Shown: one piece after another, positions 1 through 41,742 of the stretch
Layout of the letters: each line of letters begins with the position of its first letter
How positions within the stretch are numbered: position 1 is the first letter of the stretch
Source of the DNA: a virus
Lineage: Duplodnaviria; Heunggongvirae; Uroviricota; Caudoviricetes
DNA: 41,742 bases
Direction: 5' to 3' (one strand)
Virus record (IMG/VR): IMGVR_UViG_2541047836_000006
Translations under genes and position numbers: made by a program
The notes under the pieces: generated by a model
The model's database searches: none
What the model was told of the DNA's origin: nothing
The model's input: only the letters and a program-made list of their open reading frames with translations

Positions 1-1143
1 CTATGCTGTTTTGATATCTACGATAACCCAGTCTTTACCACGATCATCATTGTATCGGTCGGTCATTTTTCTGGATTTATGGCCTAACAACTTTTGCGTA
101 TCCAGACCCTGTTCCCGATATAACCGTTCTGACAGAGATCGCTGCTCATGAAATGTGGGCGCAGTTCCTTGCTCCCATTTTATGCCACATTTTTCCCTGG
201 CCTTTTTAAAAGCCGTTGTCAGAGTATTTGCAGAAACCTGGTCTCCTCTGTTTGCTTGAGAGGTAGTGTGACGGTAATGGACCAGATATTTACTAACAAC
301 AGCATCCCTGCACTGAGATATAACTTCACGAAGGGTAATATTCAGAGCATCGCATTTCAGGTTAAGCGGAATAGCAAGTTTTGAACCGGTTTTTTCCTGA
401 GTAATGTGCAACATGTCGTCCCAGATATCAGAGAATTTCAAATTGCAGATATCACCTAAACGTTGTCCAGTAACAAGAGCAAGTAGCATGCCGCATTTTA
501 AATAGGGCTGCCGTCTGCTTACGCTTTCAAATATTGCCTGCCATTCGGGCAGTGACAATCTTTGGCGGTTTACTCGATTTCGCGGTTGTTTTGTTGCCTG
601 CGCTGGGTTAAATCCTGGCGGAACATGTCCTGCGTGTTGTGCTTCTTTGAAGACGTCGATCAACACCATTCTCACGACTTGCGCCATCCTGTTATGACCT
701 TCAGCCTTTACAGCATCAATTATTTCGGCAATATCAAGTGCGGTAATATCCTTGAGGTGTTGCATTCCACAATGCTCACGGAAAAGACGAATGGGTTTGC
801 CTTTTTGCCGATAGGAGTTGGGTCTTAGTTCATTATGTTGCAGCCTGTCCTCCTGGATAGAAATATATTTATCAAGCCATTCTGTCACCGTAATTTCTGA
901 GCGCCTGCCTTTCATTCTTTCCAGACGCTCATTGACGCTTAATATTTGTCGGGTACGTTGTTCAGCAATAATGGTATTTGCTTCAGTAGCAACTTGTTTT
1001 GCTTCATTCTCATCAGTTCCTAAGCTATGAAAACGACCGGATAGTGGATGTTTGTATTGCCAATATACCTTTCCGGTTCGCTTATCTAATTTGCAATATA
1101 AATTGGGTATAGAGATTTTGTGAGATCGGGGTCTAGCAGCCAT
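1..1143 (-). CDS. int: Phage tyrosine integrase (lambda-family, not lambda Int itself)
   Basis: 380-aa ORF; C-terminal catalytic region (…TFHEQRSLSERLYREQG…LLGHKSRKMTDRYNDDRG…) typical of tyrosine recombinases; sits at prophage left end next to xis; start overlaps xis stop. Confidence 0.9.
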   Translation of the reverse strand: MAARPRSHKISIPNLYCKLDKRTGKVYWQYKHPLSGRFHSLGTDENEAKQVATEANTIIAEQRTRQILSVNERLERMKGRRSEITVTEWLDKYISIQEDRLQHNELRPNSYRQKGKPIRLFREHCGMQHLKDITALDIAEIIDAVKAEGHNRMAQVVRMVLIDVFKEAQHAGHVPPGFNPAQATKQPRNRVNRQRLSLPEWQAIFESVSRRQPYLKCGMLLALVTGQRLGDICNLKFSDIWDDMLHITQEKTGSKLAIPLNLKCDALNITLREVISQCRDAVVSKYLVHYRHTTSQANRGDQVSANTLTTAFKKAREKCGIKWEQGTAPTFHEQRSLSERLYREQGLDTQKLLGHKSRKMTDRYNDDRGKDWVIVDIKTA

Positions 1144-1369
1144 CAGCGATTATCCGTTGGAGTTTTGGGTTTGCGTTTATTGGGAGTTGCGGTTCTGCAA
1201 GCGTTCCTACAAAACGGGAATTTCGGTCAATCATCCAGTAGCGACCAACTTTTATAGCGGGTGGGGCCATCATTTTCCCTTGCGCGTATTTTTTCAGAAC
1301 TCGCTCACTTGGTGCTAAGTCCCCAAATTCTTCTTTAGCCCAGTCCTGTAAAGTGATTAGTCGAGACAT
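1133..1369 (-). CDS. xis: Excisionase (Xis/AlpA-like)
   Basis: 78-aa ORF immediately upstream of int; N-terminus MSRLITLQDWAKE resembles lambda Xis MYLTLQEWNAR; strong SD (AGGAGG) upstream of ATG at 1367-1369. Confidence 0.75.
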   Translation of the reverse strand: MSRLITLQDWAKEEFGDLAPSERVLKKYAQGKMMAPPAIKVGRYWMIDRNSRFVGTLAEPQLPINANPKLQRIIADGC

Positions 1370-1508
1370 TTGTCCTCCTCTTAGCTGCTGAGGGAGTTTG
1401 TGACCGATATATCTGACATGATATTAAGCTCATGGCAGGTACATCTCTTGACTGGTCATAGAGATAAATTTAATGCTGAGAAATGCAGTATTGAATTTAT
1501 CAATTTTT

Positions 1509-1748
1509 CTATTTCCTGCGTATGGCACGTAACTTCTTAATGTGTTCTGCCGTTTCGATCTCTTCTGCTATCCGATCTGCATCAGCTTTATTCACAGGTT
1601 CAAAGTCATGATTAAAGCGGAACATGCTGGCGATACATGTTCTGCCTTTTCGGATGTAGTGAACTTTGTTGTAGGTAGAACGCAGGATTTTGCAGGGAGT
1701 GCCGTGGTGGTCGACGTACCAGGTGTTAGGAAAAATGATTCTGAGCAT
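1509..1748 (-). CDS. Hypothetical early-left protein (occupies the position of lambda ea22/ea8.5)
   Basis: 79-aa ORF with SD GAGGTG 6 nt before ATG; no recognisable motif. Confidence 0.5.
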   Translation of the reverse strand: MLRIIFPNTWYVDHHGTPCKILRSTYNKVHYIRKGRTCIASMFRFNHDFEPVNKADADRIAEEIETAEHIKKLRAIRRK

Positions 1749-1795
1749 TTTTACACCTCAGTTGGACGATGTTGAAATTTGCTGCTTTGAGGCCA

Positions 1796-2014
1796 TCACA
1801 ATCCCCATTGTTTGTTCTTAAGTTCGATCTCCTCCTGGCAACTTGCACAAGTCCGACAACCCTGAACGACCAGGCGTCTTCGCTCATCTATCGGATCGCC
1901 ACACTCACAACAATGAGTGGCAGATACAGTCTGGTAGTTCAGACGACGCATTTTTATTGCTGTATTGCGCTGTAATTCTTCGATTTCTGATGCTGAATCA
2001 ATGATGTCTGCCAT
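1796..2014 (-). CDS. TraR/DksA-family C4 zinc-finger protein (lambda orf61-like)
   Basis: 72-aa ORF with CxxC…CxxC (…HCCECGDPIDERRRLVVQGCRTCASCQ…); DNA matches remembered lambda region upstream of exo. Confidence 0.7.
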   Translation of the reverse strand: MADIIDSASEIEELQRNTAIKMRRLNYQTVSATHCCECGDPIDERRRLVVQGCRTCASCQEEIELKNKQWGL

Positions 2015-2112
2015 CTTCCATTAATCCCTGAATTGTTGGTTAATACGCTTGAGGGTGAATGCGAATAATAAAAAAGGAGCCTGTAGCTCCCTGATGATTT
2101 TGCTTTTCATGT

Positions 2113-2412
2113 TCATCGCTCCTTAAAGACGCCGTTTAACATGCCGATCGCCAGGCTTAAATGAGTCGGTGTGAATCCCATCAGCGTTACCGTTTCGCGG
2201 TGCTTCTTCAGTACGCTACGGCAAATGTCATCGACGTTTTTATCCGGAAACTGCTGTCTGGCTTTTTTGATTTCAGAGTTAGCTTGACGGGCAATGCTGC
2301 GAAGGGCGTTTTTCTGCTGAGGTGTCACTGAACAAGCCCCATGCCGGAAAGCATAAGCACACAGAATATGAAGCCCGCCGCCAGAAAAATGCATTCTGTT
2401 GTTGTCATGCAA
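2113..2412 (-). CDS. Hypothetical lambda early-left protein (orf60a-region homolog); start uncertain
   Basis: ORF in track begins with TTG; alternative ATG at 2394 or GTG further in; DNA closely resembles lambda exo-proximal region. Confidence 0.4.
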   Translation of the reverse strand: MHDNNRMHFSGGGLHILCAYAFRHGACSVTPQQKNALRSIARQANSEIKKARQQFPDKNVDDICRSVLKKHRETVTLMGFTPTHLSLAIGMLNGVFKER

Positions 2413-2596
2413 GCTCTCTCTCGTTTGCCTCTGCTTTCGCCGCCATCATTTCCAGCTTTTGTGAAAGGGATGCGGCTAACGTATGAAATTCTTCGTCTGT
2501 TTCTGCTGGTATTGGCACAAACCTGACTCCAATTTGAGCAAGGCTATGTGCCATCTCAATGCTCGTTCTTAACTCAACAGGAGATGCTTTGTGCAT
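2405..2596 (-). CDS. Hypothetical lambda early-left protein (orf63-like)
   Basis: 63-aa ORF with ATG at 2594-2596; DNA matches lambda region just before exo. Confidence 0.55.
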   Translation of the reverse strand: MHKASPVELRTSIEMAHSLAQIGVRFVPIPAETDEEFHTLAASLSQKLEMMAAKAEANERELA

Positions 2597-2747
2597 ACAG
2601 CCCCTCGTTTATTATTTATCTCCTCAGCCAGCCGCTGGGCTTTCAGTGGATTTTGGATAACAGAAAGGCCGGGAAATACCCAGCCTCGCTTTGTAACGGA
2701 GTAGACGAAAGTGATCGCGCCTACCCGGATATTATCGTGAGGATGCG

Positions 2748-3428
2748 TCATCGCCATTGCTCCCCAAATACAAAACCAATTTCAGCCAGTGCCTCGTCCA
2801 TTTTTTCGATGAACTCCGGCACCATCTCGTCAAAACTCGCCATGTACTTTTCATCCCGCTCAACCACGACATAATGCAGTCCTTCACGCTTCATACGCGG
2901 GTCATAGTTGGCAAAGTACCAGGCATCTTTTCGTGTCACCCACATGCTGTACTGCACCTGGGCCATGTAAGCCGACTTTATGGCCTCGAAACCACCGAGC
3001 CGGAACTTCATGAAATCCCGGGAGGTAAACGGGCATTTCAGCTCAAGGCCATTGCCGTCACTGCATAAACCATCGGGAGAGCAGGCGGTGCGCATACTTT
3101 CGTCGCGATAGATGATCGGGGATTCAGTAACATTCACGCCGGAAGTGAATTCAAACAGAGTTCTGGCGTCGTTCTCGTACTGTTTTCCCCAGGCCAGCGC
3201 CTTAGCATTAACTTCCGGAGCCACACCGGTGCAAACCTCAGCCAGCAGGGTGTGGAAGTAGGACATTTTCATGTCAGGCCACTTCTTTCCTGAGCGGGGC
3301 TTTGCTATCACGTTGTGAACTTGTGAAGCGGTGATGACGCCGAGCCGTAATTTGTGCCACGCATCATCTCCCTGCTCGATAGCTCTCACGTCGATCCCGG
3401 TACGCTGCAGGATAATGTCCGGTGTCAT
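2748..3428 (-). CDS. exo: Lambda exonuclease (Red alpha)
   Basis: 226-aa protein [30 protein letters not shown]… essentially identical to remembered lambda Exo; ATGA overlap with bet. Confidence 0.97.
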
Positions 3429-4210
3429 GCTGCCACCTTCTGTTCAGTGGCTTTTTGTTTCAGGAATCCAAGAGCTTTCACTGCTTCGTCCTGTGTCAGT
3501 TCTGACGATGCACGAATGTCGCGGCGAAATATCTGGGAACAGAGCGGCAATAAGTCGTCATCCCATGTTTTATCCAGGGCGATCAGCAGAGTGTTAATCT
3601 CCTGCATGGTTTCATCGTTAACCGGAGTGATGTCGCGTTCCGGCTGACGTTCTGCAGTGTATGCGGTATTTTCGACAATGCGCTCGGCTTCATCCTTGTC
3701 ATAGATACCAGCAAATCCGAAGGCGAGACGGGCACACTGAATCATGGCTTTATGCCGTAACATCCGTTTGGGATGCGACTGCCACGGCCCCGTGATTTCT
3801 CTGCCTTCGCGAGTTTTGAATGGTTCGCGGCGGCATTCATCCATCCATTCGGTAACGCAGATCGGATGATTACGGTCCTTGCGGTAAATCCGGCATGTAC
3901 AGGATTCATTGTCCTGCTCAAAGTCCATGCCATCAAACTGCTGGTTTTCATTGATGATGCGGGACCAGCCATCAACGCCCACCACCGGAACGATGCCGTT
4001 CTGCTTATCAGGGAAGGCGTAAATTTCTTTCGTCCACGGATTAAGGCCGTACTGGTTGGCGACGATCAACAATGCGATGAACTGCGCATCGCTGGCATCA
4101 CCTTTAAATGCCGTCTGGCGAAGAGTGGTGATCAGTTCCTGTGGGTCGACAGAATCCATGCCGACACGTTCAGCCAGCTTCCCTGCCAGCGTTGCGAGTG
4201 CTGTACTCAT
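3425..4210 (-). CDS. bet: Bet single-strand annealing protein (Red beta)
   Basis: 261-aa protein [37 protein letters not shown]… matches lambda Bet. Confidence 0.97.
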
Positions 4211-4215
4211 CCGTT

Positions 4216-4632
4216 TTATACCTCTGAATCAATATCAACCTGGTGGTGAGCAATGGTTTCAACCATGTACCGGATGTGTTCTGCCATGCGCTCCTGAAAC
4301 TCAACATCGTCATCAAACGCACGGGTAATGGCTTTTTTGCTGGCCCCGTGGCGTTGCAAATGATCGATGCATAGCGATTCAAACAGGTGCTGGGGCAGGC
4401 CTTTTTCCATGTCGTCTGCCAGTTCTGCCTCTTTCTCTTCACGGGCGATCTGCTGGTAGTGACGCGCCCAGCTCTGAGCCTCAAGACGATCCTGAATGTA
4501 ATAAGCGTTCATGGCTGAACTCCTGAAATAGCTGTGAAAATATCGCCCGCGAAATGCCGGGCTGATTAGGAAAACAGGAAAGGGGGTTAGTGAATGCTTT
4601 TGCTTGATCTCAGTTTCAGTATTAATATCCAT
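4216..4632 (-). CDS. gam: Gam, RecBCD inhibitor
   Basis: 138-aa protein [61 protein letters not shown]… matches lambda Gam. Confidence 0.95.
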
Positions 4633-4730
4633 TTTTTATAAGCGTCGACGGCCTCACGAAACATCTTTTCATCGCCAATAAAAGTGGCGATAGTGAATTT
4701 AGTCTGGATAGCCATAAGTGTTTGATCCAT
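4587..4730 (-). CDS. kil: Kil (host cell-division inhibitor)
   Basis: 47-aa protein [47 protein letters not shown] from internal ATG (4728-4730) of the 89-aa track ORF; matches lambda Kil. Confidence 0.85.
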
Positions 4731-4863
4731 TTTTTGGGACTCCTGGCTGATTAAGTATGTCGATAAGGCGTTTCCATCCGTCACGTAATTTACGGGTGAT
4801 TCGTTCAAGTAAAGATTCGGAAGGGCAGCCAGCAACAGGCCACCCTGCAATGGCATATTGCAT
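4699..4863 (-). CDS. cIII: cIII (FtsH/HflB inhibitor, stabilises cII)
   Basis: Hand translation of minus strand from ATG at 4861-4863 gives [54 protein letters not shown] (54 aa), matching lambda cIII; absent from the ORF track because it is under 60 aa. Confidence 0.85.
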   Translation of the reverse strand: MQYAIAGWPVAGCPSESLLERITRKLRDGWKRLIDILNQPGVPKNGSNTYGYPD

Positions 4864-4935
4864 GGTGTGCTCCTTATTTATACATAACGAAAAACGCCTC
4901 GAGTGAAGCGTTATTGGTATGCGGTAACGCCGCGC

Positions 4936-5304
4936 TCAGGCGGCTTTGATAGTCATATCATCTGAATCAAATATTCCTGATGTATCGATATCGGTAATTC
5001 TTATTCCTTCGCTACCATCCATTGGAGGCCATCCTTCCTGACCATTTCCATCATTCCAGTCGAACTCACACACAACACCATATGCATTTAAGTCGCTTGA
5101 AATTGCTATAAGCAGAGCATGTTGCGCCAGCATGATTAATACAGCATTTAATACAGAGCCGTGTTTATTGAGTCGGTATTCAGAGTCTGACCAGAAATTA
5201 TTAATCTGGTGAAGTTTTTCCTCTGTCATTACGTCATGGTCGATTTCAATTTCTATTGATGCTTTCCAGTCGTAATCAATGATGTATTTTTTGATGTTTG
5301 ACAT
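4936..5304 (-). CDS. ea10: Ea10 (lambda Ssb-like early protein)
   Basis: 122-aa ORF at the lambda ea10 position; length and sequence consistent with lambda Ea10. Confidence 0.8.
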   Translation of the reverse strand: MSNIKKYIIDYDWKASIEIEIDHDVMTEEKLHQINNFWSDSEYRLNKHGSVLNAVLIMLAQHALLIAISSDLNAYGVVCEFDWNDGNGQEGWPPMDGSEGIRITDIDTSGIFDSDDMTIKAA

Positions 5305-5320
5305 CTATTCATATCCTCAC

Positions 5321-5350
5321 AGATAAAAAATCGCCCTCACATTGGAGGGC
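5321..5350 (-). terminator. Rho-independent terminator in the leftward (pL) operon, upstream of ea10
   Basis: Minus-strand hairpin GCCCTCCAATGTGAGGGC followed by a T-run (plus strand: aaaaaatcGCCCTCacattgGAGGGC). Confidence 0.6.
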
Positions 5351-5564
5351 AAAGAAGATTTCCAATAATCAGAACAAGTCGGCTCCTGTTTAGTTACGAG
5401 CGACATTGCTCAGTGTATTCACTCGTTGGAATGAATACACAGTGCAGTGTTTATTAGTATGCCTGTCTTTTAACCACATCAGGCTCGGTGGTTCTCGTGT
5501 ACCCCTACAGCGAGAAATCGGATAAACTCTATTCACCCCTACAGAGAGCAAAAGAGAAACGCCG

Positions 5565-6146
5565 ATGAACAACTCATGGTGGCAGGAACTAATGCATTTT
5601 TTCCTGCAAGGAATGACACTTAAACAGTTGATTCATATGCTAATCATCCTGATCATATTGATTATTGTTATGCCTGTAAGCGTAAAAGAATGGATAAACC
5701 TGCATAATCCAGAAATCCTTCCTCATTACTGGATGTATTACATCCTGTTGTTTTGCGTTAGCTATGTGCTTAACGGCGTTGTTAATTCCGCTTATCACGC
5801 TGTGACTGTAAGAATTGAGATATTCGCTGCTCAGAAGCGCAAATCTAAAGAAGAGAAATACGTGCAAGATTTGTTTGATTCGTTAACTCTTGGAGAAAGA
5901 GCGTATTTGGCATTCGCTGTAGCCGCTAATAACCAGCTAAAGACAGAAAAGGGAAGCCCTGAAGCAATCTCATTGCTCGAAAAAGGGCTTCTTATTCGGG
6001 TACCTTCTGCTACTGGATATCCTGAAATCGACCGTTTTGTTATCCCGGAACGCTATAGAAATGAGTGCTACATTAGGTTTGCTGGGAAGAAAGACAGTCT
6101 TATGGATGAACTTATCGCTCAGGATAAGCATGGCAAAAACAAGTAA
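5565..6146 (+). CDS. sieB: Superinfection exclusion protein B (P22-type SieB)
   Basis: 193-aa membrane protein MNNSWWQELMHFFLQGMTLKQLIHMLIILIILIIVMPVSVKEW… resembles P22 SieB rather than lambda SieB; same position as lambda sieB. Confidence 0.85.
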   Translation: MNNSWWQELMHFFLQGMTLKQLIHMLIILIILIIVMPVSVKEWINLHNPEILPHYWMYYILLFCVSYVLNGVVNSAYHAVTVRIEIFAAQKRKSKEEKYVQDLFDSLTLGERAYLAFAVAANNQLKTEKGSPEAISLLEKGLLIRVPSATGYPEIDRFVIPERYRNECYIRFAGKKDSLMDELIAQDKHGKNK

Positions 6147-6162
6147 TTAGCAAATGAATTTA

Positions 6163-6471
6163 TCATCTCGCCGTCAGTTGTTTTGATTTCCGGTAGCCTG
6201 CCGCGTAAATAGCTACGTTTGGCAGGCAAACACTTCCACTGCATTCATCTACTTTCTTGCAGCGAAGGCTTCCGAGTGATATTGCTTTTTCAGAAAGGCT
6301 TAACCGCTTTCTCGGGTCTTCCTGAACAGGTTCCTCACTGTCTGTGCCGAAGATCGAATCGATGATGTTGCAGATGGAATCACGCTCGATGGCCAGCTTT
6401 CTGCGCCGCTCATGACGGCGAGTTTTGGCATTTCCTGCAAATGTTGATTTTCCGTACACGATTACCGTCAT
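6163..6471 (-). CDS. N: N-type transcription antiterminator (P22 gene 24-like)
   Basis: Arginine-rich motif GNAKTRRHERRRKLAIERD matching the P22 N boxB-binding peptide; likely start is internal ATG at 6469-6471 (MTVIVYGKSTFAGNAK…) with SD GAGGA; cognate nutL lies upstream. Confidence 0.8.
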   Translation of the reverse strand: MTVIVYGKSTFAGNAKTRRHERRRKLAIERDSICNIIDSIFGTDSEEPVQEDPRKRLSLSEKAISLGSLRCKKVDECSGSVCLPNVAIYAAGYRKSKQLTAR

Positions 6472-6589
6472 GATGTTTTCCTCATGTGAAATGGCTTTGG
6501 TGGTGATGCGCCAGATGCTGATCTTCTGGTTGCTGTCGTTACTGCTGCAATTCACATCACCCCAAACCCATCTCGTTTGGTATCTGTTC

Positions 6590-6623
6590 GCGCTTTGTCA
6601 GCGCATCATCGAAGTTAAAGAGC
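6590..6623 (-). promoter_or_regulatory. nutL: nutL site (boxA-like GCTCTTTAAC and boxB hairpin GCGCTGACAAAGCGC)
   Basis: Minus-strand boxB at 6590-6604 is identical to the P22 nutL boxB RNA; boxA-like element at 6614-6623 lies 5' of boxB in the transcript. Confidence 0.7.
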
Positions 6624-6659
6624 CTGCCAATCTGTTCCGTTTGGCTGCCAGCGTCCTGC

Positions 6660-6720
6660 TGATGGCGATTATAATGAACCAATAGTTCGATATTATCAAG
6701 AACTATAAGTACGAATTGTT
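6660..6720 (-). promoter_or_regulatory. Putative pL promoter/OL operator region
   Basis: Minus-strand TATAAT at 6668-6673 with an imperfect -35 (TTGATA, 20-nt spacer); AGTACG half-site at 6708-6713 shared with the OR palindrome; location inferred from the nutL/N arrangement. Confidence 0.3.
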
Positions 6721-6880
6721 TGTGGTTCATTAACTTAATGAGATATGTTTTTGATATGTAAAGGAATTTATTTTTGTAAAGATTGAAGATTGGTCAGTAG
6801 GAGAGAAAGAATTGTTTGCTGGCGTGTTAGTTCGTGGGTTAGCACATGTGCGGATGTTAAATAAGGTAGACGATCGTGAG

Positions 6881-6908
6881 GAAAAGAAAAACCGGCGCTG
6901 AGGCCGGG
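6881..6908 (-). terminator. Rho-independent terminator ending the cI accessory-gene transcript (tIMM-like)
   Basis: Minus-strand hairpin CCGGC…GCCGG (6892-6907) followed by a T-rich run, 6 nt downstream of the stop of the 6914..7813 gene. Confidence 0.6.
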
Positions 6909-6913
6909 TATAA

Positions 6914-7813
6914 TTATTTGATTATTTCTTTTATAAAGACTTCTTTCGGTTGGTATTTTTTATCTGATGATTTGAGCTGGTACGTTATTGTTATATCAGC
7001 ACGTACAGAAAATTTACCTGCAAAATCTGATGGGTTTACGTTGGGGCCAAGAACCATATTTACTCTTCGATCTATTAATCCAGGGATAACAGCAGCCCAA
7101 CCTTTCTCTGGATTGTCGAGGTCTAATGCACGGATTTCAACATCAACATCAAAATGATCCTGAGTATATGACTCTGGTGTGAAGACAACTTCAGTTGGGG
7201 CTTTTTTAATGGTTTCAGCGGGAATGGTCACTGTACCACCCCCTGTACCTATGACCATCGTAGATCCTTCGTCTGCCCTAGCTGGGGCAAGCGTCTTAAT
7301 GGAACTTTTGGCAAGAGTCTTCTTATTGGTTACCGTGCTTTCTATGATTGCTTGAAGACGGTCAGGTGAAATATTAGCCTCACCGGCACCAATATTGATG
7401 ATTGTATTGTTATTTGCTTCAAAGTGGGAGGTGTTGCTTGGAGCCATAGCCTTAGTTGCTAGAACTAAGCCATATCCAACCAGACCAATAACAACAGCAC
7501 CAACGAGAGCGTTTCTCATTTTCCCATTTCCGATCTTTGCATGAGCGCCAGCAAGAAACTTGTCCATTTCTTCTTGGCTACCAAAGAGGAGTTTAATAAC
7601 AATATCTTCATAAAGGCTTCCTGCTTCTAATCGCGCAACATGCACCGATATATCAAGGATATTAGCCCCTGTCAGTTCCTGCAAAACACCTTCTGATTGT
7701 TTTGCGATGGCCTCCCACCCTTGAAGGGAGGTAATCACATCTTTGATGCTTACAGGTTCTTTAGTTGAATAATATATGTTTTCGGTAAAGGTTAAAGATA
7801 ATTCTTGGGACAT
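6914..7813 (-). CDS. Uncharacterised single-pass membrane protein in the immunity-region accessory slot (rexAB position); candidate superinfection-exclusion/abortive-infection protein
   Basis: 299-aa ORF with SD GAGGG upstream of ATG (7811-7813); central hydrophobic helix ALVGAVVIGLVGYGLVLATKAMA; co-oriented with and downstream of cI; own terminator; AT-rich; no similarity to any protein I recognise. Confidence 0.8.
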   Translation of the reverse strand: MSQELSLTFTENIYYSTKEPVSIKDVITSLQGWEAIAKQSEGVLQELTGANILDISVHVARLEAGSLYEDIVIKLLFGSQEEMDKFLAGAHAKIGNGKMRNALVGAVVIGLVGYGLVLATKAMAPSNTSHFEANNNTIINIGAGEANISPDRLQAIIESTVTNKKTLAKSSIKTLAPARADEGSTMVIGTGGGTVTIPAETIKKAPTEVVFTPESYTQDHFDVDVEIRALDLDNPEKGWAAVIPGLIDRRVNMVLGPNVNPSDFAGKFSVRADITITYQLKSSDKKYQPKEVFIKEIIK

Positions 7814-7942
7814 CCGAGCCCTCGCTGTTTCTTTCGATTTGCTGTGTTAAGCTAATATTTTAATATCCATGTTTCTGTTTGCTTGCAGTGTGTTTCTCAC
7901 CACCATCCAAACGTACTGGTTACTAGCTATGTGATGATGAAG

Positions 7943-8650
7943 TCATGAACTTTTCAGCCATTCCCTGGCCTCGATGTCATCTAGGTGGCGAGATTGCTTC
8001 AGAATACCAGCTACATACTCCACCTTTGCTACTTGATGATAAGGCAACGTTATTGGCCTGTGGTCTTGGTTGATGCTTGTAAATTGGTATTCTCCGTCTC
8101 TGTCATAGCCAAGAACCTTGATCATGTTGTGCCCTTCAATGGTTCTGACAAACACCTCATCACCTGGGAATACTTTGGTGTTAGGCTCAATGAGTACATA
8201 TTCTCCTGATTTTATTCTGGGCCACATGCTGTCTCCTTTTACACGAAGACCAAAGGCATCTGGATCATCGCTATAAATCTTGAGCCACCCATCGCGCTCT
8301 TCGGTCATCTCGATGGCACCATCAACACCAAGAATTGCCTCACCAACCACGCGCACTAACCCTTTTTTTAATTTGCCAACAATTGAAAAAGTATCTTCAT
8401 CATTCGCTCCATTTAACGAAGTGCCGTGCTGAAGCCAAACAACATCAACGTTTAGAAATTTCGCAAGCGCATTCATTTTTTCCTGGCGTGGTAAAGACTC
8501 AGCATTAAACCATTTGCTAACGCCTTTGGACGAAAGAGAAAGGGCACGGGCTATGGCCATTCCCCTACCATGTTCATCAAGACCAGCTTCTTTACAGGCT
8601 TGCGCTAGCCGCTGGGCGAATTCTTTGCGCACTTTTTCATTCTGAACCAT
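7943..8650 (-). CDS. cI: CI-type prophage repressor (HTH N-domain plus LexA/S24-like self-cleaving C-domain)
   Basis: 235-aa ORF divergent from cro; C-terminal …FGLRVKGDSMWPRIKSGEYVLIEP… carries the S24 peptidase Ser/Lys pattern (GDSM…K); not the lambda or P22 repressor sequence. Confidence 0.9.
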   Translation of the reverse strand: MVQNEKVRKEFAQRLAQACKEAGLDEHGRGMAIARALSLSSKGVSKWFNAESLPRQEKMNALAKFLNVDVVWLQHGTSLNGANDEDTFSIVGKLKKGLVRVVGEAILGVDGAIEMTEERDGWLKIYSDDPDAFGLRVKGDSMWPRIKSGEYVLIEPNTKVFPGDEVFVRTIEGHNMIKVLGYDRDGEYQFTSINQDHRPITLPYHQVAKVEYVAGILKQSRHLDDIEAREWLKSS

Positions 8651-8728
8651 GAGTACGATACTAAAGCACTTGCAAAAACTTTCAGTTCAACCATAATGCG
8701 TACTGAAAGTACGAAAAAGGACATTCCT
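8651..8728. promoter_or_regulatory. OR/pR-pRM divergent control region with operator-like palindrome
   Basis: Candidate pR -35 TTGCAA (8670-8675) and -10 CATAAT (8692-8697); palindrome CGTACTGAAAGTACG at 8699-8713; inverted repeat ACTTTCAGT/ACTGAAAGT; extra AGTACG half-site at 8652-8657. Confidence 0.5.
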
Positions 8729-8956
8729 ATGCAAAATCTTGATGAGCCGATTAAAGGTGTCGGCATCCCTGAAGTTGCGAAGGCTTGTGGAGTTAGCGAA
8801 AGGGCTGTCTATAAGTGGCTCAAAAACGGCTTCCTCCCTAAGACTGAGTTTTTTGGGAAAACGAAATACGCATCAAAAATCGAAGAGATTTCTGGTGGCA
8901 AATATCAAGCAAGCGAAATGCTTGAAATAAGCAAAAAGAACCTTCTGGCAGCATAA
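8729..8956 (+). CDS. cro: Cro-like HTH regulator
   Basis: 75-aa product from ATG at 8729 (SD AAAAAGG 8 nt upstream); HTH motif GIPEVAKACGVSERAVYKW; first gene rightward of the OR region. Confidence 0.8.
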   Translation: MQNLDEPIKGVGIPEVAKACGVSERAVYKWLKNGFLPKTEFFGKTKYASKIEEISGGKYQASEMLEISKKNLLAA

Positions 8957-8963
8957 GTAACAC

Positions 8964-8998
8964 CGCTCTTTATCAATCTGCACCGCCGACAACGCGGT
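8964..8998 (+). promoter_or_regulatory. nutR: nutR site (boxA CGCTCTTTA and boxB hairpin ACCGCCGACAACGCGGT)
   Basis: boxA consensus at 8964-8972; boxB stem-loop at 8982-8998 matches the P22 nutR boxB. Confidence 0.7.
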
Positions 8999-9062
8999 AA
9001 CTAATTAAGAACTCATCGAAAGATGCGTATTAGTGATTATTTACCTATGGAAATAGTAAGAA

Positions 9063-9362
9063 ATGGAACAAACAAATTACAGCAAACTATCACAGCGCGA
9101 CGTTGATCGCGCAGAAACAGATTTACTTATCAACCTGTCAACGCTTACTCAGCGCGGTCTGGCAAAGATGATTGGCTGTCATGAATCGAAGATAAGCAGA
9201 ACAGACTGGAGGTTTATAGCTTCGGTCTTGTGTGCTTTTGGCATGGCATCAGACATCAGTCCGATTAGCAGAGCTTTTAAGTATGCGCTTGATGAAATCA
9301 CCAATAAAAAACGCCCGGTGTGCAAGACCGAGCGTTCTGAACAAATCCAGATGGAGTTCTGA
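9063..9362 (+). CDS. cII: cII transcriptional activator
   Basis: 99-aa protein ending …TNKKRPVCKTERSEQIQMEF, matching the lambda CII C-terminus; located between cro and O. Confidence 0.9.
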   Translation: MEQTNYSKLSQRDVDRAETDLLINLSTLTQRGLAKMIGCHESKISRTDWRFIASVLCAFGMASDISPISRAFKYALDEITNKKRPVCKTERSEQIQMEF

Positions 9363-9383
9363 GGTCATTACTGGATCTATCAA
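9307..9383 (-). ncRNA. oop: oop antisense RNA (position inferred from lambda)
   Basis: cII 3' end and cII-O intergenic DNA match lambda, where the 77-nt oop RNA is leftward and overlaps the cII 3' end; coordinates transferred by offset, not verified. Confidence 0.4.
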
Positions 9384-9394
9384 CAGGAGTCATT

Positions 9395-10294
9395 ATGACA
9401 AATACAGCAAAAATACTCAACTTCGGCAGAGGTAACTTTGCCGGACAGGAGCGTAATGTGGCAGATCTCGATGATGGTTACGCCAGACTATCAAATATGC
9501 TGCTTGAGGCTTATTCGGGCGCAGATCTGACCAAGCGACAGTTTAAAGTGCTGCTTGCCATTCTGCGTAAAACCTATGGGTGGAATAAACCAATGGACAG
9601 AATCACCGATTCTCAACTTAGCGAGATTACAAAGTTACCTGTCAAACGGTGCAATGAAGCCAAGTTAGAACTCGTCAGAATGAATATTATCAAGCAGCAA
9701 GGCGGCATGTTTGGACCAAACAAAAACATCTCAGAATGGTGCATCCCTCAAAACGAGGGAAAATCCCCTAAAACGAGGGATAAAACATCCCTCAAATTGG
9801 GGGATTGCTATCCCTCAAAACAGGGGGACACAAAAGACACTATTACAAAAGAAAAAAGAAAAGATTATTCGTCCGAGAATTCTGGCGAATCCTCTGACCA
9901 GCCAGAAAACGATCTTTCTGTGGTTAAACCGGATGCTGCAATTCAGAGCGGCAGTAAGTGGGGAACAGCAGAAGACCTGACCGCCGCAGAGTGGATGTTT
10001 GACATGGTGAAGACCATCGCGCCATCAGCCAGAAAACCGAATTTTGCTGGGTGGGCTAACGATATCCGCCTGATGCGTGAACGTGACGGACGTAACCACC
10101 GCGATATGTGTGTGCTTTTCCGCTGGGCCTGCCAGGACAACTTCTGGTCCGGTAACGTGCTGAGTCCGGCCAAACTCCGCGACAAGTGGACCCAGCTCGA
10201 AATCAACCGTAACAAGCAACAGGCTGGCGTGACAGCCGGAAAACCAAAACTCGACCTGACAAACACTGACTGGATTTACGGGGTGGATCTATGA
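9395..10294 (+). CDS. O: Replication initiator O
   Basis: 299-aa protein MTNTAKILNFGRGNFAGQERNVADLDDGYARLSNMLLEAY… matches lambda O; contains the ori iterons. Confidence 0.95.
   Translation: MTNTAKILNFGRGNFAGQERNVADLDDGYARLSNMLLEAYSGADLTKRQFKVLLAILRKTYGWNKPMDRITDSQLSEITKLPVKRCNEAKLELVRMNIIKQQGGMFGPNKNISEWCIPQNEGKSPKTRDKTSLKLGDCYPSKQGDTKDTITKEKRKDYSSENSGESSDQPENDLSVVKPDAAIQSGSKWGTAEDLTAAEWMFDMVKTIAPSARKPNFAGWANDIRLMRERDGRNHRDMCVLFRWACQDNFWSGNVLSPAKLRDKWTQLEINRNKQQAGVTAGKPKLDLTNTDWIYGVDL
9743..9828 (+). repeat. ori-lambda iterons (four ~18-bp direct repeats, O-binding sites) followed by an AT-rich region
   Basis: ATCCCTCAAAACGAGGGA / TCCCCTAAAACGAGGGA / ATCCCTCAAATTGGGGGA / ATCCCTCAAAACAGGGGGA inside the O coding sequence, followed by aaaagaaaaaagaaaag. 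Confidence 0.85.
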
Positions 10295-10992
10295 AAAACA
10301 TCGCCGCACAGATGGTTAACTTTGACCGTGAGCAGATGCGTCGGATCGCCAACAACATGCCGGAACAGTACGACGAAAAGCCACAGGTACAGCAGGTAGC
10401 GCAGATCATCAACGGTGTGTTCAGCCAGTTACTGGCAACTTTCCCGGCGAGCCTGGCTAACCGTGACCAGAACGAACTGAACGAAATCCGCCGCCAGTGG
10501 GTTCTGGCTTTCCGGGAAAACGGGATCACCACAATGGAACAGGTTAACGCAGGAATGCGCGTAGCCCGTCGGCAGAATCGACCATTTCTGCCATCACCCG
10601 GGCAGTTTGTTGCATGGTGCCGGGAAGAAGCATCCGTTATCGCCGGACTGCCAAACGTCAGCGAGCTGGTTGATATGGTTTACGAGTATTGCCGGAAGCG
10701 AGGCCTGTATCCGGATGCGGAGTCTTATCCGTGGAAATCAAATGCGCACTACTGGCTGGTTACCAACCTGTATCAGAACATGCGGGCCAATGCGCTTACT
10801 GATGCGGAATTACGCCGTAAGGCCGCAGATGAGCTTGTCCATATGACTGCGAGAATTAACCGTGGTGAGGCGATCCCTGAACCAGTAAAACAACTTCCTG
10901 TCATGGGCGGTAGACCTCTAAATCGTGCACAGGCTCTGGCGAAGATCGCAGAAATCAAAGCTAAGTTCGGACTGAAAGGAGCAAGTGTATGA
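10291..10992 (+). CDS. P: Replication protein P (DnaB helicase loader)
   Basis: 233-aa protein MKNIAAQMVNFDREQMRRIANNMPEQYDEKPQVQQ… matches lambda P; ATGA overlap with O. Confidence 0.95.
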   Translation: MKNIAAQMVNFDREQMRRIANNMPEQYDEKPQVQQVAQIINGVFSQLLATFPASLANRDQNELNEIRRQWVLAFRENGITTMEQVNAGMRVARRQNRPFLPSPGQFVAWCREEASVIAGLPNVSELVDMVYEYCRKRGLYPDAESYPWKSNAHYWLVTNLYQNMRANALTDAELRRKAADELVHMTARINRGEAIPEPVKQLPVMGGRPLNRAQALAKIAEIKAKFGLKGASV

Positions 10993-11279
10993 CGGGCAAA
11001 GAGGCAATTATTCATTACCTGGGGACGCATAATAGCTTCTGTGCGCCGGACGTTGCCGCGCTAACAGGCGCAACAGTAACCAGCATAAATCAGGCCGCGG
11101 CTAAAATGGCACGGGCAGGTCTTCTGGTTATCGAAGGTAAGGTCTGGCGAACGGTGTATTACCGGTTTGCTACCAGGGAAGAACGGGAAGGAAAGATGAG
11201 CACGAACCTGATTTTCAAGGAGTGTCGCCAGAGTGCCGCGATGAAACGGGTATTGGCGGTATATGGAGTTAAAAGATGA
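10989..11279 (+). CDS. ren: Ren (resistance to Rex exclusion)
   Basis: 96-aa protein MTGKEAIIHYLGTHNSFCAPDVAALTGATVTSINQAAAKMARAGLLVIEGK… matches lambda Ren. Confidence 0.9.
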   Translation: MTGKEAIIHYLGTHNSFCAPDVAALTGATVTSINQAAAKMARAGLLVIEGKVWRTVYYRFATREEREGKMSTNLIFKECRQSAAMKRVLAVYGVKR

Positions 11280-11352
11280 CCATCTACATTACTGAGCTAA
11301 TAACAGGCCTGCTGGTAATCGCAGGCCTTTTTATTTGGGGGAGAGGGAAGTC

Positions 11353-11793
11353 ATGAAAAAACTAACCTTTGAAATTCGATCTCCAGCACATCAGCAAAAC
11401 GCTATTCACGCAGTACAGCAAATCCTTCCAGACCCAACCAAACCAATCGTAGTAACCATTCAGGAACGCAACCGCAGCTTAGACCAAAACAGGAAGCTAT
11501 GGGCCTGCTTAGGTGACGTCTCTCGTCAGGTTGAATGGCATGGTCGCTGGCTGGATGCAGAAAGCTGGAAGTGTGTGTTTACCGCAGCATTAAAGCAGCA
11601 GGATGTTGTTCCTAACCTTGCCGGGAATGGCTTTGTGGTAATAGGCCAGTCAACCAGCAGGATGCGTGTAGGCGAATTTGCGGAGCTATTAGAGCTTATA
11701 CAGGCATTCGGTACAGAGCGTGGCGTTAAGTGGTCAGACGAAGCGAGACTGGCTCTGGAGTGGAAAGCGAGATGGGGAGATCGGGCTGCATGA
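11353..11793 (+). CDS. ninB: NinB (Orf-family recombination mediator)
   Basis: 146-aa protein MKKLTFEIRSPAHQQNAIHAVQQILPDP… matches lambda NinB; SD GGGAGAGGGAAG. Confidence 0.9.
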   Translation: MKKLTFEIRSPAHQQNAIHAVQQILPDPTKPIVVTIQERNRSLDQNRKLWACLGDVSRQVEWHGRWLDAESWKCVFTAALKQQDVVPNLAGNGFVVIGQSTSRMRVGEFAELLELIQAFGTERGVKWSDEARLALEWKARWGDRAA

Positions 11794-12317
11794 CTATCAA
11801 ATCAAATACGCCAGCACACGACAAGGACTGCTGGCAAACGCCGCTTTGGCTTTTTGATGCACTGGATATTGAGTTTGGATTCTGGCTGGATTCGGCAGCG
11901 AGCGACAAAAATGCTCTGTGTGCTCACTGGCTAACTGAGGCCGACGACGCGCTCAATTCTGAGTGGGTAAGCCACGGTGCAATCTGGAATAACCCACCGT
12001 ACAGCAATATCAGGCCGTGGGTGGAAAAAGCCGCTGAGCAGTGCATACAACAGCGACAGACGGTAGTTATGCTTGTGCCAGAGGATATGTCAGTCGGATG
12101 GTTCAGCAAGGCTCTGGAGAGTGTCGACGAAGTTCGCATTATCACTGATGGACGGATTAATTTTATCGAACCATCGACAGGGCTGGAGAAGAAGGGAAAC
12201 AGCAAAGGCTCCATGCTGCTGATTTGGCGACCGTTCATCAGTCCTCGACGGATGTTTACTACCGTATCCAAAGCGGCATTGATGGCGATCGGGCAGGGCG
12301 TCAGGAGGGCGGCATGA
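11790..12317 (+). CDS. Phage DNA N6-adenine methyltransferase (Dam-like, orphan)
   Basis: 175-aa product from ATG overlapping the ninB stop; catalytic motif NPPY (…[14 protein letters not shown]…); no adjacent restriction endonuclease. Confidence 0.8.
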
Positions 12318-12490
12318 GGCGACAGCGACGAAGTTTCACCGACATCATCTGCGAAAACTGCAAATACCTTCCAACGAAACGCTCCAGAAATAAACGCAAG
12401 CCAATCCCAAAAGAATCTGACGTAAAAACCTTCAATTACACAGCTCACCTGTGGGATATCCGGTGGCTAAGATATCGTGCGAGGAAATGA
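12314..12490 (+). CDS. ninE: NinE
   Basis: 58-aa product [58 protein letters not shown] matching lambda NinE; ATGA overlap with methyltransferase stop. Confidence 0.85.
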
Positions 12491-12834
12491 CAATGGATTA
12501 TTCACAGTTAAGTGATTTTGAAATTAACAGAATGGTAGGAGACATAATTTTTAAAGGCCTTTGGGCAAGTAAACCGGAAACATCAGGGAATAACACCAAC
12601 AAATGGTATTACGGAAATGCTGATACAACTTTTGAGCCATTAAATCATTTGCCTGACTACTGCAATGATCCGAGCGCTTCATGGCCGATTATTGAGAAAT
12701 ACAGGATTTCTATCTTAGACCAGTTAACTGAATGGTGTGTGGATGCAAAAGGCGTAAGCCCAATATTTGATACCAGACCTCTCCGCGCCGCCATTATTGT
12801 CTTTCTCCTGATGCAGGAGGCCAATAATGCTTAG
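12487..12834 (+). CDS. Hypothetical nin-region protein
   Basis: 115-aa product from ATG at 12487 ([19 protein letters not shown]…), overlapping the ninE stop; no recognised motif. Confidence 0.55.
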
Positions 12835-13021
12835 CCCATCTCAATCCCTTCAATACCTGAAAGGAAGCATAGAGCGGGCTTCAATGTGCACAGAGTGGAT
12901 TCTATCTAGGTTTAGCGCATACAGAAGATTGCCGGTAAAGGGCATGCCAAGCAAGTCGATGCTGCATATGCAAAAGAATGCGCGCGGGAAGGTATGGCGA
13001 GAACGCAGGTTATCTGGCTGA
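12827..13021 (+). CDS. NinF-like N-terminus fused to divergent sequence (possible mosaic or frameshifted remnant)
   Basis: First ~20 aa [21 protein letters not shown] resemble lambda Nin[22 protein letters not shown], then diverge; a different frame (12916-13044) encodes …[28 protein letters not shown], resembling a DLP12 YbcO-family C-terminus. Confidence 0.35.
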
Positions 13022-13040
13022 AAGAGGGGGTAATTAAGGC

Positions 13041-13403
13041 GTGAATACTTACCACATCACACTACCCTGGCCTCCGAGCAATAATCGCTATTATCGCCAT
13101 AATCGCGGGCGCACGCACGTCAGCGCAGAGGGGCAGGCATACCGCGATAACGTCGCCCGAATCATTAAAAACGCAATGCTGGATATCGGCCTGGCGATGC
13201 CTGTGAAAATCCGCATTGAGTGCCACATGCCGGATCGCCGTCGCCGTGACCTGGATAATCTGCAAAAAGCCGCTTTTGACGCACTCACCAAAGCAGGTTT
13301 CTGGCTGGATGATGCTCAGGTCGTTGATTACCGCGTTGTGAAGATGCCTGTTACCAAAGGTGGGAGGCTGGAATTGACCATCACCGAAATGGGGAATGAA
13401 TGA
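13041..13403 (+). CDS. rusA: RusA Holliday-junction resolvase
   Basis: 120-aa protein [50 protein letters not shown]… near-identical to remembered DLP12 RusA; GTG start. Confidence 0.95.
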
Positions 13404-13540
13404 TGTTTGAGTTTTATATGGCAGAACGTCTTCGCCACCGCTGGGTGCGTCTGCGCTTATATCGTTTCCCCGGTTCTGTTTTGACCGATTACCGAATACT
13501 GAAGAATTACGCCAAAACACTGACAGGAGCAGGAGTATGA
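13400..13540 (+). CDS. ylcG: Small protein YlcG-like
   Basis: 46-aa [49 protein letters not shown] overlapping the rusA stop; matches remembered DLP12 ylcG; below the ORF-track cutoff. Confidence 0.7.
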
Positions 13541-13625
13541 AGTCAGAGATAACAATCAACTAATACTGTTTTGCTGATTTTTGCTTGTAATTGGCGTTCT
13601 GGTCTGATTTTTGTGGAGTAAGTTG

Positions 13626-14003
13626 ATGCGTGATATTCAGATGGTTCTTGAGCGTTGGGGAGCGTGGGCGGCTAATAATCATGAAGATGTGACCTGGTCG
13701 TCCATTGCCGCCGGTTTTAAGGGATTAATTCCTTCAAAAGTAAAATCTCGCCCGCAATGTTGTGACGATGACGCGATGATCATTTGCGGGTGCATGGCCC
13801 GTCTGAAAAATAACAACAGCGATTTGCATGATTTGTTAGTGGACTATTATGTCGGCGGCATGACTTTTATGGCGCTTGCGCGTAAGCATGGTAGATCTGA
13901 TTGTTGGATTGGCAGGATGCTCCAAAAAGCTGAGGGCGTAGTGGAGGGCATGCTGATGGTGTTGGATCTCAGATTGGAGATGGATGCTGATTGTTTGAGA
14001 TAA
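13626..14003 (+). CDS. Q: Late-gene antiterminator Q (QuuD/phage-21-type)
   Basis: 125-aa product from ATG at 13626 (SD GGAGTAAG); [33 protein letters not shown]… with Cys-rich zinc motif ([14 protein letters not shown]); matches remembered DLP12 QuuD. Confidence 0.85.
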
Positions 14004-14102
14004 TTAAAGGAAAAGTTGCTGTCTGGTTATCATTAGACTAATGTTTCAAATGTTAGAATCGCAACGTAGTTATGATCATATAACAGCTTGTTCCCTGATT
14101 TA

Positions 14103-14131
14103 GCCAGCCTCCCCAAAGGCTGGTTTTTTTT
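14103..14131 (+). terminator. Rho-independent terminator downstream of Q (tR'-like)
   Basis: Hairpin CCAGCC-tccccaaa-GGCTGG followed by TTTTTTTT (14124-14131). Confidence 0.65.
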
Positions 14132-14159
14132 CTAATAAGTATCAATCCGGTTAGGTATT

Positions 14160-14684
14160 TTATTGTTTGACCCATAATAGTTCATTGACATTGAATCCCA
14201 ATTTTTGAGCAGTACGCACATAGTCTGCTTTTACATTATCTGGAATAGTTGGAGTCCGTGCCAGAATCCATAGGTATTCTCTGTTCGGACCACTGACAAG
14301 AGCATACTTATACTCATCATCCAGTTTGATTACATTATAGCCACCATAGAAGGGGCCAAAAAACGAAACCTTCAACGCTGCAGTTGTATTATCTCCTGTA
14401 AAGTATGCTTTACCTTCGCTCTCGCTCCATTTGTTTTTCGTTGGGTCATATCCACGATTAAGTACACTAATCCCTCCGTCGTTCCGTTTCCCATAAGTGG
14501 CGCTGACCTGTTCCAGACCACGTTCAAATCGGTTCTCAAGCCGAGCTATTTCATACCATTTTCCGAGGTAGCGGTTGGTGTCAAAATTTGTAATCGGCTG
14601 CACACCTTTAGGTGGTGTCGGGGCCTTACATGCTATCAGAGTGAAAGAGAGTGCAATGCCAGTCAACACAGGCCATAACTTCAT
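14160..14684 (-). CDS. Blc-like bacterial lipocalin, outer-membrane lipoprotein (moron)
   Basis: 174-aa ORF; signal peptide with lipobox LIAC (MKLWPVLTGIALSFTLIACKAP); lipocalin-like motif GKWYEIARLENRFERG; AT-rich; opposite strand to flanking late genes. Confidence 0.8.
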   Translation of the reverse strand: MKLWPVLTGIALSFTLIACKAPTPPKGVQPITNFDTNRYLGKWYEIARLENRFERGLEQVSATYGKRNDGGISVLNRGYDPTKNKWSESEGKAYFTGDNTTAALKVSFFGPFYGGYNVIKLDDEYKYALVSGPNREYLWILARTPTIPDNVKADYVRTAQKLGFNVNELLWVKQ

Positions 14685-14876
14685 AATATATCCTGTACTT
14701 TTGATAGTTGAGAGTAAGTATTAAAGATAGATGATTACTACCGATCACCTAAAGAACTTTCCTACTATATTAGGAATAGTCCATAACAAAAAAATTGTCA
14801 GTGATGACGGCAGAAAGGCAGTTTAGGTCGTGTACTACACTGTTAACCTGTTAATGAATTAGTCAAGGGGTAGGCA

Positions 14877-15836
14877 ATGATAAAAAAACCTGTCGTTGGG
14901 ATCAGTGGTTGTTTGGCCGGTTCTTCTGTCCGTTTTGATGGTGGTCACAAAAGAGCTAGCTTTTTAATGGACAAATTACTGGAATGGGTAACATTCAAAC
15001 CAGTATGTCCGGAAATGGCTATAGGGCTTCCAGTTCCGCGTCCTGCTCTACGTCTTGTTCGCTCGGCGCAAGGAAATATACGGATGTGTTTCAGCCACGA
15101 CCAGAATGAGGATGTTACAGAGAAAATGACAGAGTTTAGTCGTTCTTATCTTGACAAATTAAAGGATGTATCGGGATTTGTGGTTTGTGCAAAATCTCCT
15201 AGCTGTGGTATGGAACGCGTGCGTGTATATGATGAAAATGGTAATCGTGGTCGTAAAGATGGAGTGGGACTATTTACGAGCACGTTGATGGAAAGGTTTT
15301 CCTGGCTACCGGTTGAAGAGGATGGGCGACTACATGATCCAGTGCTTCGTGAAAACTTTGTTGAAAGAGTATTTGCTTTACATGAGCTCAATCATCTTTA
15401 TAAAGCGAAATTATCAAGAAGGGAATTATTAGCTTTTCATAGCCGTTATAAGCTTCAGTTGTTGGCGCATAGCCAGGCCGGTTATAAAGAGATGGGGCCA
15501 TTTGTGGCTGCAATACATGAGTGGGCAGACCTTGAATCATACTTTGAGGTGTATCGTGAGAAGCTGATGGCGATTCTCAGAAAACCTGCATCACGTAAAA
15601 ATCACACGAATGTGCTGATGCATATACAGGGATATTTTAGTAACTGCTTAAATACACGTCAGCGTAAAGAGTTGAGCGATGTTATACTTAACTATCGAGC
15701 TGGCACGCTACCTCTTCTTGCGCCATTAACTTTGCTGAAGCATTACTTGGCAGAGTATCCTGATGATTATTTGCTTATACAGAATTACTTCCACCCCTAT
15801 CCTGATGAACTGGCTCTAAGACTCTTGGTGAACTAG
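14877..15836 (+). CDS. DUF523(TudS-like)-DUF1722 fusion protein, putative thiouridine desulfidase-like Fe-S enzyme (moron)
   Basis: 319-aa ORF with SD; N-terminal Cys-rich region (GISGCLAG, VCPEMA, CAKSPSCGMERV) resembling DUF523; C-terminal helical half resembling DUF1722/YbgA; family assignment from memory, not searched. Confidence 0.65.
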   Translation: MIKKPVVGISGCLAGSSVRFDGGHKRASFLMDKLLEWVTFKPVCPEMAIGLPVPRPALRLVRSAQGNIRMCFSHDQNEDVTEKMTEFSRSYLDKLKDVSGFVVCAKSPSCGMERVRVYDENGNRGRKDGVGLFTSTLMERFSWLPVEEDGRLHDPVLRENFVERVFALHELNHLYKAKLSRRELLAFHSRYKLQLLAHSQAGYKEMGPFVAAIHEWADLESYFEVYREKLMAILRKPASRKNHTNVLMHIQGYFSNCLNTRQRKELSDVILNYRAGTLPLLAPLTLLKHYLAEYPDDYLLIQNYFHPYPDELALRLLVN

Positions 15837-16154
15837 GCGTTTGGAATGCACCAACAAGATGATTTTCTCCTTAGAGAATGTTTACAATCGTAAAAACTTC
15901 ACTATGATATCTATAGTTGTACAGTTTGTAAAAAAATTCGGTTCATGCTTAAGGTAATGTTAATATGTTAATTAATGATTAATAATCAAGCAAGCCAAAA
16001 ATAGTTCTGTTTAATCTAGTATTACATAAATATTTTAAAGAAAATATCAAAGTTCATGATGATATAATGAGATTTTTCTCATTGAAAATATGGCAATTTT
16101 AATATTTCCACCTATACTTACTTAACTCAAATCTAATTATGTCAGGTGGATGGT

Positions 16155-16886
16155 ATGCCATGCATATGTTCTATCATTTTGGTTTTGAACTCGTTTGATA
16201 TCCGGCTTGGTAAAGAAAAAATCTCTCTAAAAAAAGGAAGTGTTGTTGCTATAGAATACAATTTAAAAGTTTTCTTTTCTTCAAATAAAGATAATATAAT
16301 GATCGTGGATATTGAAGAGAAAACAGTTAATGACTTCTTTAAAAACAATACACTCTCACCTTTTTCTGTAAGAAGATTTTATTCAGCATACTTGATAGTA
16401 AACTGTACAGACTATTCATTGTTAAAGAACTTGATAGGTTGCTTGAATTGTGATGGTGAAACTACGGCTGTAGTTAAAAATTCAATATTATTTGCATGTC
16501 TTGCTATTTTATCCTCGGAAAAAATGTTTCAGAGTTTTTTGTTTGGGTGTCTTAATAGTTTAGGAAGCAAAGTTAAGGCTATTATTCACTCGGACATATC
16601 TGCAGCATGGAGACTTTGTGATATTTCTTCAAGACTATGTCTGAGTGAAAGTTTGTTAAAAAGAAAACTAAAACACGAAGGCTTATCATTTAGCAAATTA
16701 ATTCTTGAAGAACGAATGGTGATGGCTGAAAGGTTATTAAGCTACAATTTCTATCCTGTTGGGAAAGTTGCTAAAATATGTGGTTATGAAAGCGCGTCAT
16801 ATTTTATAAGTGTTTTCAGAAGATATTTTGGTGTTCCCCCCCATGAATATTCATCAAGATTTTTTTTAGAAAAAGGCAAGATGTAA
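16155..16886 (+). CDS. AraC-family transcriptional regulator (AppY/EnvY-like), AT-rich moron
   Basis: C-terminal AraC HTH signature (…KVAKICGYESASYFISVFRRYFGVPPHEY); ATG at 16155 preceded by AGGTGG (track ORF begins at GTG 16146); preceded by ~300 bp of very AT-rich DNA. Confidence 0.8.
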   Translation: MPCICSIILVLNSFDIRLGKEKISLKKGSVVAIEYNLKVFFSSNKDNIMIVDIEEKTVNDFFKNNTLSPFSVRRFYSAYLIVNCTDYSLLKNLIGCLNCDGETTAVVKNSILFACLAILSSEKMFQSFLFGCLNSLGSKVKAIIHSDISAAWRLCDISSRLCLSESLLKRKLKHEGLSFSKLILEERMVMAERLLSYNFYPVGKVAKICGYESASYFISVFRRYFGVPPHEYSSRFFLEKGKM

Positions 16887-17053
16887 CGTGATGCGTTTTG
16901 ATGATTTTGTAATTTTCATATTTGATGATTATATGATGCTTTCAGCTACGCCAGAATAATCGCTGGCGTTTTTCTTTTCTAATGTAACTTCTGTATCTTT
17001 CCCTCTTTCATTCCAAACCGTGTACACCATCCGTTATTCGCGGAGGTGAGGCT

Positions 17054-17269
17054 ATGAAATCCATGGACAAGTTAACAACGGGCATTGCCTACGGCACCTC
17101 TGCAGGCAGTGCTGGCTACTGGTTTTTACAGTGGCTTGATCAGGTCAGTCCGTCACAGTGGGCGGCGATTGGAGTGCTTGGAAGCCTTGTGTTGGGTTTT
17201 CTCACTTATCTGACAAACCTTTATTTCAAGATTAAAGAAGATAAGCGTAAGGCTGCGAGAGGTGAATAA
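17054..17269 (+). CDS. S: Holin, class II pinholin (S21-type) with dual-start motif
   Basis: 71-aa protein [71 protein letters not shown] matches phage 21 S; two Met starts (codons 1 and 4) for antiholin/holin; SD GGAGGTGAGG. Confidence 0.9.
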
Positions 17270-17766
17270 TGTCGCCATCATTACGCAAGGCTGTAGCAGC
17301 TGCTATTGGTGGTGGGGCTGTTGCCATAGCGTCTGTGCTCATCACTGGTCCGAGTGGTGACGATGGTCTGGAAGGTGTCAGCTACATACCATATAAAGAT
17401 ATTGTTGGTGTATGGACTGTATGTCACGGGCATACAGGAAAAGACATCATGCTCGGTAAAACGTATACCAAAGCAGAATGCAAAGCACTCTTGAATAAAG
17501 ACCTTGCCACTGTCGCCAGACAAATTAACCCGTACATCAAAGTCGATATACCGGAAACAACGCGCGGCGCTCTTTACTCATTCGTTTACAACGTGGGTGC
17601 TGGCAATTTCAGAACATCGACGCTTCTTCGCAAAATAAACCAGGGCGATATCAAAGGCGCATGTGATCAGTTACGTCGCTGGACATATGCTGGCGGTAAG
17701 CAATGGAAAGGTCTCATGACTCGTCGTGAGATTGAGCGTGAAATCTGTTTGTGGGGTCAGCAATGA
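17269..17766 (+). CDS. R: SAR endolysin (R21-type lysozyme with N-terminal signal-anchor-release domain)
   Basis: 165-aa protein with hydrophobic Gly/Ala-rich N-terminus ([20 protein letters not shown]) then lysozyme domain; ATG overlaps S stop. Confidence 0.9.
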
Positions 17767-18224
17767 ACAGAGTAACCGCGATTATCTCCGCTCTGGTTAT
17801 CTGCATCATCGTCTGCCTGTCATGGGCTGTTAATCATTACCGTGATAACGCCATTACCTACAAAGCCCAGCGCGACAAAAATGCCAGAGAACTGAAGCTG
17901 GCGAACGCGGCAATTACTGACATGCAGATGCGTCAGCGTGATGTTGCTGCGCTCGATGCAAAATACACGAAGGAGTTAGCTGATGCGAAAGCTGAAAATG
18001 ATGCTCTGCGTGATGATGTTGCCGCTGGTCGTCGTCGGTTGCACATCAAAGCAGTCTGTCAGTCAGTGCGTGAAGCCACCACCGCCTCCGGCGTGGATAA
18101 TGCAGCCTCCCCCCGACTGGCAGACACCGCTGAACGGGATTATTTCACCCTCAGAGAGAGGCTGATCACGATGCAAAAACAACTGGAAGGAACCCAGAAG
18201 TATATTAATGAGCAGTGCAGATAG
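17763..18224 (+). CDS. Rz: Rz i-spanin
   Basis: 153-aa product from ATG at 17763; N-terminal TM then coiled-coil; matches lambda Rz. Confidence 0.9.
17983..18165 (+). CDS. Rz1: Rz1 o-spanin lipoprotein (embedded in Rz, +1 frame)
   Basis: 60-aa [27 protein letters not shown]… with lipobox VVGC and proline-rich region; entirely inside Rz. Confidence 0.85.
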
Positions 18225-18227
18225 AGC

Positions 18228-18245
18228 TGCCCATATCGATGGGCA
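18228..18245. terminator. Palindromic hairpin between convergent Rz and bor (likely bidirectional terminator)
   Basis: Perfect inverted repeat TGCCCAT-atcg-ATGGGCA, 4 nt after the Rz stop and 10 nt after the bor stop. Confidence 0.55.
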
Positions 18246-18255
18246 ACTCATGCAA

Positions 18256-18549
18256 TTATTGTGAGCAATAGACACGCGCTTCCAGCGGAGTATAAATGCC
18301 TAAAGTAATAAAACCGAGCAATCCATTTACGAATGTTTGCTGGGTTTCTGTTTTAACAACATTTTCTGCGCCGCCACAAATTTTGGCTGCATCAACAGTT
18401 TTCTCCTGTCCAATTCCCGAAACGAAGAAGTGATGGGTGATGGTTTCCTTTGGTGTTACTGCTGTCGGTTTGTTTCCAACAGTAAACGTCTGTTGAGCAC
18501 ATCCTGTAATAAGCATTGCCAGAGCGGCAGAAAACAACATTTTTTTCAT
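18256..18549 (-). CDS. bor: Bor lipoprotein (serum-resistance, Iss-like lysogenic-conversion protein)
   Basis: 97-aa product from ATG at 18547-18549: MKKMLFSAALAMLITGCAQQTFTVGNKPTAVTPKETITHHFFVSGIGQ… matches lambda Bor; lipobox ITGC. Confidence 0.9.
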   Translation of the reverse strand: MKKMLFSAALAMLITGCAQQTFTVGNKPTAVTPKETITHHFFVSGIGQEKTVDAAKICGGAENVVKTETQQTFVNGLLGFITLGIYTPLEARVYCSQ

Positions 18550-18908
18550 CTTATTATCCTGCATTGTTAAAAACGGCAGAATCCTATGTGACAACAATTA
18601 AACGATAGTTAAATGGATTGATGAAAATTAAAACTATATAGGTGGATGCTCAGCCTATTGGAGGAGGGGGGCACTCAGAATCCTGTGGAATGAAATAAAC
18701 CGCTCTTTCTGTCCATTACCCTTTTAGCTGCGCTGTATCGTCGCCGTATTCCCGCATTAACCATGACCGTAGCCCGACGGGGAATTCCTTCTGCGTGAGT
18801 GTGCGGGAATAATCAAAAACGATGCACACCGGGTTTTACTGTGCTGACAGACGCAGGGTTACCCTCATAGTCGCTTTTCCGGTGCGATGGTGGAAGAAAC
18901 CGGGATGT

Positions 18909-19103
18909 TTATTCATCATCACTTTGGATTGATGTACATGCTCTCTTTTCTGACGTTAGTCTCCGACGGCAGGCTTCAATGACCCAGGCTGAGAAATTCC
19001 CAGACCCTTTTTGCTCAAGAGCGATGTTAATTTGTTCAATCATTTGGTTAGGAAAGCGGATGTTGCGGGTTGTTGTTCTGCGGGTTCTGTTCTTAGTTGA
19101 CAT
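18909..19103 (-). CDS. ylcI: YlcI-like small protein (DUF3950-type)
   Basis: 64-aa ORF MSTKNRTRRTTTRNIRFPNQMIEQINIALEQKGSGNFSAWVIEACRRRL… matches remembered DLP12 YlcI; located between bor and cos. Confidence 0.6.
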   Translation of the reverse strand: MSTKNRTRRTTTRNIRFPNQMIEQINIALEQKGSGNFSAWVIEACRRRLTSEKRACTSIQSDDE

Positions 19104-19302
19104 GAGGTTGCCCCGTATTCAGTGTCGCTGATTTGTATTGTCTGAAGTTGTTTTTACGTTAAGTTGATGCAGATCAATTAATACGATACCTGCGTCATAA
19201 TTGATTATTTGACGTGGTTTGATGGCGTAGATGCACGTTGTGACATGTAGATGATAATTATTATCATTTTGTGGGTCCTTTCCGGCGATCCGACAGGTTA
19301 CG

Positions 19303-19314
19303 GGGCGGCGACCT
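19303..19314 (+). other. cos: cosN: 12-nt lambda cohesive-end sequence GGGCGGCGACCT within an intact cos region (about 19230-19490)
   Basis: …CGACAGGTTACG|GGGCGGCGACCTCGCGGGTTTTCGCTATTTATGAAAATTTTCCGG… matches the lambda right-end/left-end junction, with cosB-like sequence before Nu1. Confidence 0.85.
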
Positions 19315-19491
19315 CGCGGGTTTTCGCTATTTATGAAAATTTTCCGGTTTAAGGTGTTTCCGTTCTTCTTCGTCGTAACTTAATGTATTTATTTAAAATA
19401 CCCCCTGAAAAGAAAGGAAACGACAGGTGCTGAAAGCGAGCTTTTTGGCCTCTGTCGTTTCCTTTCTCTGTTTTTGTCCGTGGAATGAGCA

Positions 19492-20011
19492 ATGGAAGTC
19501 AACAAAAAGCAGCTGGCTGACATTTTCGGTGCGAGTATCCGTACCATTCAGAACTGGCAGGAACAGGGAATGCCCGTTCTGCGAGGCGGTGGCAAGGGTA
19601 ATGAGGTGCTTTATGACTCTGCCGCCGTCATAAAATGGTATGCCGAAAGGGATTCTGAAATTGAGAACGAAAAGCTGCGCCGGGAGGTTGAAGAACTGCG
19701 GCAGGCCAGCGAGGCAGATCTCCAGCCAGGAACTATTGAGTACGAACGCCATCGACTTACGCGTGCGCAGGCCGACGCACAGGAACTGAAGAATGCCAGA
19801 GACTCCGCTGAAGTGGTGGAAACCGCATTCTGTACTTTCGTGTTGTCGCGGATCGCAGGTGAAATTGCCAGTATTCTCGACGGGCTCCCCCTGTCGGTGC
19901 AGCGGCGTTTTCCGGAACTGGAAAACCGACATGTTGATTTCCTGAAACGGGATATCATCAAAGCCATGAACAAAGCAGCCGCGCTGGATGAACTGATACC
20001 GGGGTTGCTGA

Positions 20012-20037
<26 letters not shown>
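19492..20037 (+). CDS. nu1: Terminase small subunit Nu1
   Basis: 181-aa protein MEVNKKQLADIFGASIRTIQNWQEQGMPVLRGGGKGNEVLYDSAAVIKWYAERD… matches lambda Nu1. Confidence 0.95.
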
Positions 20038-23718
<3,681 letters not shown>

Positions 23719-23738
<20 letters not shown>

Positions 23739-25038
23739 TCTCCCGCATATTGCCAGTATGGCCTTTAATGAGCCGCTGATGCTTGAACCCGCCTATGCGC
23801 GGGTTTTCTTTTGTGCGCTTGCAGGCCAGCTTGGGATCAGCCGCCTGACGGATGCGGTATCCGGCGACAGCCTGACTGCCGGAGAGGCACCCGCGGCGCT
23901 GGCGTTATCCGTTGATGATGACGGACCACGACAGGCCCGCAGTTATCAGGTCATGAACGGCATCGCCGTGCTGCCGGTGTCCGGCACGCTGGTCAGTCGG
24001 ACGCGAGCGCTGCAGCCGTATTCGGGGATGACCGGTTACAACGGCATTATCGCCCGTCTGCAACAGGCTGCCAGCGACCCGATGGTGGACGGCATTCTGC
24101 TCGATATGGATACGCCAGGCGGGATGGTGGCAGGGGCATTTGACTGCGCTGACATCATCGCCCGTGTGCGTGACATAAAGCCGGTATGGGCGCTGGCCAA
24201 CGACATGAACTGCAGTGCAGGTCAGTTGCTTGCCAGTGCCGCCTCCCGGCGTCTGGTCACGCAGACCGCCCGGACAGGCTCCATCGGCGTCATGATGGCT
24301 CACAGTAATTACGGTGCTGCGCTGGAGAAACAGGGTGTGGAAATCACGCTGATTTACAGCGGCAGCCATAAGGTGGATGGCAACCCCTACAGCCATCTTC
24401 CGGATGACGTCCGGGAGACACTGCAGTCCCGGATGGACGCAACCCGCCGGATGTTTGCACAGAAGGTGTCGGCATATACCGGCCTGTCCGTGCAGGCTGT
24501 GCTGGATACCGAGGCTGCAGTGTACAGCGGTCAGGAGGCCATTGATGCCGGACTGGCTGATGAACTTGTTAACAGTACCGATGCGATCACCGTCATGCGT
24601 GATGCACTGGATGCACGTAAATCCCGTCTCTCAGGAGGGCGAATGACCAAAGAGACTCAATCAACAACTGTTTCAGCCACTGCTTCGCAGGCTGACGTTA
24701 CTGAGGTGGTGCAAGCGACGGAGGGCGAGAACGCCAGCGCGGCGCAGCCGGACGTGAACGCGCAGATCACCGCAGCGGTTGCGGCAGAAAACAGTCGCAT
24801 TATGGGGATCCTCAACTGTGAGGAGGCTCACGGACGCGAAGAACAGGCACGCGTGCTGGCCGAAACCCCCGGTATGACCGTGGAAACGGCCCGCCGCATT
24901 CTGGCAGCTGCACCACAGAGTGCACAGGCGCGCAGTGACACTGCGCTGGATCGTCTGATGCAGGGGGCACCGGCACCGCTGGCTGCAGGTAACCCGGCAT
25001 CTGATGCCGTTAACGATTTGCTGAACACACCAGTGTAA
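23719..25038 (+). CDS. C: Head maturation protease / minor capsid protein C (S49 ClpP-like)
   Basis: 439-aa product from GTG at 23719 (SD GAGGAGGAG): (M)TAELRNLPHIASMAFNEPLMLEPAYARVFF… matches lambda gpC; start overlaps B. Confidence 0.95.
24433..25038 (+). CDS. nu3: Scaffolding protein Nu3 (in-frame internal start within C)
   Basis: ATG at 24433-24435 in the C frame gives MDATRRMFAQKVSAYTGLSVQ… (201 aa), matching lambda Nu3 sharing the C 3' end. Confidence 0.8.
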   Translation: MDATRRMFAQKVSAYTGLSVQAVLDTEAAVYSGQEAIDAGLADELVNSTDAITVMRDALDARKSRLSGGRMTKETQSTTVSATASQADVTEVVQATEGENASAAQPDVNAQITAAVAAENSRIMGILNCEEAHGREEQARVLAETPGMTVETARRILAAAPQSAQARSDTALDRLMQGAPAPLAAGNPASDAVNDLLNTPV

Positions 25039-25047
25039 GGGATGTTT

Positions 25048-25380
25048 ATGACGAGCAAAGAAACCTTTACCCATTACCAGCCGCTGGGCAACAGTGACCC
25101 GGCACATACGGCAACCGCGCCCGGCGGATTGAGTGCGAAAGCGCCTGCAATGACCCCGCTGATGCTGGACACCTCCACCCGTAAGCTGGTTGTGTGGGAT
25201 GGCACCACCGACGGTGCTGCCGTTGGCATTCTGGCGGTTGCTGCTGACCAGACCAGCACCACGCTGACGTTCTACAAGTCCGGCACGTTCCGTTATGAGG
25301 ATGTGCTCTGGCCGGAGGCTGCCAGCGACGAGACGAAAAAACGGACCGCGTTTGCCGGAACGGCAATCAGCATCGTTTAA
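25048..25380 (+). CDS. D: Head decoration protein D
   Basis: 110-aa product [52 protein letters not shown]… matches lambda gpD. Confidence 0.95.
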
Positions 25381-25399
25381 CCTTACCCTTCATCACTAA

Positions 25400-25423
25400 A
25401 GGCCGCCTGTGCGGCTTTTTTTA
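25400..25423 (+). terminator. Hairpin plus T-run between D and E (terminator/attenuator-like)
   Basis: GCCGC-ctgt-GCGGC followed by TTTTTTT (25416-25422), 20 nt after the D stop. Confidence 0.5.
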
Positions 25424-25435
25424 CGGGATTTTTTT

Positions 25436-26461
25436 ATGTCGATGTACACAACCGCCCAGCTGCTGGCGGCAAATGAGAAGAAATTTAAGTTTGATCCGCT
25501 GTTTCTGCGTCTCTTTTTCCGTGAGAGCTATCCCTTCACCACGGAGAAAGTCTATCTCTCACAAATTCCGGGACTGGTAAACATGGCGCTGTACGTTTCG
25601 CCGATTGTTTCCGGTGAGGTTATCCGCTCCCGTGGCGGCTCCACCTCTGAATTTACACCGGGATATGTCAAGCCGAAGCATGAGGTGAATCCGCAGATGA
25701 CCCTGCGTCGCCTGCCGGATGAAGATCCACAGAATCTGGCGGACCCGGCTTACCGCCGCCGTCGCATCATTCTGCAGAACATGCGAGACGAAGAGCTGGC
25801 CATTGCTCAGGTCGAAGAGATGCAGGCCGTTTCTGCCGTGCTTAAGGGCAAATATACCATGACCGGTGAAGCCTTCGATCCGGTTGAAGTGGATATGGGC
25901 CGCAGTGTGGCGAACAACATCACGCAGTCCGGCGGTACGGAGTGGAGCAAGCGTGACAAGTCCACGTATGACCCGACCGACGATATCGAAGCCTACGCGC
26001 TGAACGCCAGCGGTGTGGTGAATATCATCGTGTTTGATCCGAAAGGCTGGGCGCTGTTCCGTTCCTTCAAAGCCGTCAAGGAGAAGCTGGATACCCGTCG
26101 CGGCTCTCATTCCGAGCTGGAGACAGCGGTAAAAGATCTGGGCGAAGCGGTGTCCTATAAGGGGATGTATGGCGATACGGCGATCGTCGTGTATTCCGGA
26201 CAGTACGTGGAAAACGACGTCAAAAAGAACTTCCTGCCGGACAACACGATGGTGCTGGGGAACACTCAGGCACGCGGTCTGCGCACCTATGGCTGCATTC
26301 AGGATGCGGACGCACAGCGCGAAGGTATTAACGCCTCTGCCCGCTACCCGAAAAACTGGGTGACCACCGGCGATCCGGCGCGTGAGTTCACCATGATTCA
26401 GTCAGCACCGCTGATGCTGCTGGCTGACCCTGATGCGTTCGTGTCCGTACAACTGGCGTAA
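25436..26461 (+). CDS. E: Major capsid protein E
   Basis: 341-aa product MSMYTTAQLLAANEKKFKFDPLFLRLFFRESYPFTTEKVYLSQIPGLVNMALYVSPIVSGE… matches lambda gpE. Confidence 0.97.
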   Translation: MSMYTTAQLLAANEKKFKFDPLFLRLFFRESYPFTTEKVYLSQIPGLVNMALYVSPIVSGEVIRSRGGSTSEFTPGYVKPKHEVNPQMTLRRLPDEDPQNLADPAYRRRRIILQNMRDEELAIAQVEEMQAVSAVLKGKYTMTGEAFDPVEVDMGRSVANNITQSGGTEWSKRDKSTYDPTDDIEAYALNASGVVNIIVFDPKGWALFRSFKAVKEKLDTRRGSHSELETAVKDLGEAVSYKGMYGDTAIVVYSGQYVENDVKKNFLPDNTMVLGNTQARGLRTYGCIQDADAQREGINASARYPKNWVTTGDPAREFTMIQSAPLMLLADPDAFVSVQLA

Positions 26462-26502
26462 TCATGGCCCTTCGGGGCCATTTTCTCTCTGTGGAGGAGT
26501 CC

Positions 26503-26898
26503 ATGACGAAAGATGAACTGATTGCCCGTCTTCAGGTGCTGGGTGAGCAACTGAACCGTGATGTCAGCCTGACGGGGACGAAAGAAGAACTGGCACTCCG
26601 TGTGGCAGAGCTGGAAGAGGAGCTTGATGACACGGATGACGCTGCTGGTCAGGACACATCTGTCAGCCCGGAAAATGCGCTGACCGGACATGAAAATGAG
26701 GTGGTATCAGCGCAGCCGGATACCGTGACTGATACGGCTGATCTGGTCACGGTTGTGGCACTGGTGACGCTGCATACTGATGCACTTCACGCCACGCGGG
26801 ATGAGGCTGTGGCATTTGTGCTGCCGGGAACGGCGTTCCGTGTCTCTGCCGGTGTGGCAGCTGAAATGACAGAGCGCGGCCTGGCCAGAATGCAATAA
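26503..26898 (+). CDS. FI: DNA-packaging protein FI
   Basis: Product from ATG at 26503 (MTKDELIARLQVLGEQLNRDVSLTGTKEELALRVAELEEELDD…) matches lambda gpFI; preceded by hairpin ATGGCCC-ttcg-GGGCCAT (26464-26481). Confidence 0.9.
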   Translation: MTKDELIARLQVLGEQLNRDVSLTGTKEELALRVAELEEELDDTDDAAGQDTSVSPENALTGHENEVVSAQPDTVTDTADLVTVVALVTLHTDALHATRDEAVAFVLPGTAFRVSAGVAAEMTERGLARMQ

Positions 26899-26909
26899 CG
26901 GGAGGCGCT

Positions 26910-27263
26910 GTGGCTGATTTCGATAACCTGTTCGATGCTGCCATTGCCCGCGCCGATGAAACGATACGCGGGTACATGGGAACGTCAGCCACCATGACAT
27001 CCGGTGAGCAGTCCGGTGCTGTGATACGTGGTGTTTTTGATGATCCTGAAAATATCAGCTATGCCGGACAGGGCGTGCGCGTTGAAGGCTCCAGCCCGTT
27101 CCTGTTTGTCCGGACTGATGATGTGCGGCAGCTGCGGCGCGGCGACACGCTGACCATCGGTGAGGAAAACTTCTGGATAGACCGGATTTCGCCGGATGAT
27201 GGCGGAAGCTGTCATCTCTGGCTTGGGCGGGGCGTACCGCCTGCCGTTAACCGTCGCCGCTGA
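26910..27263 (+). CDS. FII: Head completion protein FII
   Basis: 117-aa protein (GTG start) MADFDNLFDAAIARADETIRGYMGTSATMTSGEQSGAVIRGVFDDPENIS… matches lambda gpFII. Confidence 0.9.
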   Translation: MADFDNLFDAAIARADETIRGYMGTSATMTSGEQSGAVIRGVFDDPENISYAGQGVRVEGSSPFLFVRTDDVRQLRRGDTLTIGEENFWIDRISPDDGGSCHLWLGRGVPPAVNRRR

Positions 27264-27274
27264 AAGGGGGATGT

Positions 27275-27853
27275 ATGGCCATAAAAGGTCTTGAGCAGGC
27301 CGTTGAAAACCTCAGCCGTATCAGCAGAACGGCGGTGCCCGGTGCCGCCGCAATGGCCATTAACCGCGTTGCTTCATCCGCGATATCGCAGTCGGCGTCA
27401 CAGGTTGCCCGTGAGACAAAGGTACGCCGGAAACTGGTAAAGGAAAGGGCCAGGCTGAAAAGGGCCACGGTCAAAAATCCGCAGGCCAGAATCAGGGTTA
27501 ACCGGGGGGATTTGCCCGTAATAAAGCTGGGTAACGCGCGGATTGTCCTGTCCCGACGCAGGCGTCGTAAAAAGGGGCAGCGTTCAGCCCTGAAAGGTGG
27601 CGGCAGCGTGCTTGTGGTGGGAAACCGTCGTATTCCCGGCGCGTTTATTCAGCAACTGAAAAATGGCCGCTGGCATGTTATGCAGCGTGTGGCCGGGAAA
27701 AATCGTTACCCCATTGATGTGGTGAAAATTCCGATGGCGGTGCCGCTGACCACGGCGTTTAAACAGAATATTGAGCGGATACGGCGTGAGCGTCTTCCGA
27801 AAGAGCTGGGCTATGCGCTGCAGCATCAACTGAGGATGGTAATAAAGCGATGA
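27275..27853 (+). CDS. Z: Tail completion protein Z
   Basis: 192-aa protein MAIKGLEQAVENLSRISRTAVPGAAAMAINRVASSAISQ… matches lambda gpZ. Confidence 0.9.
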   Translation: MAIKGLEQAVENLSRISRTAVPGAAAMAINRVASSAISQSASQVARETKVRRKLVKERARLKRATVKNPQARIRVNRGDLPVIKLGNARIVLSRRRRRKKGQRSALKGGGSVLVVGNRRIPGAFIQQLKNGRWHVMQRVAGKNRYPIDVVKIPMAVPLTTAFKQNIERIRRERLPKELGYALQHQLRMVIKR

Positions 27854-28245
27854 AACATACTGAACTCCGTGCAGCCGTACTGGATGCACTGGAGAAGCAT
27901 GACACCGGGGCGACGTTTTTTGATGGTCGCCCCGCTGTTTTTGATGAGGCGGATTTTCCGGCAGTTGCCGTTTATCTCACCGGCGCTGAATACACGGGCG
28001 AAGAGCTGGACAGCGATACCTGGCAGGCGGAGCTGCATATTGAAGTTTTCCTGCCTGCTCAGGTGCCGGATTCAGAGCTGGATTCGTGGATGGAGTCCCG
28101 GATTTATCCGGTGATGAGCGATATCCCGGCACTGTCAGATTTGATCACCAGTATGGTGGCCAGTGGCTATGACTACCGGCGCGACGATGATGCGGGCCTG
28201 TGGAGTTCAGCCGATCTGACTTATGTCATTACCTATGAAATGTGA
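27850..28245 (+). CDS. U: Tail terminator protein U
   Basis: 131-aa protein [48 protein letters not shown]… matches lambda gpU. Confidence 0.9.
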
Positions 28246-28252
28246 GGACGAT

Positions 28253-28993
28253 ATGCCAACACCAAATCCTCTGGCACCGGTGAAAGGGGCCGGGACCACA
28301 CTGTGGGTTTATAAGGGGAACGGTGACCCTTATGCGAACCCGCTTTCAGACGTTGACTGGTCGCGTCTGGCTAAAGTTAAAGACCTGACGCCCGGCGAAC
28401 TGACCGCTGAGTCCTATGACGACAGTTATCTCGATGATGAAGATGCGGACTGGACCGCGACCGGACAGGGGCAGAAATCTGCCGGAGATACCAGCTTCAC
28501 GCTGGCGTGGATGCCCGGAGAGCAGGGGCAGCAGGCGCTGCTGGCGTGGTTTAATGAAGGGGATACCCGAGCCTATAAAATCCGCTTCCCGAACGGCACG
28601 GTCGATGTGTTCCGCGGCTGGGTCAGCAGTATCGGTAAGGCGGTGACGGCGAAGGAAGTGATCACCCGCACGGTGAAGGTCACCAATGTGGGCCGTCCGT
28701 CGATGGCAGAAGATCGCAGCACGGTGACGGCGACAACCGGCATGACGGTGACACCCGCCAGTGCTTCCGTAGTGAAAGGGCAGAGCACCACGCTGACCGT
28801 GGCATTCCAGCCGGAGGGCGCAACCGACAAGAGCTTCCGTGCGGTGTCTGCGGATAAAACAAAAGCCACCGTGTCGGTCAGTGGTATGACCATCACCGTG
28901 AAAGGTGTTGCTGCAGGCAAGGTCAACATTCCGGTCGTATCCGGTAATGGTGAGTTTGCTGCGGTTGCAGAAATCAACGTCACCGCCAGTTAA
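28253..28993 (+). CDS. V: Major tail tube protein V (with C-terminal Ig-like domain)
   Basis: 246-aa product from ATG at 28253 (SD GAGGACG): [39 protein letters not shown]… matches lambda gpV. Confidence 0.95.
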
Positions 28994-29008
28994 TCCGGAG
29001 AGTCAGCG

Positions 29009-29431
29009 ATGTTCCTGAAAACCGAATCATTTGAACATAACGGTGTGACCGTCACGCTTTCTGAACTGTCAGCCCTGCAGCGTATTGAGCATCTCGCCCT
29101 GATGAAACGGCAGGCAGAACAGGCGGAGTCAGACAGCAACCGGAAGTTTACTGTGGAAGACGCCATCAGAACCGGCGCGTTTCTGGTGGCGATGTCCCTG
29201 TGGCATAACCATCCGAAGAAGACAAAGCTGCCTTCCATGAATGAAGCCGTTAAACAGATTGAGCAGGAAGTGCTTACCACCTGGCCCACAGAGGCAATTT
29301 CTCATGCTGAAAACGTGGTGTACCGGCTGTCCGGTATGTATGAGTTTGTGGTGAATGATGCCCCTGAACAGGCAGAGGACGCCGGGTCTGCAGAGCCTGT
29401 TTCTGCGGGAAAGTGTTCGACGGTGAGCTGA
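29009..29431 (+). CDS. G: Tail assembly chaperone G
   Basis: 140-aa protein MFLKTESFEHNGVTVTLSELSALQRIEHLALMKRQAEQAESD… matches lambda gpG; ends just after slippery heptamer. Confidence 0.9.
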   Translation: MFLKTESFEHNGVTVTLSELSALQRIEHLALMKRQAEQAESDSNRKFTVEDAIRTGAFLVAMSLWHNHPKKTKLPSMNEAVKQIEQEVLTTWPTEAISHAENVVYRLSGMYEFVVNDAPEQAEDAGSAEPVSAGKCSTVS

Positions 29432-29847
29432 GTTTTGCCCTGAAACTGGCGCGTGAGATGGGGCGACCTGACTGGCGCGCCATGCTTGCCGGGATGTCAT
29501 CCACAGAGTATGCCGACTGGCACCGCTTTTACAGTACCCATTATTTTCATGATGTTCTGCTGGATATGCACTTTTCCGGGCTGACGTACACCGTGCTCAG
29601 CCTGTTTTTCAGCGATCCGGATATGCATCCGCTGGATTTCAGTCTGCTGAACCGGCGTGAGGCTGACGAAGAGCCTGAAGATGATGTGCTGATGCAGAAA
29701 GCGGCAGGGCTTGCCGGAGGCGTCCGCTTTGCCCCGGACGGAAATGAAGTTATCCCCGCTTCCCCGGATATGGCGGGCATGACGGAGGATGACGTAATGC
29801 TGATGACAGTATCAGAAGGGATCGCAGGAGGAGTCCGGTATGGCTGA
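29009..29847 (+). CDS. T: G-T tail assembly chaperone fusion made by programmed -1 ribosomal frameshift
   Basis: Slippery heptamer G GGA AAG at 29407-29413 in the G zero frame; the -1 frame continues as the T ORF (track ORF 29413..29847, …FALKLAREMGRPDWRAMLAGMSSTEYADWHRFY…), as in lambda. Confidence 0.8.
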
Positions 29848-32419
29848 ACCGGTAGGCGATCTGGTCGTTGATTTAAGTCTGGATGCGGCCAGATTTGACG
29901 AGCAGATGGCCAGAGTCAGGCGTCATTTTTCCGGTACGGAAAGTGATGCGAAAAAAACAGCGGCAGTCGTTGAACAGTCGCTGAGCCGACAGGCGCTGGC
30001 TGCACAGAAAGCGGGGATTTCCGTCGGGCAGTATAAAGCTGCCATGCGTATGCTGCCTGCGCAGTTCACTGACGTGGCCACGCAGCTTGCAGGCGGGCAA
30101 AGTCCGTGGCTGATCCTGCTGCAACAGGGTGGTCAGGTGAAGGACTCCTTCGGCGGGATGATCCCCATGTTCAGGGGGCTTGCCGGTGCGATCACCCTGC
30201 CGATGGTCGGGGCCACCTCGCTGGCGGTGGCGACCGGTGCGCTGGCGTATGCCTGGTATCAGGGCAACTCAACCCTGTCCGATTTCAATAAAACGCTGGT
30301 CCTTTCCGGTAATCAGGCGGGACTGACGGCAGATCGTATGCTGGCCCTGTCCAGATCCGGGCAGGCGGCAGGGCTGACGTTTAACCAGACCAGCGAGTCA
30401 CTGACGGCGCTGGTGAATGCCGGTGTGCGTGGTGGTGAGCAGTTTGAGGCAATCAGCCAGAGTGTGGCGCGTTTCTCCTCTGCATCCGGCGTGGAGGTGG
30501 ACAAGGTCGCTGAAGCCTTCGGGAAGCTGACCACTGACCCGACGTCTGGGTTGACGGCGATGGCGCGCCAGTTCCATAACGTGACGGCGGAACAGATTGC
30601 GTATGTTGCTCAGTTGCAGCGTTCCGGCGATGGGGCCGGGGCATTGCAGGCGGCGAACGAGGCCGCAACGAAAGGGTTTGATGACCAGACCCGTAAACTG
30701 AAAGATAACATGGGTACGCTGGAGACCTGGGCAGACAAGACTGCACAGGCATTCAAATCCATGTGGGATGCGGTGCTGGATATTGGTCGCCCGGACTCCT
30801 CTGCAGATATGCTCGCCAAAGCTGAAAAGGCTTTTGATGAAGCGGATAAAAAATGGCAGTGGTATCAGAGCCGAAGCCACCGGCGCGGTAAAACGTCAGC
30901 ATTTCTTGCCAATCTCCGGGGGGCATGGGAGAAGAGAGAGAATGCGCGACTTGGGCTTTCAGCCGCCACGTTGCAGGCAGATCTTGAAAAGGCCAGTGAG
31001 ATGGCAGCAAAAGATCGGGCCGAGTCTGAGGCATCACGGCTGAAATATACCGAAGAGGCGCAGAAGGCTTACGAACGCCTGCAGACACCGCTGGAGAAAT
31101 ATACCGCCCGCCAGGAGGAACTGAATAAGGCACTGAAAGACGGAAAAATCCTGCAGGCAGATTACAACACGCTGATGGCGGCGGCGAAAAAGGACTATGA
31201 AGCGACGCTGAAAAAGCCGAAGCAGTCCGGCGTGAAAGTGTCTGCGGGCGATCGTCAGGAAGACAGTGCTCATGCTGCCCTGCTGACGCTTCAGGCAGAA
31301 CTCCGGACACTGGAGAAGCATGCCGGAGCGAATGAGAAAATCAGCCAGCAGCGCCGGGATTTGTGGAAGGCGGAAAGTCAGTTCGCGGTACTGGAGGAGG
31401 CGGCGCAACGTCGCCAGCTGTCCGCACAGGAGAAATCCCTGCTGGCGCATAAAGATGAGACGCTGGAGTACAAACGCCAGCTGGCTGCACTTGGCGATAA
31501 GGTCACGTATCAGGAGCACCTGAACGCGCTGGCGCAGCAGGCGGATAAATTCGCACAGCAGCAACGGGCAAAACGGGCAGCCATTGAGGCGAAAAACCGG
31601 GGGCTGACTGACCGGCAGGCAGCGCGGGACGCCACGGAACAGCGCCTGAAGGAACAGTATGGCGATAATCCGCTGGCGCTGAATAGCGTCATGTCAGAGC
31701 AGAAAAAGACCTGGGCGGCTGAAGACCAGCTTCGCGGGAGCTGGATGGCAGGCCTCAGGTCAGGCTGGAGTGAGTGGGAAGAGAGCGCCACGGACAGTAT
31801 GTCGCAGGTTAAAAGTGCAGCCACGCAGACCTTTGATGGTATTGCACAGAATATGGCGGCGATGCTGACCGGCAGTGAACAGAACTGGCGCAGCTTCACC
31901 CGTTCCGTGCTGTCCATGATGACAGAAATTCTGCTTAAGCAGGCAATGGTGGGGATTGTCGGGAGTATCGGCAGCGCCATTGGAGGTGCTACCGGTGGCG
32001 GCTCATCAGCGTCAGGTGGTGCAGCCATTCAGGCCGCTGCGGCGAAACTCCATTTTGCGACCGGAGGATTTACGGGAACCGGCGGCAAATATGAGCCAGC
32101 AGGGATTGTTCACCGTGGTGAATTTGTCTTCACGAAGGAGGCAACCAGCCGGATTGGCGTGGGGAATCTTTACCGGCTGATGCGCGGCTATGCCACCGGC
32201 GGTTATGTCGGTACACCGGGCAGCATGGCGGACAGTCGGTCGCAGGCGTCCGGGAAGTTTGAGCAGAATAACCATGTGGTGATTAACAACGACGGCACGA
32301 ACGGTCAGATAGGGCCACAGGCGCTGAAGGCGGTTTATGACGTAGCCCGTAAGGCGGCAATGGATGTTGTGACCGGGCAGATGCGTGATGGTGGTCTGTT
32401 CTCCGGAGGTGGACGATGA
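29840..32419 (+). CDS. H: Tail tape-measure protein H
   Basis: 859-aa protein MAEPVGDLVVDLSLDAARFDEQMARVRRHFSGTESDAKKTAAVVEQ… matches lambda gpH. Confidence 0.95.
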   Translation: MAEPVGDLVVDLSLDAARFDEQMARVRRHFSGTESDAKKTAAVVEQSLSRQALAAQKAGISVGQYKAAMRMLPAQFTDVATQLAGGQSPWLILLQQGGQVKDSFGGMIPMFRGLAGAITLPMVGATSLAVATGALAYAWYQGNSTLSDFNKTLVLSGNQAGLTADRMLALSRSGQAAGLTFNQTSESLTALVNAGVRGGEQFEAISQSVARFSSASGVEVDKVAEAFGKLTTDPTSGLTAMARQFHNVTAEQIAYVAQLQRSGDGAGALQAANEAATKGFDDQTRKLKDNMGTLETWADKTAQAFKSMWDAVLDIGRPDSSADMLAKAEKAFDEADKKWQWYQSRSHRRGKTSAFLANLRGAWEKRENARLGLSAATLQADLEKASEMAAKDRAESEASRLKYTEEAQKAYERLQTPLEKYTARQEELNKALKDGKILQADYNTLMAAAKKDYEATLKKPKQSGVKVSAGDRQEDSAHAALLTLQAELRTLEKHAGANEKISQQRRDLWKAESQFAVLEEAAQRRQLSAQEKSLLAHKDETLEYKRQLAALGDKVTYQEHLNALAQQADKFAQQQRAKRAAIEAKNRGLTDRQAARDATEQRLKEQYGDNPLALNSVMSEQKKTWAAEDQLRGSWMAGLRSGWSEWEESATDSMSQVKSAATQTFDGIAQNMAAMLTGSEQNWRSFTRSVLSMMTEILLKQAMVGIVGSIGSAIGGATGGGSSASGGAAIQAAAAKLHFATGGFTGTGGKYEPAGIVHRGEFVFTKEATSRIGVGNLYRLMRGYATGGYVGTPGSMADSRSQASGKFEQNNHVVINNDGTNGQIGPQALKAVYDVARKAAMDVVTGQMRDGGLFSGGGR

Positions 32420-32745
32420 AAACCTTCCGCTGGAAAGTGAAACCGGGTATGGATGTGGCTTCGACTCCTTCCGTCAGGGAGGTGCGCTTTGGTGATGGCT
32501 ATTCCCAGCGAGCGCCTGCCGGGCTGAATGCCAACCTGAAAACGTACAGCGTGACGATTTCTGTCCCCCGTTGGGAGGCCACGGCGCTGGAATCGTTTCT
32601 GGCAGAGCACGGAGGCTGGAAAGCCTTTCTGTGGACGCCGCCTTATGACTGGCGGCAGATAAAGGTGACCTGCGCAAAATGGACGTCGCGGGTCAGTATG
32701 CTGCGTGTTGAGTTCAGCGCAGAGTTTAAACAGGTGGTGAACTGA
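32416..32745 (+). CDS. M: Tail tip protein M
   Basis: 109-aa protein MKTFRWKVKPGMDVASTPSVREVRFGDGYSQRAPAGLNANLKTYSVT… matches lambda gpM. Confidence 0.9.
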   Translation: MKTFRWKVKPGMDVASTPSVREVRFGDGYSQRAPAGLNANLKTYSVTISVPRWEATALESFLAEHGGWKAFLWTPPYDWRQIKVTCAKWTSRVSMLRVEFSAEFKQVVN

Positions 32746-33443
32746 TGCAGGATATCCGGCAGGAAACACTGAATGAATGCACCCGTGCGGAGCAGTCGGC
32801 CAGCGTGGTGCTCTGGGAAATCGATCTGACAGAGGTCGGTGGTGAACGTTATTTTTTCTGTAATGAGCAGAACGAAAAAGGTGAGCCTGTCACCTGGCAG
32901 GGGCGGCAGTATCTGGCGTATCCCATTCAGGGGAGTGGTTTTGAACTGAATGGCAAAGGCACCAGTACGCGCCCCACGCTGGCAGTCTCTAACCTGTACG
33001 GCATGGTCACCGGGATGGCGGAAGACCTGCAGAGTCTGGTCGGCGGAACGGTGGTCAGGCGTAAGGTTTACGCCCGTTTTCTGGATGCGGTGAACTTCGT
33101 CAACGGAAACAGCGATGCCGATCCGGAGCAGGAGGTGATCAGCCGCTGGCGCATCGAGCAGTGCAGCGAACTGAGCGCGGTAAGTGCCTCCTTTGTACTG
33201 TCCACGCCGACGGAAACGGATGGTGCTGTTTTTCCGGGGCGCATCATGCTGGCCAACACCTGTACCTGGACCTATCGCGGTGATGAGTGCGGTTATAGCG
33301 GTCCGGCGGTCGCGGATGAATATGACCAGCCGACGTCCGATATCACGAAGGATAAATGCAGCAAATGCCTGAGTGGCTGTAAGTTTCGCAATAATGTCGG
33401 CAACTTTGGCGGCTTCCTTTCCATTAACAAACTTTCGCAGTAA
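32745..33443 (+). CDS. L: Tail tip protein L
   Basis: 232-aa protein MQDIRQETLNECTRAEQSASVVLWEIDLTEVGGERYFFCNEQNEKGEPVTWQG… matches lambda gpL. Confidence 0.9.
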   Translation: MQDIRQETLNECTRAEQSASVVLWEIDLTEVGGERYFFCNEQNEKGEPVTWQGRQYLAYPIQGSGFELNGKGTSTRPTLAVSNLYGMVTGMAEDLQSLVGGTVVRRKVYARFLDAVNFVNGNSDADPEQEVISRWRIEQCSELSAVSASFVLSTPTETDGAVFPGRIMLANTCTWTYRGDECGYSGPAVADEYDQPTSDITKDKCSKCLSGCKFRNNVGNFGGFLSINKLSQ

Positions 33444-33448
33444 ATCCC

Positions 33449-34192
33449 ATGACAGAGACAGAATCAGCGATTCTGGCGCACGCCCGGCGATGTGCGCCAG
33501 CGGAGTCGTGCGGCTTCGTGGTGAGAACGCCGGAGGGGGAAAGATATTTTCCCTGCGTGAATATCTCCGGTGAGCCGGAGGATTATTTCCGGATGTCGCC
33601 GGAGGACTGGCTGCAGGCAGAGATGCAGGGTGAGATTGTGGCGCTGGTCCACAGTCATCCCGGTGGTCTGCCCTGGCTGAGTGAGGCCGACCGGCGGCTG
33701 CAGGTGCAGAGTGATTTGCCGTGGTGGCTGGTCTGCCGGGGGGCGATTCACAAGTTCCGCTGTGTGCCGCATCTCACCGGGCGGCGCTTTGAGCACGGGG
33801 TGACGGACTGTTACACGCTGTTCCGGGACGCTTACCATCTGGCGGGGATTGAGATGCCGGATTTTACGCGGGAGGATGACTGGTGGCGTCACGGTCAGAA
33901 TCTCTATCTGGATAATCTGGAGGCAACGGGGCTGTATCAGGTGCCGTTGTCAGCGGCGCAGCCGGGCGATGTGCTGCTGTGCTGCTTTGGTTCATCGGTG
34001 CCGAATCATGCCGCTATTTACTGTGGTGACGGCGAGCTGCTGCACCATATTCCTGAACAACTGAGCAAACGAGAGAGGTATACCGACAAATGGCAGCGAC
34101 GCACACACTCCCTCTGGCGTCACCGGGCATGGCACGCATCTGCCTTTACGGGGATTTGCAACGATTTGGCCGCCGCATCGATCTTCGTGTGA
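33449..34192 (+). CDS. K: Tail tip assembly protein K (JAB/MPN-like plus NlpC/P60-like regions); alternative start at 33593
   Basis: 247-aa ORF; HSHP motif (…EIVALVHSHPGGLPW…) and Cys/His peptidase-like C-terminus; the classical 199-aa lambda K corresponds to ATG at 33593 (MSPEDWLQAEMQ…). Confidence 0.85.
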   Translation: MTETESAILAHARRCAPAESCGFVVRTPEGERYFPCVNISGEPEDYFRMSPEDWLQAEMQGEIVALVHSHPGGLPWLSEADRRLQVQSDLPWWLVCRGAIHKFRCVPHLTGRRFEHGVTDCYTLFRDAYHLAGIEMPDFTREDDWWRHGQNLYLDNLEATGLYQVPLSAAQPGDVLLCCFGSSVPNHAAIYCGDGELLHHIPEQLSKRERYTDKWQRRTHSLWRHRAWHASAFTGICNDLAAASIFV

Positions 34193-34761
34193 AAACGGGG
34201 GCTGAAGCTATCCGGGCGCTGGCCACACAGCTCCCGGCGTTTCGTCAGAAACTGAGCGACGGCTGGTATCAGGTACGGATTGCCGGGCGGGACGTCAGCA
34301 CGTCCGGGTTAACGGCGCAGTTACATGAGACTCTGCCTGATGGCGCTGTGATTCATATTGTTCCCAGAGTCGCCGGGGCCAAGTCAGGTGGCGTATTCCA
34401 GGTTGTCCTGGGGGCTGCCGCCATTGCCGGATCATTCTTTACCGCCGGAGCCACCCTTGCAGCATGGGGGGCAGCCATTGGGGCCGGTGGTATGACCGGC
34501 ATCCTGTTTTCTCTCGGTGCCAGTATGGTGCTCGGTGGTGTGGCGCAGATGCTGGCACCGAAAGCCAGAACTCCCCGTACACAGACAACGGATAACGGCA
34601 AACAGAACACCTATTTCTCCTCACTGGATAACATGGTTGCCCAGGGCAATGTTCTGCCGGTTCTGTACGGTGAAATGCGCGTGGGGTCACGCGTGGTTTC
34701 TCAGGAGATCAGCACGGCAGACGAAGGGGATGGTGGTCAGGTTGTGGTGATTGGTCGCTGA
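34090..34761 (+). CDS. I: Tail assembly protein I
   Basis: 223-aa protein MAATHTLPLASPGMARICLYGDLQRFGRRIDLRVKTGAEAIRALATQLPAFRQK… matches lambda gpI; overlaps K 3' end. Confidence 0.9.
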   Translation: MAATHTLPLASPGMARICLYGDLQRFGRRIDLRVKTGAEAIRALATQLPAFRQKLSDGWYQVRIAGRDVSTSGLTAQLHETLPDGAVIHIVPRVAGAKSGGVFQVVLGAAAIAGSFFTAGATLAAWGAAIGAGGMTGILFSLGASMVLGGVAQMLAPKARTPRTQTTDNGKQNTYFSSLDNMVAQGNVLPVLYGEMRVGSRVVSQEISTADEGDGGQVVVIGR

Positions 34762-34821
34762 TGCAAAATGTTTTATGTGAAACCGCCTCCGGGCGGTTTT
34801 GTCGTTTATGGAGCATGACGA

Positions 34822-37800
34822 ATGGGTAAAGGCAGCAGTAAGGGGCATACCCCGCGCGAAGCGAAGGACAACCTGAAGTCCACGCAGCTGCTGAGTGTGA
34901 TCGATGCCATCAGCGAAGGGCCGGTTGAAGGTCCGGTGGATGGATTAAAAAGCGTGCTGCTGAACAGTACGCCGGTGCTGGACAGTGAGGGGAATACCAA
35001 TATCTTCGGTGTCACGGTGGTGTTCCGGGCAGGTGAGCAGGAGCAGACTCCGCCGGAGGGGTTTGAATCCTCCGGCTCCGAGACGGTGCTGGGTACGGAA
35101 GTGAAATATGACATGCCGATCACCCGCACCATCACGTCGGCAAACATCGACCGTCTGCGCTTTACTTTCGGCGTGCAGGCACTGGTGGAAACTACCTCAA
35201 AGGGGGACAGGAATCCGTCGGAAGTCCGTCTGCTGGTTCAGATACAGCGTAATGGTGGCTGGGTGACGGAAAAAGACATCACCATTAAAGGCAAAACCAC
35301 CTCGCAGTATCTGGCCTCGGTGGTGGTGGATAACCTGCCGCCGCGCCCGTTTAATATCCGGATGCGCAGGATGACGCCGGACAGCACCACAGACCAGCTG
35401 CAGAACAAAACGCTCTGGTCGTCATACACCGAAATCATCGATGTGAAACAGGGCTACCCGAACACGGCACTGGTCGGCGTGCAGGTGGACTCGGAACAGT
35501 TCGGCAGTCAGCAGGTGAGCCGTAATTATCATCTTCGCGGGCGCATTCTGCAGGTGCCGTCGAACTATAACCCGCAGACGCGGCAATACAGCGGTATCTG
35601 GGACGGAACGTTAAAACCGGCATACAGCAACAACATGGCCTGGTGTCTGTGGGATATGCTGACCCATCCGCGCTACGGCATGGGAAAACGTCTTGGTGCG
35701 GCGGATGTGGATAAATGGGCGCTGTATGTCATCGGCCAGTACTGCGACCAGTCGGTGCCGGACGGCTTTGGCGGCACGGAGCCGCGCATTACCTGTAATG
35801 CGTACCTGACCACACAGCGCAAGGCGTGGGATGTGCTCAGTGATTTCTGCTCGGCGATGCGCTGTATGCCGGTATGGAACGGGCAGACGCTGACGTTCGT
35901 GCAGGACCGACCATCAGATAAGGTGTGGACCTATAACCGCAGTAATGTGGTGATGCCGGATGATGGCGCGCCGTTCCGCTACAGCTTCAGCGCCCTGAAG
36001 GACCGCCATAATGCCGTTGAGGTGAACTGGATTGACCCGGATAACGGCTGGGAGACGGCGACAGAGCTCGTGGAGGATACGCAGGCCATTGCCCGTTACG
36101 GTCGTAATGTCACGAAGATGGATGCCTTTGGCTGTACCAGTCGGGGGCAGGCACACCGCGCCGGGCTGTGGCTGATTAAAACGGAACTGCTGGAAACGCA
36201 GACCGTGGATTTCAGCGTCGGCGCAGAAGGGCTTCGCCATGTACCGGGCGATGTTATTGAAATCTGTGATGATGACTATGCCGGTATCAGCACCGGTGGT
36301 CGTGTGCTGGCGGTGAACAGCCAGACCCGGACGCTGACGCTCGACCGTGAAATCACGCTGCCATCCTCCGGTACCACGCTGATAAGCCTGGTTGACGGAA
36401 GTGGCAATCCGGTCAGCGTGGAGGTTCAGTCCGTCACCGACGGCGTGAAGGTAAAAGTGAGCCGTGTTCCTGACGGTGTTGCTGAATACAGCGTATGGGG
36501 GCTGAAGCTGCCGACGCTGCGCCAGCGCCTGTTCCGCTGTGTGAGTATCCGGGAGAACGATGACGGTACGTATGCCATCACCGCCGTGCAGCATGTACCG
36601 GAAAAAGAAGCCATCGTGGATAACGGGGCGCACTTTGACGGCGACCAGAGCGGCACGGTGAATGGTGTCACGCCGCCAGCGGTGCAGCACCTGACCGCCG
36701 AAGTCACCACAGACAGCGGGGAATATCAGGTGCTGGCGCGATGGGACACGCCGAAGGTGGTGAAGGGCGTGAGCTTCCTGCTTCGCCTTACCGTGGCAGC
36801 GGACGACGGCAGTGAGCGGCTGGTCAGCATGGCCCGGACGACGGAAACCACATACCGCTTCAGGCAACTGGCGCTGGGGAACTACAGGCTGACAGTCCGG
36901 GCGGTAAATGCGTGGGGGCAGCAGGGCGATCCGGCATCGGTATCGTTCCGGATTGCCGCACCGGCAGCGCCGTCGCAGATTGAGCTGACACCGGGGTATT
37001 TTCAGATAACCGCCACGCCCCATCTTGCCGTTTATGATCCGACGGTACAGTTTGAGTTCTGGTTCTCGGAAAAGCGGATTGCGGATATCAGGCAGGTTGA
37101 AACCACAGCCCGCTATCTTGGCACGGCGCTGTACTGGATAGCTGCCAGTATCAATATCAAACCGGGCCATGATTATTATTTTTACATCCGCAGTGTGAAC
37201 ACCGTTGGCAAATCGGCATTTGTGGAGGCTGTTGGCCAGCCGAGTGATGATGCATCCGGCTATCTGGATTTTTTCAAAGGCGAGATAGGGAAAAGCCATC
37301 TGGCTCAGGAGCTGTGGACGCAGATTGATAACGGTCAGCTTGCGCCTGACCTGGCTGAAATCAGGACGTCCATTACGGATGTCAGCAATGAAATCACGCA
37401 GACCGTCAATAAGAAACTGGAAGACCAGAGTGCGGCAATTCAGCAGATACAGAAGGTTCAGGTTGATACAAATAATAACCTGAACAGCATGTGGGCTGTG
37501 AAGCTGCAGCAGATGCAGGACGGACGCCTTTATATCGCGGGTATTGGTGCCGGTATTGAGAACACCCCTGACGGCATGCAGAGTCAGGTGCTGCTGGCGG
37601 CGGACAGGATTGCGATGATTAATCCTGCGAATGGCAATACAAAGCCGATGTTTGTTGGGCAGGGCGATCAGATATTCATGAACGAAGTGTTCCTGAAATA
37701 TCTGACGGCTCCCACCATTACCAGCGGTGGCAATCCCCCAACGTTTTCACTGACACCTGATGGTCGACTTTCTGCGAGAAATGCGGATATCAGCGGTAAC

Positions 37801-38304
37801 GTGAATGCGAACTCCGGGACGCTCAATAATGTCACGATTAACCAGAACTGTCGGATTCTGGGAAAACTGTCAGCTAACCAGATTGAAGGTGATATTGTCA
37901 AAACGGTGGGAAAAGCCTTTCCGAGAAATGGCAGTTATGCCAGCGGTACAATAACGGTCACTGTGTACGATGACCAGGCTTTTGACCGTCAGATAGTCGT
38001 CCCCCCCGTTCTGTTTCGCGGTGGTAAGCATGAAAACTTCAACAGCAACAACCAACAGTCATACTGGTATTCAACCTGTAAGCTGCAGGTGCTGAAGAAC
38101 GGACAGGAAATCTTTCAGCAACCCGCGACGGATGTCAGCAGGGTATTTTCATCAGTCATTGATATGCCTGCCGGACACGGCCATGTCACCCTGACTTTCA
38201 ATGTTTCTTCATATGGTGCAAATAACTGGACGCCAACGACCAGTATCAGCGACCTTCTTGTTGTCGTGATGAAGAAATCAACAGCCGGCATCAGTATCAG
38301 TTGA
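34822..38304 (+). CDS. J: Central tail fibre / host specificity protein J (lambda-like, divergent C-terminal receptor-binding region)
   Basis: 1160-aa protein; N-terminal ~850 aa match lambda J ([34 protein letters not shown]…); the C-terminal ~300 aa diverge from remembered lambda J. Confidence 0.95.
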
Positions 38305-38321
38305 ATTTTAAAACCCAAATT

Positions 38322-38348
38322 CGGGCACCAGAAATGGTGCCTTTTTTA
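38322..38348 (+). terminator. Rho-independent terminator after J
   Basis: Hairpin GGCACCA-gaaa-TGGTGCC followed by TTTTTT, 18 nt after the J stop. Confidence 0.6.
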
Positions 38349-39376
38349 TTTGTGGAGTGAATATGGCAGTACAGATTTCAGGTGTGCTGAAAGACGGTGC
38401 AGGAAAACCGATACAGAACTGCACCATTCAGCTCAAAGCAAAACGTAACAGCACCACAGTTGTGGTGAACACGGTGGCCTCAGAAAATCCGGATGAAGCC
38501 GGACGTTACAGCATGGATGTTGAGTATGGCCAGTACAGCGTCGCCCTGCTGGTTGAAGGTTTTCCGCCTTCACATGCCGGGACCATCACCGTGTATGAGG
38601 ATTCTAAGCCGGGGACATTGAATGATTTTCTGGGCGCTGCAACAGAAGATGATGTTTGTCCGGAGGCACTGTATCGTTTTGAAAAGATGGTGGAAGAGGC
38701 GGCACGCAACGCTGAAGCCGCCTCTCAGAGCGCAGCGGCAGCAAAGAAATCAGAAACAGCAGCGGCATCGTCCAGGAACGCGGCGAAAACATCAGAGACG
38801 AATGCAGGTAACAGCGCGAAAGCGGCAGCTTCTTCAAAAACAGCCGCACAAAACGCAGCAACAGCGGCAGAACGTTCAGAGACAAATGCCCGTGCGTCAG
38901 AAGAAGCCTCCGCAGACAGTGAAGAGGCTTCCCGCCGTAATGCAGAGTCAGCCGCTGAAAATGCCGGAGTCGCCACCACAAAAGCGCGGGAGGCCGCAGC
39001 AGACGCAACAAAGGCCGGGCAGAAAAAGGATGAGGCTCTGTCGGCAGCGACACGAGCTGAAAAGGCGGCAGACCGCGCAGAAGCCGCAGCGGAAGTGACT
39101 GCAGAGCCCTGTGCGAATATAGTGCCGCCGCTGCCTGATGTGTGGATACCGTTTAACGATTCACTGGATATGATTACGGGTTTTTCGCCATCTTATAAAA
39201 AGATAGTTATTGGTGACGATGAAATAACAATGCCAGGCGACAAGATTGTTAAGTTTAAACGTGCTTCAACAGCAACGTATATTAATAAGTCCGGCCAACT
39301 CAAGCTTGCTGAAGTTGACGAACCGCGATTTGAGCGCGATGGCTTATTGATTGAAGGACAGGGTAATGACTCCAAC

Positions 39377-39880
39377 TTATTGATAGTGTTTTATGTTCAG
39401 ATAATGCCCGATGACTTTGTCATGCAGCTCCACCGATTTTGAGAACGACAGCGACTTCCGTCCCAGCCGTGCCAGGTGCTGCCTCAGATTCAGGTTATGC
39501 CGCTCAATTCGCTGCGTATATCGCTTGCTGATTACGTGCAGCTTTCCCTTCAGGCGGGATTCATACAGCGGCCAGCCATCCGTCATCCATATCACCACGT
39601 CAAAGGGTGACAGCAGGCTCATAAGACGCCCCAGCGTCGCCATAGTGCGTTCACCGAATACGTGCGCAACAACCGTCTTCCGGAGCCTGTCATACGCGTA
39701 AAACAGCCAGCGCTGGCGCGATTTAGCCCCGACGTATCCCCACTGTTCGTCCATTTCCGCGCAGACGATGACGTCACTGCCCGGCTGTATGCGCGAGGTT
39801 ACCGACTGCGGCCTGAGTTTTTTAAATGGCGGAAAATCGTGTTGAGGCCAACGCCCATAATGCGGGCGGTTGCCCGGCAT
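39377..39880 (-). CDS. insB: IS1 InsB (transposase catalytic part, expressed as InsAB' by -1 frameshift)
   Basis: 167-aa ORF …[59 protein letters not shown]… matching IS1 InsB; overlaps the insA 3' end. Confidence 0.85.
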
Positions 39881-40074
39881 CCAACGCCATTCATGGCCAT
39901 ATCAATGATTTTCTGGTGCGTACCGGGTTGAGAAGCGGTGTAAGTGAACTGCAGTTGCCATGTTTTACGGCAGTGAGAGCAGAGATAGCGCTGATGTCCG
40001 GCGGTGCTTTTGCCGTTACGCACCACCCCGTCAGTAGCTGAACAGGAGGGACAGCTGATAGAAACAGAAGCCAC
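39799..40074 (-). CDS. insA: IS1 InsA (transposition repressor / N-terminal part of InsAB' transposase)
   Basis: 91-aa protein [91 protein letters not shown], the canonical IS1 InsA. Confidence 0.9.
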
Positions 40075-41157
40075 TGGAGCACCTCAAAAACACCATCATA
40101 CACTAAATCAGTAAGTTGGCAGCATCACCGAAGGACAGAGGACAAATTATCTGAGGAACTCAAATAAACCAGACTCATGGACTGTTCATTCCGCACTGAA
40201 TAAAACATTTGGCACTGATAAACAGGGGTTCAATTATGCCACGGTGACACCCACGGAAAGTATAGTGGGAACAACAGGTGGCTATACTGTGCATGGTGTG
40301 GTTGCAGCAGACAGATTCCCGCTGGCAAGTGGTGAATGTTTCACTTTTTCGTGCCGGGTTAAAGGCGCTAAAGCACGATGCAGGTTAAGAGTTTCAGTTA
40401 TTATTGGTGGAACAGATACCTTCTCTGCTGACTCTTATCTTGATCTGGATACCCGGATCGCAACAGTAAGCGGTAATACATCCCTTATAACAGCCAAAGC
40501 TGAACAACAGGGCGAGTGGACCTACTATGAGGCCACTTATACAGCTAATACGGACATTGATACCGTTAACTGTGCTTTTTATATGACAAATAAAATAAGT
40601 AATGAGCCATTCTATGATGACTCAACATTAACCATGACGACGCCGCAAATTGAACTGGGCAATACGGCATCGTCATTTATTGTAACTACAATGCCAACAA
40701 CACGCGCAAGTGATGTAGTTACTATCCCATCGCAGAATAACCTGTCAACACGGCCTTTTACGGTATTGTGCGAAGTAAGCAGGAACTGGAGTACACCGCC
40801 CAATGTTGCGCCAAGGATATTTGATGTTGGAGGGCACAGTATTGATGATAATTATTTATCGCTGGGGTTTGTTGCAACAGGAAAGATAAGCGCCAACGTA
40901 GGAATGGTTCAGCCACAAATTGCCTCAGATGGAGAAAGGTTCATTGTGGGTGTGAGAGCTAAATCTGATTTATCAGTAAATGCAATATGCAATGGTAATT
41001 ATACAACAAACCTTAATGGTAAAATATTTGGAGTTACAGCAACATCGTACCGGTTTGGTGGGCAGACCGCAGCAGGAACGCGTCATTTGTTTGGACACAT
41101 CAGAAATTTCAGAGTCTGGTTTAAAGAATTAAATGACAGGCAAATCAAGGAGGCAGT

Positions 41158-41436
41158 ATGAAAGATTTAACTTTGAAATTTCCTGGTAACAGAGAGTTTA
41201 AATCCTTCCTGTCATCTCTTGACTGGGAGGAGGATGAAGACCTCCAGAATAAACTGTTAGTCGATGAAATTGGTTTCACCTACACAGAAACAGGGGTAAC
41301 AGAAGAGGGAGAACCTGTCTGTGTCCGGAATGACGGTTATTTTGTCAACATTCGCATTCTTGATGACTTGTTTGATGTTTCTGTATTCTCTGATTATGTC
41401 GTGGAGCTGGAAACACCGCTTCGGGAATGGAGCTGA
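41158..41436 (+). CDS. Hypothetical acidic small protein downstream of tail fibre (possible tail-fibre chaperone or cargo gene)
   Basis: 92-aa ORF with strong SD (AAGGAGG); ATGA overlap with the tail fibre stop; no resemblance to lambda Tfa. Confidence 0.55.
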   Translation: MKDLTLKFPGNREFKSFLSSLDWEEDEDLQNKLLVDEIGFTYTETGVTEEGEPVCVRNDGYFVNIRILDDLFDVSVFSDYVVELETPLREWS

Positions 41437-41448
41437 AAGGAGGAAATA

Positions 41449-41742
41449 ATGGATATAAGCCCCTTACTTCATGCACTTTGTGCTGTGGCTGCGCAGATAC
41501 TGGTTGGTCTTTTTACCGGAAACTGGGCTTACGGAGCGATAGCCGGTTGTACGTTCTTCATTGCGCGTGAACATACCCAGGCAGAATATCGCTGGATTGA
41601 AATGTTCGGGCATGGCAAGCGAATGAATATGCCGTGGTGGGGCGGTTTTGATCCGCGAGCTTGGGATGTGGCAAGCCTGATGGATTTTGCTGTGCCGGTG
41701 GTGGCGTGTCTGCTGGTCTGGCTGTTGGTTAATCGTGGGTGA
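41449..41742 (+). CDS. Hypothetical small integral membrane protein (about 3 predicted TM segments)
   Basis: 97-aa ORF with strong SD (GGAGGAAATAATG); hydrophobic stretches ALCAVAAQILVGLFTG, AYGAIAGCTFFIA and LMDFAVPVVACLLVWLLV; stop at window end. Confidence 0.55.
   Translation: MDISPLLHALCAVAAQILVGLFTGNWAYGAIAGCTFFIAREHTQAEYRWIEMFGHGKRMNMPWWGGFDPRAWDVASLMDFAVPVVACLLVWLLVNRG

Follow-up and report, generated by a model that had tools for sequence, protein, structure and literature searches.

A mosaic early-control region in a lambdoid coliphage with 933W-type, P22-class and VT1-Sakai-type components

The stretch of DNA analysed here (the window, 41,742 nucleotides of IMG/VR virus record IMGVR_UViG_2541047836_000006) contains the early genes of a lambdoid phage together with the sites that control them. 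The segment that drew attention to it, positions 5565-6623, carries sieB, the antiterminator gene N and the nutL site, and was originally predicted to be a P22-type block embedded in an otherwise lambda-like left arm. All features named in the original prediction are present where it placed them, the reading frames of the region are intact, the signals follow the canonical order, and a promoter and terminator scan finds promoters and terminators at the expected places. The mosaic map of the region was constructed by pairwise BLAST and sliding identity against lambda, P22, HK140, VT1-Sakai, the Stx2a phage Stx2_EH0505 (LC616031, hereafter EH0505) and 933W. The components of the region are, from left to right:

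1819-5455, minus strand: left-arm genes of the pL operon, i.e., orf61/63/60a, exo, bet, gam, kil, cIII and ea10
5456-5459: AGTA, four bases in place of lambda ral and orf28 (lambda 34056-34395), from alignment to lambda
5460-5544, plus strand: conserved island of 85 bp located 5' of sieB, common to lambda (94%), P22, HK140 and VT1-Sakai
5565-6146, plus strand: sieB, superinfection exclusion protein B, P22-type allele (Pfam SieB, PF14163, E 3.2e-25; phrog_1301, E 2e-123)
6163-6471, minus strand: N (Pfam N_peptide, PF25694, E 4.9e-41, 139.7 bits against a cutoff of 27.9, residues 1-102)
6163-6253, minus strand: C-terminal tail module of N (ending in CLPNVAIYAAGYRKSKQLTAR), an allele common to VT1-Sakai, HK140 and 933W
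6254-6291, minus strand: crossover interval of 38 bp inside N, encoding KAISLGSLRCKK, from DNA alignment
6292-6471, minus strand: N-terminal module of N, 95% DNA identity to Stx2a phages
6562-6580, minus strand: small hairpin in the N leader, directly downstream of boxB-L and conserved in P22 (stem from scan)
6590-6623, minus strand: nutL (boxB 6590-6604, spacer 6605-6613, boxA 6614-6623)
6651-6663, minus strand: conserved pL transcript start ATCAGCAGGACGC, from a four-way alignment; boundary between P22-type nutL and 933W-type pL/OL
6671-6715, minus strand: pL (-35 at 6694-6699, -10 at 6671-6676) overlapping 933W-type OL operators (promoter scan, repeats shared with OR, alignment to 933W pL/OL)
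6892-6907, minus strand: terminator of the cI (pRM) transcript, equivalent of 933W tM (terminator scan; aligned with the annotated 933W tM)
6914-7813, minus strand: gene for 299 amino acids between cI and the terminator, in the rexAB/stk position (phrog_4506, unknown function, E 1e-170)
7943-8650, minus strand: cI repressor, 933W type (232/235 residues identical to 933W cI; HTH and Peptidase_S24 domains)
8643-8713: OR3-OR2-OR1 with pRM and pR, 933W type (pR 8670-8697; coordinates transferred from the 933W annotation, pR also found by scan)
8729-8956, plus strand: cro, 933W type (75/75 residues identical to 933W Cro)
8964-8998, plus strand: nutR (boxA CGCTCTTTA 8964-8972, boxB 8982-8998)
9063-9362, plus strand: cII (Pfam Phage_CII), 933W-like to about 9297 (residues 1-78, 96% identical to 933W cII) and lambda-like at its 3' end, from 9298; the genes O, P, ren and ninB after it are lambda-like

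Positions 1-19300 of the window, which include the whole of the segment under study, are 100% identical in nucleotide sequence to 11 deposited phage genomes, among them Escherichia phage 1H12 (NC_049947, genus Jouyvirus), Lambda_2E9, 4B5, 2G7a and six "ev" isolates (ev087, ev245, ev203, ev058, ev110 and ev066). Consequently, the analysis concerns a phage that has already been sequenced and annotated. The 1H12/Lambda_2E9 group consists of temperate coliphages from infant faeces, and several lambda-like isolates were described as almost identical to each other (Mathieu et al. 2020, PMC6969025). The sequence of the 1H12 group does not differ from that of the window, i.e., it is the same phage, and the differences lie in annotation: the deposited records describe N only as "N-like" or "putative regulatory protein", leave the nut sites unmarked, and call an open reading frame antisense to the N leader that is probably spurious.

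N is the first gene of the pL operon, with nutL before it and a second nut site after cro. Its start codon at 6469-6471 is an ATG preceded by a GAGGA ribosome-binding site, and the protein also matches phrog_271 (E 5.5e-43). Over residues 1-42 it is identical to P22 gp24 at 40 of the 42 positions; the overall identity is 71%, and that of the middle and tail is 25-62%. The P22 gene-24 arginine-rich motif GNAKTRRHERRRKLAIERD, which had been predicted for this protein, is found at residues 13-32 (encoded at 6376-6435). Residues 14-31 correspond to the P22 N peptide NAKTRRHERRRKLAIERDT, the structure of which was solved bound to GCGCUGACAAAGCGC (PDB 1A4T; PMC11480772), with 18 of 19 residues identical and the last position changed from T to S. 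A structure search with the full-length N returned nothing relevant, only a chance match at E 0.24; the library minimum is 20 residues, and the 1A4T peptide, 19 residues as published, is probably too short for inclusion.

The modular construction of N becomes apparent in an alignment of eight N proteins. The head of the window protein, made up of the arginine-rich motif and ~50 residues after it, falls in a group with P22, phage L and EH0505, whereas VT1-Sakai, HK140 and 933W share its tail CLPNVAIYAAGYRKSKQLTAR but carry other heads, and in the nutL of each of the first two the boxB sequence is quite different. In the 120 best N homologues found when public databases were searched with the protein, P22-type heads occur with both tail classes, in Escherichia as well as in Salmonella, and the junction invariably lies directly after KAISLxxxRxKK. 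A precedent comes from the comparison of phage L with P22 gp24, where the N-terminal 75 residues and the nut sites are common, the C-terminus is completely different, and the proteins are interchangeable (PMC8022706; Casjens and colleagues). N proteins have three interaction regions, namely for RNA, NusA and RNA polymerase (PMC3526286), and the modular N of the window fits both this organisation and the phage L/P22 precedent. From the latter one would expect this N to be interchangeable with P22 gp24.

The neighbouring SieB is 84% identical to the P22 protein, 99% to that of VT1-Sakai and 20% to that of lambda, which agrees with the resemblance to P22 SieB noted originally. Its internal Met25 (5637), which aligns with the esc start of P22, is conserved, and the island 5460-5544 coincides with the place where P22 has the promoter and RNA start of sieB (promoter 29690-29727 in the P22 annotation).

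The nut sites were compared as units consisting of boxA, a 9-nt spacer and boxB, following the nut features of the P22 record. In these terms nutL is identical to the annotated P22 nutL at 34 of 34 positions and nutR to P22 nutR at 32 of 34. The minus-strand boxB-L GCGCTGACAAAGCGC is, as predicted, the P22 nutL boxB; it has a single match in the window, where 0.10 matches are expected even with 2 mismatches allowed, and chance was rejected on this shuffle expectation. The prediction also holds for nutR, where boxB-R ACCGCCGACAACGCGGT is identical to that of P22. The features that define the P22 class, i.e., boxB-L GCGCUGACAAAGCGC, boxB-R ACCGCCGACAACGCGGU and boxA at the P22 spacing, are thus all found. 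In isolation boxB-L folds into a 5-bp stem with a GACAA loop (-7.1 kcal/mol), and the isolated hairpins fold as expected. In 56-nt contexts the boxB hairpins give z-scores of -1.2 to -1.4, which are not statistically exceptional; because the hairpins are only 15-17 nt long, unremarkable z-scores are expected and were not used as evidence.

An important qualification is that 933W-type phages, whose N is different, have the boxB-L sequence as their nutL boxB, and therefore boxB-L alone is not diagnostic of P22. The 933W nutR boxB has the same GACAA loop as well. The 933W-type nut sites differ in lacking a consensus boxA at the P22 distance and in having an extra hairpin 5' of boxB. The P22 class is recognisable only from the full boxA-spacer-boxB unit. 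An alignment that includes 933W, EH0505 and P22 identifies nutR as the core of a ~80-bp P22-type cassette (~8968-9045) that replaces the 933W nutR and extends from the boxA region just past the cro stop codon to just short of the cII start. A comparative genomics paper on Stx phages (PMC8136144) does not classify N or nut types.

The repressor genes are of yet another kind. As predicted, cI and cro match neither lambda nor P22 (~20% identity to each). The OR region differs from that of 933W at 2 of 91 aligned positions, OL is closely similar to 933W, and the cI/cro/OR set is the well-studied immunity of phage 933W (imm933W). The 299-aa gene next to cI has no PADLOC match and no Pfam match above threshold, and is absent from 933W and EH0505, leaving a gap in the matches to both.

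When each part of the region is assigned to its nearest relatives, the following map is obtained:

1819-6291 (left arm, sieB, last third of N): collinear with VT1-Sakai, 97.8% overall and 98-100% over 5300-6250
6254-6780 (first two thirds of N, nutL, pL/OL): Stx2a phages, 93-95%
6780-7915 (299-aa gene): in neither 933W nor EH0505
7915-9358 (cI, cro, nutR, whole cII): Stx2a phages, 97%
9298 onwards (from inside cII through O, P, ren and ninB): lambda, 98.7%

The near-identity of exo through ea10 to lambda that had been anticipated is confirmed at 97.5% over 1819-5455, and the identity to 933W is the same. The two recombination joints proposed originally, one near 5305-5565 and one between cro and cII, do not agree with the map. 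In the phage's own lineage no joint near 5305-5565 is needed, given the collinearity with VT1-Sakai from 1819 to 6291. VT1-Sakai has the same AGTA arrangement and is 98-100% identical across 5456-5459, and the discontinuity arises only relative to lambda, from which ral and orf28 are missing and the sieB allele switches at ~5545, directly after the conserved island. As for the second joint, lambda homology picks up not between cro and cII but inside cII, so the statement that cII, O and P revert to lambda is correct for O and P and incorrect for cII, which is lambda-like only from 9298. Within 5565-6623 the sole joint is one that had not been predicted. The match to VT1-Sakai and HK140, at 98-100% DNA identity in the N tail, ends at 6291 and the match to EH0505 starts at 6254, and a crossover is therefore placed within the 38-bp stretch between them, which is common to N alleles with different heads and different tails. 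The joints of the region fall in short conserved islands, namely the pL transcript start, the N linker, boxA and the cII start.

One reading of these data is that sieB, N and nutL form a single block recently taken from P22 or a close relative into a lambda genome, with the two joints just mentioned. The N head, nutL and nutR are indeed of the P22 class, and the 5' half of sieB is 92-100% identical to P22 DNA. Nevertheless, P22 DNA compared with positions 5460-6666 has an identity of only ~80%, distributed very unevenly (84-92% in the 5' half of N, ~50% at its 3' end), and the similarity is lost at pL/OL; other Salmonella phages reach at most 88-90% DNA identity over partial coverage of the block. 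An identity above 95% across the block, as for a recent transfer of P22 (Lederbergvirus) DNA, was thus not found. E. coli phages are closer, with VT1-Sakai at 98-100% over 5300-6291 and Stx2a phages at 93-97% over 6254-6780 and 7915-9358, and both the joint inside N and the return of lambda homology at 9298 are at odds with a single insertion. We rejected a recent direct P22 origin on these alignments and regard the reading as highly improbable; what remains of it is the P22 class and the mosaic character of the region, not one P22 block with 80% identity to P22 where E. coli phages have 93-100%. The abrupt changes of nearest relative might superficially suggest an assembly chimera or a defective prophage remnant, for which nothing specific speaks. 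Given the intact frames, the canonical order of signals, the 11 independently deposited genomes of plaque-forming isolates that are 100% identical over the region, and the presence of 6292-6640 at >=99% identity in 150 complete E. coli genomes, the probability of such an artefact or remnant is negligible, and chimerism was rejected on the number of identical independent records. We conclude that the early-control region very probably belongs to a natural lambdoid coliphage and that homologous recombination assembled it, at short conserved islands, from a 933W-type core, a P22-class N/nut set and a VT1-Sakai-type pL operon. The class assignments of the original prediction stand, and its account of the origin and of the number and positions of the joints was wrong or incomplete.

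In seven phages whose cI/cro are of the 933W type, N belongs to the 933W/H-19B type and nutL and nutR are their own: six of them (933W, Stx2 phage 86, P27, phi345, phiXuzhou21 and PhiR12_4) have a 127-aa N and cI identity of at least 98.7%, and Salmonella SF6, a cI relative at 87%, has a related 120-aa N. The window and EH0505 have the same cI-OR-cro but a P22-type N head, nutL and nutR. The 933W core therefore seems to exist in two antitermination flavours that share the GACAA loop, with nutR exchanged in concert with N. Between nutR and N lie 2.4 kb of 933W-type DNA, so that two extra crossovers are required for nutR to be exchanged, and the claim that N-nut specificity travels with N is supported in a sharper form, i.e., nutR was exchanged separately, based on concordance of nutR and N in ~10 genomes. 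N and both nut sites would have to match, and would therefore be inherited as a set across an unrelated repressor module. We suggest tentatively, as a possibility rather than an expectation, that selection for matched N and nut sites acts at a level beyond the boxB loop, e.g. on the boxA/spacer/stem architecture or through a host-factor need. Hitch-hiking or shared ancestry, with either N working on either nut site and the cassette difference neutral, seems to us unlikely. It has to accommodate the two extra crossovers, the concordance of all ~10 genomes and the differing nut architecture upstream of boxB in the 933W type, even though it draws some support from the identity of the 933W nutL boxB to that of P22 and the window, the shared loop of the 933W nutR boxB, and the resemblance of the 933W N motif GNSRSRRRERLK to GNAKTRRHERRRK. 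If selection on matching is the right explanation, the two flavours would offer a naturally isogenic pair in which the determinants of N specificity can be tested.

The way the mosaic region would operate can be outlined from the lambda/P22 paradigm. In the absence or inactivity of the 933W-type repressor, pL and pR would fire, and the nascent RNAs would carry boxA and the GACAA-loop boxB hairpin. The arginine-rich helix of N would bind boxB and, with host Nus factors, render RNA polymerase resistant to terminators, so that this N would mediate Nus-dependent antitermination. Leftward transcription would then pass candidate terminators at 5331-5352 and 4893-4912, and rightward transcription would run on into cII-O-P. 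The sieB gene lies on the other strand and has a conserved promoter region of its own; it would allow a lysogen to exclude other phages by abortive exclusion.

Comparison with individual relatives shows how the parts are distributed. P22 shares the N arginine-rich motif, both boxB sequences, all 34 positions of nutL and the convergent sieB-N layout; it differs in its own c2, cro and operators and in having ral, orf78, orf87 and gene 17 to the left. In 933W (and Stx2 phage 86, P27 and phi345), cI (99%), Cro (100%), OR, the pL/OL operators, tM, cII residues 1-78 and the N C-terminal tail are like those of the window, whereas the 127-aa N has an H-19B-type head, nutL and nutR are built differently around the same GACAA boxB loop, stk and three further genes stand in place of the 299-aa gene, and sieB is absent. 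The Stx2_EH0505 group (LC616031 and others) is similar in the N head, nutL, pL/OL, cI, cro, P22-type nutR and cII (93-97% DNA identity) and differs in the cargo between OL and cI, the left arm, the replication genes and a lambda-like N C-terminal tail (..GRQKMKLGSKPLI; ..RKPRSEMGVTCVGRQKMKLGSKPLI). VT1-Sakai and HK140 match sieB and the last third of N at 98-100%, and the match of VT1-Sakai extends over the entire left arm from 1819, where ral is likewise missing; their N heads are phage 21-type and HK620-type, respectively, each with its own boxB, and their cI/cro are different. The joint inside N has its precedent in gene 24 of phages L and P22, which are Salmonella phages, in contrast to the E. 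coli lineage considered here; the window uses the same joint with a tail choice opposite to that of EH0505.

The region is an ordinary, textbook-style case of lambdoid phage mosaicism, in which each component falls in a known family and the exact sequence is published. Intragenic mosaicism of N and matched N-nut sets are established knowledge, and current understanding is unchanged by these results. The only point that appears mildly new, from sequence comparison of ~10 genomes, is the concerted exchange of N with nutL and of the nutR mini-cassette around a constant 933W core. The region can nevertheless serve as a clean worked example of a protein and two distant RNA targets kept as a matched set, and it illustrates at base resolution that lambdoid phages shuffle parts of genes (N head versus tail) and tiny regulatory cassettes (nutR).

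The combination of immunity and antitermination seen here is common to Stx2a-converting phages, and hence this harmless gut coliphage would be heteroimmune or homoimmune towards toxin phages, with which it could potentially recombine. The DNA of the N head and nutL (6292-6640) occurs in 266 of 5426 complete E. coli genomes (~5%), and the P22-type N head is found in 131 phage records, including 57 Salmonella, 47 Stx2a-converting and 13 Escherichia phages.

On the sieB side of the region, the lambda genes ral and orf28 (340 bp) are both absent from the window and are replaced by the sequence AGTA at positions 5456-5459. Exactly the same arrangement is present in phage VT1-Sakai, with AGTA in place of the missing ral and orf28, whereas HK140 retains ral. 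The sieB promoter region and the 5' half of the gene (5450-5800) are 92-100% identical to P22 DNA and the 3' half (5800-6146) is 70-88% identical, a gradient within one gene that is unusually sharp for two phages of different hosts, Salmonella and E. coli. The other features considered here are as follows.

4699-4863, minus strand: cIII, lambda-type, with an intact reading frame
6473-6685, plus strand: 70-aa "FIG00644188 hypothetical protein", as annotated in the record of Escherichia phage 1H12 (NC_049947)
6562-6580, minus strand: 6-bp hairpin (CCAAAC..GTTTGG) in the N leader, directly downstream of the nutL boxB
6914-7813, minus strand: 299-aa gene between cI and the cI-operon terminator
9063-9362, plus strand: cII, hybrid

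At the far side of the immunity region, cII resembles the 933W protein over residues 1-78 (96%) and the lambda protein over its last ~20 residues. The Stx2a-converting phage Stx2_EH0505 (LC616031) has the same hybrid cII 3' end, and since this end is common to both phages, the joint is older than their split.

The slot filled by the 299-aa gene is occupied by rexAB in lambda and by stk together with three genes in 933W. The gene matches phrog_4506 (E 1e-170), which is labelled as unknown function; a PADLOC search returned no matches and a Pfam search gave none above threshold. We consider it a candidate for an exclusion or defence gene expressed from the prophage. The encoded protein has a hydrophobic segment in its middle.

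Several existing gene calls in this part of the window deserve comment. On the strand opposite N, the 70-aa reading frame overlaps the start of that gene as well as its leader and nutL; the call in the 1H12 record is most likely a false one. Some database entries give N as 130 aa from a GTG start at 6555, which lies downstream of boxB; this is probably a wrong extension. The 1H12 RefSeq record leaves cIII unannotated, an extended kil being the sole call there. The leader hairpin, which is kept in both P22 and EH0505 and resembles a CCAAAG..CTTTGG element of 933W-type leaders, may function in N processing or translational control.

The boxA consensus CGCTCTTTA has a second exact copy in the late/lysis region (17568-17576, plus strand); 2 matches were found in the window versus 0.3 expected. 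This copy is probably a chance occurrence. In EH0505 the 3' end of cI is present twice (5198-5516 and 9122-9440), the extra copy being partial, 94% identical to window positions 7915-8233 and located ~4 kb from the full cI of that phage.

Follow-up and report, generated by a model that had tools for sequence, protein, structure and literature searches.

The immunity region of a lambdoid phage holds, directly behind its cI repressor gene, an ORF of 299 codons whose product is a good candidate phage-exclusion protein and, as such, would represent a new prophage-encoded family. Judged from the sequence layout, the ORF is promoterless accessory cargo of the prophage repressor operon. An anti-phage role is considered because related phages carry proven anti-phage genes at the same place, and the protein is somewhat more probably than otherwise (roughly 0.55) an anti-phage protein expressed in the lysogen. 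The window, i.e. the complete stretch of 41,742 nt that was analysed, represents a known lambdoid phage with 100% identity to phage 1H12/Lambda_ev110, in which the ORF is labelled 'hypothetical'. The features discussed below are listed in Table 1.

Table 1 Features of the immunity region around the 299-aa ORF (window coordinates)
Feature	Position	Strand	Basis
N antiterminator, first pL-operon gene, far edge of the slot	6163..6471	minus	Pfam N_peptide, E 1e-40
oL-like operators and pL-like promoter	6671..6713	minus	operator search, promoter scan
Intrinsic terminator, stem 6907..6892 plus T-run	6882..6907	minus	scan; 933W tM homology
Cargo cassette, 1006 bp, bounded by 933W homology breakpoints	6909..7914	minus	blastn of window against NC_000924
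299-aa ORF, ATG start	6914..7813	minus	ORF list; PHROG 4506 family member
Predicted domains: cytoplasmic N-domain 1-98, TM 101-123, periplasmic helical segment 124-180, beta-barrel 181-299	residues of ORF 6914..7813		
Juxtamembrane motif codons, ANNNTIINIGA, residues 133-143	7385..7417	minus	conserved columns
Putative transmembrane-helix codons, residues 101-123	7445..7513	minus	hydrophobicity, charge bias
cI-to-ORF spacer, 129 bp, without promoter- or terminator-like site	7814..7942	minus	promoter/terminator scan
Shine-Dalgarno GAGGG, 5 nt ahead of the ATG of the 299-aa ORF	7819..7823	minus	read from sequence
cI repressor, 933W immunity type, upstream of the ORF, same direction	7943..8650	minus	HTH_3 and Peptidase_S24, Pfam
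oR3, oR2, oR1 and pR/pRM region	8643..8713		identical to annotated 933W operators

Layout of the immunity region

The map order is lambda-like, with cI, the 299-aa ORF, oL/pL and N following each other and sieB located beyond N. The Pfam match of cI has an E-value of 3.5e-16, and the gene shows 97.5% identity to the cI of Stx phages. Exact matches to the 933W operators are found at 8643-8657, 8675-8689 and 8699-8713, and a promoter scan places pR-like hexamers at 8670-8697 on the plus strand. On the far side of the ORF, an operator search that allowed 3-4 mismatches identified oL-like operators at 6675-6689 and 6699-6713, and the promoter scan a pL-like promoter (6699..6671, TTGATA-17-CATTAT). 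In 933W, the homologous segment is the tM-nutL interval. N is annotated as a protein of 102 aa in NC_049947, and the sieB-type neighbour (5565-6146, plus strand) matches Pfam SieB (PF14163) at E 3.2e-25, a model to which the 299-aa ORF has no match.

The ORF lies between cI and oL/pL and is co-oriented with cI, with no terminator between the two genes and one behind the ORF. This bears out its assignment, in an earlier sequence-only reading, to the slot that is occupied by rexA-rexB in lambda. The reading frame described there (minus strand, 299 aa, same direction as the upstream cI) agrees with the ORF list and with the Pfam match of cI, the Shine-Dalgarno sequence is present at 7823-7819, and the intrinsic terminator is evident from both the sequence and the scan as a hairpin, CCGGCCTCAGCGCCGG, plus a T-run, located 6 nt past the TAA. 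Two further points stood in part. The spacer behind cI has the length given for it; the promoter that was considered possible there is rejected, since the scan of 7814-7942 detected no sigma-70-like site, only about 10-60 nt of leader move with the gene, and the RNA fold of the spacer is not unusual (z = 0.32). The AT-richness noted for the region is found in the ORF, whose G+C content of 41.2% is below the window average of 50.7%, but it is not peculiar to the ORF: low G+C is a property of the whole immunity region (42.9% for 4400-9800, 45.3% for cI, 40.0% for sieB). From this layout we infer that the ORF is probably transcribed in the lysogen together with cI from pRM, with transcription ending at the shared terminator tM.

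Exchange of cargo behind the repressor

It was at the slot behind cI, with rex, that the study of phage exclusion began, and to our knowledge the majority of the cargo in this slot lacks annotation. A comparison with phage 933W delimits the exchanged segment. Upstream, homology to 933W stops at 7915 (blastn), and downstream, 6651-6908 of the window matches 933W 9678-9936, with tM included. The 933W annotation has the cI (pM) transcript end at tM, and the terminator behind the 299-aa ORF is homologous to tM. The cassette in between, which follows a cI of the 933W type, stands where 933W has its stk cassette of four genes. The 933W interval comprises a DUF3024 gene, a RuvC-like gene, stk, and an ORF of 54 aa. 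The first of these corresponds to the PADLOC candidate PDC-S43, and Stk matches PD-T4-6 at E 1e-37 and mad6 at 6.7e-50 (PADLOC). Friedman et al. reportedly found in 2011 that Stk of 933W excludes HK97.

Other cargo is found behind the same cI type in further strains, namely an SDH Clp-fold protease in E. coli 30EVA2 and, in strain 19AR0254, a 180-aa gene with a DUF1828 gene that matches candidate PDC-M24B. The mobile unit consists of a short leader, the ORF and the terminator: the leader is conserved with the gene in other phages for about 10-60 nt before the ATG, and homology in other loci ends at 6880-6887. The positional argument of the sequence-only reading gains strength from the replacement of the 933W stk cassette and from a family-wide directional link to cI-like repressors.

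Distribution and genomic context of the family

The protein matches phrog_4506 over its full length (E 1e-170, residues 1-299 against profile positions 1-300 of 300). A word-index search yielded 56 homologue clusters and a profile search at least 660 clusters at 50% identity (662 representatives); the best 150 of the 662 representatives are nearly all full-length, with about 300 aa. Hosts belong to the Proteobacteria and the Desulfuromonadales. They include soil and wastewater bacteria alongside enteric ones, and a virulence-specific role is disfavoured because of this host range. Carriers, in hosts from Nitrosomonas to E. coli, are lambdoid and Mu-like phages and a satellite-like element. One locus beside a baseplate-hub gpD-like gene points to a possible P2-like carrier.

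Of 38 clusters, 18 have a co-oriented cI-like gene at most three genes upstream, and 11 have one directly upstream. Genes were called here with a crude, greedy ORF caller, and in loci of high G+C the positions -1 to -3 are approximate. Downstream, no cI-like gene was found at +1 (0/41 clusters), +2 (0/39) or +3 (0/39). This directional linkage is usable as a search rule for further lysogen-expressed cargo. Its strength, across many differing cI-like repressors from Gamma- and Betaproteobacteria and the Desulfuromonadales genome, together with the conserved cytoplasmic N-domain, would also fit a regulator of the lysogeny switch, i.e. a membrane-spanning sensor by which signals from the envelope would be passed on to the repressor or to induction, and whose linkage to cI would reflect joint action with it. 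Such a role is highly improbable: near-identical cargo (at least 94% protein identity) occurs behind six different, unrelated repressors, unrelated cargo freely takes its place in the slot with immunity function retained, and in roughly half of the family clusters no repressor is in the vicinity, the gene lying among head, lysis or satellite genes and in some cases on the other strand.

Further copies occupy other accessory-gene sites of phages and satellites, in some cases next to known defence genes. One such site is the interval between Q/DUF968 and the lysis genes, another the position that follows an Rz-like DUF2514 gene. A copy adjoins Mu F/portal genes and is encoded on the other strand, and one belongs to an element that also has AlpA and a P4-alpha-type primase. 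Copies are further found next to DUF499/DUF1156 genes and directly after a pair of HSDR_N-like and PD-Lambda-3_B-like genes (E 2.8e-14 for the latter). No conserved partner gene was found across the family loci. A phage structural protein, considered for the Mu-like head-module context, was rejected, as the gene is opposite to the F/portal strand in a second Mu-like locus and family copies also lie in regulatory and lysis regions.

Searches for known relatives

Profile searches and hhalign confirm the lack of similarity to RexA/RexB and SieA/SieB that had been noted from the sequence. No match of the 299-aa protein to Rex, Sie or any named family was obtained with Pfam, PHROG, PADLOC or hhalign. 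At E ≤ 1 the RexA and RexB models in PADLOC do not match the protein; lambda RexA and RexB match their own models at 9e-110 and 8.6e-61, respectively. The hhalign probabilities are 0.1% for RexA, 1.2% for RexB and 0.1% for Stk, and no kinase domain was detected with PADLOC or Pfam. None of 35 family members is matched by a model of PADLOC v2 (2023), PDC candidate families included.

The HMM and structure searches gave no match to a characterised non-defence family: PHROG hits at E ≤ 0.1 are function-unknown families only, and comparison with solved structures and Pfam families produced no significant sequence or fold similarity. Weak Pfam matches to DUF1206 (E 0.007), Bromo_TP_like and DUF3082 fall below the curated cut-offs and were rejected as noise; those to DUF1206 and DUF3082 overlie the transmembrane segment. 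A profile search for domain fusions with the N-domain alone retrieved just fragments of the same E. coli protein. WP_000076840.1 is missing from the DefensePredictor supplements, and the full-text papers searched contain nothing on the gene under WP_000076840.1, A0A234Z8H0, YP_009909541, phrog_4506, FIG00644776 or the phage names.

Protein architecture and selection

The helix ALVGAVVIGLVGYGLVLAT at residues 101-123 is the sole such segment in 195 of 197 full-length family members, and the strongly hydrophobic 19-residue window, single in the family, has a mean Kyte-Doolittle value of 1.92. Lys and Arg residues number 3.16 on the N-side of the helix versus 1.13 on the C-side, with an excess on the N-side in 169 of the 197 members. 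Hydrophobicity and this charge bias, the two properties from which the topology was read, predict a bitopic inner-membrane protein with cytoplasmic N-terminus and periplasmic C-terminus. The positive-inside bias supports the prediction in the sequence-only reading of a single-pass membrane protein with a large extracytoplasmic C-domain. That reading also recognised the hydrophobic helix correctly; the Ser/Thr/Gly-rich tract it described behind the helix is not of low complexity but is modelled by AF2 as a folded helical segment and a beta-barrel.

The AF2 model has a pLDDT of 82.8 and a pTM of 0.68, with block values in the C-terminal region mostly at 79-92 and two dips to 65-68. The predicted N-domain of about 98 residues is acidic and alpha/beta. 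The predicted periplasmic part of about 175 residues comprises the NNxIINIGA motif, the helical segment and the small beta-barrel, which bears a conserved RAxDLD...GW...R patch. The columns of ANNNTIINIGA are invariant or nearly so in alignment A1, and the following G-E is kept in closer relatives only; 'nn.iiniga' is kept in 151 non-redundant members with a median identity of 29%.

The ORF is a real gene under selection. Values of dN/dS of 0.02-0.10 indicate strong purifying selection, and amino-acid change is 2-3 times faster in the periplasmic part than in the N-domain. Domain-wise dN/dS revealed purifying selection only, with no sign of diversifying selection between close orthologues, a picture unlike that of a classic arms race.

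Such selection, strong and without diversification, would likewise suit an envelope protein of lysogenic conversion that is unrelated to phages and alters host fitness, for example by way of stress tolerance, envelope homeostasis or protection against bacteriocins, contact-dependent toxins or the entry of conjugative DNA. The periplasm-exposed domain has no defence signature, and accessory slots do hold non-defence cargo; in the window, a lipocalin, a RudS-like desulfidase and an AraC regulator are encoded between the Q region and the lysis genes. Guilt by association in such slots is also compatible with cargo that has no role in defence, for instance bor, lom or stx. We regard a conversion function as rather improbable, given that carriage by several phage types and a satellite-like element, with hosts that range from Nitrosomonas to E. 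coli, suggests a need shared by all temperate elements rather than a single niche, and that the gene and defence cargo are alleles of one slot behind the same repressor.

Comparison with known exclusion systems

The rexA-rexB genes of lambda occupy the same map place, after cI and before oL/pL and N, and co-transcription with cI in the lysogen is presumed for the ORF as well. There are two genes in lambda and a single gene here, with no sequence relation between them. RexB is also a membrane protein but small and polytopic, whereas the 299-aa protein has one predicted transmembrane helix with large soluble domains on each side. The stk cassette of 933W is the allelic counterpart, with the same post-cI sequence and tM as bounds; it consists of four cytoplasmic genes, including a Ser/Thr kinase, in contrast to the one putative membrane protein encoded here. 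The RexAB and Stk systems are abortive.

The 299-aa protein might accordingly be imagined as an abortive-infection or membrane effector that senses infection with its N-domain or periplasmic domain and kills or arrests the cell. Oligomerisation through the glycine-rich transmembrane helix would then depolarise the membrane, functionally like RexB. The slot shared with two abortive systems, the cytoplasmic domain as the most conserved part, and the small residues in the helix (G104, G109, G112 and G114, with G115 near-invariant in the closer relatives of A1) speak for such an effector, as does the family member directly after a PD-Lambda-3_B-like gene, PD-lambda-3 being described as an abortive system (PMC13190303). 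It is nevertheless unlikely, with a single transmembrane helix, no recognisable effector or sensor domain, no conserved partner gene, a glycine-zipper pattern that is not conserved in the wider family, and the low hhalign values for RexB (1.2%) and RexA (0.1%).

Among systems that act on DNA entry, the lactococcal Sie2009-type proteins and Ltp of Streptococcus thermophilus are membrane-anchored, possess an extracytoplasmic C-domain and are encoded next to the prophage repressor. They are expressed in the lysogen and block DNA injection, in Gram-positive hosts, and have about 160-170 aa and no sizeable cytoplasmic N-domain; Ltp is a lipoprotein. In this comparison, made by description only, the 299-aa protein differs in length, host type and N-domain.

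The sieA gene of P22 is located in immI and not behind c2, a site unlike that of the 299-aa ORF. SieA is a prophage-expressed, single-gene inner-membrane protein of 162-164 aa with three predicted transmembrane segments and the motif FxRYPxEAxxFNK, and is proposed to disturb DNA delivery at the inner membrane (PMC10883804). The same functional model is proposed here, but the 299-aa protein has one predicted transmembrane segment and the motif is absent. SNIPE (PD-lambda-1) is a single-gene, single-pass inner-membrane nuclease that cuts DNA at genome entry, with its N-terminus in the periplasm and DUF4041 and GIY-YIG domains in the cytoplasm (PMC13190303). The likeness lies in the single-gene and, as predicted here, single-pass inner-membrane format. 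Charge bias predicts the opposite orientation for the 299-aa protein, and no nuclease, DUF4041 or PADLOC match was found among 35 family members. HepS (Gifsy-1) and SNIPE were both set aside as unrelated in architecture.

Putative function

As an anti-phage protein, the 299-aa protein would act alone, with no conserved partner gene, in shielding the lysogen against other phages. Its action would most likely take place in the envelope and interfere with a step between adsorption and arrival of the phage DNA in the cytoplasm. A specific block of phage DNA entry is one plausible mechanism, which we hold to be less likely than not. No homologue of the protein has a known function, and conservation of the N-domain, as strong as elsewhere, is not needed for a simple periplasmic plug.

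The protein could also be a transmembrane sensor-effector in one polypeptide, a model that we advance with similar reserve. The periplasmic beta-barrel would recognise an incoming phage or envelope damage caused by it, and the cytoplasmic domain, which is conserved, would pass the signal on or carry out the response itself, a mechanism that would differ from those of Rex, Sie, Imm, SNIPE, Zorya and Kiwa. The family might then constitute a new, widespread, single-gene anti-phage class of Gram-negative temperate elements, bitopic and with an undescribed fold.

If the protein does function in defence, it would represent a new family that is missed by current defence-finding tools and provide a simple single-gene system for inner-membrane events in phage entry. 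It could also influence the host range of therapeutic phages in E. coli, Salmonella, Klebsiella and Pseudomonas. The ORF is a good test case, being sole cargo and belonging to a large family with no known domain or fold. The phage that carries it as sole cargo is present in 150 of 5426 complete E. coli genomes (~3%).

Position of the candidate ORF and exchange of cargo behind cI

The candidate ORF stands in an immunity region of lambda order, in a slot whose cargo is exchanged behind one type of cI. The features of this region are listed in the table below. On the window sequence, the position of the ORF, its Shine-Dalgarno motif and its terminator hairpin were confirmed, and the co-oriented upstream repressor was found to carry the domains of a cI. 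Two operator-like sites that overlap a promoter-like site are read, from their sequence, as putative oL and pL. With these sites, the oR operators and the genes mapped, the order is pRM/oR, cI, candidate ORF, terminator, oL/pL, N and, on the opposite strand, sieB. This is the order of lambda with the ORF in place of rexA-rexB. The positional reasoning of the sequence-only reading, which had assigned the ORF to the rexAB slot, thus holds up well; the exclusion function it proposed has the standing of a hypothesis. Since a SieB-family gene is also encoded, one or more recognised exclusion genes accompany the candidate in this phage. Two small overlapping ORFs in the pL-to-N leader (window 6473-6730) overlap the pL/nutL homology with phage 933W and are probably not genes.

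Features of the immunity region, of related slots and of the accessory genes (window positions unless a locus is named)
Feature	Position	Strand	Remarks
Lambda_thermo (cIII thermoregulator element)	4818-4876	-	Rfam, 88.5 bits; sole Rfam match in the window
SieB-family superinfection-exclusion gene	5565-6146	+	Pfam SieB, E 3.2e-25; phrog_1301, E 2.4e-123; next to N as in lambda
N antiterminator	6163-6555	-	mechanically called ORF, GTG start, 130 aa; Pfam N_peptide, E 1e-40, residues 29-130; public annotation 102 aa, 6163-6471
Small ORF	~6473-6685	+	70 aa; hypothetical in public records
Small ORF	6557-6730	-	57 aa
Two operator-like sites	6675-6689, 6699-6713		overlap the promoter-like site
Promoter-like site TTGATA-17-CATTAT	6699..6671	-	promoter scan
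Hairpin CCGGCCTCAGCGCCGG, then T-run	6907..6892	-	begins 6 nt past the TAA of the candidate ORF
Candidate ORF	6914..7813	-	ATG start, 299 aa
Shine-Dalgarno GAGGG	7823-7819	-	5 nt 5' of the candidate ATG
cI-type repressor	7943..8650	-	HTH_3 + Peptidase_S24; co-oriented, 129 bp upstream of the candidate ORF
Three oR operators	8643-8657, 8675-8689, 8699-8713		exact matches, unchanged from the 933W annotation
Lipocalin	14160-14684	-	accessory gene
RudS-like 2-thiouracil desulfurase + DUF1722	14877-15836	+	accessory gene
AraC-family regulator	16146-16886	+	accessory gene
SDH-family Clp-fold serine protease	L090 2333-3334	-	behind 933W-type cI; no PADLOC match
180-aa gene + DUF1828 gene	L091 2097-3403	-	behind 933W-type cI; DUF1828 protein matches candidate PDC-M24B

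Alignment of the window with 933W (NC_000924) by blastn gave sharp breakpoints. Window 7915-10000 matches 933W 12047-14200 (cI, cro, cII, O), and window 6651-6908 matches 933W 9678-9936, an interval with tM, the annotated terminator of the pM (cI) transcript. Between the breakpoints, the window carries 1006 bp (6909-7914) with a single gene, and 933W carries 2110 bp with a DUF3024 gene, a RuvC-like gene, stk and a 54-aa ORF. Stk matches PADLOC PD-T4-6 (1e-37) and mad6 (6.7e-50), and the DUF3024 protein matches the PADLOC candidate PDC-S43; lambda RexA and RexB, the positive control, match their own models. The cargo of two other genomes behind the same 933W-type cI differs again (L090 and L091 in the table) and provides further candidates. 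Given this cargo, cassettes are swapped at this slot, and those occupants that can be identified are known or candidate defence genes; the candidate ORF is an allele of known defence cargo exchanged behind the same cI type. In E. coli, this cI type is present in 615 of 5426 genomes; its allele at ≥99% identity occurs in 151 of them, matching the 150 with the cassette.

The G+C content of the ORF is 41.2% versus 50.7% for the window, so the region is AT-rich as had been noted by eye, but not in a way specific to the candidate. Low G+C characterises the immunity region, since the stretch 4400-9800 (42.9%), cI (45.3%) and sieB (40.0%) are low as well. The 129-bp spacer behind cI, once suggested to hold a promoter of its own, yielded neither a sigma-70-like nor a terminator-like site on scanning, and its RNA is no more stably folded than shuffled sequences (z = 0.32).

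Protein family and conservation

The candidate belongs to PHROG 4506 (function unknown), with a match spanning the full protein (E 1e-170), and to no named family, in agreement with the earlier impression. No Pfam match reached the cut-off, NCBIfam gave only weak matches to other proteins, and PADLOC gave none at E ≤ 1; 35 diverse family members were likewise without a meaningful Pfam or PADLOC match. A word-index search recovered 56 clusters, which range from Enterobacterales to Accumulibacter and reach down to 29% identity. When 1.84 billion representatives were searched with a profile, 662 proteins matched at E ≤ 1e-3, 286 of them at E ≤ 1e-30; the best 150 of the 662 are nearly all matched over their full length, about 300 aa. 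Just before the lysis genes of Leptolyngbya phage Lsp-JY19 (PP438411.1, 10179-11177), which has a DDE transposase and was reported from a cyanobacterium, a distant homologue is encoded (32% identity over 54% of the query). If this host assignment is right, the family reaches beyond Proteobacteria.

Over 151 non-redundant members, whose identity to the query has a median of 29%, conserved positions are L30, G65-S66 and F77 in the N-domain, NNxIINIGA (134-143) about ten residues past the hydrophobic helix, P177-A178, P206, the patch iRAxDlD (227-233), G238-W239 and R250. In pairwise comparison with orthologues of 77-95% nucleotide identity, overall dN/dS is 0.02-0.10 where dS is measurable, and values are comparably low for each of the N-domain, linker, variable and barrel segments. 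A single estimate from a short segment, the 25-codon transmembrane stretch compared with the closest orthologue, is 0.76. At larger divergence, amino-acid changes build up in region 181-299 at 2-3 times the rate of the N-domain. The candidate is a real protein under strong constraint.

Predicted structure and topology

An AlphaFold2 model from the family alignment (mean pLDDT 82.8, pTM 0.68) comprises a beta-alpha-beta-beta-alpha domain (5-94), a long helix (101-123), short helices (125-179) and a beta-barrel-like domain (185-297). The C-terminal tract, taken at first for Ser/Thr/Gly-rich sequence, is not of low complexity and is predicted to fold. Foldseek found nothing in the PDB at E ≤ 1e-3 (query-normalised TM-score ≤ 0.21), a profile search of PDB sequences gave only matches at E ≥ 0.28, and the single fold match in BFVD is an uncharacterised phage protein. 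The HMM and structure searches suggested earlier thus returned no confident match to a characterised non-defence family in Pfam, NCBIfam, PADLOC, the PDB or BFVD, and the candidate represents a new combination of domains without a known relative.

In the 197 full-length members, a hydrophobic segment lies at about 103-122 (mean 19-residue Kyte-Doolittle value 1.92), in 195 of them as the sole segment of this kind. The mean number of K/R is 3.16 in the 15 residues before and 1.13 in those after it, with the N-terminal side richer in 169 members and the C-terminal side in 9. By the positive-inside rule, and because export of a folded N-domain of 100 residues that lacks a signal peptide is improbable, the N-terminus would lie inside and the C-terminus outside.

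Genomic contexts and mobility of the gene

The 83 homologue-bearing loci collected form 41 clusters at 90% protein identity. Neighbouring ORFs were predicted with a simple greedy caller, approximate in high-G+C DNA, and screened with an iterated profile seeded with the cI of the window. In 11 of 38 clusters, the next gene upstream is a co-oriented cI-like/HTH gene (≥100 aa), and in 18 of 38 such a gene is among the first three upstream; the first three genes downstream include none (0/41, 0/39, 0/39). The directional linkage to repressors is therefore strong across distant bacteria. According to Pfam or record annotation, the repressors include a different, short one in Pectobacterium and one of 370 aa with two HTH domains and S24 in Pseudomonas; in Pseudomonas phage vB_Pae_U9, the order is repressor, two small genes, homologue. 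A regulatory partnership of the candidate with cI is unlikely, as half of the family has no repressor nearby and the cluster at least 94% identical to the window protein stands behind six different, unrelated repressors. Among these loci, the shared DNA runs from 10-60 nt 5' of the ATG to just beyond the terminator stem (window 7822..7875 to 6880..6887). By these limits, the mobile unit is leader, ORF and terminator without a promoter, a promoterless cassette inside the cI operon.

In the remaining loci, the gene occupies other accessory-gene sites: between the Q antiterminator and holin; on the opposite strand between DUF968/antirepressor genes and endolysin; after an Rz-like DUF2514 gene; beside Mu F and portal genes (opposite strand); between a 282-aa gene and the Mu protease; near a gpD-like baseplate hub; near an integrase; in a Serratia element (L005) that encodes AlpA and a P4-alpha-type primase; immediately behind an HSDR_N-like gene and one matching PD-Lambda-3_B (2.8e-14); beside DUF499 and DUF1156 genes; and once beside the housekeeping gene for PEP carboxylase. 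No neighbour is conserved across the contexts of the called loci; the protein therefore most likely needs no partner, or only components of the host.

In locus L024 (5363-8903), and likewise in L080 and L086, an HSDR_N-like gene (385 aa), a Hypoth_Ymh/PD-Lambda-3_B-like gene (263 aa) and a family member form an operon-like row, headed by a small HTH gene in L024 and L086. In L080, the family member beside the 385-/263-aa pair belongs to a different 90% cluster. This row may reflect a functional link or a small island of defence genes. In the Serratia element (8194-12909), the homologue is followed by three large co-oriented genes (847, 598 and ≥824 aa) with no Pfam match on record; PADLOC matches neither the 847- nor the 598-aa protein. 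They may form an uncharacterised system.

Function

The candidate is cargo of the prophage immunity region and probably anti-phage. We infer that it is transcribed from pRM in the lysogen and that the product, a predicted bitopic membrane protein, would protect it. Carriers and hosts are diverse, with nitrifiers and wastewater bacteria among the hosts, and this breadth points to a function useful to any temperate element. Among functions of that sort, defence against competing phages has the best precedent. The predicted large periplasmic domain, anchored in the inner membrane, would fit an entry block of the SieA type (PMC10883804). It would also fit one of the Sie2009 or Ltp type. A sensing or abortive mechanism is a serious rival to the entry block: the cytoplasmic domain is the most conserved part of the candidate, and the known slot occupants Rex and Stk are abortive systems. 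That a single polypeptide acts as transmembrane sensor and effector by a new mechanism is a more tentative reading, less likely than not.

Lambda rexAB and 933W stk resemble the candidate in position and probably in regulation, without sequence relation (hhalign probabilities 0.1-1.2%). SieA and SNIPE are single-gene inner-membrane proteins, as the candidate is predicted to be, but their defining features are absent from it. SieA, proposed to interfere with DNA delivery, has three transmembrane segments and the motif FxRYPxEAxxFNK (PMC10883804), whereas the candidate has one hydrophobic segment. SNIPE has its N-terminus outside and DUF4041 and GIY-YIG domains (PMC13190303), whereas the N-terminus of the candidate is probably inside.

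Occurrence in phages and E. coli genomes

Window 1-19306 is 100% identical to the temperate coliphages Lambda_ev110, Lambda_2E9 and 1H12 (genus Jouyvirus), in whose records the gene is labelled 'hypothetical protein' (YP_009909541; RefSeq WP_000076840.1). The sequence is thus already public; what is new is the evidence for a large, coherent, repressor-linked family without a known fold. Of 5426 complete E. coli genomes, 150 carry the 1062-bp region at ≥99% identity. In E. coli EECO1006 (NZ_CP090319.1, 2225171-2227009; genome-search match H12), the copy is disrupted by IS1 (IS1B). A second inactivated copy, on a viral contig (L052, 5498-6401), is broken into ORFs of 201 and 105 aa. At 2 of 151 E. 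coli occurrences the cassette is on a plasmid, which suggests phage-plasmids or prophage fragments on plasmids. The window further encodes the accessory genes closing its part of the table, which, by extrapolation from the map of 1H12, lie between the Q region and the lysis genes. Phage 1H12 is mentioned in a paper on RudS tRNA desulfidases (PMC11417400).

Follow-up and report, generated by a model that had tools for sequence, protein, structure and literature searches.

The DNA between the cI and cro genes of the window (our term for the whole 41,742-nt stretch of viral DNA that was analysed) is very probably the right operator (OR) of a lambdoid immunity switch of the 933W type, and the half-site at 6708 would be part of the left operator (OL) of the same switch; from comparison of the sequences we put the probability of this reading at about 0.93. 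The window belongs to a lambda-like coliphage or lambdoid prophage and encodes no stx, and its first 19.3 kb are 100% identical to temperate coliphages deposited as Lambda_2E9, 1H12, Lambda_ev087 and others. It displays the features of a lambdoid cI-Cro switch, namely a divergently transcribed repressor with HTH and S24 domains opposite a small HTH protein of the Cro type, pL and pR operons subject to N antitermination, and a downstream cII (Pfam Phage_CII, 9063-9362). The N protein (6163-6471, minus strand) belongs to the N_peptide family of Pfam, and O and P are of the lambda type.

The repressor is 99% identical to that of 933W, with residues 1-77, which comprise the DNA-binding domain, being fully identical and S41, K42, K46 and E51 all present. 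The substitutions relative to 933W (F88L, I90F and I171V) all lie outside this domain, in the linker and the C-terminal domain, where an effect on dimerisation or cleavage is conceivable. The elements that define imm933W, i.e. the repressor DNA-binding domain, the 15-bp operators, three OR sites, two OL sites and the cognate Cro, were all found in the window. The map of operators and promoters presented here (oR3, oR2, oR1, pM, pR, OL1, OL2 and tM) was transferred from NC_000924 (the RefSeq record of 933W), GQ499365 and PV189402.

These operators, their recognition code and their role in the lysis-lysogeny switch of 933W are already known, having been published between 2000 and 2018 and annotated in RefSeq. 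The value of the present annotation lies in placing a common non-Stx coliphage in the 933W immunity group. Of 5426 complete E. coli genomes, 427 carry this OR region with an identity of at least 95%. Membership in this group predicts cross-immunity with 933W-type Stx2 phages, as well as the low-repressor, easily induced behaviour described for the 933W switch.

The right operator and its promoters

The earlier note on this DNA had proposed that palindromes overlapping pR are repressor operators, and they proved identical to the annotated operators of 933W. The near-perfect palindrome that it had placed at 8699-8713 corresponds, at exactly these coordinates, to OR1 of 933W. Both direct reading and a script show perfect 6-bp arms flanking a central GAA; a repeat search with 6-nt seeds left this palindrome unreported, its arms being under the minimum reported length. 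A single base pair separates OR1 from the pR -10 upstream of it, and the site spans the position at which transcription is expected to begin. OR2 is located within the pR spacer; it takes in the final base of the pR -35 and overlaps the pM -35 region. The inverted repeat formed by ACTTTCAGT (8678-8686) and its reverse complement ACTGAAAGT (8702-8710) had been correctly positioned, but the former is in fact the core of OR2, which had not been seen as a complete site. OR3 extends over the cI start codon (8648-8650, minus strand) and directly adjoins pM; its right half is the AGTACG at 8652-8657, one of the recurrences of this hexamer that had been pointed out before. Across 161 bp around OR only two bases differ from 933W, at 8698 and 8722, neither of them in an operator or a promoter hexamer.

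The hexamers earlier assigned to pR were recovered as the same pair by a consensus scan and map exactly onto the 'pR' feature of NC_000924. The same scan did not pick up pM, which is expected of a weak, activator-dependent promoter with a poor match to the consensus. Promoter starts are those of the database annotation. A search for a lambda-style cII box (TTGC-N6-TTGC) that might mark pRE found none near cro or cII, the single match being at 13571.

Table 1. Positions of the operators, promoters and genes of the predicted switch (window coordinates unless a relative is named)
Feature	Position	Strand	Sequence or basis
OL1	6675..6689	.	TGAACCAATAGTTCG; identical to OL1 of 933W and GQ499365; best-scoring 15-mer of the window
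OL2	6699..6713	.	AGAACTATAAGTACG; adjoins pL -35; right half is AGTACG 6708-6713
pL (candidate)	6671..6699	-	-35 TTGATA 6699-6694, 17-bp spacer, -10 CATTAT 6676-6671; consensus scan
Intrinsic terminator	6892..6907	-	CCGGCCTCAGCGCCGG and T run; homologous to 933W tM
299-aa gene	6914..7813	-	cI-to-tM slot; PHROG 4506, function unknown
Orphan CGTACT	7912..7917	.	no partner half-site; not an operator
cI repressor, 235 aa	7943..8650	-	HTH domain and S24 autocleavage domain; Pfam HTH_3, Peptidase_S24
OR3	8643..8657	.	TGAACCATGAGTACG; identical to annotated 933W oR3
pM (PRM), cI maintenance promoter	8658..8685	-	position from NC_000924 'pM', sequence identical in the window
pR	8670..8697	+	-35 TTGCAA 8670-8675, 16-bp spacer, -10 CATAAT 8692-8697
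OR2	8675..8689	.	AAAACTTTCAGTTCA; identical to annotated 933W oR2
OR1	8699..8713	.	CGTACTGAAAGTACG; identical to annotated 933W oR1 (NC_000924, GQ499365); characterised biochemically (PMC3317979)
cro, 75 aa	8729..8956	+	100% identical to 933W Cro; Pfam HTH families
OL3-like site, Pectobacterium and Photorhabdus relatives	L007 4990-5004; L008 4561-4575; L009 4528-4542		

The recognition rule

The 933W repressor recognizes a 15-bp site that is rotationally symmetric about the central base pair (PMC3317979, Bullwinkle et al. 2012), in which positions 2-5 are conserved as G, A/T, A and C, position 6 is T or C, and positions 1, 7 and 8 are weakly specified (PMC3317979). According to the same study a change at position 2, 4 or 5 reduces affinity more than 5-6-fold, and sites with C at position 6 are bound over 2.5 times more tightly than those with T; in the modelled contacts S41 and K42 reach positions 2-3, K42 and K46 positions 4-5, and E51 position 6, with S41A losing discrimination at position 2 and K46A all specific binding (PMC3317979). 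OR1 is the tightest natural site, binding about 10-fold better than the consensus (consensus KD 4.8 nM), from which it departs at 3, 7' and 3', T being preferred at 3/3' and A at 7' (PMC3317979). The relative KD values are 1 for OR1, 13.6 for OR2 and 26.4 for OR3; binding of the repressor to OR1 and OR2 is non-cooperative, and 933W is without an OL3 (PMC5977221). Partial filling of OR3 keeps the output of pRM low (PMC5977221; also PMC4848623).

All five sites of the window fit the resulting 15-bp rule, N-G-(A/T)-A-C-(T/C)-N3-(A/G)-G-T-(T/A)-C-N, with the left half of OR2 having A at position 2, as in 933W. The operator rule CGTACT-N3-AGTACG that had been suggested earlier captures the variant found in OR1, but the true rule is broader: half of the half-sites (5/10) have GAAC or AAAC instead of GTAC, and CGTACT is one half-site variant among these. 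It was because of this narrowness that OR2 and OR3 had not been recognized as complete sites and OL1 had been missed altogether.

The left operator and pL

The recurrence of AGTACG at 6708-6713, which the earlier note had assigned to a presumed left operator, is likewise real and belongs to OL2. OL1 fills the spacer of the candidate pL and overlaps its -10, and both hexamers of this promoter are conserved in 933W. OL2 departs from its 933W counterpart (AGAACTATTGGTACG) at 2 of 15 positions, namely 6' (C to T) and 7' (A to T), so that the differing stretch reads ATAAGTACG in the window and ATTGGTACG in 933W; OL2 of the relatives described below varies at the same two positions. Given that C at position 6 is bound more tightly than T, this OL2 is possibly slightly weaker than that of 933W, and the order of affinities within OL of the window phage may accordingly differ slightly. 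There is no OL3-like site: the best 15-mer in 6714-6913 scores 0.2 in the matrix scan, as against at least 13 for the operators.

Several further observations concern this side of the switch. A perfect TATAAT is present at 6668-6673 on the minus strand, shifted 3 bp in the downstream direction from the CATTAT that we took as the pL -10; its use as a -10 is improbable, the spacer from TTGATA being 20 bp in that case. A boxB-type stem, GCGCTGACAAAGCGC on the minus strand, is found at 6590-6604 inside a stretch homologous to the annotated nutL of 933W. Paired with this stem is an N protein whose arginine-rich motif, GNAKTRRHERRRKLAIERD, we take to be that of N of phage P22, so that the N gene joined to the 933W-type OL is not the one found in 933W. 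An Rfam scan of the whole window returned as its sole match Lambda_thermo, the cIII thermoregulator (4818-4876, minus strand, 88.5 bits). Just past N, on the strand opposite to the pL operon, there is a 193-aa ORF (5565-6146, plus strand) with an N-terminal hydrophobic stretch.

Half-sites and complete sites across the window

An enrichment of the half-site relative to the rest of the window, by which the earlier proposal was to be judged, was not observed at the hexamer level: the two strands together hold 15 copies of CGTACT/AGTACG where 9.6 would be expected, and as many were obtained in 10 of 100 shuffles. The hexamer does cluster locally, with 5 of the 15 copies falling within 6708-8713 against 0.46 expected (Poisson P about 1e-4, in a post hoc test). 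The hexamer enrichment having come out non-significant, we used a half-site matrix built from the five 933W operators to scan for full sites. The top five 15-mers of the 41.7-kb window are those starting at 6675, 6699, 8699, 8643 and 8675, i.e. OL1, OL2, OR1, OR3 and OR2, while in shuffled windows a mean of 0.66 sites reach the score of the fifth operator. This ranking is partly circular, with four of the five sites being identical to training sites, and the independent support comes from the relatives. The scan revealed no further operator-like site near OL, near OR or in the spacer between cI and the 299-aa gene, and the best 15-mer of this 129-bp spacer (7814-7942) scores 0.7.

A further recurrence of the half-site had been reported from this spacer, along with the suggestion that a repressor site located there regulates the downstream gene. 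The hexamer exists, albeit at 7912-7917, whereas 7901-7906, the position originally given, reads CACCAT. That it constitutes an extra repressor site, through which cI would directly regulate the 299-aa gene, for example as a roadblock or a looping anchor, is very improbable. It does sit between cI and the 299-aa gene, and, at 8.5 bits, it belongs with the halves of OR1 to the best type of half-site; but the other half (CGTACTGGTTACTAG) scores -14.3, and the 15-mer as a whole ranks 782nd in the window. A dimer that needs a 15-bp site and binds non-cooperatively (PMC3317979, PMC5977221) would find here an isolated half-site without a helper, when a single change at position 2, 4 or 5 alone costs more than 5-6-fold in affinity. 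Moreover, copies of this hexamer occur in the window at about the level of chance, and it is missing in 933W and the Salmonella phage SI8, where 11 bp (CTCTTCAGGCC in 933W) separate CGT from ACT. The window lacks these 11 bp, and the hexamer thus exists only at the junction and is therefore not an operator.

This part of the window also shows signs of mosaicism. A mosaic junction is apparent just downstream of the cI stop, with 933W-type homology starting at about 7915 (7912-7926 aligned with 5040-5075 of L004). DNA matches to immunity regions of the H-19B type extend over no more than the C-terminal half of cI (query 16-471), which points to a recombination point inside cI.

Conservation in relatives

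To obtain relatives we scanned one genome per species with the cI protein, and compared the window with seven of them: Pectobacterium, Cedecea, Dryocola, a Serratia MAG, two Photorhabdus species and the Salmonella phage SI8. Their repressors are 44-88% identical to cI of the window. All seven have three matrix matches at identical offsets, in the arrangement OR3-17 bp-OR2-9 bp-OR1, and they likewise retain OL1 and OL2, again 9 bp apart. When the eight sequences were aligned without gaps, all 18 columns corresponding to positions 2, 4 and 5 proved invariant, as compared with 14 of 27 columns at positions 1, 3, 6, 7 and 8, 3 of 9 in the remaining spacer and 2 of 15 downstream of OR1. OR2 is invariant in seven of the eight sequences, and the variation that is seen is of the biochemically tolerated kind, i.e. 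C to T at position 1, A/T at position 3 and T/C at position 6. Comparison of the motifs of OL and OR in related phages, which had been put forward as a check, shows that sites and spacing are kept and that positions 2, 4 and 5 do not vary in the OR alignment. To judge by the aligned columns, this conservation pattern is that of a protein-binding site, and it does not rely on the match between the window and the 933W training set.

In Pectobacterium and both Photorhabdus species we observed an extra OL3-like site (e.g. TAAACCATAAGTACA) 17 bp beyond OL2, a distance that mirrors the spacing between OR2 and OR3; the two-site OL of 933W may thus be a derived state. A separate case is that of Escherichia albertii (L006, with OR upstream of cI at 341), whose repressor is 98% identical: its OR1, CGTGCTGAAAGTACG, has G in place of the otherwise invariant A at position 4, and one extra A is present between the pR -35 and OR2. 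This may represent a decaying prophage or an operator mutant.

The conservation pattern also bears on whether the repeats are merely chance recurrences of a short word in AT-rich intergenic DNA, devoid of sequence-specific function. The window-wide count of the hexamer is compatible with such a view, as is the appearance in shuffled windows of 15-mers scoring like OR2. Yet the five full sites are positioned exactly at the two promoters flanking cI and match the experimentally defined operators of 933W, and the contacted positions stay strictly constant from genus to genus, whereas their flanks vary. Since the sites correspond to footprinted operators and show this pattern of conservation, chance can be set aside as scarcely credible. 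Hardly any likelihood attaches, either, to a role of the OR1 palindrome in RNA, as a 5' hairpin of the pR transcript or a minus-strand terminator: the fold of 8695-8735 (41 nt) does contain a 6-bp hairpin (-8 kcal/mol, z = -2.4) and a terminator scan flags 8713-8699 on the minus strand, but with the -10 at 8692-8697 the pR start is expected near 8704, inside the left arm, so that part of the hairpin would be missing from the mRNA. The 'terminator' of the minus strand has three G-C pairs in its 6-bp stem and a tail (CATTATGGTT) with no T run, and is located upstream of pM. As to the paired changes at 1/1' in the relatives (C..G to T..A), they keep the dyad symmetry of the DNA where protein binding is only weakly specified, and are explained equally well by the symmetry of a protein site.

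The 299-aa gene and the cI-to-tM slot

The gene downstream of cI occupies the slot that ends at tM, a feature labelled in NC_000924 as 'tM; putative terminator for pM transcript'. The corresponding slot of 933W harbours stk, which is reported to be controlled by pRM and to be expressed in stable lysogens alone (PMC3430580). The 129-bp spacer between cI and the 299-aa gene contains no promoter-like or terminator-like site in a scan that was crude, such that a weak internal promoter could escape it. By its position, the 299-aa gene is probably the second gene of the PRM operon, co-transcribed with cI. Being placed between the cI stop and tM, behind a spacer free of recognizable promoters and terminators and in the slot that stk holds in 933W, it is likely to be repressor-dependent.

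The 299-aa protein showed no Pfam match above the cut-off and no PADLOC match, and a Foldseek search of its model against the PDB yielded only TM-scores around 0.2. The AlphaFold model (mean pLDDT 85) has two beta-rich domains joined by helices, with one hydrophobic helix in the centre, at about residues 102-123. We recovered 56 homologues of about 300 aa, from Enterobacterales and a Candidatus Accumulibacter MAG. Some of these are found as cargo in other settings: in Serratia (L047) on a P4-like island, where a P4-like primase is the neighbour, and in Accumulibacter (L048-L050) on a Mu-like phage, within the head module. The arrangement of cI followed by the 299-aa gene is seen in 150 of the 5426 complete E. 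coli genomes, whose copies of the gene are all at least 99% identical and hence uninformative for comparison of the spacer. Among the relatives the gene does not travel with the repressor, as SI8 and Pectobacterium have unrelated genes in the slot. This distribution is that of a moron, and we regard the 299-aa gene as a candidate lysogen-expressed moron.

A more far-reaching proposal, which we put forward tentatively and consider rather doubtful, has two parts: that the 299-aa protein could be a new lysogen-expressed exclusion or defence factor, switched on by the repressor via pM in the manner of lambda rexAB, and that the OL2 variant together with the OL3-like sites of the relatives may signify that the affinity hierarchy and looping behaviour of 933W are not general to imm933W-type phages.

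Proposed working of the switch

In what follows, our own observations are the sequence identity of proteins and sites, where these lie with respect to the promoters, and the conservation across genera, while binding, affinities and non-cooperativity are taken from the published work on 933W. As the proteins and sites match those of 933W, binding in the order OR1 > OR2 > OR3, without cooperativity, is to be expected by analogy in the window phage. The cI dimer would bind 15-bp symmetric sites composed of half-sites of the form N-G-(A/T)-A-C-(T/C)-N. OR1 would be bound tightest, blocking pR; occupation of OR2, beside the pM -35, would activate pM; and binding at OR3, over the cI start, would repress pM. 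At the other end OL1 and OL2 (6675-6713), in the absence of an OL3, would block pL. Since binding is predicted to be non-cooperative, occupancy should follow intrinsic affinity (OR1 : OR2 : OR3 about 1 : 14 : 26), and a partly filled OR3 would hold the repressor at a low level in lysogens. The 299-aa gene would be expressed along with cI from pM (and from pRE during establishment) in a transcript ending at tM, and would thus depend on the repressor while having no operator of its own.

Comparison with known systems

The closest known system is 933W itself, with which the window shares an identical repressor DNA-binding domain and Cro, an OR1, OR2, OR3 and OL1 that are the same base for base, the spacing OR3-17-OR2-9-OR1 and OL1-9-OL2, the same pR, pM and tM, and the lack of an OL3. 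It differs from 933W in OL2, where it has T-A and T-A at 6' and 7' in place of C-G and A-T, in the changes at 8698 and 8722, and in the three cI substitutions. The cargo between cI and tM is also different, consisting of the single 299-aa gene in the window as opposed to L0084, a RuvC-like gene, stk and L0081 in 933W. Furthermore, the window combines this immunity region with an N that is P22-like (its motif being presumably the P22 one) and with lambda-type O and P, and has no stx.

The resemblance to lambda is one of overall organization: the divergent cI and cro, a tripartite OR over pR and pRM, the S24 autocleavage domain in cI, the division of labour among the OR sites (strongest binding at OR1, activation of pRM through OR2 and its repression through OR3), and the accessory genes co-transcribed with cI (rexAB in lambda). 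Unlike in lambda, the sites are of 15 bp rather than 17 bp and unrelated in sequence, and OL has only two of them; going by the 933W work there would also be no pairwise cooperativity and no effect of an OL3-OR3 loop on pRM (PMC3317979, PMC5977221). The immunity regions of SI8, Pectobacterium, Cedecea, Dryocola, Serratia and Photorhabdus share with the window the operator rule, the architecture of OR and the invariance of positions 2, 4 and 5, while differing in the bases at positions 1, 3, 6, 7 and 8, in the cargo that follows cI and, in the case of Pectobacterium and both Photorhabdus species, in the presence of an OL3-like site.

Follow-up and report, generated by a model that had tools for sequence, protein, structure and literature searches.

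Cargo genes between Q and the holin gene

The analysed window, 41,742 nucleotides of the virus record IMGVR_UViG_2541047836_000006, carries three passenger genes at positions 14160-16886, blc, rudS and an araC-family gene, which are confirmed to lie between the antiterminator gene Q and an S21-type holin gene of a lambda-like E. coli phage. An earlier note made from the sequence had placed three open reading frames at this position between Q and the lysis genes. The left border is the late antiterminator Q (13626..14003, plus strand, 125 aa from ATG; Pfam Phage_antitermQ, 2.5e-51); in phage 1H12, too, this gene is labelled a Q-like antiterminator. The right border is the S21-type (P21-type) class II holin S (17054..17269, plus strand; Phage_holin_2_1, 3e-35), followed by a SAR endolysin (17269-17766; Phage_lysozyme, 1.3e-45), and homology to essD of DLP12 starts again at the ribosome-binding site of the holin gene. 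The cassette is 100% identical in Lambda_2E9, ev110 and other sequenced temperate coliphages and 99.9% identical to that of phage 1H12. No tRNA genes were found in the whole window, and a search against Rfam across 13000-19500, including the rudS-araC spacer, gave nothing near a gathering score.

The first gene, blc, encodes an outer-membrane lipocalin lipoprotein of 174 aa on the minus strand (14160..14684) with the lipobox LIAC and the motif GKWYEIARLENRF. The assignment as a Blc-like lipocalin, proposed in the earlier note, is borne out by the match to Pfam Lipocalin_2 (PF08212, 2.2e-43), by a score above the cut-off of the NCBIfam family 'outer membrane lipoprotein Blc' (NF007786, 315.5 bits, cut-off 267), and by 64% identity over 155 aligned residues to the crystallised E. 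coli Blc (PDB 3mbt, 2.6e-69). The signal peptide and lipobox read MKLWPVLTGIALSFTLIAC followed by KAP, so that the +2 residue is Lys and not Asp, and the predicted localisation agrees with the outer-membrane sorting rule. The phage protein represents an additional paralogue, carried by phages, of the chromosomal Blc of E. coli (PDB 1QWD, 2ACO, 3MBT), with which it shares the lipobox and the Lipocalin_2 fold. Its similarity to this Blc is lower than that to the Blc proteins linked to rudS in Kosakonia, Enterobacter and Buttiauxella (79-81%). E. coli Blc binds lysophospholipids or fatty acids, and by analogy the phage protein may bind them in the outer membrane. As a moron, blc was found in more than 50% of the lambda phages surveyed by Mathieu et al. 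2020 (PMC6969025).

The second gene, rudS (14877..15836, plus strand, 319 aa), encodes a tRNA 4-thiouridine (s4U) desulfidase in which an N-terminal TudS-like domain (2-thiour_desulf/DUF523, PF04463, 3.6e-40, residues 7-149) is fused in one chain to a C-terminal DUF1722 domain (PF08349, 1.3e-40, residues 192-309). In the comparison with the TudS structure 6z92 (8.9e-05), C12, C44 and C110 align with the [4Fe-4S] ligands C10, C43 and C104, E46 with E45, and S107/S109 with the Ser-x-Ser residues S101/S103. The same Cys positions are tabulated for RudS_vir (Table 1 of PMC11417400), where a catalytic role is described for the Glu and Ser residues. DUF1722 is the tRNA-binding domain, and RudS is a [4Fe-4S] desulfidase that turns s4U in tRNA back to U. 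The phage protein is 100% identical to RudS_vir, which is H3V29_gp66 of Escherichia phage 1H12 and likewise lies between blc and araC. Overexpression of RudS_vir in E. coli BL21(DE3) lowered tRNA s4U (Jamontas et al., Nucleic Acids Res 2024, PMC11417400), although its activity, observed in this overexpression setting only, was below that expected from the protein level. This agrees with the desulfidase function that had been guessed from the domain architecture. The description of the protein as Cys-rich did not hold, as it contains merely six Cys residues (1.9%), three of them being Fe-S ligands.

The third gene (16155..16886, plus strand) encodes an AraC/XylS-family regulator of 243 aa from the PatE/AppY/YdeO/GadX group. 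Translation most probably begins at the ATG of position 16155 rather than at the GTG of 16146, because the database proteins P0001-P0005 and that of 1H12 are 243 aa long and a Shine-Dalgarno sequence, AGGTGG, lies 5 nt upstream. The C-terminal double helix-turn-helix was matched by HTH_18 (2.9e-15) and HTH_AraC (1.7e-12) and by the DNA-binding domain of GadX (3mkl, 5.4e-21; TM 0.91 for the predicted structure). Full-length matches of the model, which is of moderate confidence (pLDDT 74.5), were obtained with Foldseek for CsvR, Rns and ToxT (E-value 1e-12). A fatty-acid pocket, in which the invariant R74 would be the counterpart of R75, the decanoate ligand of Rns, was considered but is not claimed. 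Among the relatives compared, the closest was ECs_0287 of the Sakai prophage Sp1 (53% identity over 235 residues), presumably PatE/Z0321 given its position in Sp1/OI-8. This identification is based on the position together with a review. The identity to AppY was 30% over 235 residues. The AppY-like assignment in the earlier note was thus right about the group, but the protein is nearer to ECs_0287 than to AppY. The profiles of YdeO (residues 1-235, 2.1e-32, 112.7 bits, cut-off 348) and GadX (3.2e-28, 98.7, cut-off 500) matched far under their cut-offs, as did every other NCBIfam equivalog, so that no named orthologue was found. The regulator forms a separate lineage restricted to E. coli prophages. 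With PatE and AppY it shares architecture, length, a prophage location and AT-richness. It is no orthologue of the characterised members PatE (OI-8/Sp1), PsrA/PsrB and AppY (DLP12), as far as the identities, which cover ECs_0287 and AppY, indicate, and in contrast to them it occupies the Q-S slot instead of a prophage end.

Base composition and transcription signals

The GC content is 0.436 in blc, 0.427 in rudS, 0.267 in the spacer 15837..16154 upstream of araC and 0.313 in araC, compared to 0.507 for the whole window. The extreme AT-richness described for the spacer in the earlier note was therefore recovered, while its description of the cargo as AT-rich applies strongly to the araC part but only moderately to blc and rudS. 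The step from 0.43 to 0.31 is located between blc-rudS and araC. The spacer is a likely H-NS target given its composition, and in araC alleles without blc-rudS its conservation is restricted to the 3' part.

A candidate late promoter pR' (TTGCTG-17-TAATGT, 14016..14044, plus strand) was read from the sequence, and this stretch is kept in phage IdasGreatGrand. It is followed by a candidate tR' (14102..14133, plus strand), an intrinsic terminator with a 9-bp stem and T8 (-14.2 kcal/mol, z = -3.0). On the minus strand it has no U-tract and is therefore a poor terminator for blc. A further intrinsic terminator (16948..16979, plus strand, -11.3 kcal/mol, z = -2.8), also kept in IdasGreatGrand, marks the end of the cargo 5' of the holin gene, and the cargo is thus bracketed by two terminators.

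The promoter scan gave 12 sites compared to 12.0 expected from shuffled sequence, and these counts were discarded as evidence. Since they are meaningless alone, conservation across alleles was used as support, and the promoters reported here are candidates, consensus matches backed solely by this conservation. The candidate araC promoter (ATGGCA-17-TATACT, 16090..16118, plus strand) is of this kind: a TGGCAA-like -35 element, an invariant TATACT and the Shine-Dalgarno sequence are common to five araC alleles with 54-100% protein identity, two of which come without blc-rudS.

The Q-S slot as a site of accessory genes

Instead of this cargo, Q and S border a porin gene in DLP12 and some 100 related phages; two related prophage contigs (L080 and L081) have only an araC homologue in the slot. 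Morons are recognised, following Hendrix and Juhala, by extra or differently filled DNA between neighbouring genes, a distinct base composition, a promoter and terminator of their own, and expression from the repressed prophage that benefits the host. Here, the slot is filled differently among related phages, the GC content is 0.27-0.44 in the cargo against 0.507 in the window, a terminator lies 3' of araC, and conserved promoter-like elements, which are candidates, lie 5' of araC and rudS. For expression and benefit in the repressed prophage, the purifying selection on the three genes is the sole and indirect indication. These comparisons agree with the placement as a moron in the earlier note, and the genes are accessory rather than the conserved core genes that would have spoken against it. 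The insertion point, with the order pR'/tR', cargo and S, is identical to that of stx in Stx phages and of the nmpC/ompD porin gene in DLP12 and its relatives. The gene content differs from these, and blc runs against the direction of late transcription. A role in anti-phage defence was rejected, as none of the three cargo proteins matched PADLOC.

The three-gene cassette is mostly known, ordinary lysogenic-conversion cargo. The finding of the earlier note is real yet largely described already: the cassette is present in published phage genomes, and the desulfidase claim was put to the test in 2024.

Origin of the blc-rudS pair

In the divergent intergenic region between blc and rudS, an inverted-repeat search identified a dyad (14759..14776) with the halves TTCCTACTA and TATTAGGAA and a TATATT -10-like hexamer. 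The pattern TTCNTASTATATTRRGA, which describes a 17-nt element, occurs once in the window compared to 0.01 expected occurrences, a test that is partly circular because the pattern was derived from the phage and chromosomal sequences together. In the chromosomal loci, the element lies just 5' of the merR start and aligns with the phage copy. The dyad is probably a promoter or operator element inherited from chromosomal loci in which blc is divergent from merR-rudS.

Such loci, with an MlrA-like merR followed by rudS, are found in Kosakonia, Buttiauxella, Lelliottia and one Enterobacter MAG. A Kluyvera chromosome has the divergent blc-rudS arrangement of the phage without a regulator, flanked by yejH and yejK. 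Elsewhere, rudS lies downstream of amine oxidase, DUF1365, CFA synthase and DUF3833 genes, or is flanked by ECF sigma/ChrR and photolyase genes. Neighbours such as photolyase and CFA synthase genes place rudS of other bacteria in clusters for the response to light and photo-oxidative stress.

The phage blc-rudS pair therefore appears to be a fragment of an Enterobacteriaceae chromosomal blc/merR/rudS module that lost merR and kept the 17-nt element. A merR remnant in the blc-rudS spacer was rejected, as tblastn and short blastn searches gave only this element. The MerR-linked rudS loci, which include Salmonella STM1389/ORF319, Enterobacter cloacae and phrB-litR-rudS of Pseudomonas putida, encode the same enzyme family; phage RudS is 68-76% identical to chromosomal RudS of Enterobacterales, and the Kosakonia and Buttiauxella loci also share the divergent blc neighbour and the upstream element. 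The phage copy differs from them in the missing MerR-type regulator gene, in its much lower GC3, and in being embedded in the late transcription unit of the phage, with an AraC regulator as neighbour. No donor of the cargo was found or can be assigned, because the best RudS outside E. coli is only 76% identical and the GC3 values do not match (0.37 in the phage compared to 0.57-0.81 in chromosomal rudS).

Distribution, selection and decay

The cargo was found in 1151 of 5426 complete E. coli genomes, about one in five, in DLP12-like and Qin-like prophages, where one Q allele travels with it. It is complete, defined as a megablast match covering at least 80% of the query, with all three genes in 668 genomes. 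Purifying selection acts on each of the three genes: between alleles with a DNA divergence of about 10%, dN/dS was 0.08-0.13 for blc, 0.11-0.14 for rudS and 0.25 for araC, compared to 0.08-0.11 for Q. Protein identity between alleles is 83% for araC and 92-97% for blc and rudS.

Decayed copies are common and include IS insertions, frameshifted araC and shortened rudS. IS1 lies within blc in H31, rudS of BL21 is cut by IS3, and IS1 adjoins or substitutes for araC in some copies. A 'two-gene variant' consisting of blc-rudS without araC, suggested by matches covering 61-66% of the query, was rejected after three were inspected: two retain a diverged (75%-type) araC overlooked by megablast, and one lost araC to IS1.

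Discussion

The explanation we consider highly probable is that a functional lambdoid coliphage acquired two modules independently and carries them in its Q-S slot as a composite moron cassette. The first would be the divergent blc-rudS, an effector pair out of the chromosomal blc/MerR/rudS module. The second would be araC, which is AT-rich, has a conserved candidate promoter of its own and a terminator before the holin gene, and is presumably silenced by H-NS. The independence of the araC module, which shares in the high probability of the whole explanation, is suggested by homologues with 62% and 54% identity that stand alone between the holin gene and Q genes of other families. The AraC protein would probably target host acid-stress genes such as gadE/hdeA, by analogy to PatE, PsrB and AppY; these targets are deduced only from homologues of 30-53% identity.

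In lambda-type late transcription, plus-strand genes in the Q-S slot are automatically co-expressed with the late genes. Since rudS and araC have the orientation of the late operon and lie 3' of the candidate tR', Q-modified RNA polymerase would have to transcribe both, and after induction their transcription would reach a high level, as for stx. As blc is antisense to the late transcript, it can be expressed from its own promoter only. The LitR regulators of Pseudomonas are dark-state repressors according to the RudS paper (PMC11417400). If the MerR-type regulator was such a repressor, the loss of merR would uncouple blc and rudS expression from light.

This leads to a more speculative and rather doubtful proposal, namely that the phage captured light-stress effectors minus their light-sensing MerR-type repressor and that lysogens of E. 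coli, which natively lacks RudS, gain a light-independent erasure of the tRNA photosensor s4U, tuned for late translation of the phage. If true, s4U erasure, together with Blc, would be boosted upon induction, UVA growth delay and stringent response would be blunted exactly when UV induces the prophage, and about one fifth of E. coli strains would differ from K-12 in near-UV physiology through a prophage.

UV is a classic prophage inducer, and near-UV crosslinks s4U8 to C13 in tRNA, which stalls translation. The cargo, or at least rudS, could therefore chiefly serve the phage in lytic growth as an auxiliary gene and not in lysogenic conversion, with RudS from the Q-antiterminated transcript erasing s4U and sustaining late-protein translation in irradiated cells. 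We regard this as somewhat unlikely. It is in line with the co-orientation of rudS and araC with the late operon in the tR'-S interval, which late transcription must cross, with the absence from the phage of the MerR-type regulator by which the ancestral module senses light, and with the shortened UVA growth delay upon overexpression of RudS_KT in E. coli (PMC11417400). However, late expression precedes lysis by merely minutes and erasure of the standing tRNA pool is slow; the conserved promoter-like element 5' of rudS and the terminator before S suit expression in the prophage state; and cryptic DLP12-like and Qin-like prophages, which are lytically dead, keep an intact rudS under purifying selection. 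A use in lytic growth and the composite moron are compatible with each other.

That the three genes co-travel in DLP12-like, Qin-like and functional phages, and that the terminator scan found none between rudS and araC, would also fit a single unit in which the AraC protein has replaced MerR as the specific regulator of its neighbours blc and rudS. This is very unlikely, considering the lone araC homologues (54-62%) that occupy the Q-holin slot with the same promoter and Shine-Dalgarno sequence but without blc-rudS, the unlike GC content and allelic divergence of the two modules, and the fact that the characterised relatives PatE, PsrB and AppY act on host acid-resistance genes such as gadE/hdeA (PMC10877973, PMC10057817). 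Least probable, and in our view very improbable, is that the cassette is carried along as selectively neutral DNA in a slot that tolerates recombination, to the benefit of neither host nor phage. Frequent decay of all three genes and the unrelated porin cargo of sister phages in the same slot would be expected in this case, but the dN/dS values of 0.08-0.25, judged as low as those of the essential Q, the number of genomes with complete cargo and the enzymatic activity of RudS_vir (PMC11417400) argue against it.

For phage biology, the composite moron changes little, since the Q-S slot, the blc moron and RudS_vir were all known beforehand. Added here are the two-module composition, the carriage by about one fifth of E. 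coli and the purifying selection on the three genes. The published work on RudS_vir used an isolated, synthesised and overexpressed ORF and left aside where the gene lies in the phage, its partners blc and araC and the loss of MerR (PMC11417400). The linkage of blc to rudS, together with the MerR loss in the phage copy, offers a concrete, testable view of the way in which rudS is put to use. The cargo regulator is another widespread member of the PatE/Psr/AppY class, which is known for rewiring acid resistance and virulence. E. coli is stated to be without RudS (PMC11417400), while about one in five genomes carries the cargo. Therefore, the choice of strain matters for studies on s4U, UVA growth delay and stringent response, BL21 being a strain with an IS3-cut copy.

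Gene content and published counterparts

The three ORFs lie in the window exactly where the earlier note had placed them, with Q on their left and an S21-type holin gene and a phage lysozyme gene on their right. The blc gene (14160-14684, minus strand) encodes 174 aa with the lipobox LIAC, the GKWYEIARLENRF motif and a Lipocalin_2 domain (2.2e-43). NCBIfam places its product, above the cut-off, in the family 'outer membrane lipoprotein Blc', and an alignment of 155 residues with the E. coli Blc of known crystal structure gives 64% identity. The protein would be a lipid-binding lipoprotein of the outer membrane. The 319-aa ORF, rudS (14877-15836, plus strand), combines a 2-thiour_desulf/DUF523 domain (3.6e-40) with DUF1722 (1.3e-40). 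The fusion proposed from the sequence therefore holds, but its description as Cys-rich was overstated for 6 cysteines in 319 residues. The araC-family ORF (plus strand, 243 aa) ends at 16886. Its start codon is most probably the ATG at 16155, which lies 5 nt past AGGTGG and matches the start of the database proteins. The GC content is 0.436 for blc, 0.427 for rudS, 0.267 for the spacer at 15837-16154 and 0.313 for araC, compared to 0.507 for the window.

The cassette and its flanks are 100% identical in the temperate coliphages Lambda_2E9, 4B5, 2G7a, ev203, ev058 and ev110, and 99.9% identical in phage 1H12 (genus Jouyvirus); Lambda_ev110 and Lambda_2E9 match the window at 100% over its first 19.3 kb. 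Phages of the same collection were isolated by Mathieu et al. 2020 (PMC6969025), who reported blc as a moron carried by over half of their lambda phages. A gene for an outer-membrane lipoprotein, annotated as Bor-like in phage 1H12, lies just 3' of Rz/Rz1 (18256-18597, minus strand) and is a second known moron.

The most interesting proposal of the earlier note, that the 319-aa protein is a tRNA 4-thiouridine (s4U) desulfidase, is correct, yet it has been in print since 2024. The protein is 100% identical to H3V29_gp66 of phage 1H12 (RudS_vir), which was synthesised and overexpressed in E. coli, where it lowered tRNA 4-thiouridine (Jamontas et al. 2024, PMC11417400). In an alignment with TudS, the cluster ligands C12, C44 and C110 are present, as are E46 and S107/S109. 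Overall, the observation of the cargo is confirmed and its interpretation is supported. The novelty is low: phages with the exact sequence have been published, blc has already been described as a moron, and RudS function was tested on the same protein. The additions are modest: a two-module origin, a lost MerR regulator with a retained element, a prevalence of about 20% in E. coli and evidence of purifying selection.

Composite origin of the cargo

The cargo consists of two modules, the divergent pair blc and rudS and the araC gene. For the first module, the neighbourhoods of 72 chromosomal rudS loci were compared. Kluyvera species carry the divergent blc-rudS pair as in the phage, inserted between yejH and yejK, and in Kosakonia, Buttiauxella, Lelliottia and an Enterobacter MAG an MlrA-like merR gene (242 aa) stands between blc and rudS, in the orientation of rudS. 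The order in Serratia, Pectobacterium, Yersinia and Klebsiella is amine oxidase-DUF1365-CFA synthase-x-DUF3833-rudS, and in Shewanella and Vibrio it is ECF sigma-ChrR-rudS-photolyase-SnoaL-SDR. Such light and photo-oxidative stress contexts were also remarked on by Jamontas et al. (PMC11417400), whose paper does not mention the lipocalin.

No merR remnant was found in the phage blc-rudS spacer. This spacer contains a dyad, TTCCTACTA and TATTAGGAA (14759-14776), which surrounds a TATATT hexamer and whose pattern occurs once in the window against 0.01 occurrences expected. In the chromosomal loci, the dyad pattern lies directly upstream of merR. The prophage RudS lineage is distinct, with the next relatives 76% identical and a GC3 of 0.37 compared to 0.57-0.81.

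For the second module, araC homologues with 62% and 54% identity are the sole cargo between a Q of a different family and the holin gene, and they share a conserved promoter-like element (TGGCAA-17-TATACT) and a Shine-Dalgarno sequence with the araC allele of the window. Related prophages carry a gene for a TrkH/TrkG potassium transporter after their lysis cassette (L081, 8992-10416; L083, 7024-7806), a position that forms a further cargo slot adjoining the one between Q and S.

The AraC-family regulator

Homologues of the regulator were found only in E. coli sequences, with alleles at 100, 82, 75, 62 and 50-54% identity. Over its full length it is 53% identical to Sakai ECs_0287 of prophage Sp1, which is taken to be PatE (Z0321, OI-8) based on its position and a review. 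The label 'AppY-like' is appropriate at the family level, but PatE is the closer relative; AppY shares 30% identity. The likeness to YbcM is confined to the DNA-binding domain. The top NCBIfam profiles are YdeO (2.1e-32, full length) and then GadX, both far under their equivalog cut-offs. In structural comparisons, the predicted fold (pLDDT 74.5, moderate confidence) aligned along its entire length with CsvR, Rns and ToxT, and it resembled the DNA-binding domain of GadX with a TM score of 0.91. Based on homology, NCBIfam and structure-model matches, the regulator belongs to the PatE/Psr/AppY class of prophage proteins, as an uncharacterised representative.

In its N-terminal domain, R74 and Y79 are invariant in 14 homologues down to 35% identity. 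Rns and ToxT, the best structural matches, bind fatty acids via basic pocket residues, which are H20 and R75 in Rns according to PDB entry titles.

Transcription signals and proposed mechanism

A possible pR' (TTGCTG-17-TAATGT) can be read at 14016-14044, and a strong terminator on the plus strand (14102-14133), about 100 nt past Q, is the candidate tR'. A second terminator (16948-16979) closes the cargo 75 nt ahead of S, and the terminator scan found none between rudS and araC. In DLP12, as in about 100 phages, an nmpC/ompD porin gene occupies the same slot, and homology to DLP12 picks up again at the ribosome-binding site of essD. Just past the rudS stop (15881-15932), two promoter-like sites with 10/12 matches each face each other with overlapping -10 boxes (plus strand TTTACA-16-TATGAT, minus strand TTTACA-17-TATCAT). 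This stretch is kept in the 3 cassette alleles compared, and the minus-strand candidate would yield a transcript antisense into rudS.

In the proposed mechanism, blc and rudS would be transcribed from the divergent promoter region that they inherited. Since the MerR-type regulator is gone, their expression would not be under light control, assuming that it was a dark-state repressor like Pseudomonas LitR (PMC11417400). The araC gene may be silenced by H-NS, and its product may target stress genes of the host, like PatE, PsrB and AppY (PMC10877973, PMC10057817). The blc gene is antisense to the late transcript. Because rudS and araC share the orientation of the late operon, Q-modified polymerase would have to transcribe both after induction, and they would also be expressed together with the late genes.

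Such late expression would also fit a less likely rival reading in which RudS is a lytic helper. Local regulation of blc and rudS by the AraC protein is an unlikely alternative, and the homologues that stand alone in their slot speak against it. Neutral hitch-hiking of the cassette is a further unlikely reading. The dN/dS values between alleles, 0.08-0.13 for blc, 0.11-0.14 for rudS and 0.25 for araC with 0.08-0.11 for Q, point to purifying selection. Decayed copies also occur, with IS1 within blc, IS3 truncating rudS in BL21, IS1 beside or replacing araC, and frameshifted araC.

Prevalence and decay

A search of 5426 complete E. coli genomes matched the cargo in 1151, with at least 80% of it covered in 668 of these. 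Based on an evenly spaced sample of the cargo matches, full-length rudS is present in about 90% of the matching genomes, which puts the estimate near 1,000 genomes (about 19%). Carriers include functional phages and cryptic DLP12-like and Qin-like prophages. The statement that E. coli is without RudS (PMC11417400) is true of K-12 and untrue of the species as a whole.

The cassette region is a frequent IS target. Independent inactivations include a frameshifted araC in strain AMA1167 (L079, 6041-6771), replacement of araC by IS1 in the prophage locus L083 (4913-5610) and insertion of IS1 in blc in strain GN02270 (H31). In E. coli BL21 (NZ_CP060121.1), the cargo lies in a Qin-like prophage (L078, 5021-7077), where an IS3 element cuts rudS after about 49 codons and the downstream DNA is rearranged. 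The published overexpression of RudS proteins and the s4U measurements used BL21(DE3) (PMC11417400).

Two short contigs of the MAG 'Candidatus Nanosynbacter sp.' D148_maxbin.008 (L054, L073) carry the E. coli prophage cassette, with identities of 98% for Q, 97% for blc, 88-92% for rudS and 82% for araC, and an 'uncultured Clostridiales' UMGS1307 MAG contig (L006) carries an enterobacterial-type rudS; these contigs look mis-binned.

Follow-up and report, generated by a model that had tools for sequence, protein, structure and literature searches.

A side tail fibre gene interrupted by IS1 in an Escherichia coli prophage of the phage-21/1H12 type that carries sitABCD

The side tail fibres of phage lambda speed up adsorption 10–30 fold and leave the number of plaques unaffected (PMC12617516); stf and tfa are both non-essential (PMC10695390), and neither Stf nor Tfa has been found in the virions of the frameshifted laboratory lambda (PMC10721106). 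The insertion sequence IS1, in turn, is represented by IS1A and IS1E of E. coli K-12 and by the copy that resides in phage P1, which have in common with the element described here their length, imperfect ends, an insA/insB pair joined by frameshifting at an A6C motif and a 9-bp target duplication. Here, we describe a locus at which an IS1 copy interrupts a stf gene, an allele for which a literature search returned no description, and we compare it with these known systems. The sequence analysed, hereafter the window, is a stretch of 41,742 nt.

The window belongs to a lambdoid prophage of E. coli of the phage-21/1H12-like, sitABCD-carrying type. Apart from the insertion, it is 99.98% identical to, and collinear with, phage 1H12 (NC_049947), and the int, xis, repressor, O/P, Q, lysis, head and tail genes all keep the order that they have in that phage. 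J occupies positions 34822–38304 and stf begins at 38363, just downstream of J in the late operon, as is the case in 1H12 and phage 21. The features of the interrupted region are collected in Table 1.

Table 1. Features of the interrupted stf region, with positions in the window
Feature	Position	Strand	Remarks
stf 5′ part, codons 1–333	38363–39361	+	identical to nt 1–999 of 1H12 gp23
chimeric truncated ORF	38363–39442	+	333 Stf and 26 IS1-encoded residues, then stop; 359 aa (translation)
left 9-bp target duplication GAAGGACAG	39353–39361		single copy in empty sites
complete IS1	39362–40129	minus	768 bp, oriented against stf and the late transcript; ends those of annotated elements
IS1 right inverted repeat (IRR)	39362–39384		wild-type; differs from the P1 copy only at P1's annotated mutant base
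insB frame	39377–39880	minus	167 aa; DDE_Tnp_IS1
insA	39799–40074	minus	91 aa; Zn_ribbon_InsA and HTH_Tnp_IS1 (Zn-ribbon and HTH)
AAAAAAC (A6C) programmed –1 frameshift motif	39817–39823	minus	IS1 coordinates 307–313
IS1 left inverted repeat (IRL)	40107–40129		overlaps weak insA promoter
right 9-bp target duplication GAAGGACAG	40130–40138		single copy in empty sites
orphaned stf 3′ part, codons 334–673 and stop	40139–41161	+	identical to nt 1000–2022 of 1H12 gp23
conserved 92-aa gene	41158–41436	+	overlaps stf stop (ATGA); PHROG 1361, unknown function
conserved 97-aa gene	41449–41742	+	putative membrane protein by phage 21 annotation

A first-pass annotation of the window had proposed that a complete 768-bp IS1, with intact terminal repeats and with insA and insB on the minus strand, had recently transposed into stf between perfect 9-bp direct repeats and truncated the fibre, and the follow-up analysis agrees with it on all of these points. 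The window contains the 9-mer GAAGGACAG at two places, separated by 777 bp, and at no other place on either strand (0.26 copies are expected from shuffles); it is found once in each of 14 empty-site sequences inspected directly, and in the intact alleles it runs straight into AGGACAAATT. IS1 starts on a codon boundary of stf (codon 334), in a modestly AT-rich target (42–45% GC vs. 50.7% for the whole window). The target flank also shares a 9-nt match, CTTATTGAT, with the IRR of IS1, a coincidence that is not above chance in this region. The description of the insertion as “in frame” stands as arithmetic, in that 768 and 9 make 777 and positions 40130–41161 are open in the frame of stf, but it carries no biological meaning, because 777 bp is what any 768-bp IS1 adds when it duplicates 9 bp of its target; moreover, a read-through product is impossible because of the eight IS1 stop codons that lie in the stf frame. 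Similarly, the 27 codons by which stf was said to continue into IS1 are correct if the stop is counted, the sense codons being 26.

We also considered whether IS1 lies at the joint between conserved and variable fibre modules, and this idea was rejected: when aligned, the fibre genes of Perceval, 4C10 and phage 21 are highly similar to this one up to about nt 800–840, beyond which identity decays gradually, and the phage matches that end at query nt 998 do so because IS1 interrupts the query and for no other reason.

The ends of the element coincide with those of IS1A (NC_000913 19796–20563) and of the annotated 768-bp IS1 of phage P1. It is identical to IS1A at 761 of 768 positions (99.1%), with wild-type ends and none of the seven differences inside them, and to the P1 copy at 766 of 768 (99.7%, two differences). 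The ends (GGTAATGACTCC... and GGTGATGCTGCC...) form imperfect repeats of about 23 bp with the canonical imperfect pairing (18 of 23 positions complementary). The two minus-strand genes were recognized by the Pfam families PF03811, PF12759 and PF03400 and by NCBIfam NF033558, and a –1 shift at AAAAAAC (IS1 coordinate 307) fuses them into a 232-aa InsAB′ transposase; motif and product both match the description of IS1 in PMC12428005, which also gives the position of the insA promoter at the IRL, in or near which a weak promoter-like match was found on the minus strand (40122–40095). Judged from its sequence, in which every determinant is intact, this IS1 copy looks competent for transposition. 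The element is multi-copy and the assemblies are short-read drafts, and its interior sequence may therefore represent a consensus over more than one copy.

The 5′ part of stf encodes the collar/attachment domain, a linker, an Ala-rich segment, which in Ur-lambda is a coiled coil, and the first residues of the distal module, which is divergent. The N-terminus matches Pfam phage_tail_N (PF08400) over residues 1–131 (E = 2.8e-67), and residues 1–94 match the gpStfN collar in chain 9e7m_Ta of gpStf (E = 3.9e-50), 9e7m being the structure of Ur-lambda (PMC12617516). The truncated Stf retains the collar domain and the Ala-rich segment, and the whole distal half is gone. In the intact protein, residues 329–523 match the NCBIfam model GTA_spike_fiber (E = 3.5e-18), and a Pfam match to CBM_4_9 remained sub-threshold; the head spike fibre of RcGTA binds capsular polysaccharide (PMC10218006), and the lost GTA-head-spike-fibre-like domain is probably sugar-binding. 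A search of PDB sequences with the distal half gave nothing meaningful (best E = 0.5), and a single-sequence AlphaFold2 model of it reached a mean pLDDT of 35.9, too low to be used. This domain and the C-terminal region make up the orphaned 3′ part, which has no translation start of its own in its frame context.

No tfa homologue follows stf, and the products of the 92-aa and 97-aa genes are without Pfam or NCBIfam matches and fall in PHROGs of unknown function. A fibre of this type may need no Tfa-like protein for its folding; alternatively, the 92-aa product may act as a chaperone that has escaped recognition. After the insertion, the 92-aa gene is possibly subject to polarity or deprived of translational coupling, and antitermination of the late transcript by Q would probably lessen the polarity on both small downstream genes.

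The history of the locus was reconstructed by comparing its flanks with relatives lacking IS1. Removal in silico of IS1 and one GAAGGACAG restores an ORF of 2,022 nt (673 aa) that is identical at all 2,022 positions to 1H12 gp23 and to a prophage gene of E. coli 118UI, each of which is one 673-aa ORF with one copy of GAAGGACAG. Of 5,426 complete E. coli genomes, 517 (~10%) carry this fibre allele; the intact protein occurs on at least 1,000 contigs, and the stf::IS1 allele was absent from all of those 5,426 genomes. Metagenome contigs, GTDB species representatives and IMG/VR, scanned for exact matches to the left junction of the occupied site, gave none, and a pattern derived from the window retrieved 12 IMG/VR contigs that have this distal module, every one of them with an empty site. 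Three NCBI draft genomes of clinical E. coli, HVH 45 and HVH 208 among them, are the only ones in which the exact 359-aa chimeric protein was found; one such locus (L005, GCA_000459215.1) is identical to the window across 9,380 nt and then continues into sitDCBA. The three carriers may be one clone, and therefore they represent independent assemblies but not independent events. The identity of the reconstruction and the confinement of the insertion to three draft genomes bear out the recent transposition proposed at first. The event is young and lineage-restricted, the two flanks and the remainder of the prophage being practically the same as in the plaque-forming 1H12.

Several other explanations of the locus were weighed. 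The possibility that the 9-mer is a native or chance repeat, with the true boundaries of IS1 elsewhere, gains some plausibility from the seven direct-repeat families of 9–15 nt in the 1.5 kb around IS1, where short repeats are common; however, the comparison with empty sites has already refuted it, as the intact alleles hold a single 9-mer, the ends of the 768-bp element are those of the annotated IS1A and P1 copies and the spacing is exactly 777 bp, and its probability is practically nil. Scarcely more credible is an assembly artefact, in which an error of repeat resolution would have placed an IS1 copy inside the stf of a draft genome. IS1 is indeed multi-copy, a combined query matching 5,400 of the 5,426 E. 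coli genomes at a median of 13 places, and the source assemblies are scaffold-level drafts; against this, the element is bounded at both junctions by a perfect 9-bp duplication, the 9-mer of which empty sites hold just once, a pattern that a mis-join would not make, and the same junction and identical chimeric protein recur in three genomes deposited separately, where the contigs exceed 1 Mb. The two objections that had been foreseen for the first-pass reading, a native duplicate and an artefact, thus both failed.

Other alternatives accept the insertion and differ on what it does. The fibre might work as a split or re-initiated protein, its N-terminal fragment attached to the tail and a C-terminal fragment, translated on its own, providing the binding, or an outward promoter of IS1 might drive the distal part together with the genes that follow it: no stop interrupts the distal part from 40130 onwards, a GTG lies inside it at 40244, a gene caller predicted from it a 298-aa product, and a promoter-like match lies at 40209–40237. 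We regard this as very improbable, considering that promoter-like sites are at chance level (five found vs. 4.2 expected), the matches near IS1 to terminators and to promoters, outward or hybrid, being likewise no more than shuffles give, that a C-terminal fragment would have neither collar nor shaft with which to attach, and that a comparably split lambda stf yields no Stf in virions (PMC10721106). The disruption could instead have been selected rather than neutral, fibre loss benefiting the phage or the lysogen in this lineage, in keeping with independent disruptions of the same stretch of the gene by IS5 at nt 923 (EC1) and by a foreign tail after about residue 354 (P0011); yet EC1 is the sole interrupted case among the best 40 of the 517 allele-carrying complete genomes, the intact protein is widespread as given above, and the GC content of the target fits plain target preference, all of which makes selection quite unlikely. 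Finally, many E. coli prophages are decayed, and an insertion into an already defective prophage would be inconsequential; this is unlikely here, as the 58 mapped CDSs of 1H12 all remain open in the window and together differ by a single amino acid, the ORF of the tape measure is unbroken and the modules are collinear.

Ordinary transposition of IS1 at stf codon 333/334, with truncation of the fibre and, as a consequence that we infer, virions without side fibres, is in our judgement highly probable. What the sequence shows is that IS1 transposed into codon 333/334 and duplicated the 9-bp GAAGGACAG, and that translation of stf now stops 26 codons inside the element, giving a 359-aa product without the distal half. 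By analogy with laboratory lambda, which forms plaques although its virions have neither Stf nor Tfa, induced particles would assemble normally, carry no side fibres and infect through J alone, and such fibre-less phage would adsorb more slowly and/or lose fibre-dependent hosts. We accordingly predict viable virions without side fibres and with slower adsorption or fewer hosts, and an effect of the truncation on host range is plausible. With IS1, the genome would measure ~47.5 kb and still be packageable, and therefore the element could travel with the phage; reversion would require a rare deletion between the 9-bp repeats. A bolder reading, which we offer tentatively and consider rather doubtful, is that the prophage is fully inducible and infectious in its fibre-less state and acts as a natural vehicle delivering a transposition-competent IS1 and sitABCD to new E. 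coli. If true, horizontal acquisition of the IS1-marked phage, rather than clonal descent, could account for the three carriers, and the lectin-like fibre would be dispensable even on natural, encapsulated hosts.

The stf::IS1 allele is an unremarkable mutation, in which a known element has acted in a known way, and its practical value is modest, with no new mechanism or open question raised. Nevertheless, the insertion would mark a natural fibre-less variant of a very common, ExPEC-associated, sitABCD-carrying phage type; culture collections already hold isogenic phages with the intact gene, which could complete a pair for probing the role of the lectin-like fibre in adsorption and host range on natural isolates. 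It also offers an example of IS elements hitch-hiking in dispensable phage genes.

Among known systems, the IS1 of P1 resembles the present one in that both reside in a phage genome, and only the location differs, apart from the mutant base in an inverted repeat of the P1 copy, where the element described here has the wild-type base. Phage 1H12, isolated and plaque-forming, provides with gp23 the exact uninterrupted allele. Phage 21 has the same gene order (J, stf, the 92-aa ORF, the 97-aa ORF, sitDCBA) and a Stf (OL657228 CPT_21_22) that is 98–100% identical over the N-terminal ~800 nt, whereas its distal module shares only ~40–50% nucleotide identity with the fibre described here. In E. coli EC1 (NZ_CP058574.1), the same gene, with flanks 100% identical, is interrupted by IS5 76 nt upstream of the IS1 site, with the 4-bp duplication typical of IS5: another element at another site, and an independent event. 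Laboratory lambda (lambda PaPa), set against Ur-lambda, is a further comparison: the stf of a lambdoid phage is likewise truncated past its N-terminal part (orf-401 there, 333 native residues here), the N-terminal collars are homologous (9e7m), and the lambda virions are viable, fibre-less and slower to adsorb. The lesion in lambda PaPa, however, is a 1-nt frameshift and not an IS insertion, and the distal module of lambda Stf is gp37-like and OmpC-binding, unrelated to the GTA-head-spike-fibre-like module found here, which no tfa follows; the lambda distal module being unrelated, the fibre of this prophage could therefore matter more on encapsulated or O-antigen-bearing natural hosts.

The side tail fibre gene (stf) of this lambdoid prophage is interrupted by a complete 768-bp IS1, for which all of the coordinates proposed from the sequence were reproduced by direct reading and computation. 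Removal of the element and of one copy of the flanking 9-mer GAAGGACAG leaves an ORF of 2,022 nt (673 codons). Two uninterrupted genes agree with it at 2,022/2,022 positions: gp23 ("tail protein") of phage isolate 1H12 (NC_049947) and a prophage gene in E. coli 118UI, both having one GAAGGACAG and no internal stops. The identical 9-bp repeats are thereby confirmed as a duplication of a sequence that is single-copy in uninterrupted alleles, and the first-pass reading of an IS1 transposition into stf holds, since the excised reconstruction matches both genes. The comparison with IS1-free relatives, set beforehand as the check, gave empty sites with one 9-mer copy each.

Features of the interrupted stf region
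Feature	Window coordinates	Strand	Description
9-bp direct repeats GAAGGACAG	39353-39361 and 40130-40138		flanking IS1
IS1	39362-40129	minus (insA/insB)	768 bp
insA	40074..39799	minus	91 aa; Pfam Zn_ribbon_InsA and HTH_Tnp_IS1, NCBIfam transpos_IS1
insB	39880..39377	minus	167 aa; Pfam DDE_Tnp_IS1, NCBIfam transpos_IS1
AAAAAAC slippery motif	39823..39817	minus	IS1 coordinate 307
92-aa gene	41158-41436		overlaps stf stop (ATGA); PHROG 1361, unknown function
97-aa gene	41449-41742		PHROG 1443, unknown function

By everything tested the element belongs to IS1. It terminates in GGTAATGACTCCAACTTATTGAT and the reverse complement of GGTGATGCTGCCAACTTACTGAT, an imperfect 23-bp inverted repeat (18/23 positions matching), and a –1 shift at the slippery motif yields a reconstructed 232-aa InsAB', of the same length and layout as given in a recent IS1 paper (PMC12428005). 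It differs from K-12 IS1A at 7/768 positions, all of them away from the ends; against the annotated phage P1 copy there are two differences in 768. One position in the inverted repeat of the P1 copy is recorded as a mutation, and there the window IS1 carries the wild-type base.

The allele is common: 517 of the 5,426 complete E. coli genomes carry it, and at least 1,000 contigs encode the intact protein; the IMG/VR contigs with the same distal module all have empty sites (12/12). The occupied form was found in none of the 5,426 complete genomes, and a sequence scan of metagenome contigs, GTDB species representatives and IMG/VR did not find its left junction. Deposits of the chimeric protein (333 Stf and 26 IS1-encoded residues) come from exactly three clinical draft genomes, with E. 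coli HVH 45 and HVH 208 among them, and the locus in GCA_000459215.1 equals the window over 9,380 nt before continuing into sitDCBA. An assembly artefact is excluded for practical purposes because the same two junctions occur in three separately deposited genomes and the target duplication is single-copy elsewhere. Another possibility, that the site coincides with a joint in the mosaic fibre gene, is rejected, since the stretch of high identity to phage 21 runs only to nt ~800-840, short of the IS1 site.

The target 9-mer GAAGGACAG occurs twice in the window, counting both strands (0.26 expected from shuffles), and has G as first and last base; its surroundings are modestly AT-rich (42-45% GC within 25-100 nt either side, 50.7% for the window), in agreement with the IS1 target preferences of the older literature. 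A second 9-mer, CTTATTGAT (39343-39351), 2 bp upstream of the duplication, also occurs within the right inverted repeat of IS1 (39376-39384); this match is at chance level, repeats this long being common by chance in the region.

Other interruptions of stf are rare among carriers (best 40 of the 517 complete genomes). E. coli EC1 (NZ_CP058574.1) has an independent IS5 at stf nt 923, 76 nt upstream of the IS1 site, adding 1,199 bp with a 4-bp duplication and flanks 100% identical. Furthermore, a 380-aa protein of other E. coli strains (MCP3506042.1 / WP_251265204.1) acquires the foreign tail MKWSTKTGHRVRVFSSIDFPIRLVVT after residue ~354, perhaps the mark of a third mobile element, distinct from IS1 and IS5, inserted in this part of the gene. 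Many 'partial' Stf proteins (P0003-P0007, P0010, P0014) are 273-300 aa long, ending where the N-terminal module common to lambdoid prophages at 98-100% identity ends (residues ~273-300, nt ~800-840); they are therefore probably contig breaks at a repeat boundary, real truncations being unlikely.

The first IS1 base is the exact start of stf codon 334. Reading on in the stf frame takes in 26 IS1 codons before the stop at 39440-39442; the element holds eight stops in this frame. The truncation of the side tail fibre proposed from the sequence is borne out, the distal domain being lost. The insertion was also described as in frame; IS1 plus the duplication do add a multiple of three, but so does every 768 + 9 bp insertion, and the point matters only trivially, in that precise excision restores the gene. 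In intact Stf, Pfam phage_tail_N covers residues 1-131, and residues 1-94 align (E = 4e-50) with 9e7m chain Ta, the N-terminal domain of Ur-lambda gpStf; that domain builds a dodecameric collar where gpV meets gpM and anchors four trimeric fibres (PMC12617516). The Ala-rich segment that follows is probably a coiled coil, like the proximal one of Ur-lambda gpStf. Since NCBIfam GTA_spike_fiber spans residues 329-523, IS1 interrupts the distal domain right where it begins. From this one family match the domain is presumably sugar-binding, as capsular polysaccharide is what the RcGTA head spike fibre binds (PMC10218006); a carbohydrate-binding-module match at residues 442-483 is sub-threshold.

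RefSeq/PGAP splits the uninterrupted 2,022-nt stf of E. coli 118UI (NZ_CP032515.1; positions 3001-5022 of the extracted locus) into two pseudogene fragments, labelled 'prophage tail fiber N-terminal domain... missing C-terminus' and 'phage head spike fiber domain... missing N-terminus', and most RefSeq matches of the complete-genome searches are annotated likewise. The reading frame runs unbroken through 673 aa without an internal stop, so these calls are an annotation artefact in hundreds of genomes.

The window spans the prophage from int to just beyond stf and is collinear with, and 99.98% identical to, 1H12 (genus Jouyvirus, phage 21 group), IS1 being the sole structural difference; there are eight point differences, one of them a 1-nt indel. 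Phages of this type have been isolated from infant gut E. coli, commonly with sitABCD (PMC6969025). All mapped 1H12 CDSs (58/58) are open in the window, and given this and the collinearity the prophage, apart from stf, looks fully functional as judged from its sequence. Across the 58 proteins the only amino-acid difference is C211G in the central tail fibre J (window 35452). The tape-measure ORF (29840-32419, 859 aa) is whole in the window, whereas the 1H12 record splits it into two CDSs by an extra C at position 10738 (window 30039), likely a sequencing error.

The gene belongs to the lambdoid Stf family by everything tested, with one exception: Pfam, NCBIfam and PHROG searches revealed no recognisable tfa chaperone gene after stf. 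Where lambda has tfa stand the 92-aa and 97-aa genes, both conserved in phage 21 and 1H12, whose proteins have no Pfam or NCBIfam matches; the 92-aa protein could be an unrecognised fibre chaperone. IS1 is classically polar, and here its orientation is opposite to that of late transcription; the phage, however, has a gene for a Q-like antiterminator, and terminators are read through by Q-modified polymerase. For this reason both small genes, with a Shine-Dalgarno sequence of their own, are probably still expressed.

With the insertion the phage genome would measure 46,703 + 777 = 47,480 bp, smaller than lambda, and should be packageable within lambda limits, so IS1 could travel in virions. Precise IS1 excision between 9-bp repeats is known and rare, and the P1 ref function reportedly stimulates IS1 excision. 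The literature searched contains no account of the stf::IS1 allele; the insertion is real, correctly read, recent and ordinary, with nothing mechanistically new. We expect stf::IS1 particles to be fibre-less yet viable, dependent on J and adsorbing more slowly, possibly with fewer hosts among natural isolates. This expectation follows the precedent of laboratory lambda, in which stf is truncated by a frameshift after ~401 codons, and whose virions lack Stf and Tfa by mass spectrometry and retain adsorption (PMC10721106); in lambda, stf and tfa are non-essential in a genome-wide knock-down (PMC10695390), and side fibres make adsorption 10-30 fold faster with plaque counts unchanged (PMC12617516).

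Follow-up and report, generated by a model that had tools for sequence, protein, structure and literature searches.

The window, by which we mean the whole 41,742-nucleotide stretch of IMG/VR virus record IMGVR_UViG_2541047836_000006, ends with two small genes, orf92 and orf97, which are real, conserved and under purifying selection (dN/dS 0.27-0.41 for orf92 and 0-0.25 for orf97). Both lie far beyond chance, because they match PHROG families, have hundreds of homologues, show these dN/dS values and encode proteins with confident predicted folds. The host element is a phage-21-like (Jouyvirus) lambdoid prophage, of which the two are genuine late-operon genes. The reading that we favor, with somewhat better than even confidence, is that the orf92 product is a companion acting on the LamG-type side tail fibre encoded upstream, and that orf97 is separately inherited cargo whose product would act at the inner membrane. 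The two genes are not a functional pair, and treating them as a unit is misleading because they differ in GC content (42% in orf92 and 53% in orf97, with 43% in the fibre module), taxonomic spread and evolutionary rate; in lambdoid phages, orf97 is 94% identical where the orf92 copies are only 50% identical. The original prediction, made from the letters of the window, had offered alternatives for each gene; these can now be told apart, and two of them, unrelated cargo for orf92 and a Cor-like role for orf97, are given up.

Scans of both proteins against Pfam, NCBIfam and PADLOC gave no significant match, and profile searches against PDB sequences returned only E-values of 0.21 and 0.71. The PHROG families phrog_1361, phrog_18574 and phrog_1443, to which the two proteins belong or are related, are all listed as 'unknown function'.

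The locus and its interrupted side tail fibre

The 3' end of the window holds the following features:

38363..39361, + strand: 5' part of the side tail fibre gene, with a phage_tail_N domain and an Ala-rich coiled coil; cut by IS1
39362..40129, - strand: IS1, 768 bp, with insA/insB; the match to the fibre gene without insertion breaks off exactly here, and the terminal repeats were read directly
40130..41161, + strand: 3' part of the side tail fibre gene, with a GTA-spike/CBM-like domain and a LamG/ConA-like domain
41147..41153, + strand: Shine-Dalgarno sequence AAGGAGG of orf92, inside the end of the fibre gene; read directly
41158..41436, + strand: orf92, 92 aa, ATG start, family phrog_1361, proposed fibre accessory protein
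41437..41443, + strand: Shine-Dalgarno sequence AAGGAGG of orf97, in the 12-nt gap past the orf92 stop; read directly
41449..41742, + strand: orf97, 97 aa, ATG start, family phrog_1443

The 9-bp target duplication of the IS1, GAAGGACAG, was read directly at 39353-39361 and 40130-40138. An alignment to phage 1H12 puts the true ATG of the fibre gene at 38363; the DNA of the 5' part is 100% identical to the intact 673-aa fibre gene of that phage (3897-5918 of L003). The 5' part matches PF08400 (E 8e-68) and also phrog_1419. In the 3' part, residues 12-155 of the C-terminal fragment match NF048003 with 46 bits (cut-off 36), a phage head-spike/GTA spike fibre domain whose name RefSeq gives to the intact gene; weak matches to CBM_4_9 and Laminin_G_3 were found as well, together with phrog_1419 at E 5e-91. 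At the C-terminus, fibres of T5-like, T1-like and other phages share 35-56% identity with that of the window. Peptidase_S74 (PF13884) was not found in the C-terminal part of the window fibre by the Pfam and NCBIfam scans; in other loci, it was seen only in an optional third gene that follows orf92.

The sizes and starts of the two ORFs, as originally predicted, match the ORF list. Both had been said to have strong Shine-Dalgarno sequences at tight spacing, and AAGGAGG indeed precedes both, 4 nt from the ATG of orf92 and 5 nt from that of orf97. The ATGA overlap between orf92 and the fibre gene was likewise read directly (41158-41161), the start codon (41158-41160) sharing two bases with the fibre stop codon TGA (41159-41161). 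The final base of the window is the end of the orf97 stop codon. Because many IMG/VR contigs terminate 3 nt past this same stop codon, the window end appears to be the boundary set by a prophage caller, and the earlier placement near the right end of the prophage is to be qualified to that extent. Complete relatives show what lies beyond: in one arrangement, sitDCBA follows orf92 and orf97 on the opposite strand, and in the other, dinI and then host genes follow.

orf92 and the LamG-type fibre module

The orf92 product is acidic, as had been noticed (pI 4.05; 22 D/E against 8 K/R), and matches phrog_1361 over positions 1-91 of 92 (E 1.6e-39). It had also been said not to resemble lambda Tfa, and no profile of the Tfa type (Caudo_TAP PF02413 or DUF4376) was matched in the Pfam or NCBIfam scans; a Tfa-type assignment by sequence is rejected on these grounds. 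At E<=1, Pfam returned LUD_dom alone (E 0.1, insignificant) and NCBIfam returned nothing. The fold is confidently predicted as alpha/beta, in the order beta-alpha-alpha-beta-beta, and has no significant match to any solved fold, chaperones included; a Foldseek search of BFVD found as structural relatives only small uncharacterised phage proteins. The longest homologues have 150 aa, probably as a result of mis-called start codons.

In every locus inspected or surveyed, orf92 lies directly 3' of a fibre gene with the same C-terminal module of ~300 aa, which is composed of a CBM/GTA-spike-like part and LamG; the N-termini of these fibres differ between phages. Homologues of orf92 occur in 144 of 50,697 phage records, and among the matches listed with annotation, the orf92 match reaches into the end of a gene annotated as a tail, side or lateral tail fibre. 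The loci checked directly are those of lambdoid prophages, a non-lambdoid siphovirus prophage, the phage-plasmid PhiR41_1, the T5-like phages Stokescottia and IrisVonRoten, KarlJaspers (Drexlerviridae) and the 50.8-kb phage MatMar. The adjacency holds on at least four unrelated phage backbones, virulent phages included, and the match annotations for Seuratvirus and Dhillonvirus indicate the same order of fibre and orf92. A LamG-type fibre C-terminus was detected in 102 of 109 distinct IMG/VR contexts, all 102 of which have an orf92-type gene. Nine loci have a divergent 89-aa form that was missed by BLAST (read directly in three of the nine). One LamG fibre without an orf92-like gene was found in Chelativorans (L039). 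In GC content, orf92 goes with the fibre module and not with orf97.

A more distant case comes from Comamonas, in which a LamG-type fibre gene is followed, across an ATGA overlap, by a gene for a 95-aa protein that matches phrog_18574 at E 2e-11. Judged by its profile match, this protein is a remote orf92 homologue in the same position. The link is drawn because both proteins match phrog_18574 (orf92 with E 1.2e-5), and not from the direct hhalign comparison, which was weak (E 0.009, probability 4%). A 72-aa gene ahead of orf97 in Comamonas testosteroni was rejected as a relative of orf92. Co-variation of orf92 with the binding region of the fibre was rejected as well, given that the fibre C-terminus of phage 21 is 35% identical to that of the window and its orf92 93% identical.

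Two roles had been proposed for orf92, a non-canonical fibre chaperone and unrelated cargo. The first fits the synteny; the second is ruled out by the linkage to one fibre module, the presence in virulent phages and the ATGA overlap. The best reading of these data is that orf92 encodes an accessory protein of a new kind that serves the fibre as assembly chaperone or as structural partner, and activity of this kind is the most likely one for its product. The start of orf92 would be translationally coupled to the stop of a fibre that has no self-cleaving S74 chaperone domain, and the protein would be the obligate companion of a horizontally mobile tail-fibre module and act on that fibre. [quoted passage not shown] The Tfa-like chaperones (lambda Tfa, P2 G, Mu U, T4 gp38/gp57A) are likewise encoded downstream, coupled and moving with the distal module, and orf92 shares with the Tfa type a small and acidic product. 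With 92 aa, however, that product is about half the size of Tfa and has no sequence match to any of these families in the Pfam and NCBIfam scans, and its partner fibre ends in a LamG/ConA-like domain.

A possible but doubtful alternative is that orf92 encodes a structural adaptor, which binds the LamG end of a proximal fibre and docks a second, distal receptor-binding protein in a branched or two-part fibre. In most phages, a third gene starts 10-15 nt past orf92, and the products of these third genes, either S74-type (346 or 576 aa) or distal-fibre proteins (227-234 aa), are very unlike in their bodies but share the N-terminus M(A/V)T.TVIP.DI..LK. Such a pattern suits an adaptor no less than a chaperone. 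When this N-terminus was used in tblastn, it was found directly after orf92 in JenP1, tonn, tunus, tunzivis, SLUR29, EC125, JLBYU16, MartyMcPhage, Tritos, 2G7b and PhiR49_1, i.e., in every record, among the matches listed, that gave both positions. An N-terminal docking peptide on the distal protein is established for LtfB of DT57C and gp15 of phiEco32 (PMC4728585), and according to the BASEL authors, Gp24 of IrisVonRoten connects to a proximal fibre (PMC11990801). The lateral-fibre loci of DT57C and DT571/2 (LtfA/LtfB) and of phiEco32 (gp14/gp15) also consist of several genes and encode a distal protein with a conserved N-terminal segment, and orf92 homologues are present in T5-like lateral-fibre loci, after LtfC and the proximal fibre (PMC4728585, PMC10713586). 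However, ltfA and ltfB of DT57C are not separated by a small gene, branched fibres of its type need no small intervening protein (PMC4728585), and the window has no distal fibre gene. For the clade of the window, an adaptor would imply that the distal gene has been lost and that orf92 is partnerless or serves another distal protein. At least three lineages without a third gene nevertheless keep orf92 intact and under purifying selection (the window with phage 21, L010 with PhiR41_1, and L224); the same orf92 variant occurs with and without the third fibre gene (L147 versus L224), and in two other clades the third gene is missing and orf92 is kept under purifying selection. Moreover, none of the homologues seen was fused to a fibre protein. 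A chaperone or bound partner of the LamG fibre remains the role that we prefer for orf92.

orf97, a family of predicted three-helix membrane proteins

The orf97 product matches phrog_1443 over positions 1-96 of 97 (E 2.4e-58); in the Pfam, NCBIfam, PADLOC and PHROG scans, only this family and phrog_34165, both of unknown function, were found. About three hydrophobic segments had been recognized in the sequence, and AlphaFold2 places helices at 4-23, 26-52 and 74-96 (mean pLDDT 93). The absence of a lipobox is also borne out: Cys11 is preceded by H-A-L, and there is no basic N-terminal region (MDISPLLHALC). The predicted topology is N-in, with a TM1-TM2 hairpin, a basic cytoplasmic loop, TM3 and C-out. 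The loop of 34 residues is almost invariant (R40-EHTQAEYRWI ... GKR.NMPWWGGFD.R.W72) and has, across the family, a mean of 5.5 K/R at positions 40-73 against <=0.5 elsewhere. Conserved polar residues (H8, Q16, D79) lie inside the predicted membrane helices, and the C-terminus (...LLVNRG) follows directly after TM3. The family, for which Pfam has no model, comprises 577 clusters at 90% identity and at least 424 at 50%, all of 58-146 aa, with identities of 57-65% across bacterial classes. None of the 1.84 billion cluster representatives searched contained a fusion of orf97 to a larger domain, and there is therefore no 'Rosetta stone' clue.

Hosts of the family include Escherichia, Aeromonas, Comamonas, Leclercia, Chelativorans, sphingomonads, Halomonas and Desulfovibrio. 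In alpha-, beta-, gamma- and deltaproteobacterial prophages, orf97 is the last gene behind very unlike receptor-binding genes. The preceding genes are of at least seven types: LamG fibres, S74 fibres, a Tail_spike_N protein, DUF4376 proteins, a giant gpJ, a gene that precedes a DGR accessory gene (bAvd), and fibres of the P2 type or the genes for their assembly. In phiHAP-1, the homologue has the tail-fibre assembly gene on one side and the sheath gene on the other, a site that we take to correspond to the Z/fun position of P2. Stand-alone chromosomal copies with conserved neighborhoods occur in Aeromonas and sphingomonads; they adjoin housekeeping genes, and the neighborhood is conserved among Aeromonas species. 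A copy in Silvania adjoins a porin gene and a pyruvate:ferredoxin oxidoreductase gene, and in E. coli BL21, Rac has the same neighbors (ompN, nifJ) at its right end; some of the 'chromosomal' copies may thus be prophage remnants. No orf97 was found in the T1-like and T5-like phages that bear the same fibre module and orf92. Partial homologues are present in Aeromonas jumbo phages of ~235 kb, which are presumably virulent.

Beside orf97, neither the window nor phage 1H12 showed a sigma-70-like promoter or a terminator on the + strand; in both regions, the counts were at or below shuffle expectation in a crude scan that leaves room for weak promoters. The gene is closely coupled to the late tail genes, by the 12-nt gap in the window and by ATGA overlaps elsewhere. 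Its presence is independent of the structural neighbors and extends to other contexts, as in a moron, but no flanking promoter or terminator of its own was found, and with its tight coupling it does not look like a classical autonomous moron.

The original prediction had pointed to the Cor-like exclusion genes and other cargo that such regions often carry. For orf97, the cargo part is supported by a distribution independent of its neighbors, the gene having varied fibre partners and copies on chromosomes and being missing from the T1-like and T5-like phages; the Cor-like part does not stand, since the protein has no lipobox, is predicted to be polytopic and matches no defence or exclusion family in the scans. 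Most likely, orf97 is accessory cargo whose product acts at the inner membrane, and an envelope-directed function is the most likely one for it. It is probably not a component of the virion or of its assembly. The gene would be inherited separately, temperate phages carrying it as the last gene of the tail-fibre cluster and some bacteria as a chromosomal gene, and its product might target something conserved in the inner membrane or envelope of the host, e.g., by hindering superinfection or altering the surface.

Both Llp, a lipoprotein, and Cor block FhuA, the latter at the outer membrane. The genes for Cor (phi80/N15/HK022/T1) and Llp (T5) adjoin tail fibre or receptor-binding genes, as does orf97, whereas the orf97 product has neither signal peptide nor lipobox, is a predicted three-helix inner-membrane protein, is near invariant whatever its receptor-binding neighbor and is also encoded on chromosomes. 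Homology to Cor or Llp was rejected on the basis of family scans, in which phrog_1443 and phrog_34165 were the only matches. Other small membrane accessory proteins encoded in or at the end of tail clusters, as is orf97, are HK97 gp15, T4 Imm and P22 SieA; no homology to them was detected in the PHROG and PADLOC searches, and orf97 differs in that no promoter of its own was found. The Tai/Ati tail-assembly-interference system, which sits upstream of packaging genes, is unrelated and was dropped from the comparison.

The consistent position behind receptor-binding genes could instead mean a late function related to the fibre. It is unlikely, though worth weighing, that orf97 is not cargo and serves such a function, e.g., shielding the infected cell or the progeny from adsorption or from ejection into the producer, or providing membrane support for glycan-binding receptor-binding proteins. 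Consistent with this, orf97 always comes last behind the genes for receptor binding or fibres, shares their strand and is often translationally coupled, in siphoviruses and myoviruses of four proteobacterial classes; the triad of fibre, orf92-like gene and orf97 is common to Escherichia and Comamonas; no promoter of its own was detected, and the exclusion genes llp and cor adjoin receptor-binding genes too. On the other hand, it is missing from virulent phages with the same fibre module, its sequence is near constant beside mutually unrelated receptor-binding proteins, and it stands alone on the chromosomes of Aeromonas and sphingomonads.

A holin or other membrane protein of a lysis cassette is very improbable. 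Class I holins are also small with three transmembrane helices, as predicted here, and in the Comamonas-type prophages L179, L178 and L004, orf97 lies directly upstream of putative lysis genes (for an endolysin, a spanin pair and a membrane protein, judged from translated sequences only); in the window and other lambdoid phages, it lies behind the tail fibre cluster and not beside the endolysin. However, phage 21 and its relatives presumably have a complete lysis cassette elsewhere (S21/R21). The protein has no charged C-terminal tail, its charge being placed in the TM2-TM3 loop, and the length and near invariance of this loop are unlike holins, as is the 57-65% identity across classes; in addition, the chromosomal copies appear to have upstream regions of their own. 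Slightest of all is the chance that both ORFs are unrelated passengers (morons) that happened to land behind the fibre gene, for although cargo sites are known behind tail-fibre genes and sitABCD cargo follows the pair in relatives, orf92 is strictly linked to one fibre module across unrelated backbones, occurs in virulent phages and overlaps the fibre stop with its start codon. Separately inherited cargo acting at the inner membrane is thus retained as the preferred reading of orf97.

Distribution and significance of the two families

Neither family was found described in the literature on the annotation of phage 21, on side fibres with LamG, on exclusion genes close to fibre genes and on SEED/PHROG identifiers, nor in the DT57C, BASEL and Tai papers; the DT57C and BASEL papers do not mention the 92-aa protein, and orf92 has so far been annotated only as 'hypothetical'. 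Versions of both genes close to those of the window are carried by ~21% of complete E. coli genomes, BL21 included, and ~35% hold DNA close to the orf97 of the window.

A broader view of both families together, which we offer tentatively and with more doubt than belief, is that orf97 represents an ancient membrane-protein family and orf92 a new class of chaperones or adaptors for LamG fibres. Within it, orf92 may be specific to LamG-tipped fibres and have to be supplied when such fibres are transplanted. The orf97 family may be an ancient, unrecognised three-helix inner-membrane family that phages of four proteobacterial classes deliberately link to receptor-binding genes; it could be a general effector of the envelope or inner membrane, e.g., blocking genome entry or the synthesis of glycan receptors, and in Aeromonas and sphingomonads the protein may have been put to housekeeping use.

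Lateral and side tail fibres set the host range of phages and are swapped in engineering (lambda Stf chimeras, T5-like and T1-like phages). If orf92 is needed as proposed, it must travel with this fibre module in transfers, and the few known families of fibre chaperones or adaptors would gain a new one. With a common family, a conserved motif and a repeatable position, orf97 is a cheap candidate for prophage exclusion or envelope modification, and model strains and BASEL phages already carry the relevant genes.

Gene pair and prophage setting

The final 585 bases of the window carry two plus-strand open reading frames, orf92 and orf97, behind a side tail fibre gene that is split by an insertion sequence.

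Features at the end of the window
39362-40129: IS1, 768 bp, splitting the side tail fibre gene; 9-bp target duplication at 39353-39361 and 40130-40138
41147-41153, plus strand: AAGGAGG before orf92, read in the sequence
41158-41436, plus strand: orf92, 92 aa; its start codon overlaps the stop codon of the tail-fibre ORF before it (ATGA, 41158-41161)
41437-41443, plus strand: AAGGAGG before orf97, read in the sequence
41449-41742, plus strand: orf97, 97 aa; the window ends at its stop codon

The positions, the ATGA overlap, the strong Shine-Dalgarno sequences and the acidic 92-aa product (pI 4.05; 22 D/E versus 8 K/R) are all as originally described; the orf97 product is hydrophobic (GRAVY +0.53). 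Both are real genes, because they match PHROG profiles (orf92 phrog_1361, E 1.6e-39; orf97 phrog_1443, E 2.4e-58), have many homologues, show low dN/dS (0.27-0.41 and 0-0.25, respectively) and yield confident AlphaFold2 models (mean pLDDT 90 and 93). The observation of two small genes after the tail fibre is thereby confirmed. Neither family was described in any paper found by literature searches.

The late region of the window belongs to a phage-21-like lambdoid prophage. Positions 40244-41742 match phages 1H12, Lambda_ev087 and PhiR47_2 at 100% identity, and over the final 693 bases identity to phage 21 is 94%. In these genomes J is followed by a side tail fibre of 673-686 aa, then orf92, orf97 and, on the opposite strand, sitDCBA; other prophages have dinI and host genes immediately after the gene pair. 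In phage 21, PhiR47_2 and 1H12 (loci L001, L002 and L003), sitABCD, an iron/manganese ABC transporter operon carried as cargo in the complete relatives, converges about 90 nt past the orf97 stop, and the window stops just short of it. Dozens of IMG/VR prophage contigs (loci L083-L162) end exactly 3 nt beyond the orf97 stop codon, so the end of the window probably reflects where a prophage caller cut at a gene boundary and not the biological end of the element.

The sequence on either side of IS1 matches the intact fibre gene of 1H12 at 100% identity, so the insertion is recent; it should be polar on the 3' part of the fibre gene, orf92 and orf97. The same fibre gene was hit by IS5 in one E. 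coli genome and by an IS3-family element in two (H21-H23), and in phage D2 (locus L171, 433-2555) it is broken by three 'mobile element' ORFs, which suggests that the fibre is repeatedly inactivated in prophages.

orf92 and the tail fibre module

The C-terminal 305 residues of the fibre contain a GTA-spike/CBM-like domain (NF048003, 46 bits; cut-off 36) and a LamG/ConA-like match that is weak; scans with Pfam and NCBIfam found no Peptidase_S74 (S74) intramolecular chaperone domain there. Searching with the orf92 sequence alone gave just 45 clusters, every one from Escherichia or Shigella, whereas searching with a profile gave 314. By tblastn, 144 phage records contain homologues, with Seuratvirus-like (JenP1, JenP2) and Dhillonvirus phages among the matches listed. 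In the annotated records among those listed, the match extends into the end of a gene named tail, side or lateral tail fibre.

Loci were inspected directly on unrelated backbones: lambdoid prophages, a non-lambdoid siphovirus prophage (with the gene pair between head and tail genes), T5-like Stokescottia and IrisVonRoten (orf92 after LtfC and the proximal lateral fibre), T1-like KarlJaspers, the 50.8-kb phage MatMar and phage-plasmid PhiR41_1. The synteny comparison places orf92 beside the same fibre module throughout; the upstream proteins differ in their N-termini but share 35-56% identity with the window fibre over the final ~300 residues. Among 109 distinct IMG/VR contexts of orf97, scored for fibre type and for an orf92-type gene, a LamG-type fibre was detected upstream in 102, and in all 102 an orf92-type gene separated the fibre from the gene after it; nine loci, counted among the 102, have a divergent 89-aa form that BLAST missed, and three of these loci were read directly. 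The three-gene arrangement recurs in a betaproteobacterial prophage of Comamonas kerstersii, where a 388-aa LamG-type fibre is followed via an ATGA overlap by a 95-aa gene (phrog_18574, E 2e-11; also matched by orf92, E 1.2e-5) and, again via ATGA, by an orf97 homologue.

The original prediction had left orf92 as either a non-canonical fibre chaperone or unrelated cargo. Lysogenic-conversion cargo is ruled out by its presence in virulent phages and its translational coupling to the fibre; given its linkage to one fibre module, orf92 is a predicted accessory gene of that module and represents a new family. The only constant partner is a LamG-tipped fibre without an intramolecular chaperone, and we therefore favour reading orf92 as a putative factor for fibre assembly or maturation, or as a distal subunit that stays bound. 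Pfam and NCBIfam scans found no signature of the lambda-type assembly chaperone Tfa, bearing out the lack of resemblance noted earlier, and structural relatives in BFVD were uncharacterised phage proteins only. Co-variation of orf92 with the bulk of the distal fibre was rejected: between phage 21 and the window the fibre C-terminus is 35% identical and orf92 93%, with DNA identity starting about 37 codons ahead of the fibre stop.

Within the fibre-accessory reading, a chaperone and an adaptor for a distal fibre protein are about equally likely. In most phages orf92 is followed by a third gene, whose body is S74-type (346 or 576 aa) or a distal fibre fragment (227-234 aa), for example at loci L165 (5292-6332), L163 (5289-7019), L168 (5292-5987), L016 (7286-7990) and L147 (7307-7990). 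Its conserved N-terminus, M(A/V)T.TVIP.DI..LK, stands directly after orf92 in all records with both positions listed, and may serve to dock a modular distal fibre. It resembles the docking peptides that distal proteins carry in the branched fibres of phages DT57C and phiEco32 (PMC4728585), and an adaptor role is plausible. However, the same orf92 variant occurs with the third gene (L147) and without it (L224), and two further clades, that of the window included, lack the third gene while orf92 remains under purifying selection.

The BASEL paper describes the T-shaped receptor-binding protein Gp24 of IrisVonRoten as connecting to 'a long proximal fiber (Gp23)' (PMC11990801). In the deposited record (locus L170, bas32_0022-0024), bas32_0023 is the 92-aa orf92 homologue and bas32_0022 the long fibre; it seems that the small protein was overlooked, or the genes misnumbered, in PMC11990801. 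The orf92 protein goes unmentioned in the BASEL and DT57C papers.

orf97 as probable separable cargo

The orf97 family comprises 577 clusters at 90% identity (424 at 50%), all of 58-146 aa, with no fusion to another domain seen among the 577; Pfam, NCBIfam and PADLOC gave no matches. In the alignment, variable transmembrane segments flank a nearly invariant core (R40-E-H-T-Q-A-E-Y-R-W-I50, G56, R58, M61-P-W-W-G-G-F-D68 and W72), and conserved polar residues lie inside helices (H8, Q16, D79). Hosts found by genome scan were Escherichia, Aeromonas, Comamonas, Leclercia, Silvania, Acidovorax, Chelativorans, Pigmentiphaga, sphingomonads, Halomonas and Desulfovibrio. The gene occurs either as the last gene after prophage receptor-binding or fibre genes of unrelated types, or alone in the chromosome.

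Genes preceding orf97 in phages and prophages
LamG fibres: Escherichia, Comamonas, Chelativorans
S74 fibres: Escherichia, Desulfovibrio
Tail_spike_N protein: Leclercia
DUF4376 proteins: Halomonas and a contig labelled Pantoea
2,520-aa gpJ: Comamonas
Gene directly upstream of bAvd: Comamonas nitrativorans
P2-type fibre: locus L234 (89% identical), presumably an enterobacterial prophage
Tail-fibre assembly gene (sheath gene follows): phiHAP-1

Accessory gene bAvd belongs to diversity-generating retroelements (DGR). In C. nitrativorans the orf97 homologue (locus L041, 8305-8688; L043 is similar) has a 383-aa gene on one side and a bAvd-like gene on the other, and so appears embedded in a DGR cassette beside a likely variable receptor-binding gene. 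Chromosomal copies adjoin housekeeping genes, among them pirin in several Aeromonas species and, in alphaproteobacteria, genes for PNPase, LigA, AMP nucleosidase, an aspartate-oxidase-like protein, cytidine deaminase or DAHP synthase. The 'chromosomal' Silvania copy (L022/L026/L031, ~7449-8290) adjoins porin and pyruvate:ferredoxin oxidoreductase genes; the same two genes, ompN and nifJ, flank the right end of Rac in E. coli BL21, and the Silvania copy may be a decayed prophage remnant rather than a native gene.

By these comparisons orf97 is separable from the fibre module, given its unrelated prophage contexts, its chromosomal copies, its absence from T1-like and T5-like phages in which both the fibre and orf92 occur, and identities discordant with orf92 (94% for orf97 between lambdoid phages that share only 50% in orf92). 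It is a separate entity that should not be treated as one unit with orf92; its GC content is 53%, versus 42% for orf92 (fibre module, 43%). The cargo reading is the best supported, its independent distribution agreeing with that part of the earlier proposal, and the evidence gathered lends no support to a Cor-like, receptor-blocking mechanism.

Caution comes from tight coupling to late genes and from partial homologues in Aeromonas jumbo phages; simple scans found no promoter or terminator of its own. From its fixed position after receptor-binding genes, orf97 may have a late role linked to the fibre cluster. A holin is unlikely: the gene adjoins lysis-cassette-like genes in Comamonas prophages, but its product has no charged tail at the C-terminus and contains a long, invariant loop, and the gene also has chromosomal copies. 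In these Comamonas-type prophages (L179, 6305-7677; L178, 6258-7524; L004, 6300-7521) the putative lysis cassette, assigned by judgement of translated sequences, directly follows orf97, which therefore marks the tail/lysis module boundary there; the cassette encodes an endolysin-like protein of 140 or 183 aa, coiled-coil proteins with one TM segment and a lipoprotein of 61 aa containing LIAGC.

Prevalence and significance

DNA matching the region was found in 1,903 of 5,426 complete E. coli genomes, and matches to both genes in 1,127 of the 5,426. The Rac prophage of BL21 (locus L177, NZ_CP060121 1376262-1377710) has a truncated LamG-type fibre, then orf92 and orf97 (99% identical), beside a tail-fibre-assembly gene (tfa) remnant and then pinR; BL21 is thus a ready laboratory strain carrying both genes. 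Overall, the hedged original interpretation was supported in part: orf92 is not cargo, and orf97 is a widespread, predicted small inner-membrane protein behaving as separable cargo at the end of the tail-fibre cluster. The finding is ordinary in kind and yields two well-defined, easily testable leads.
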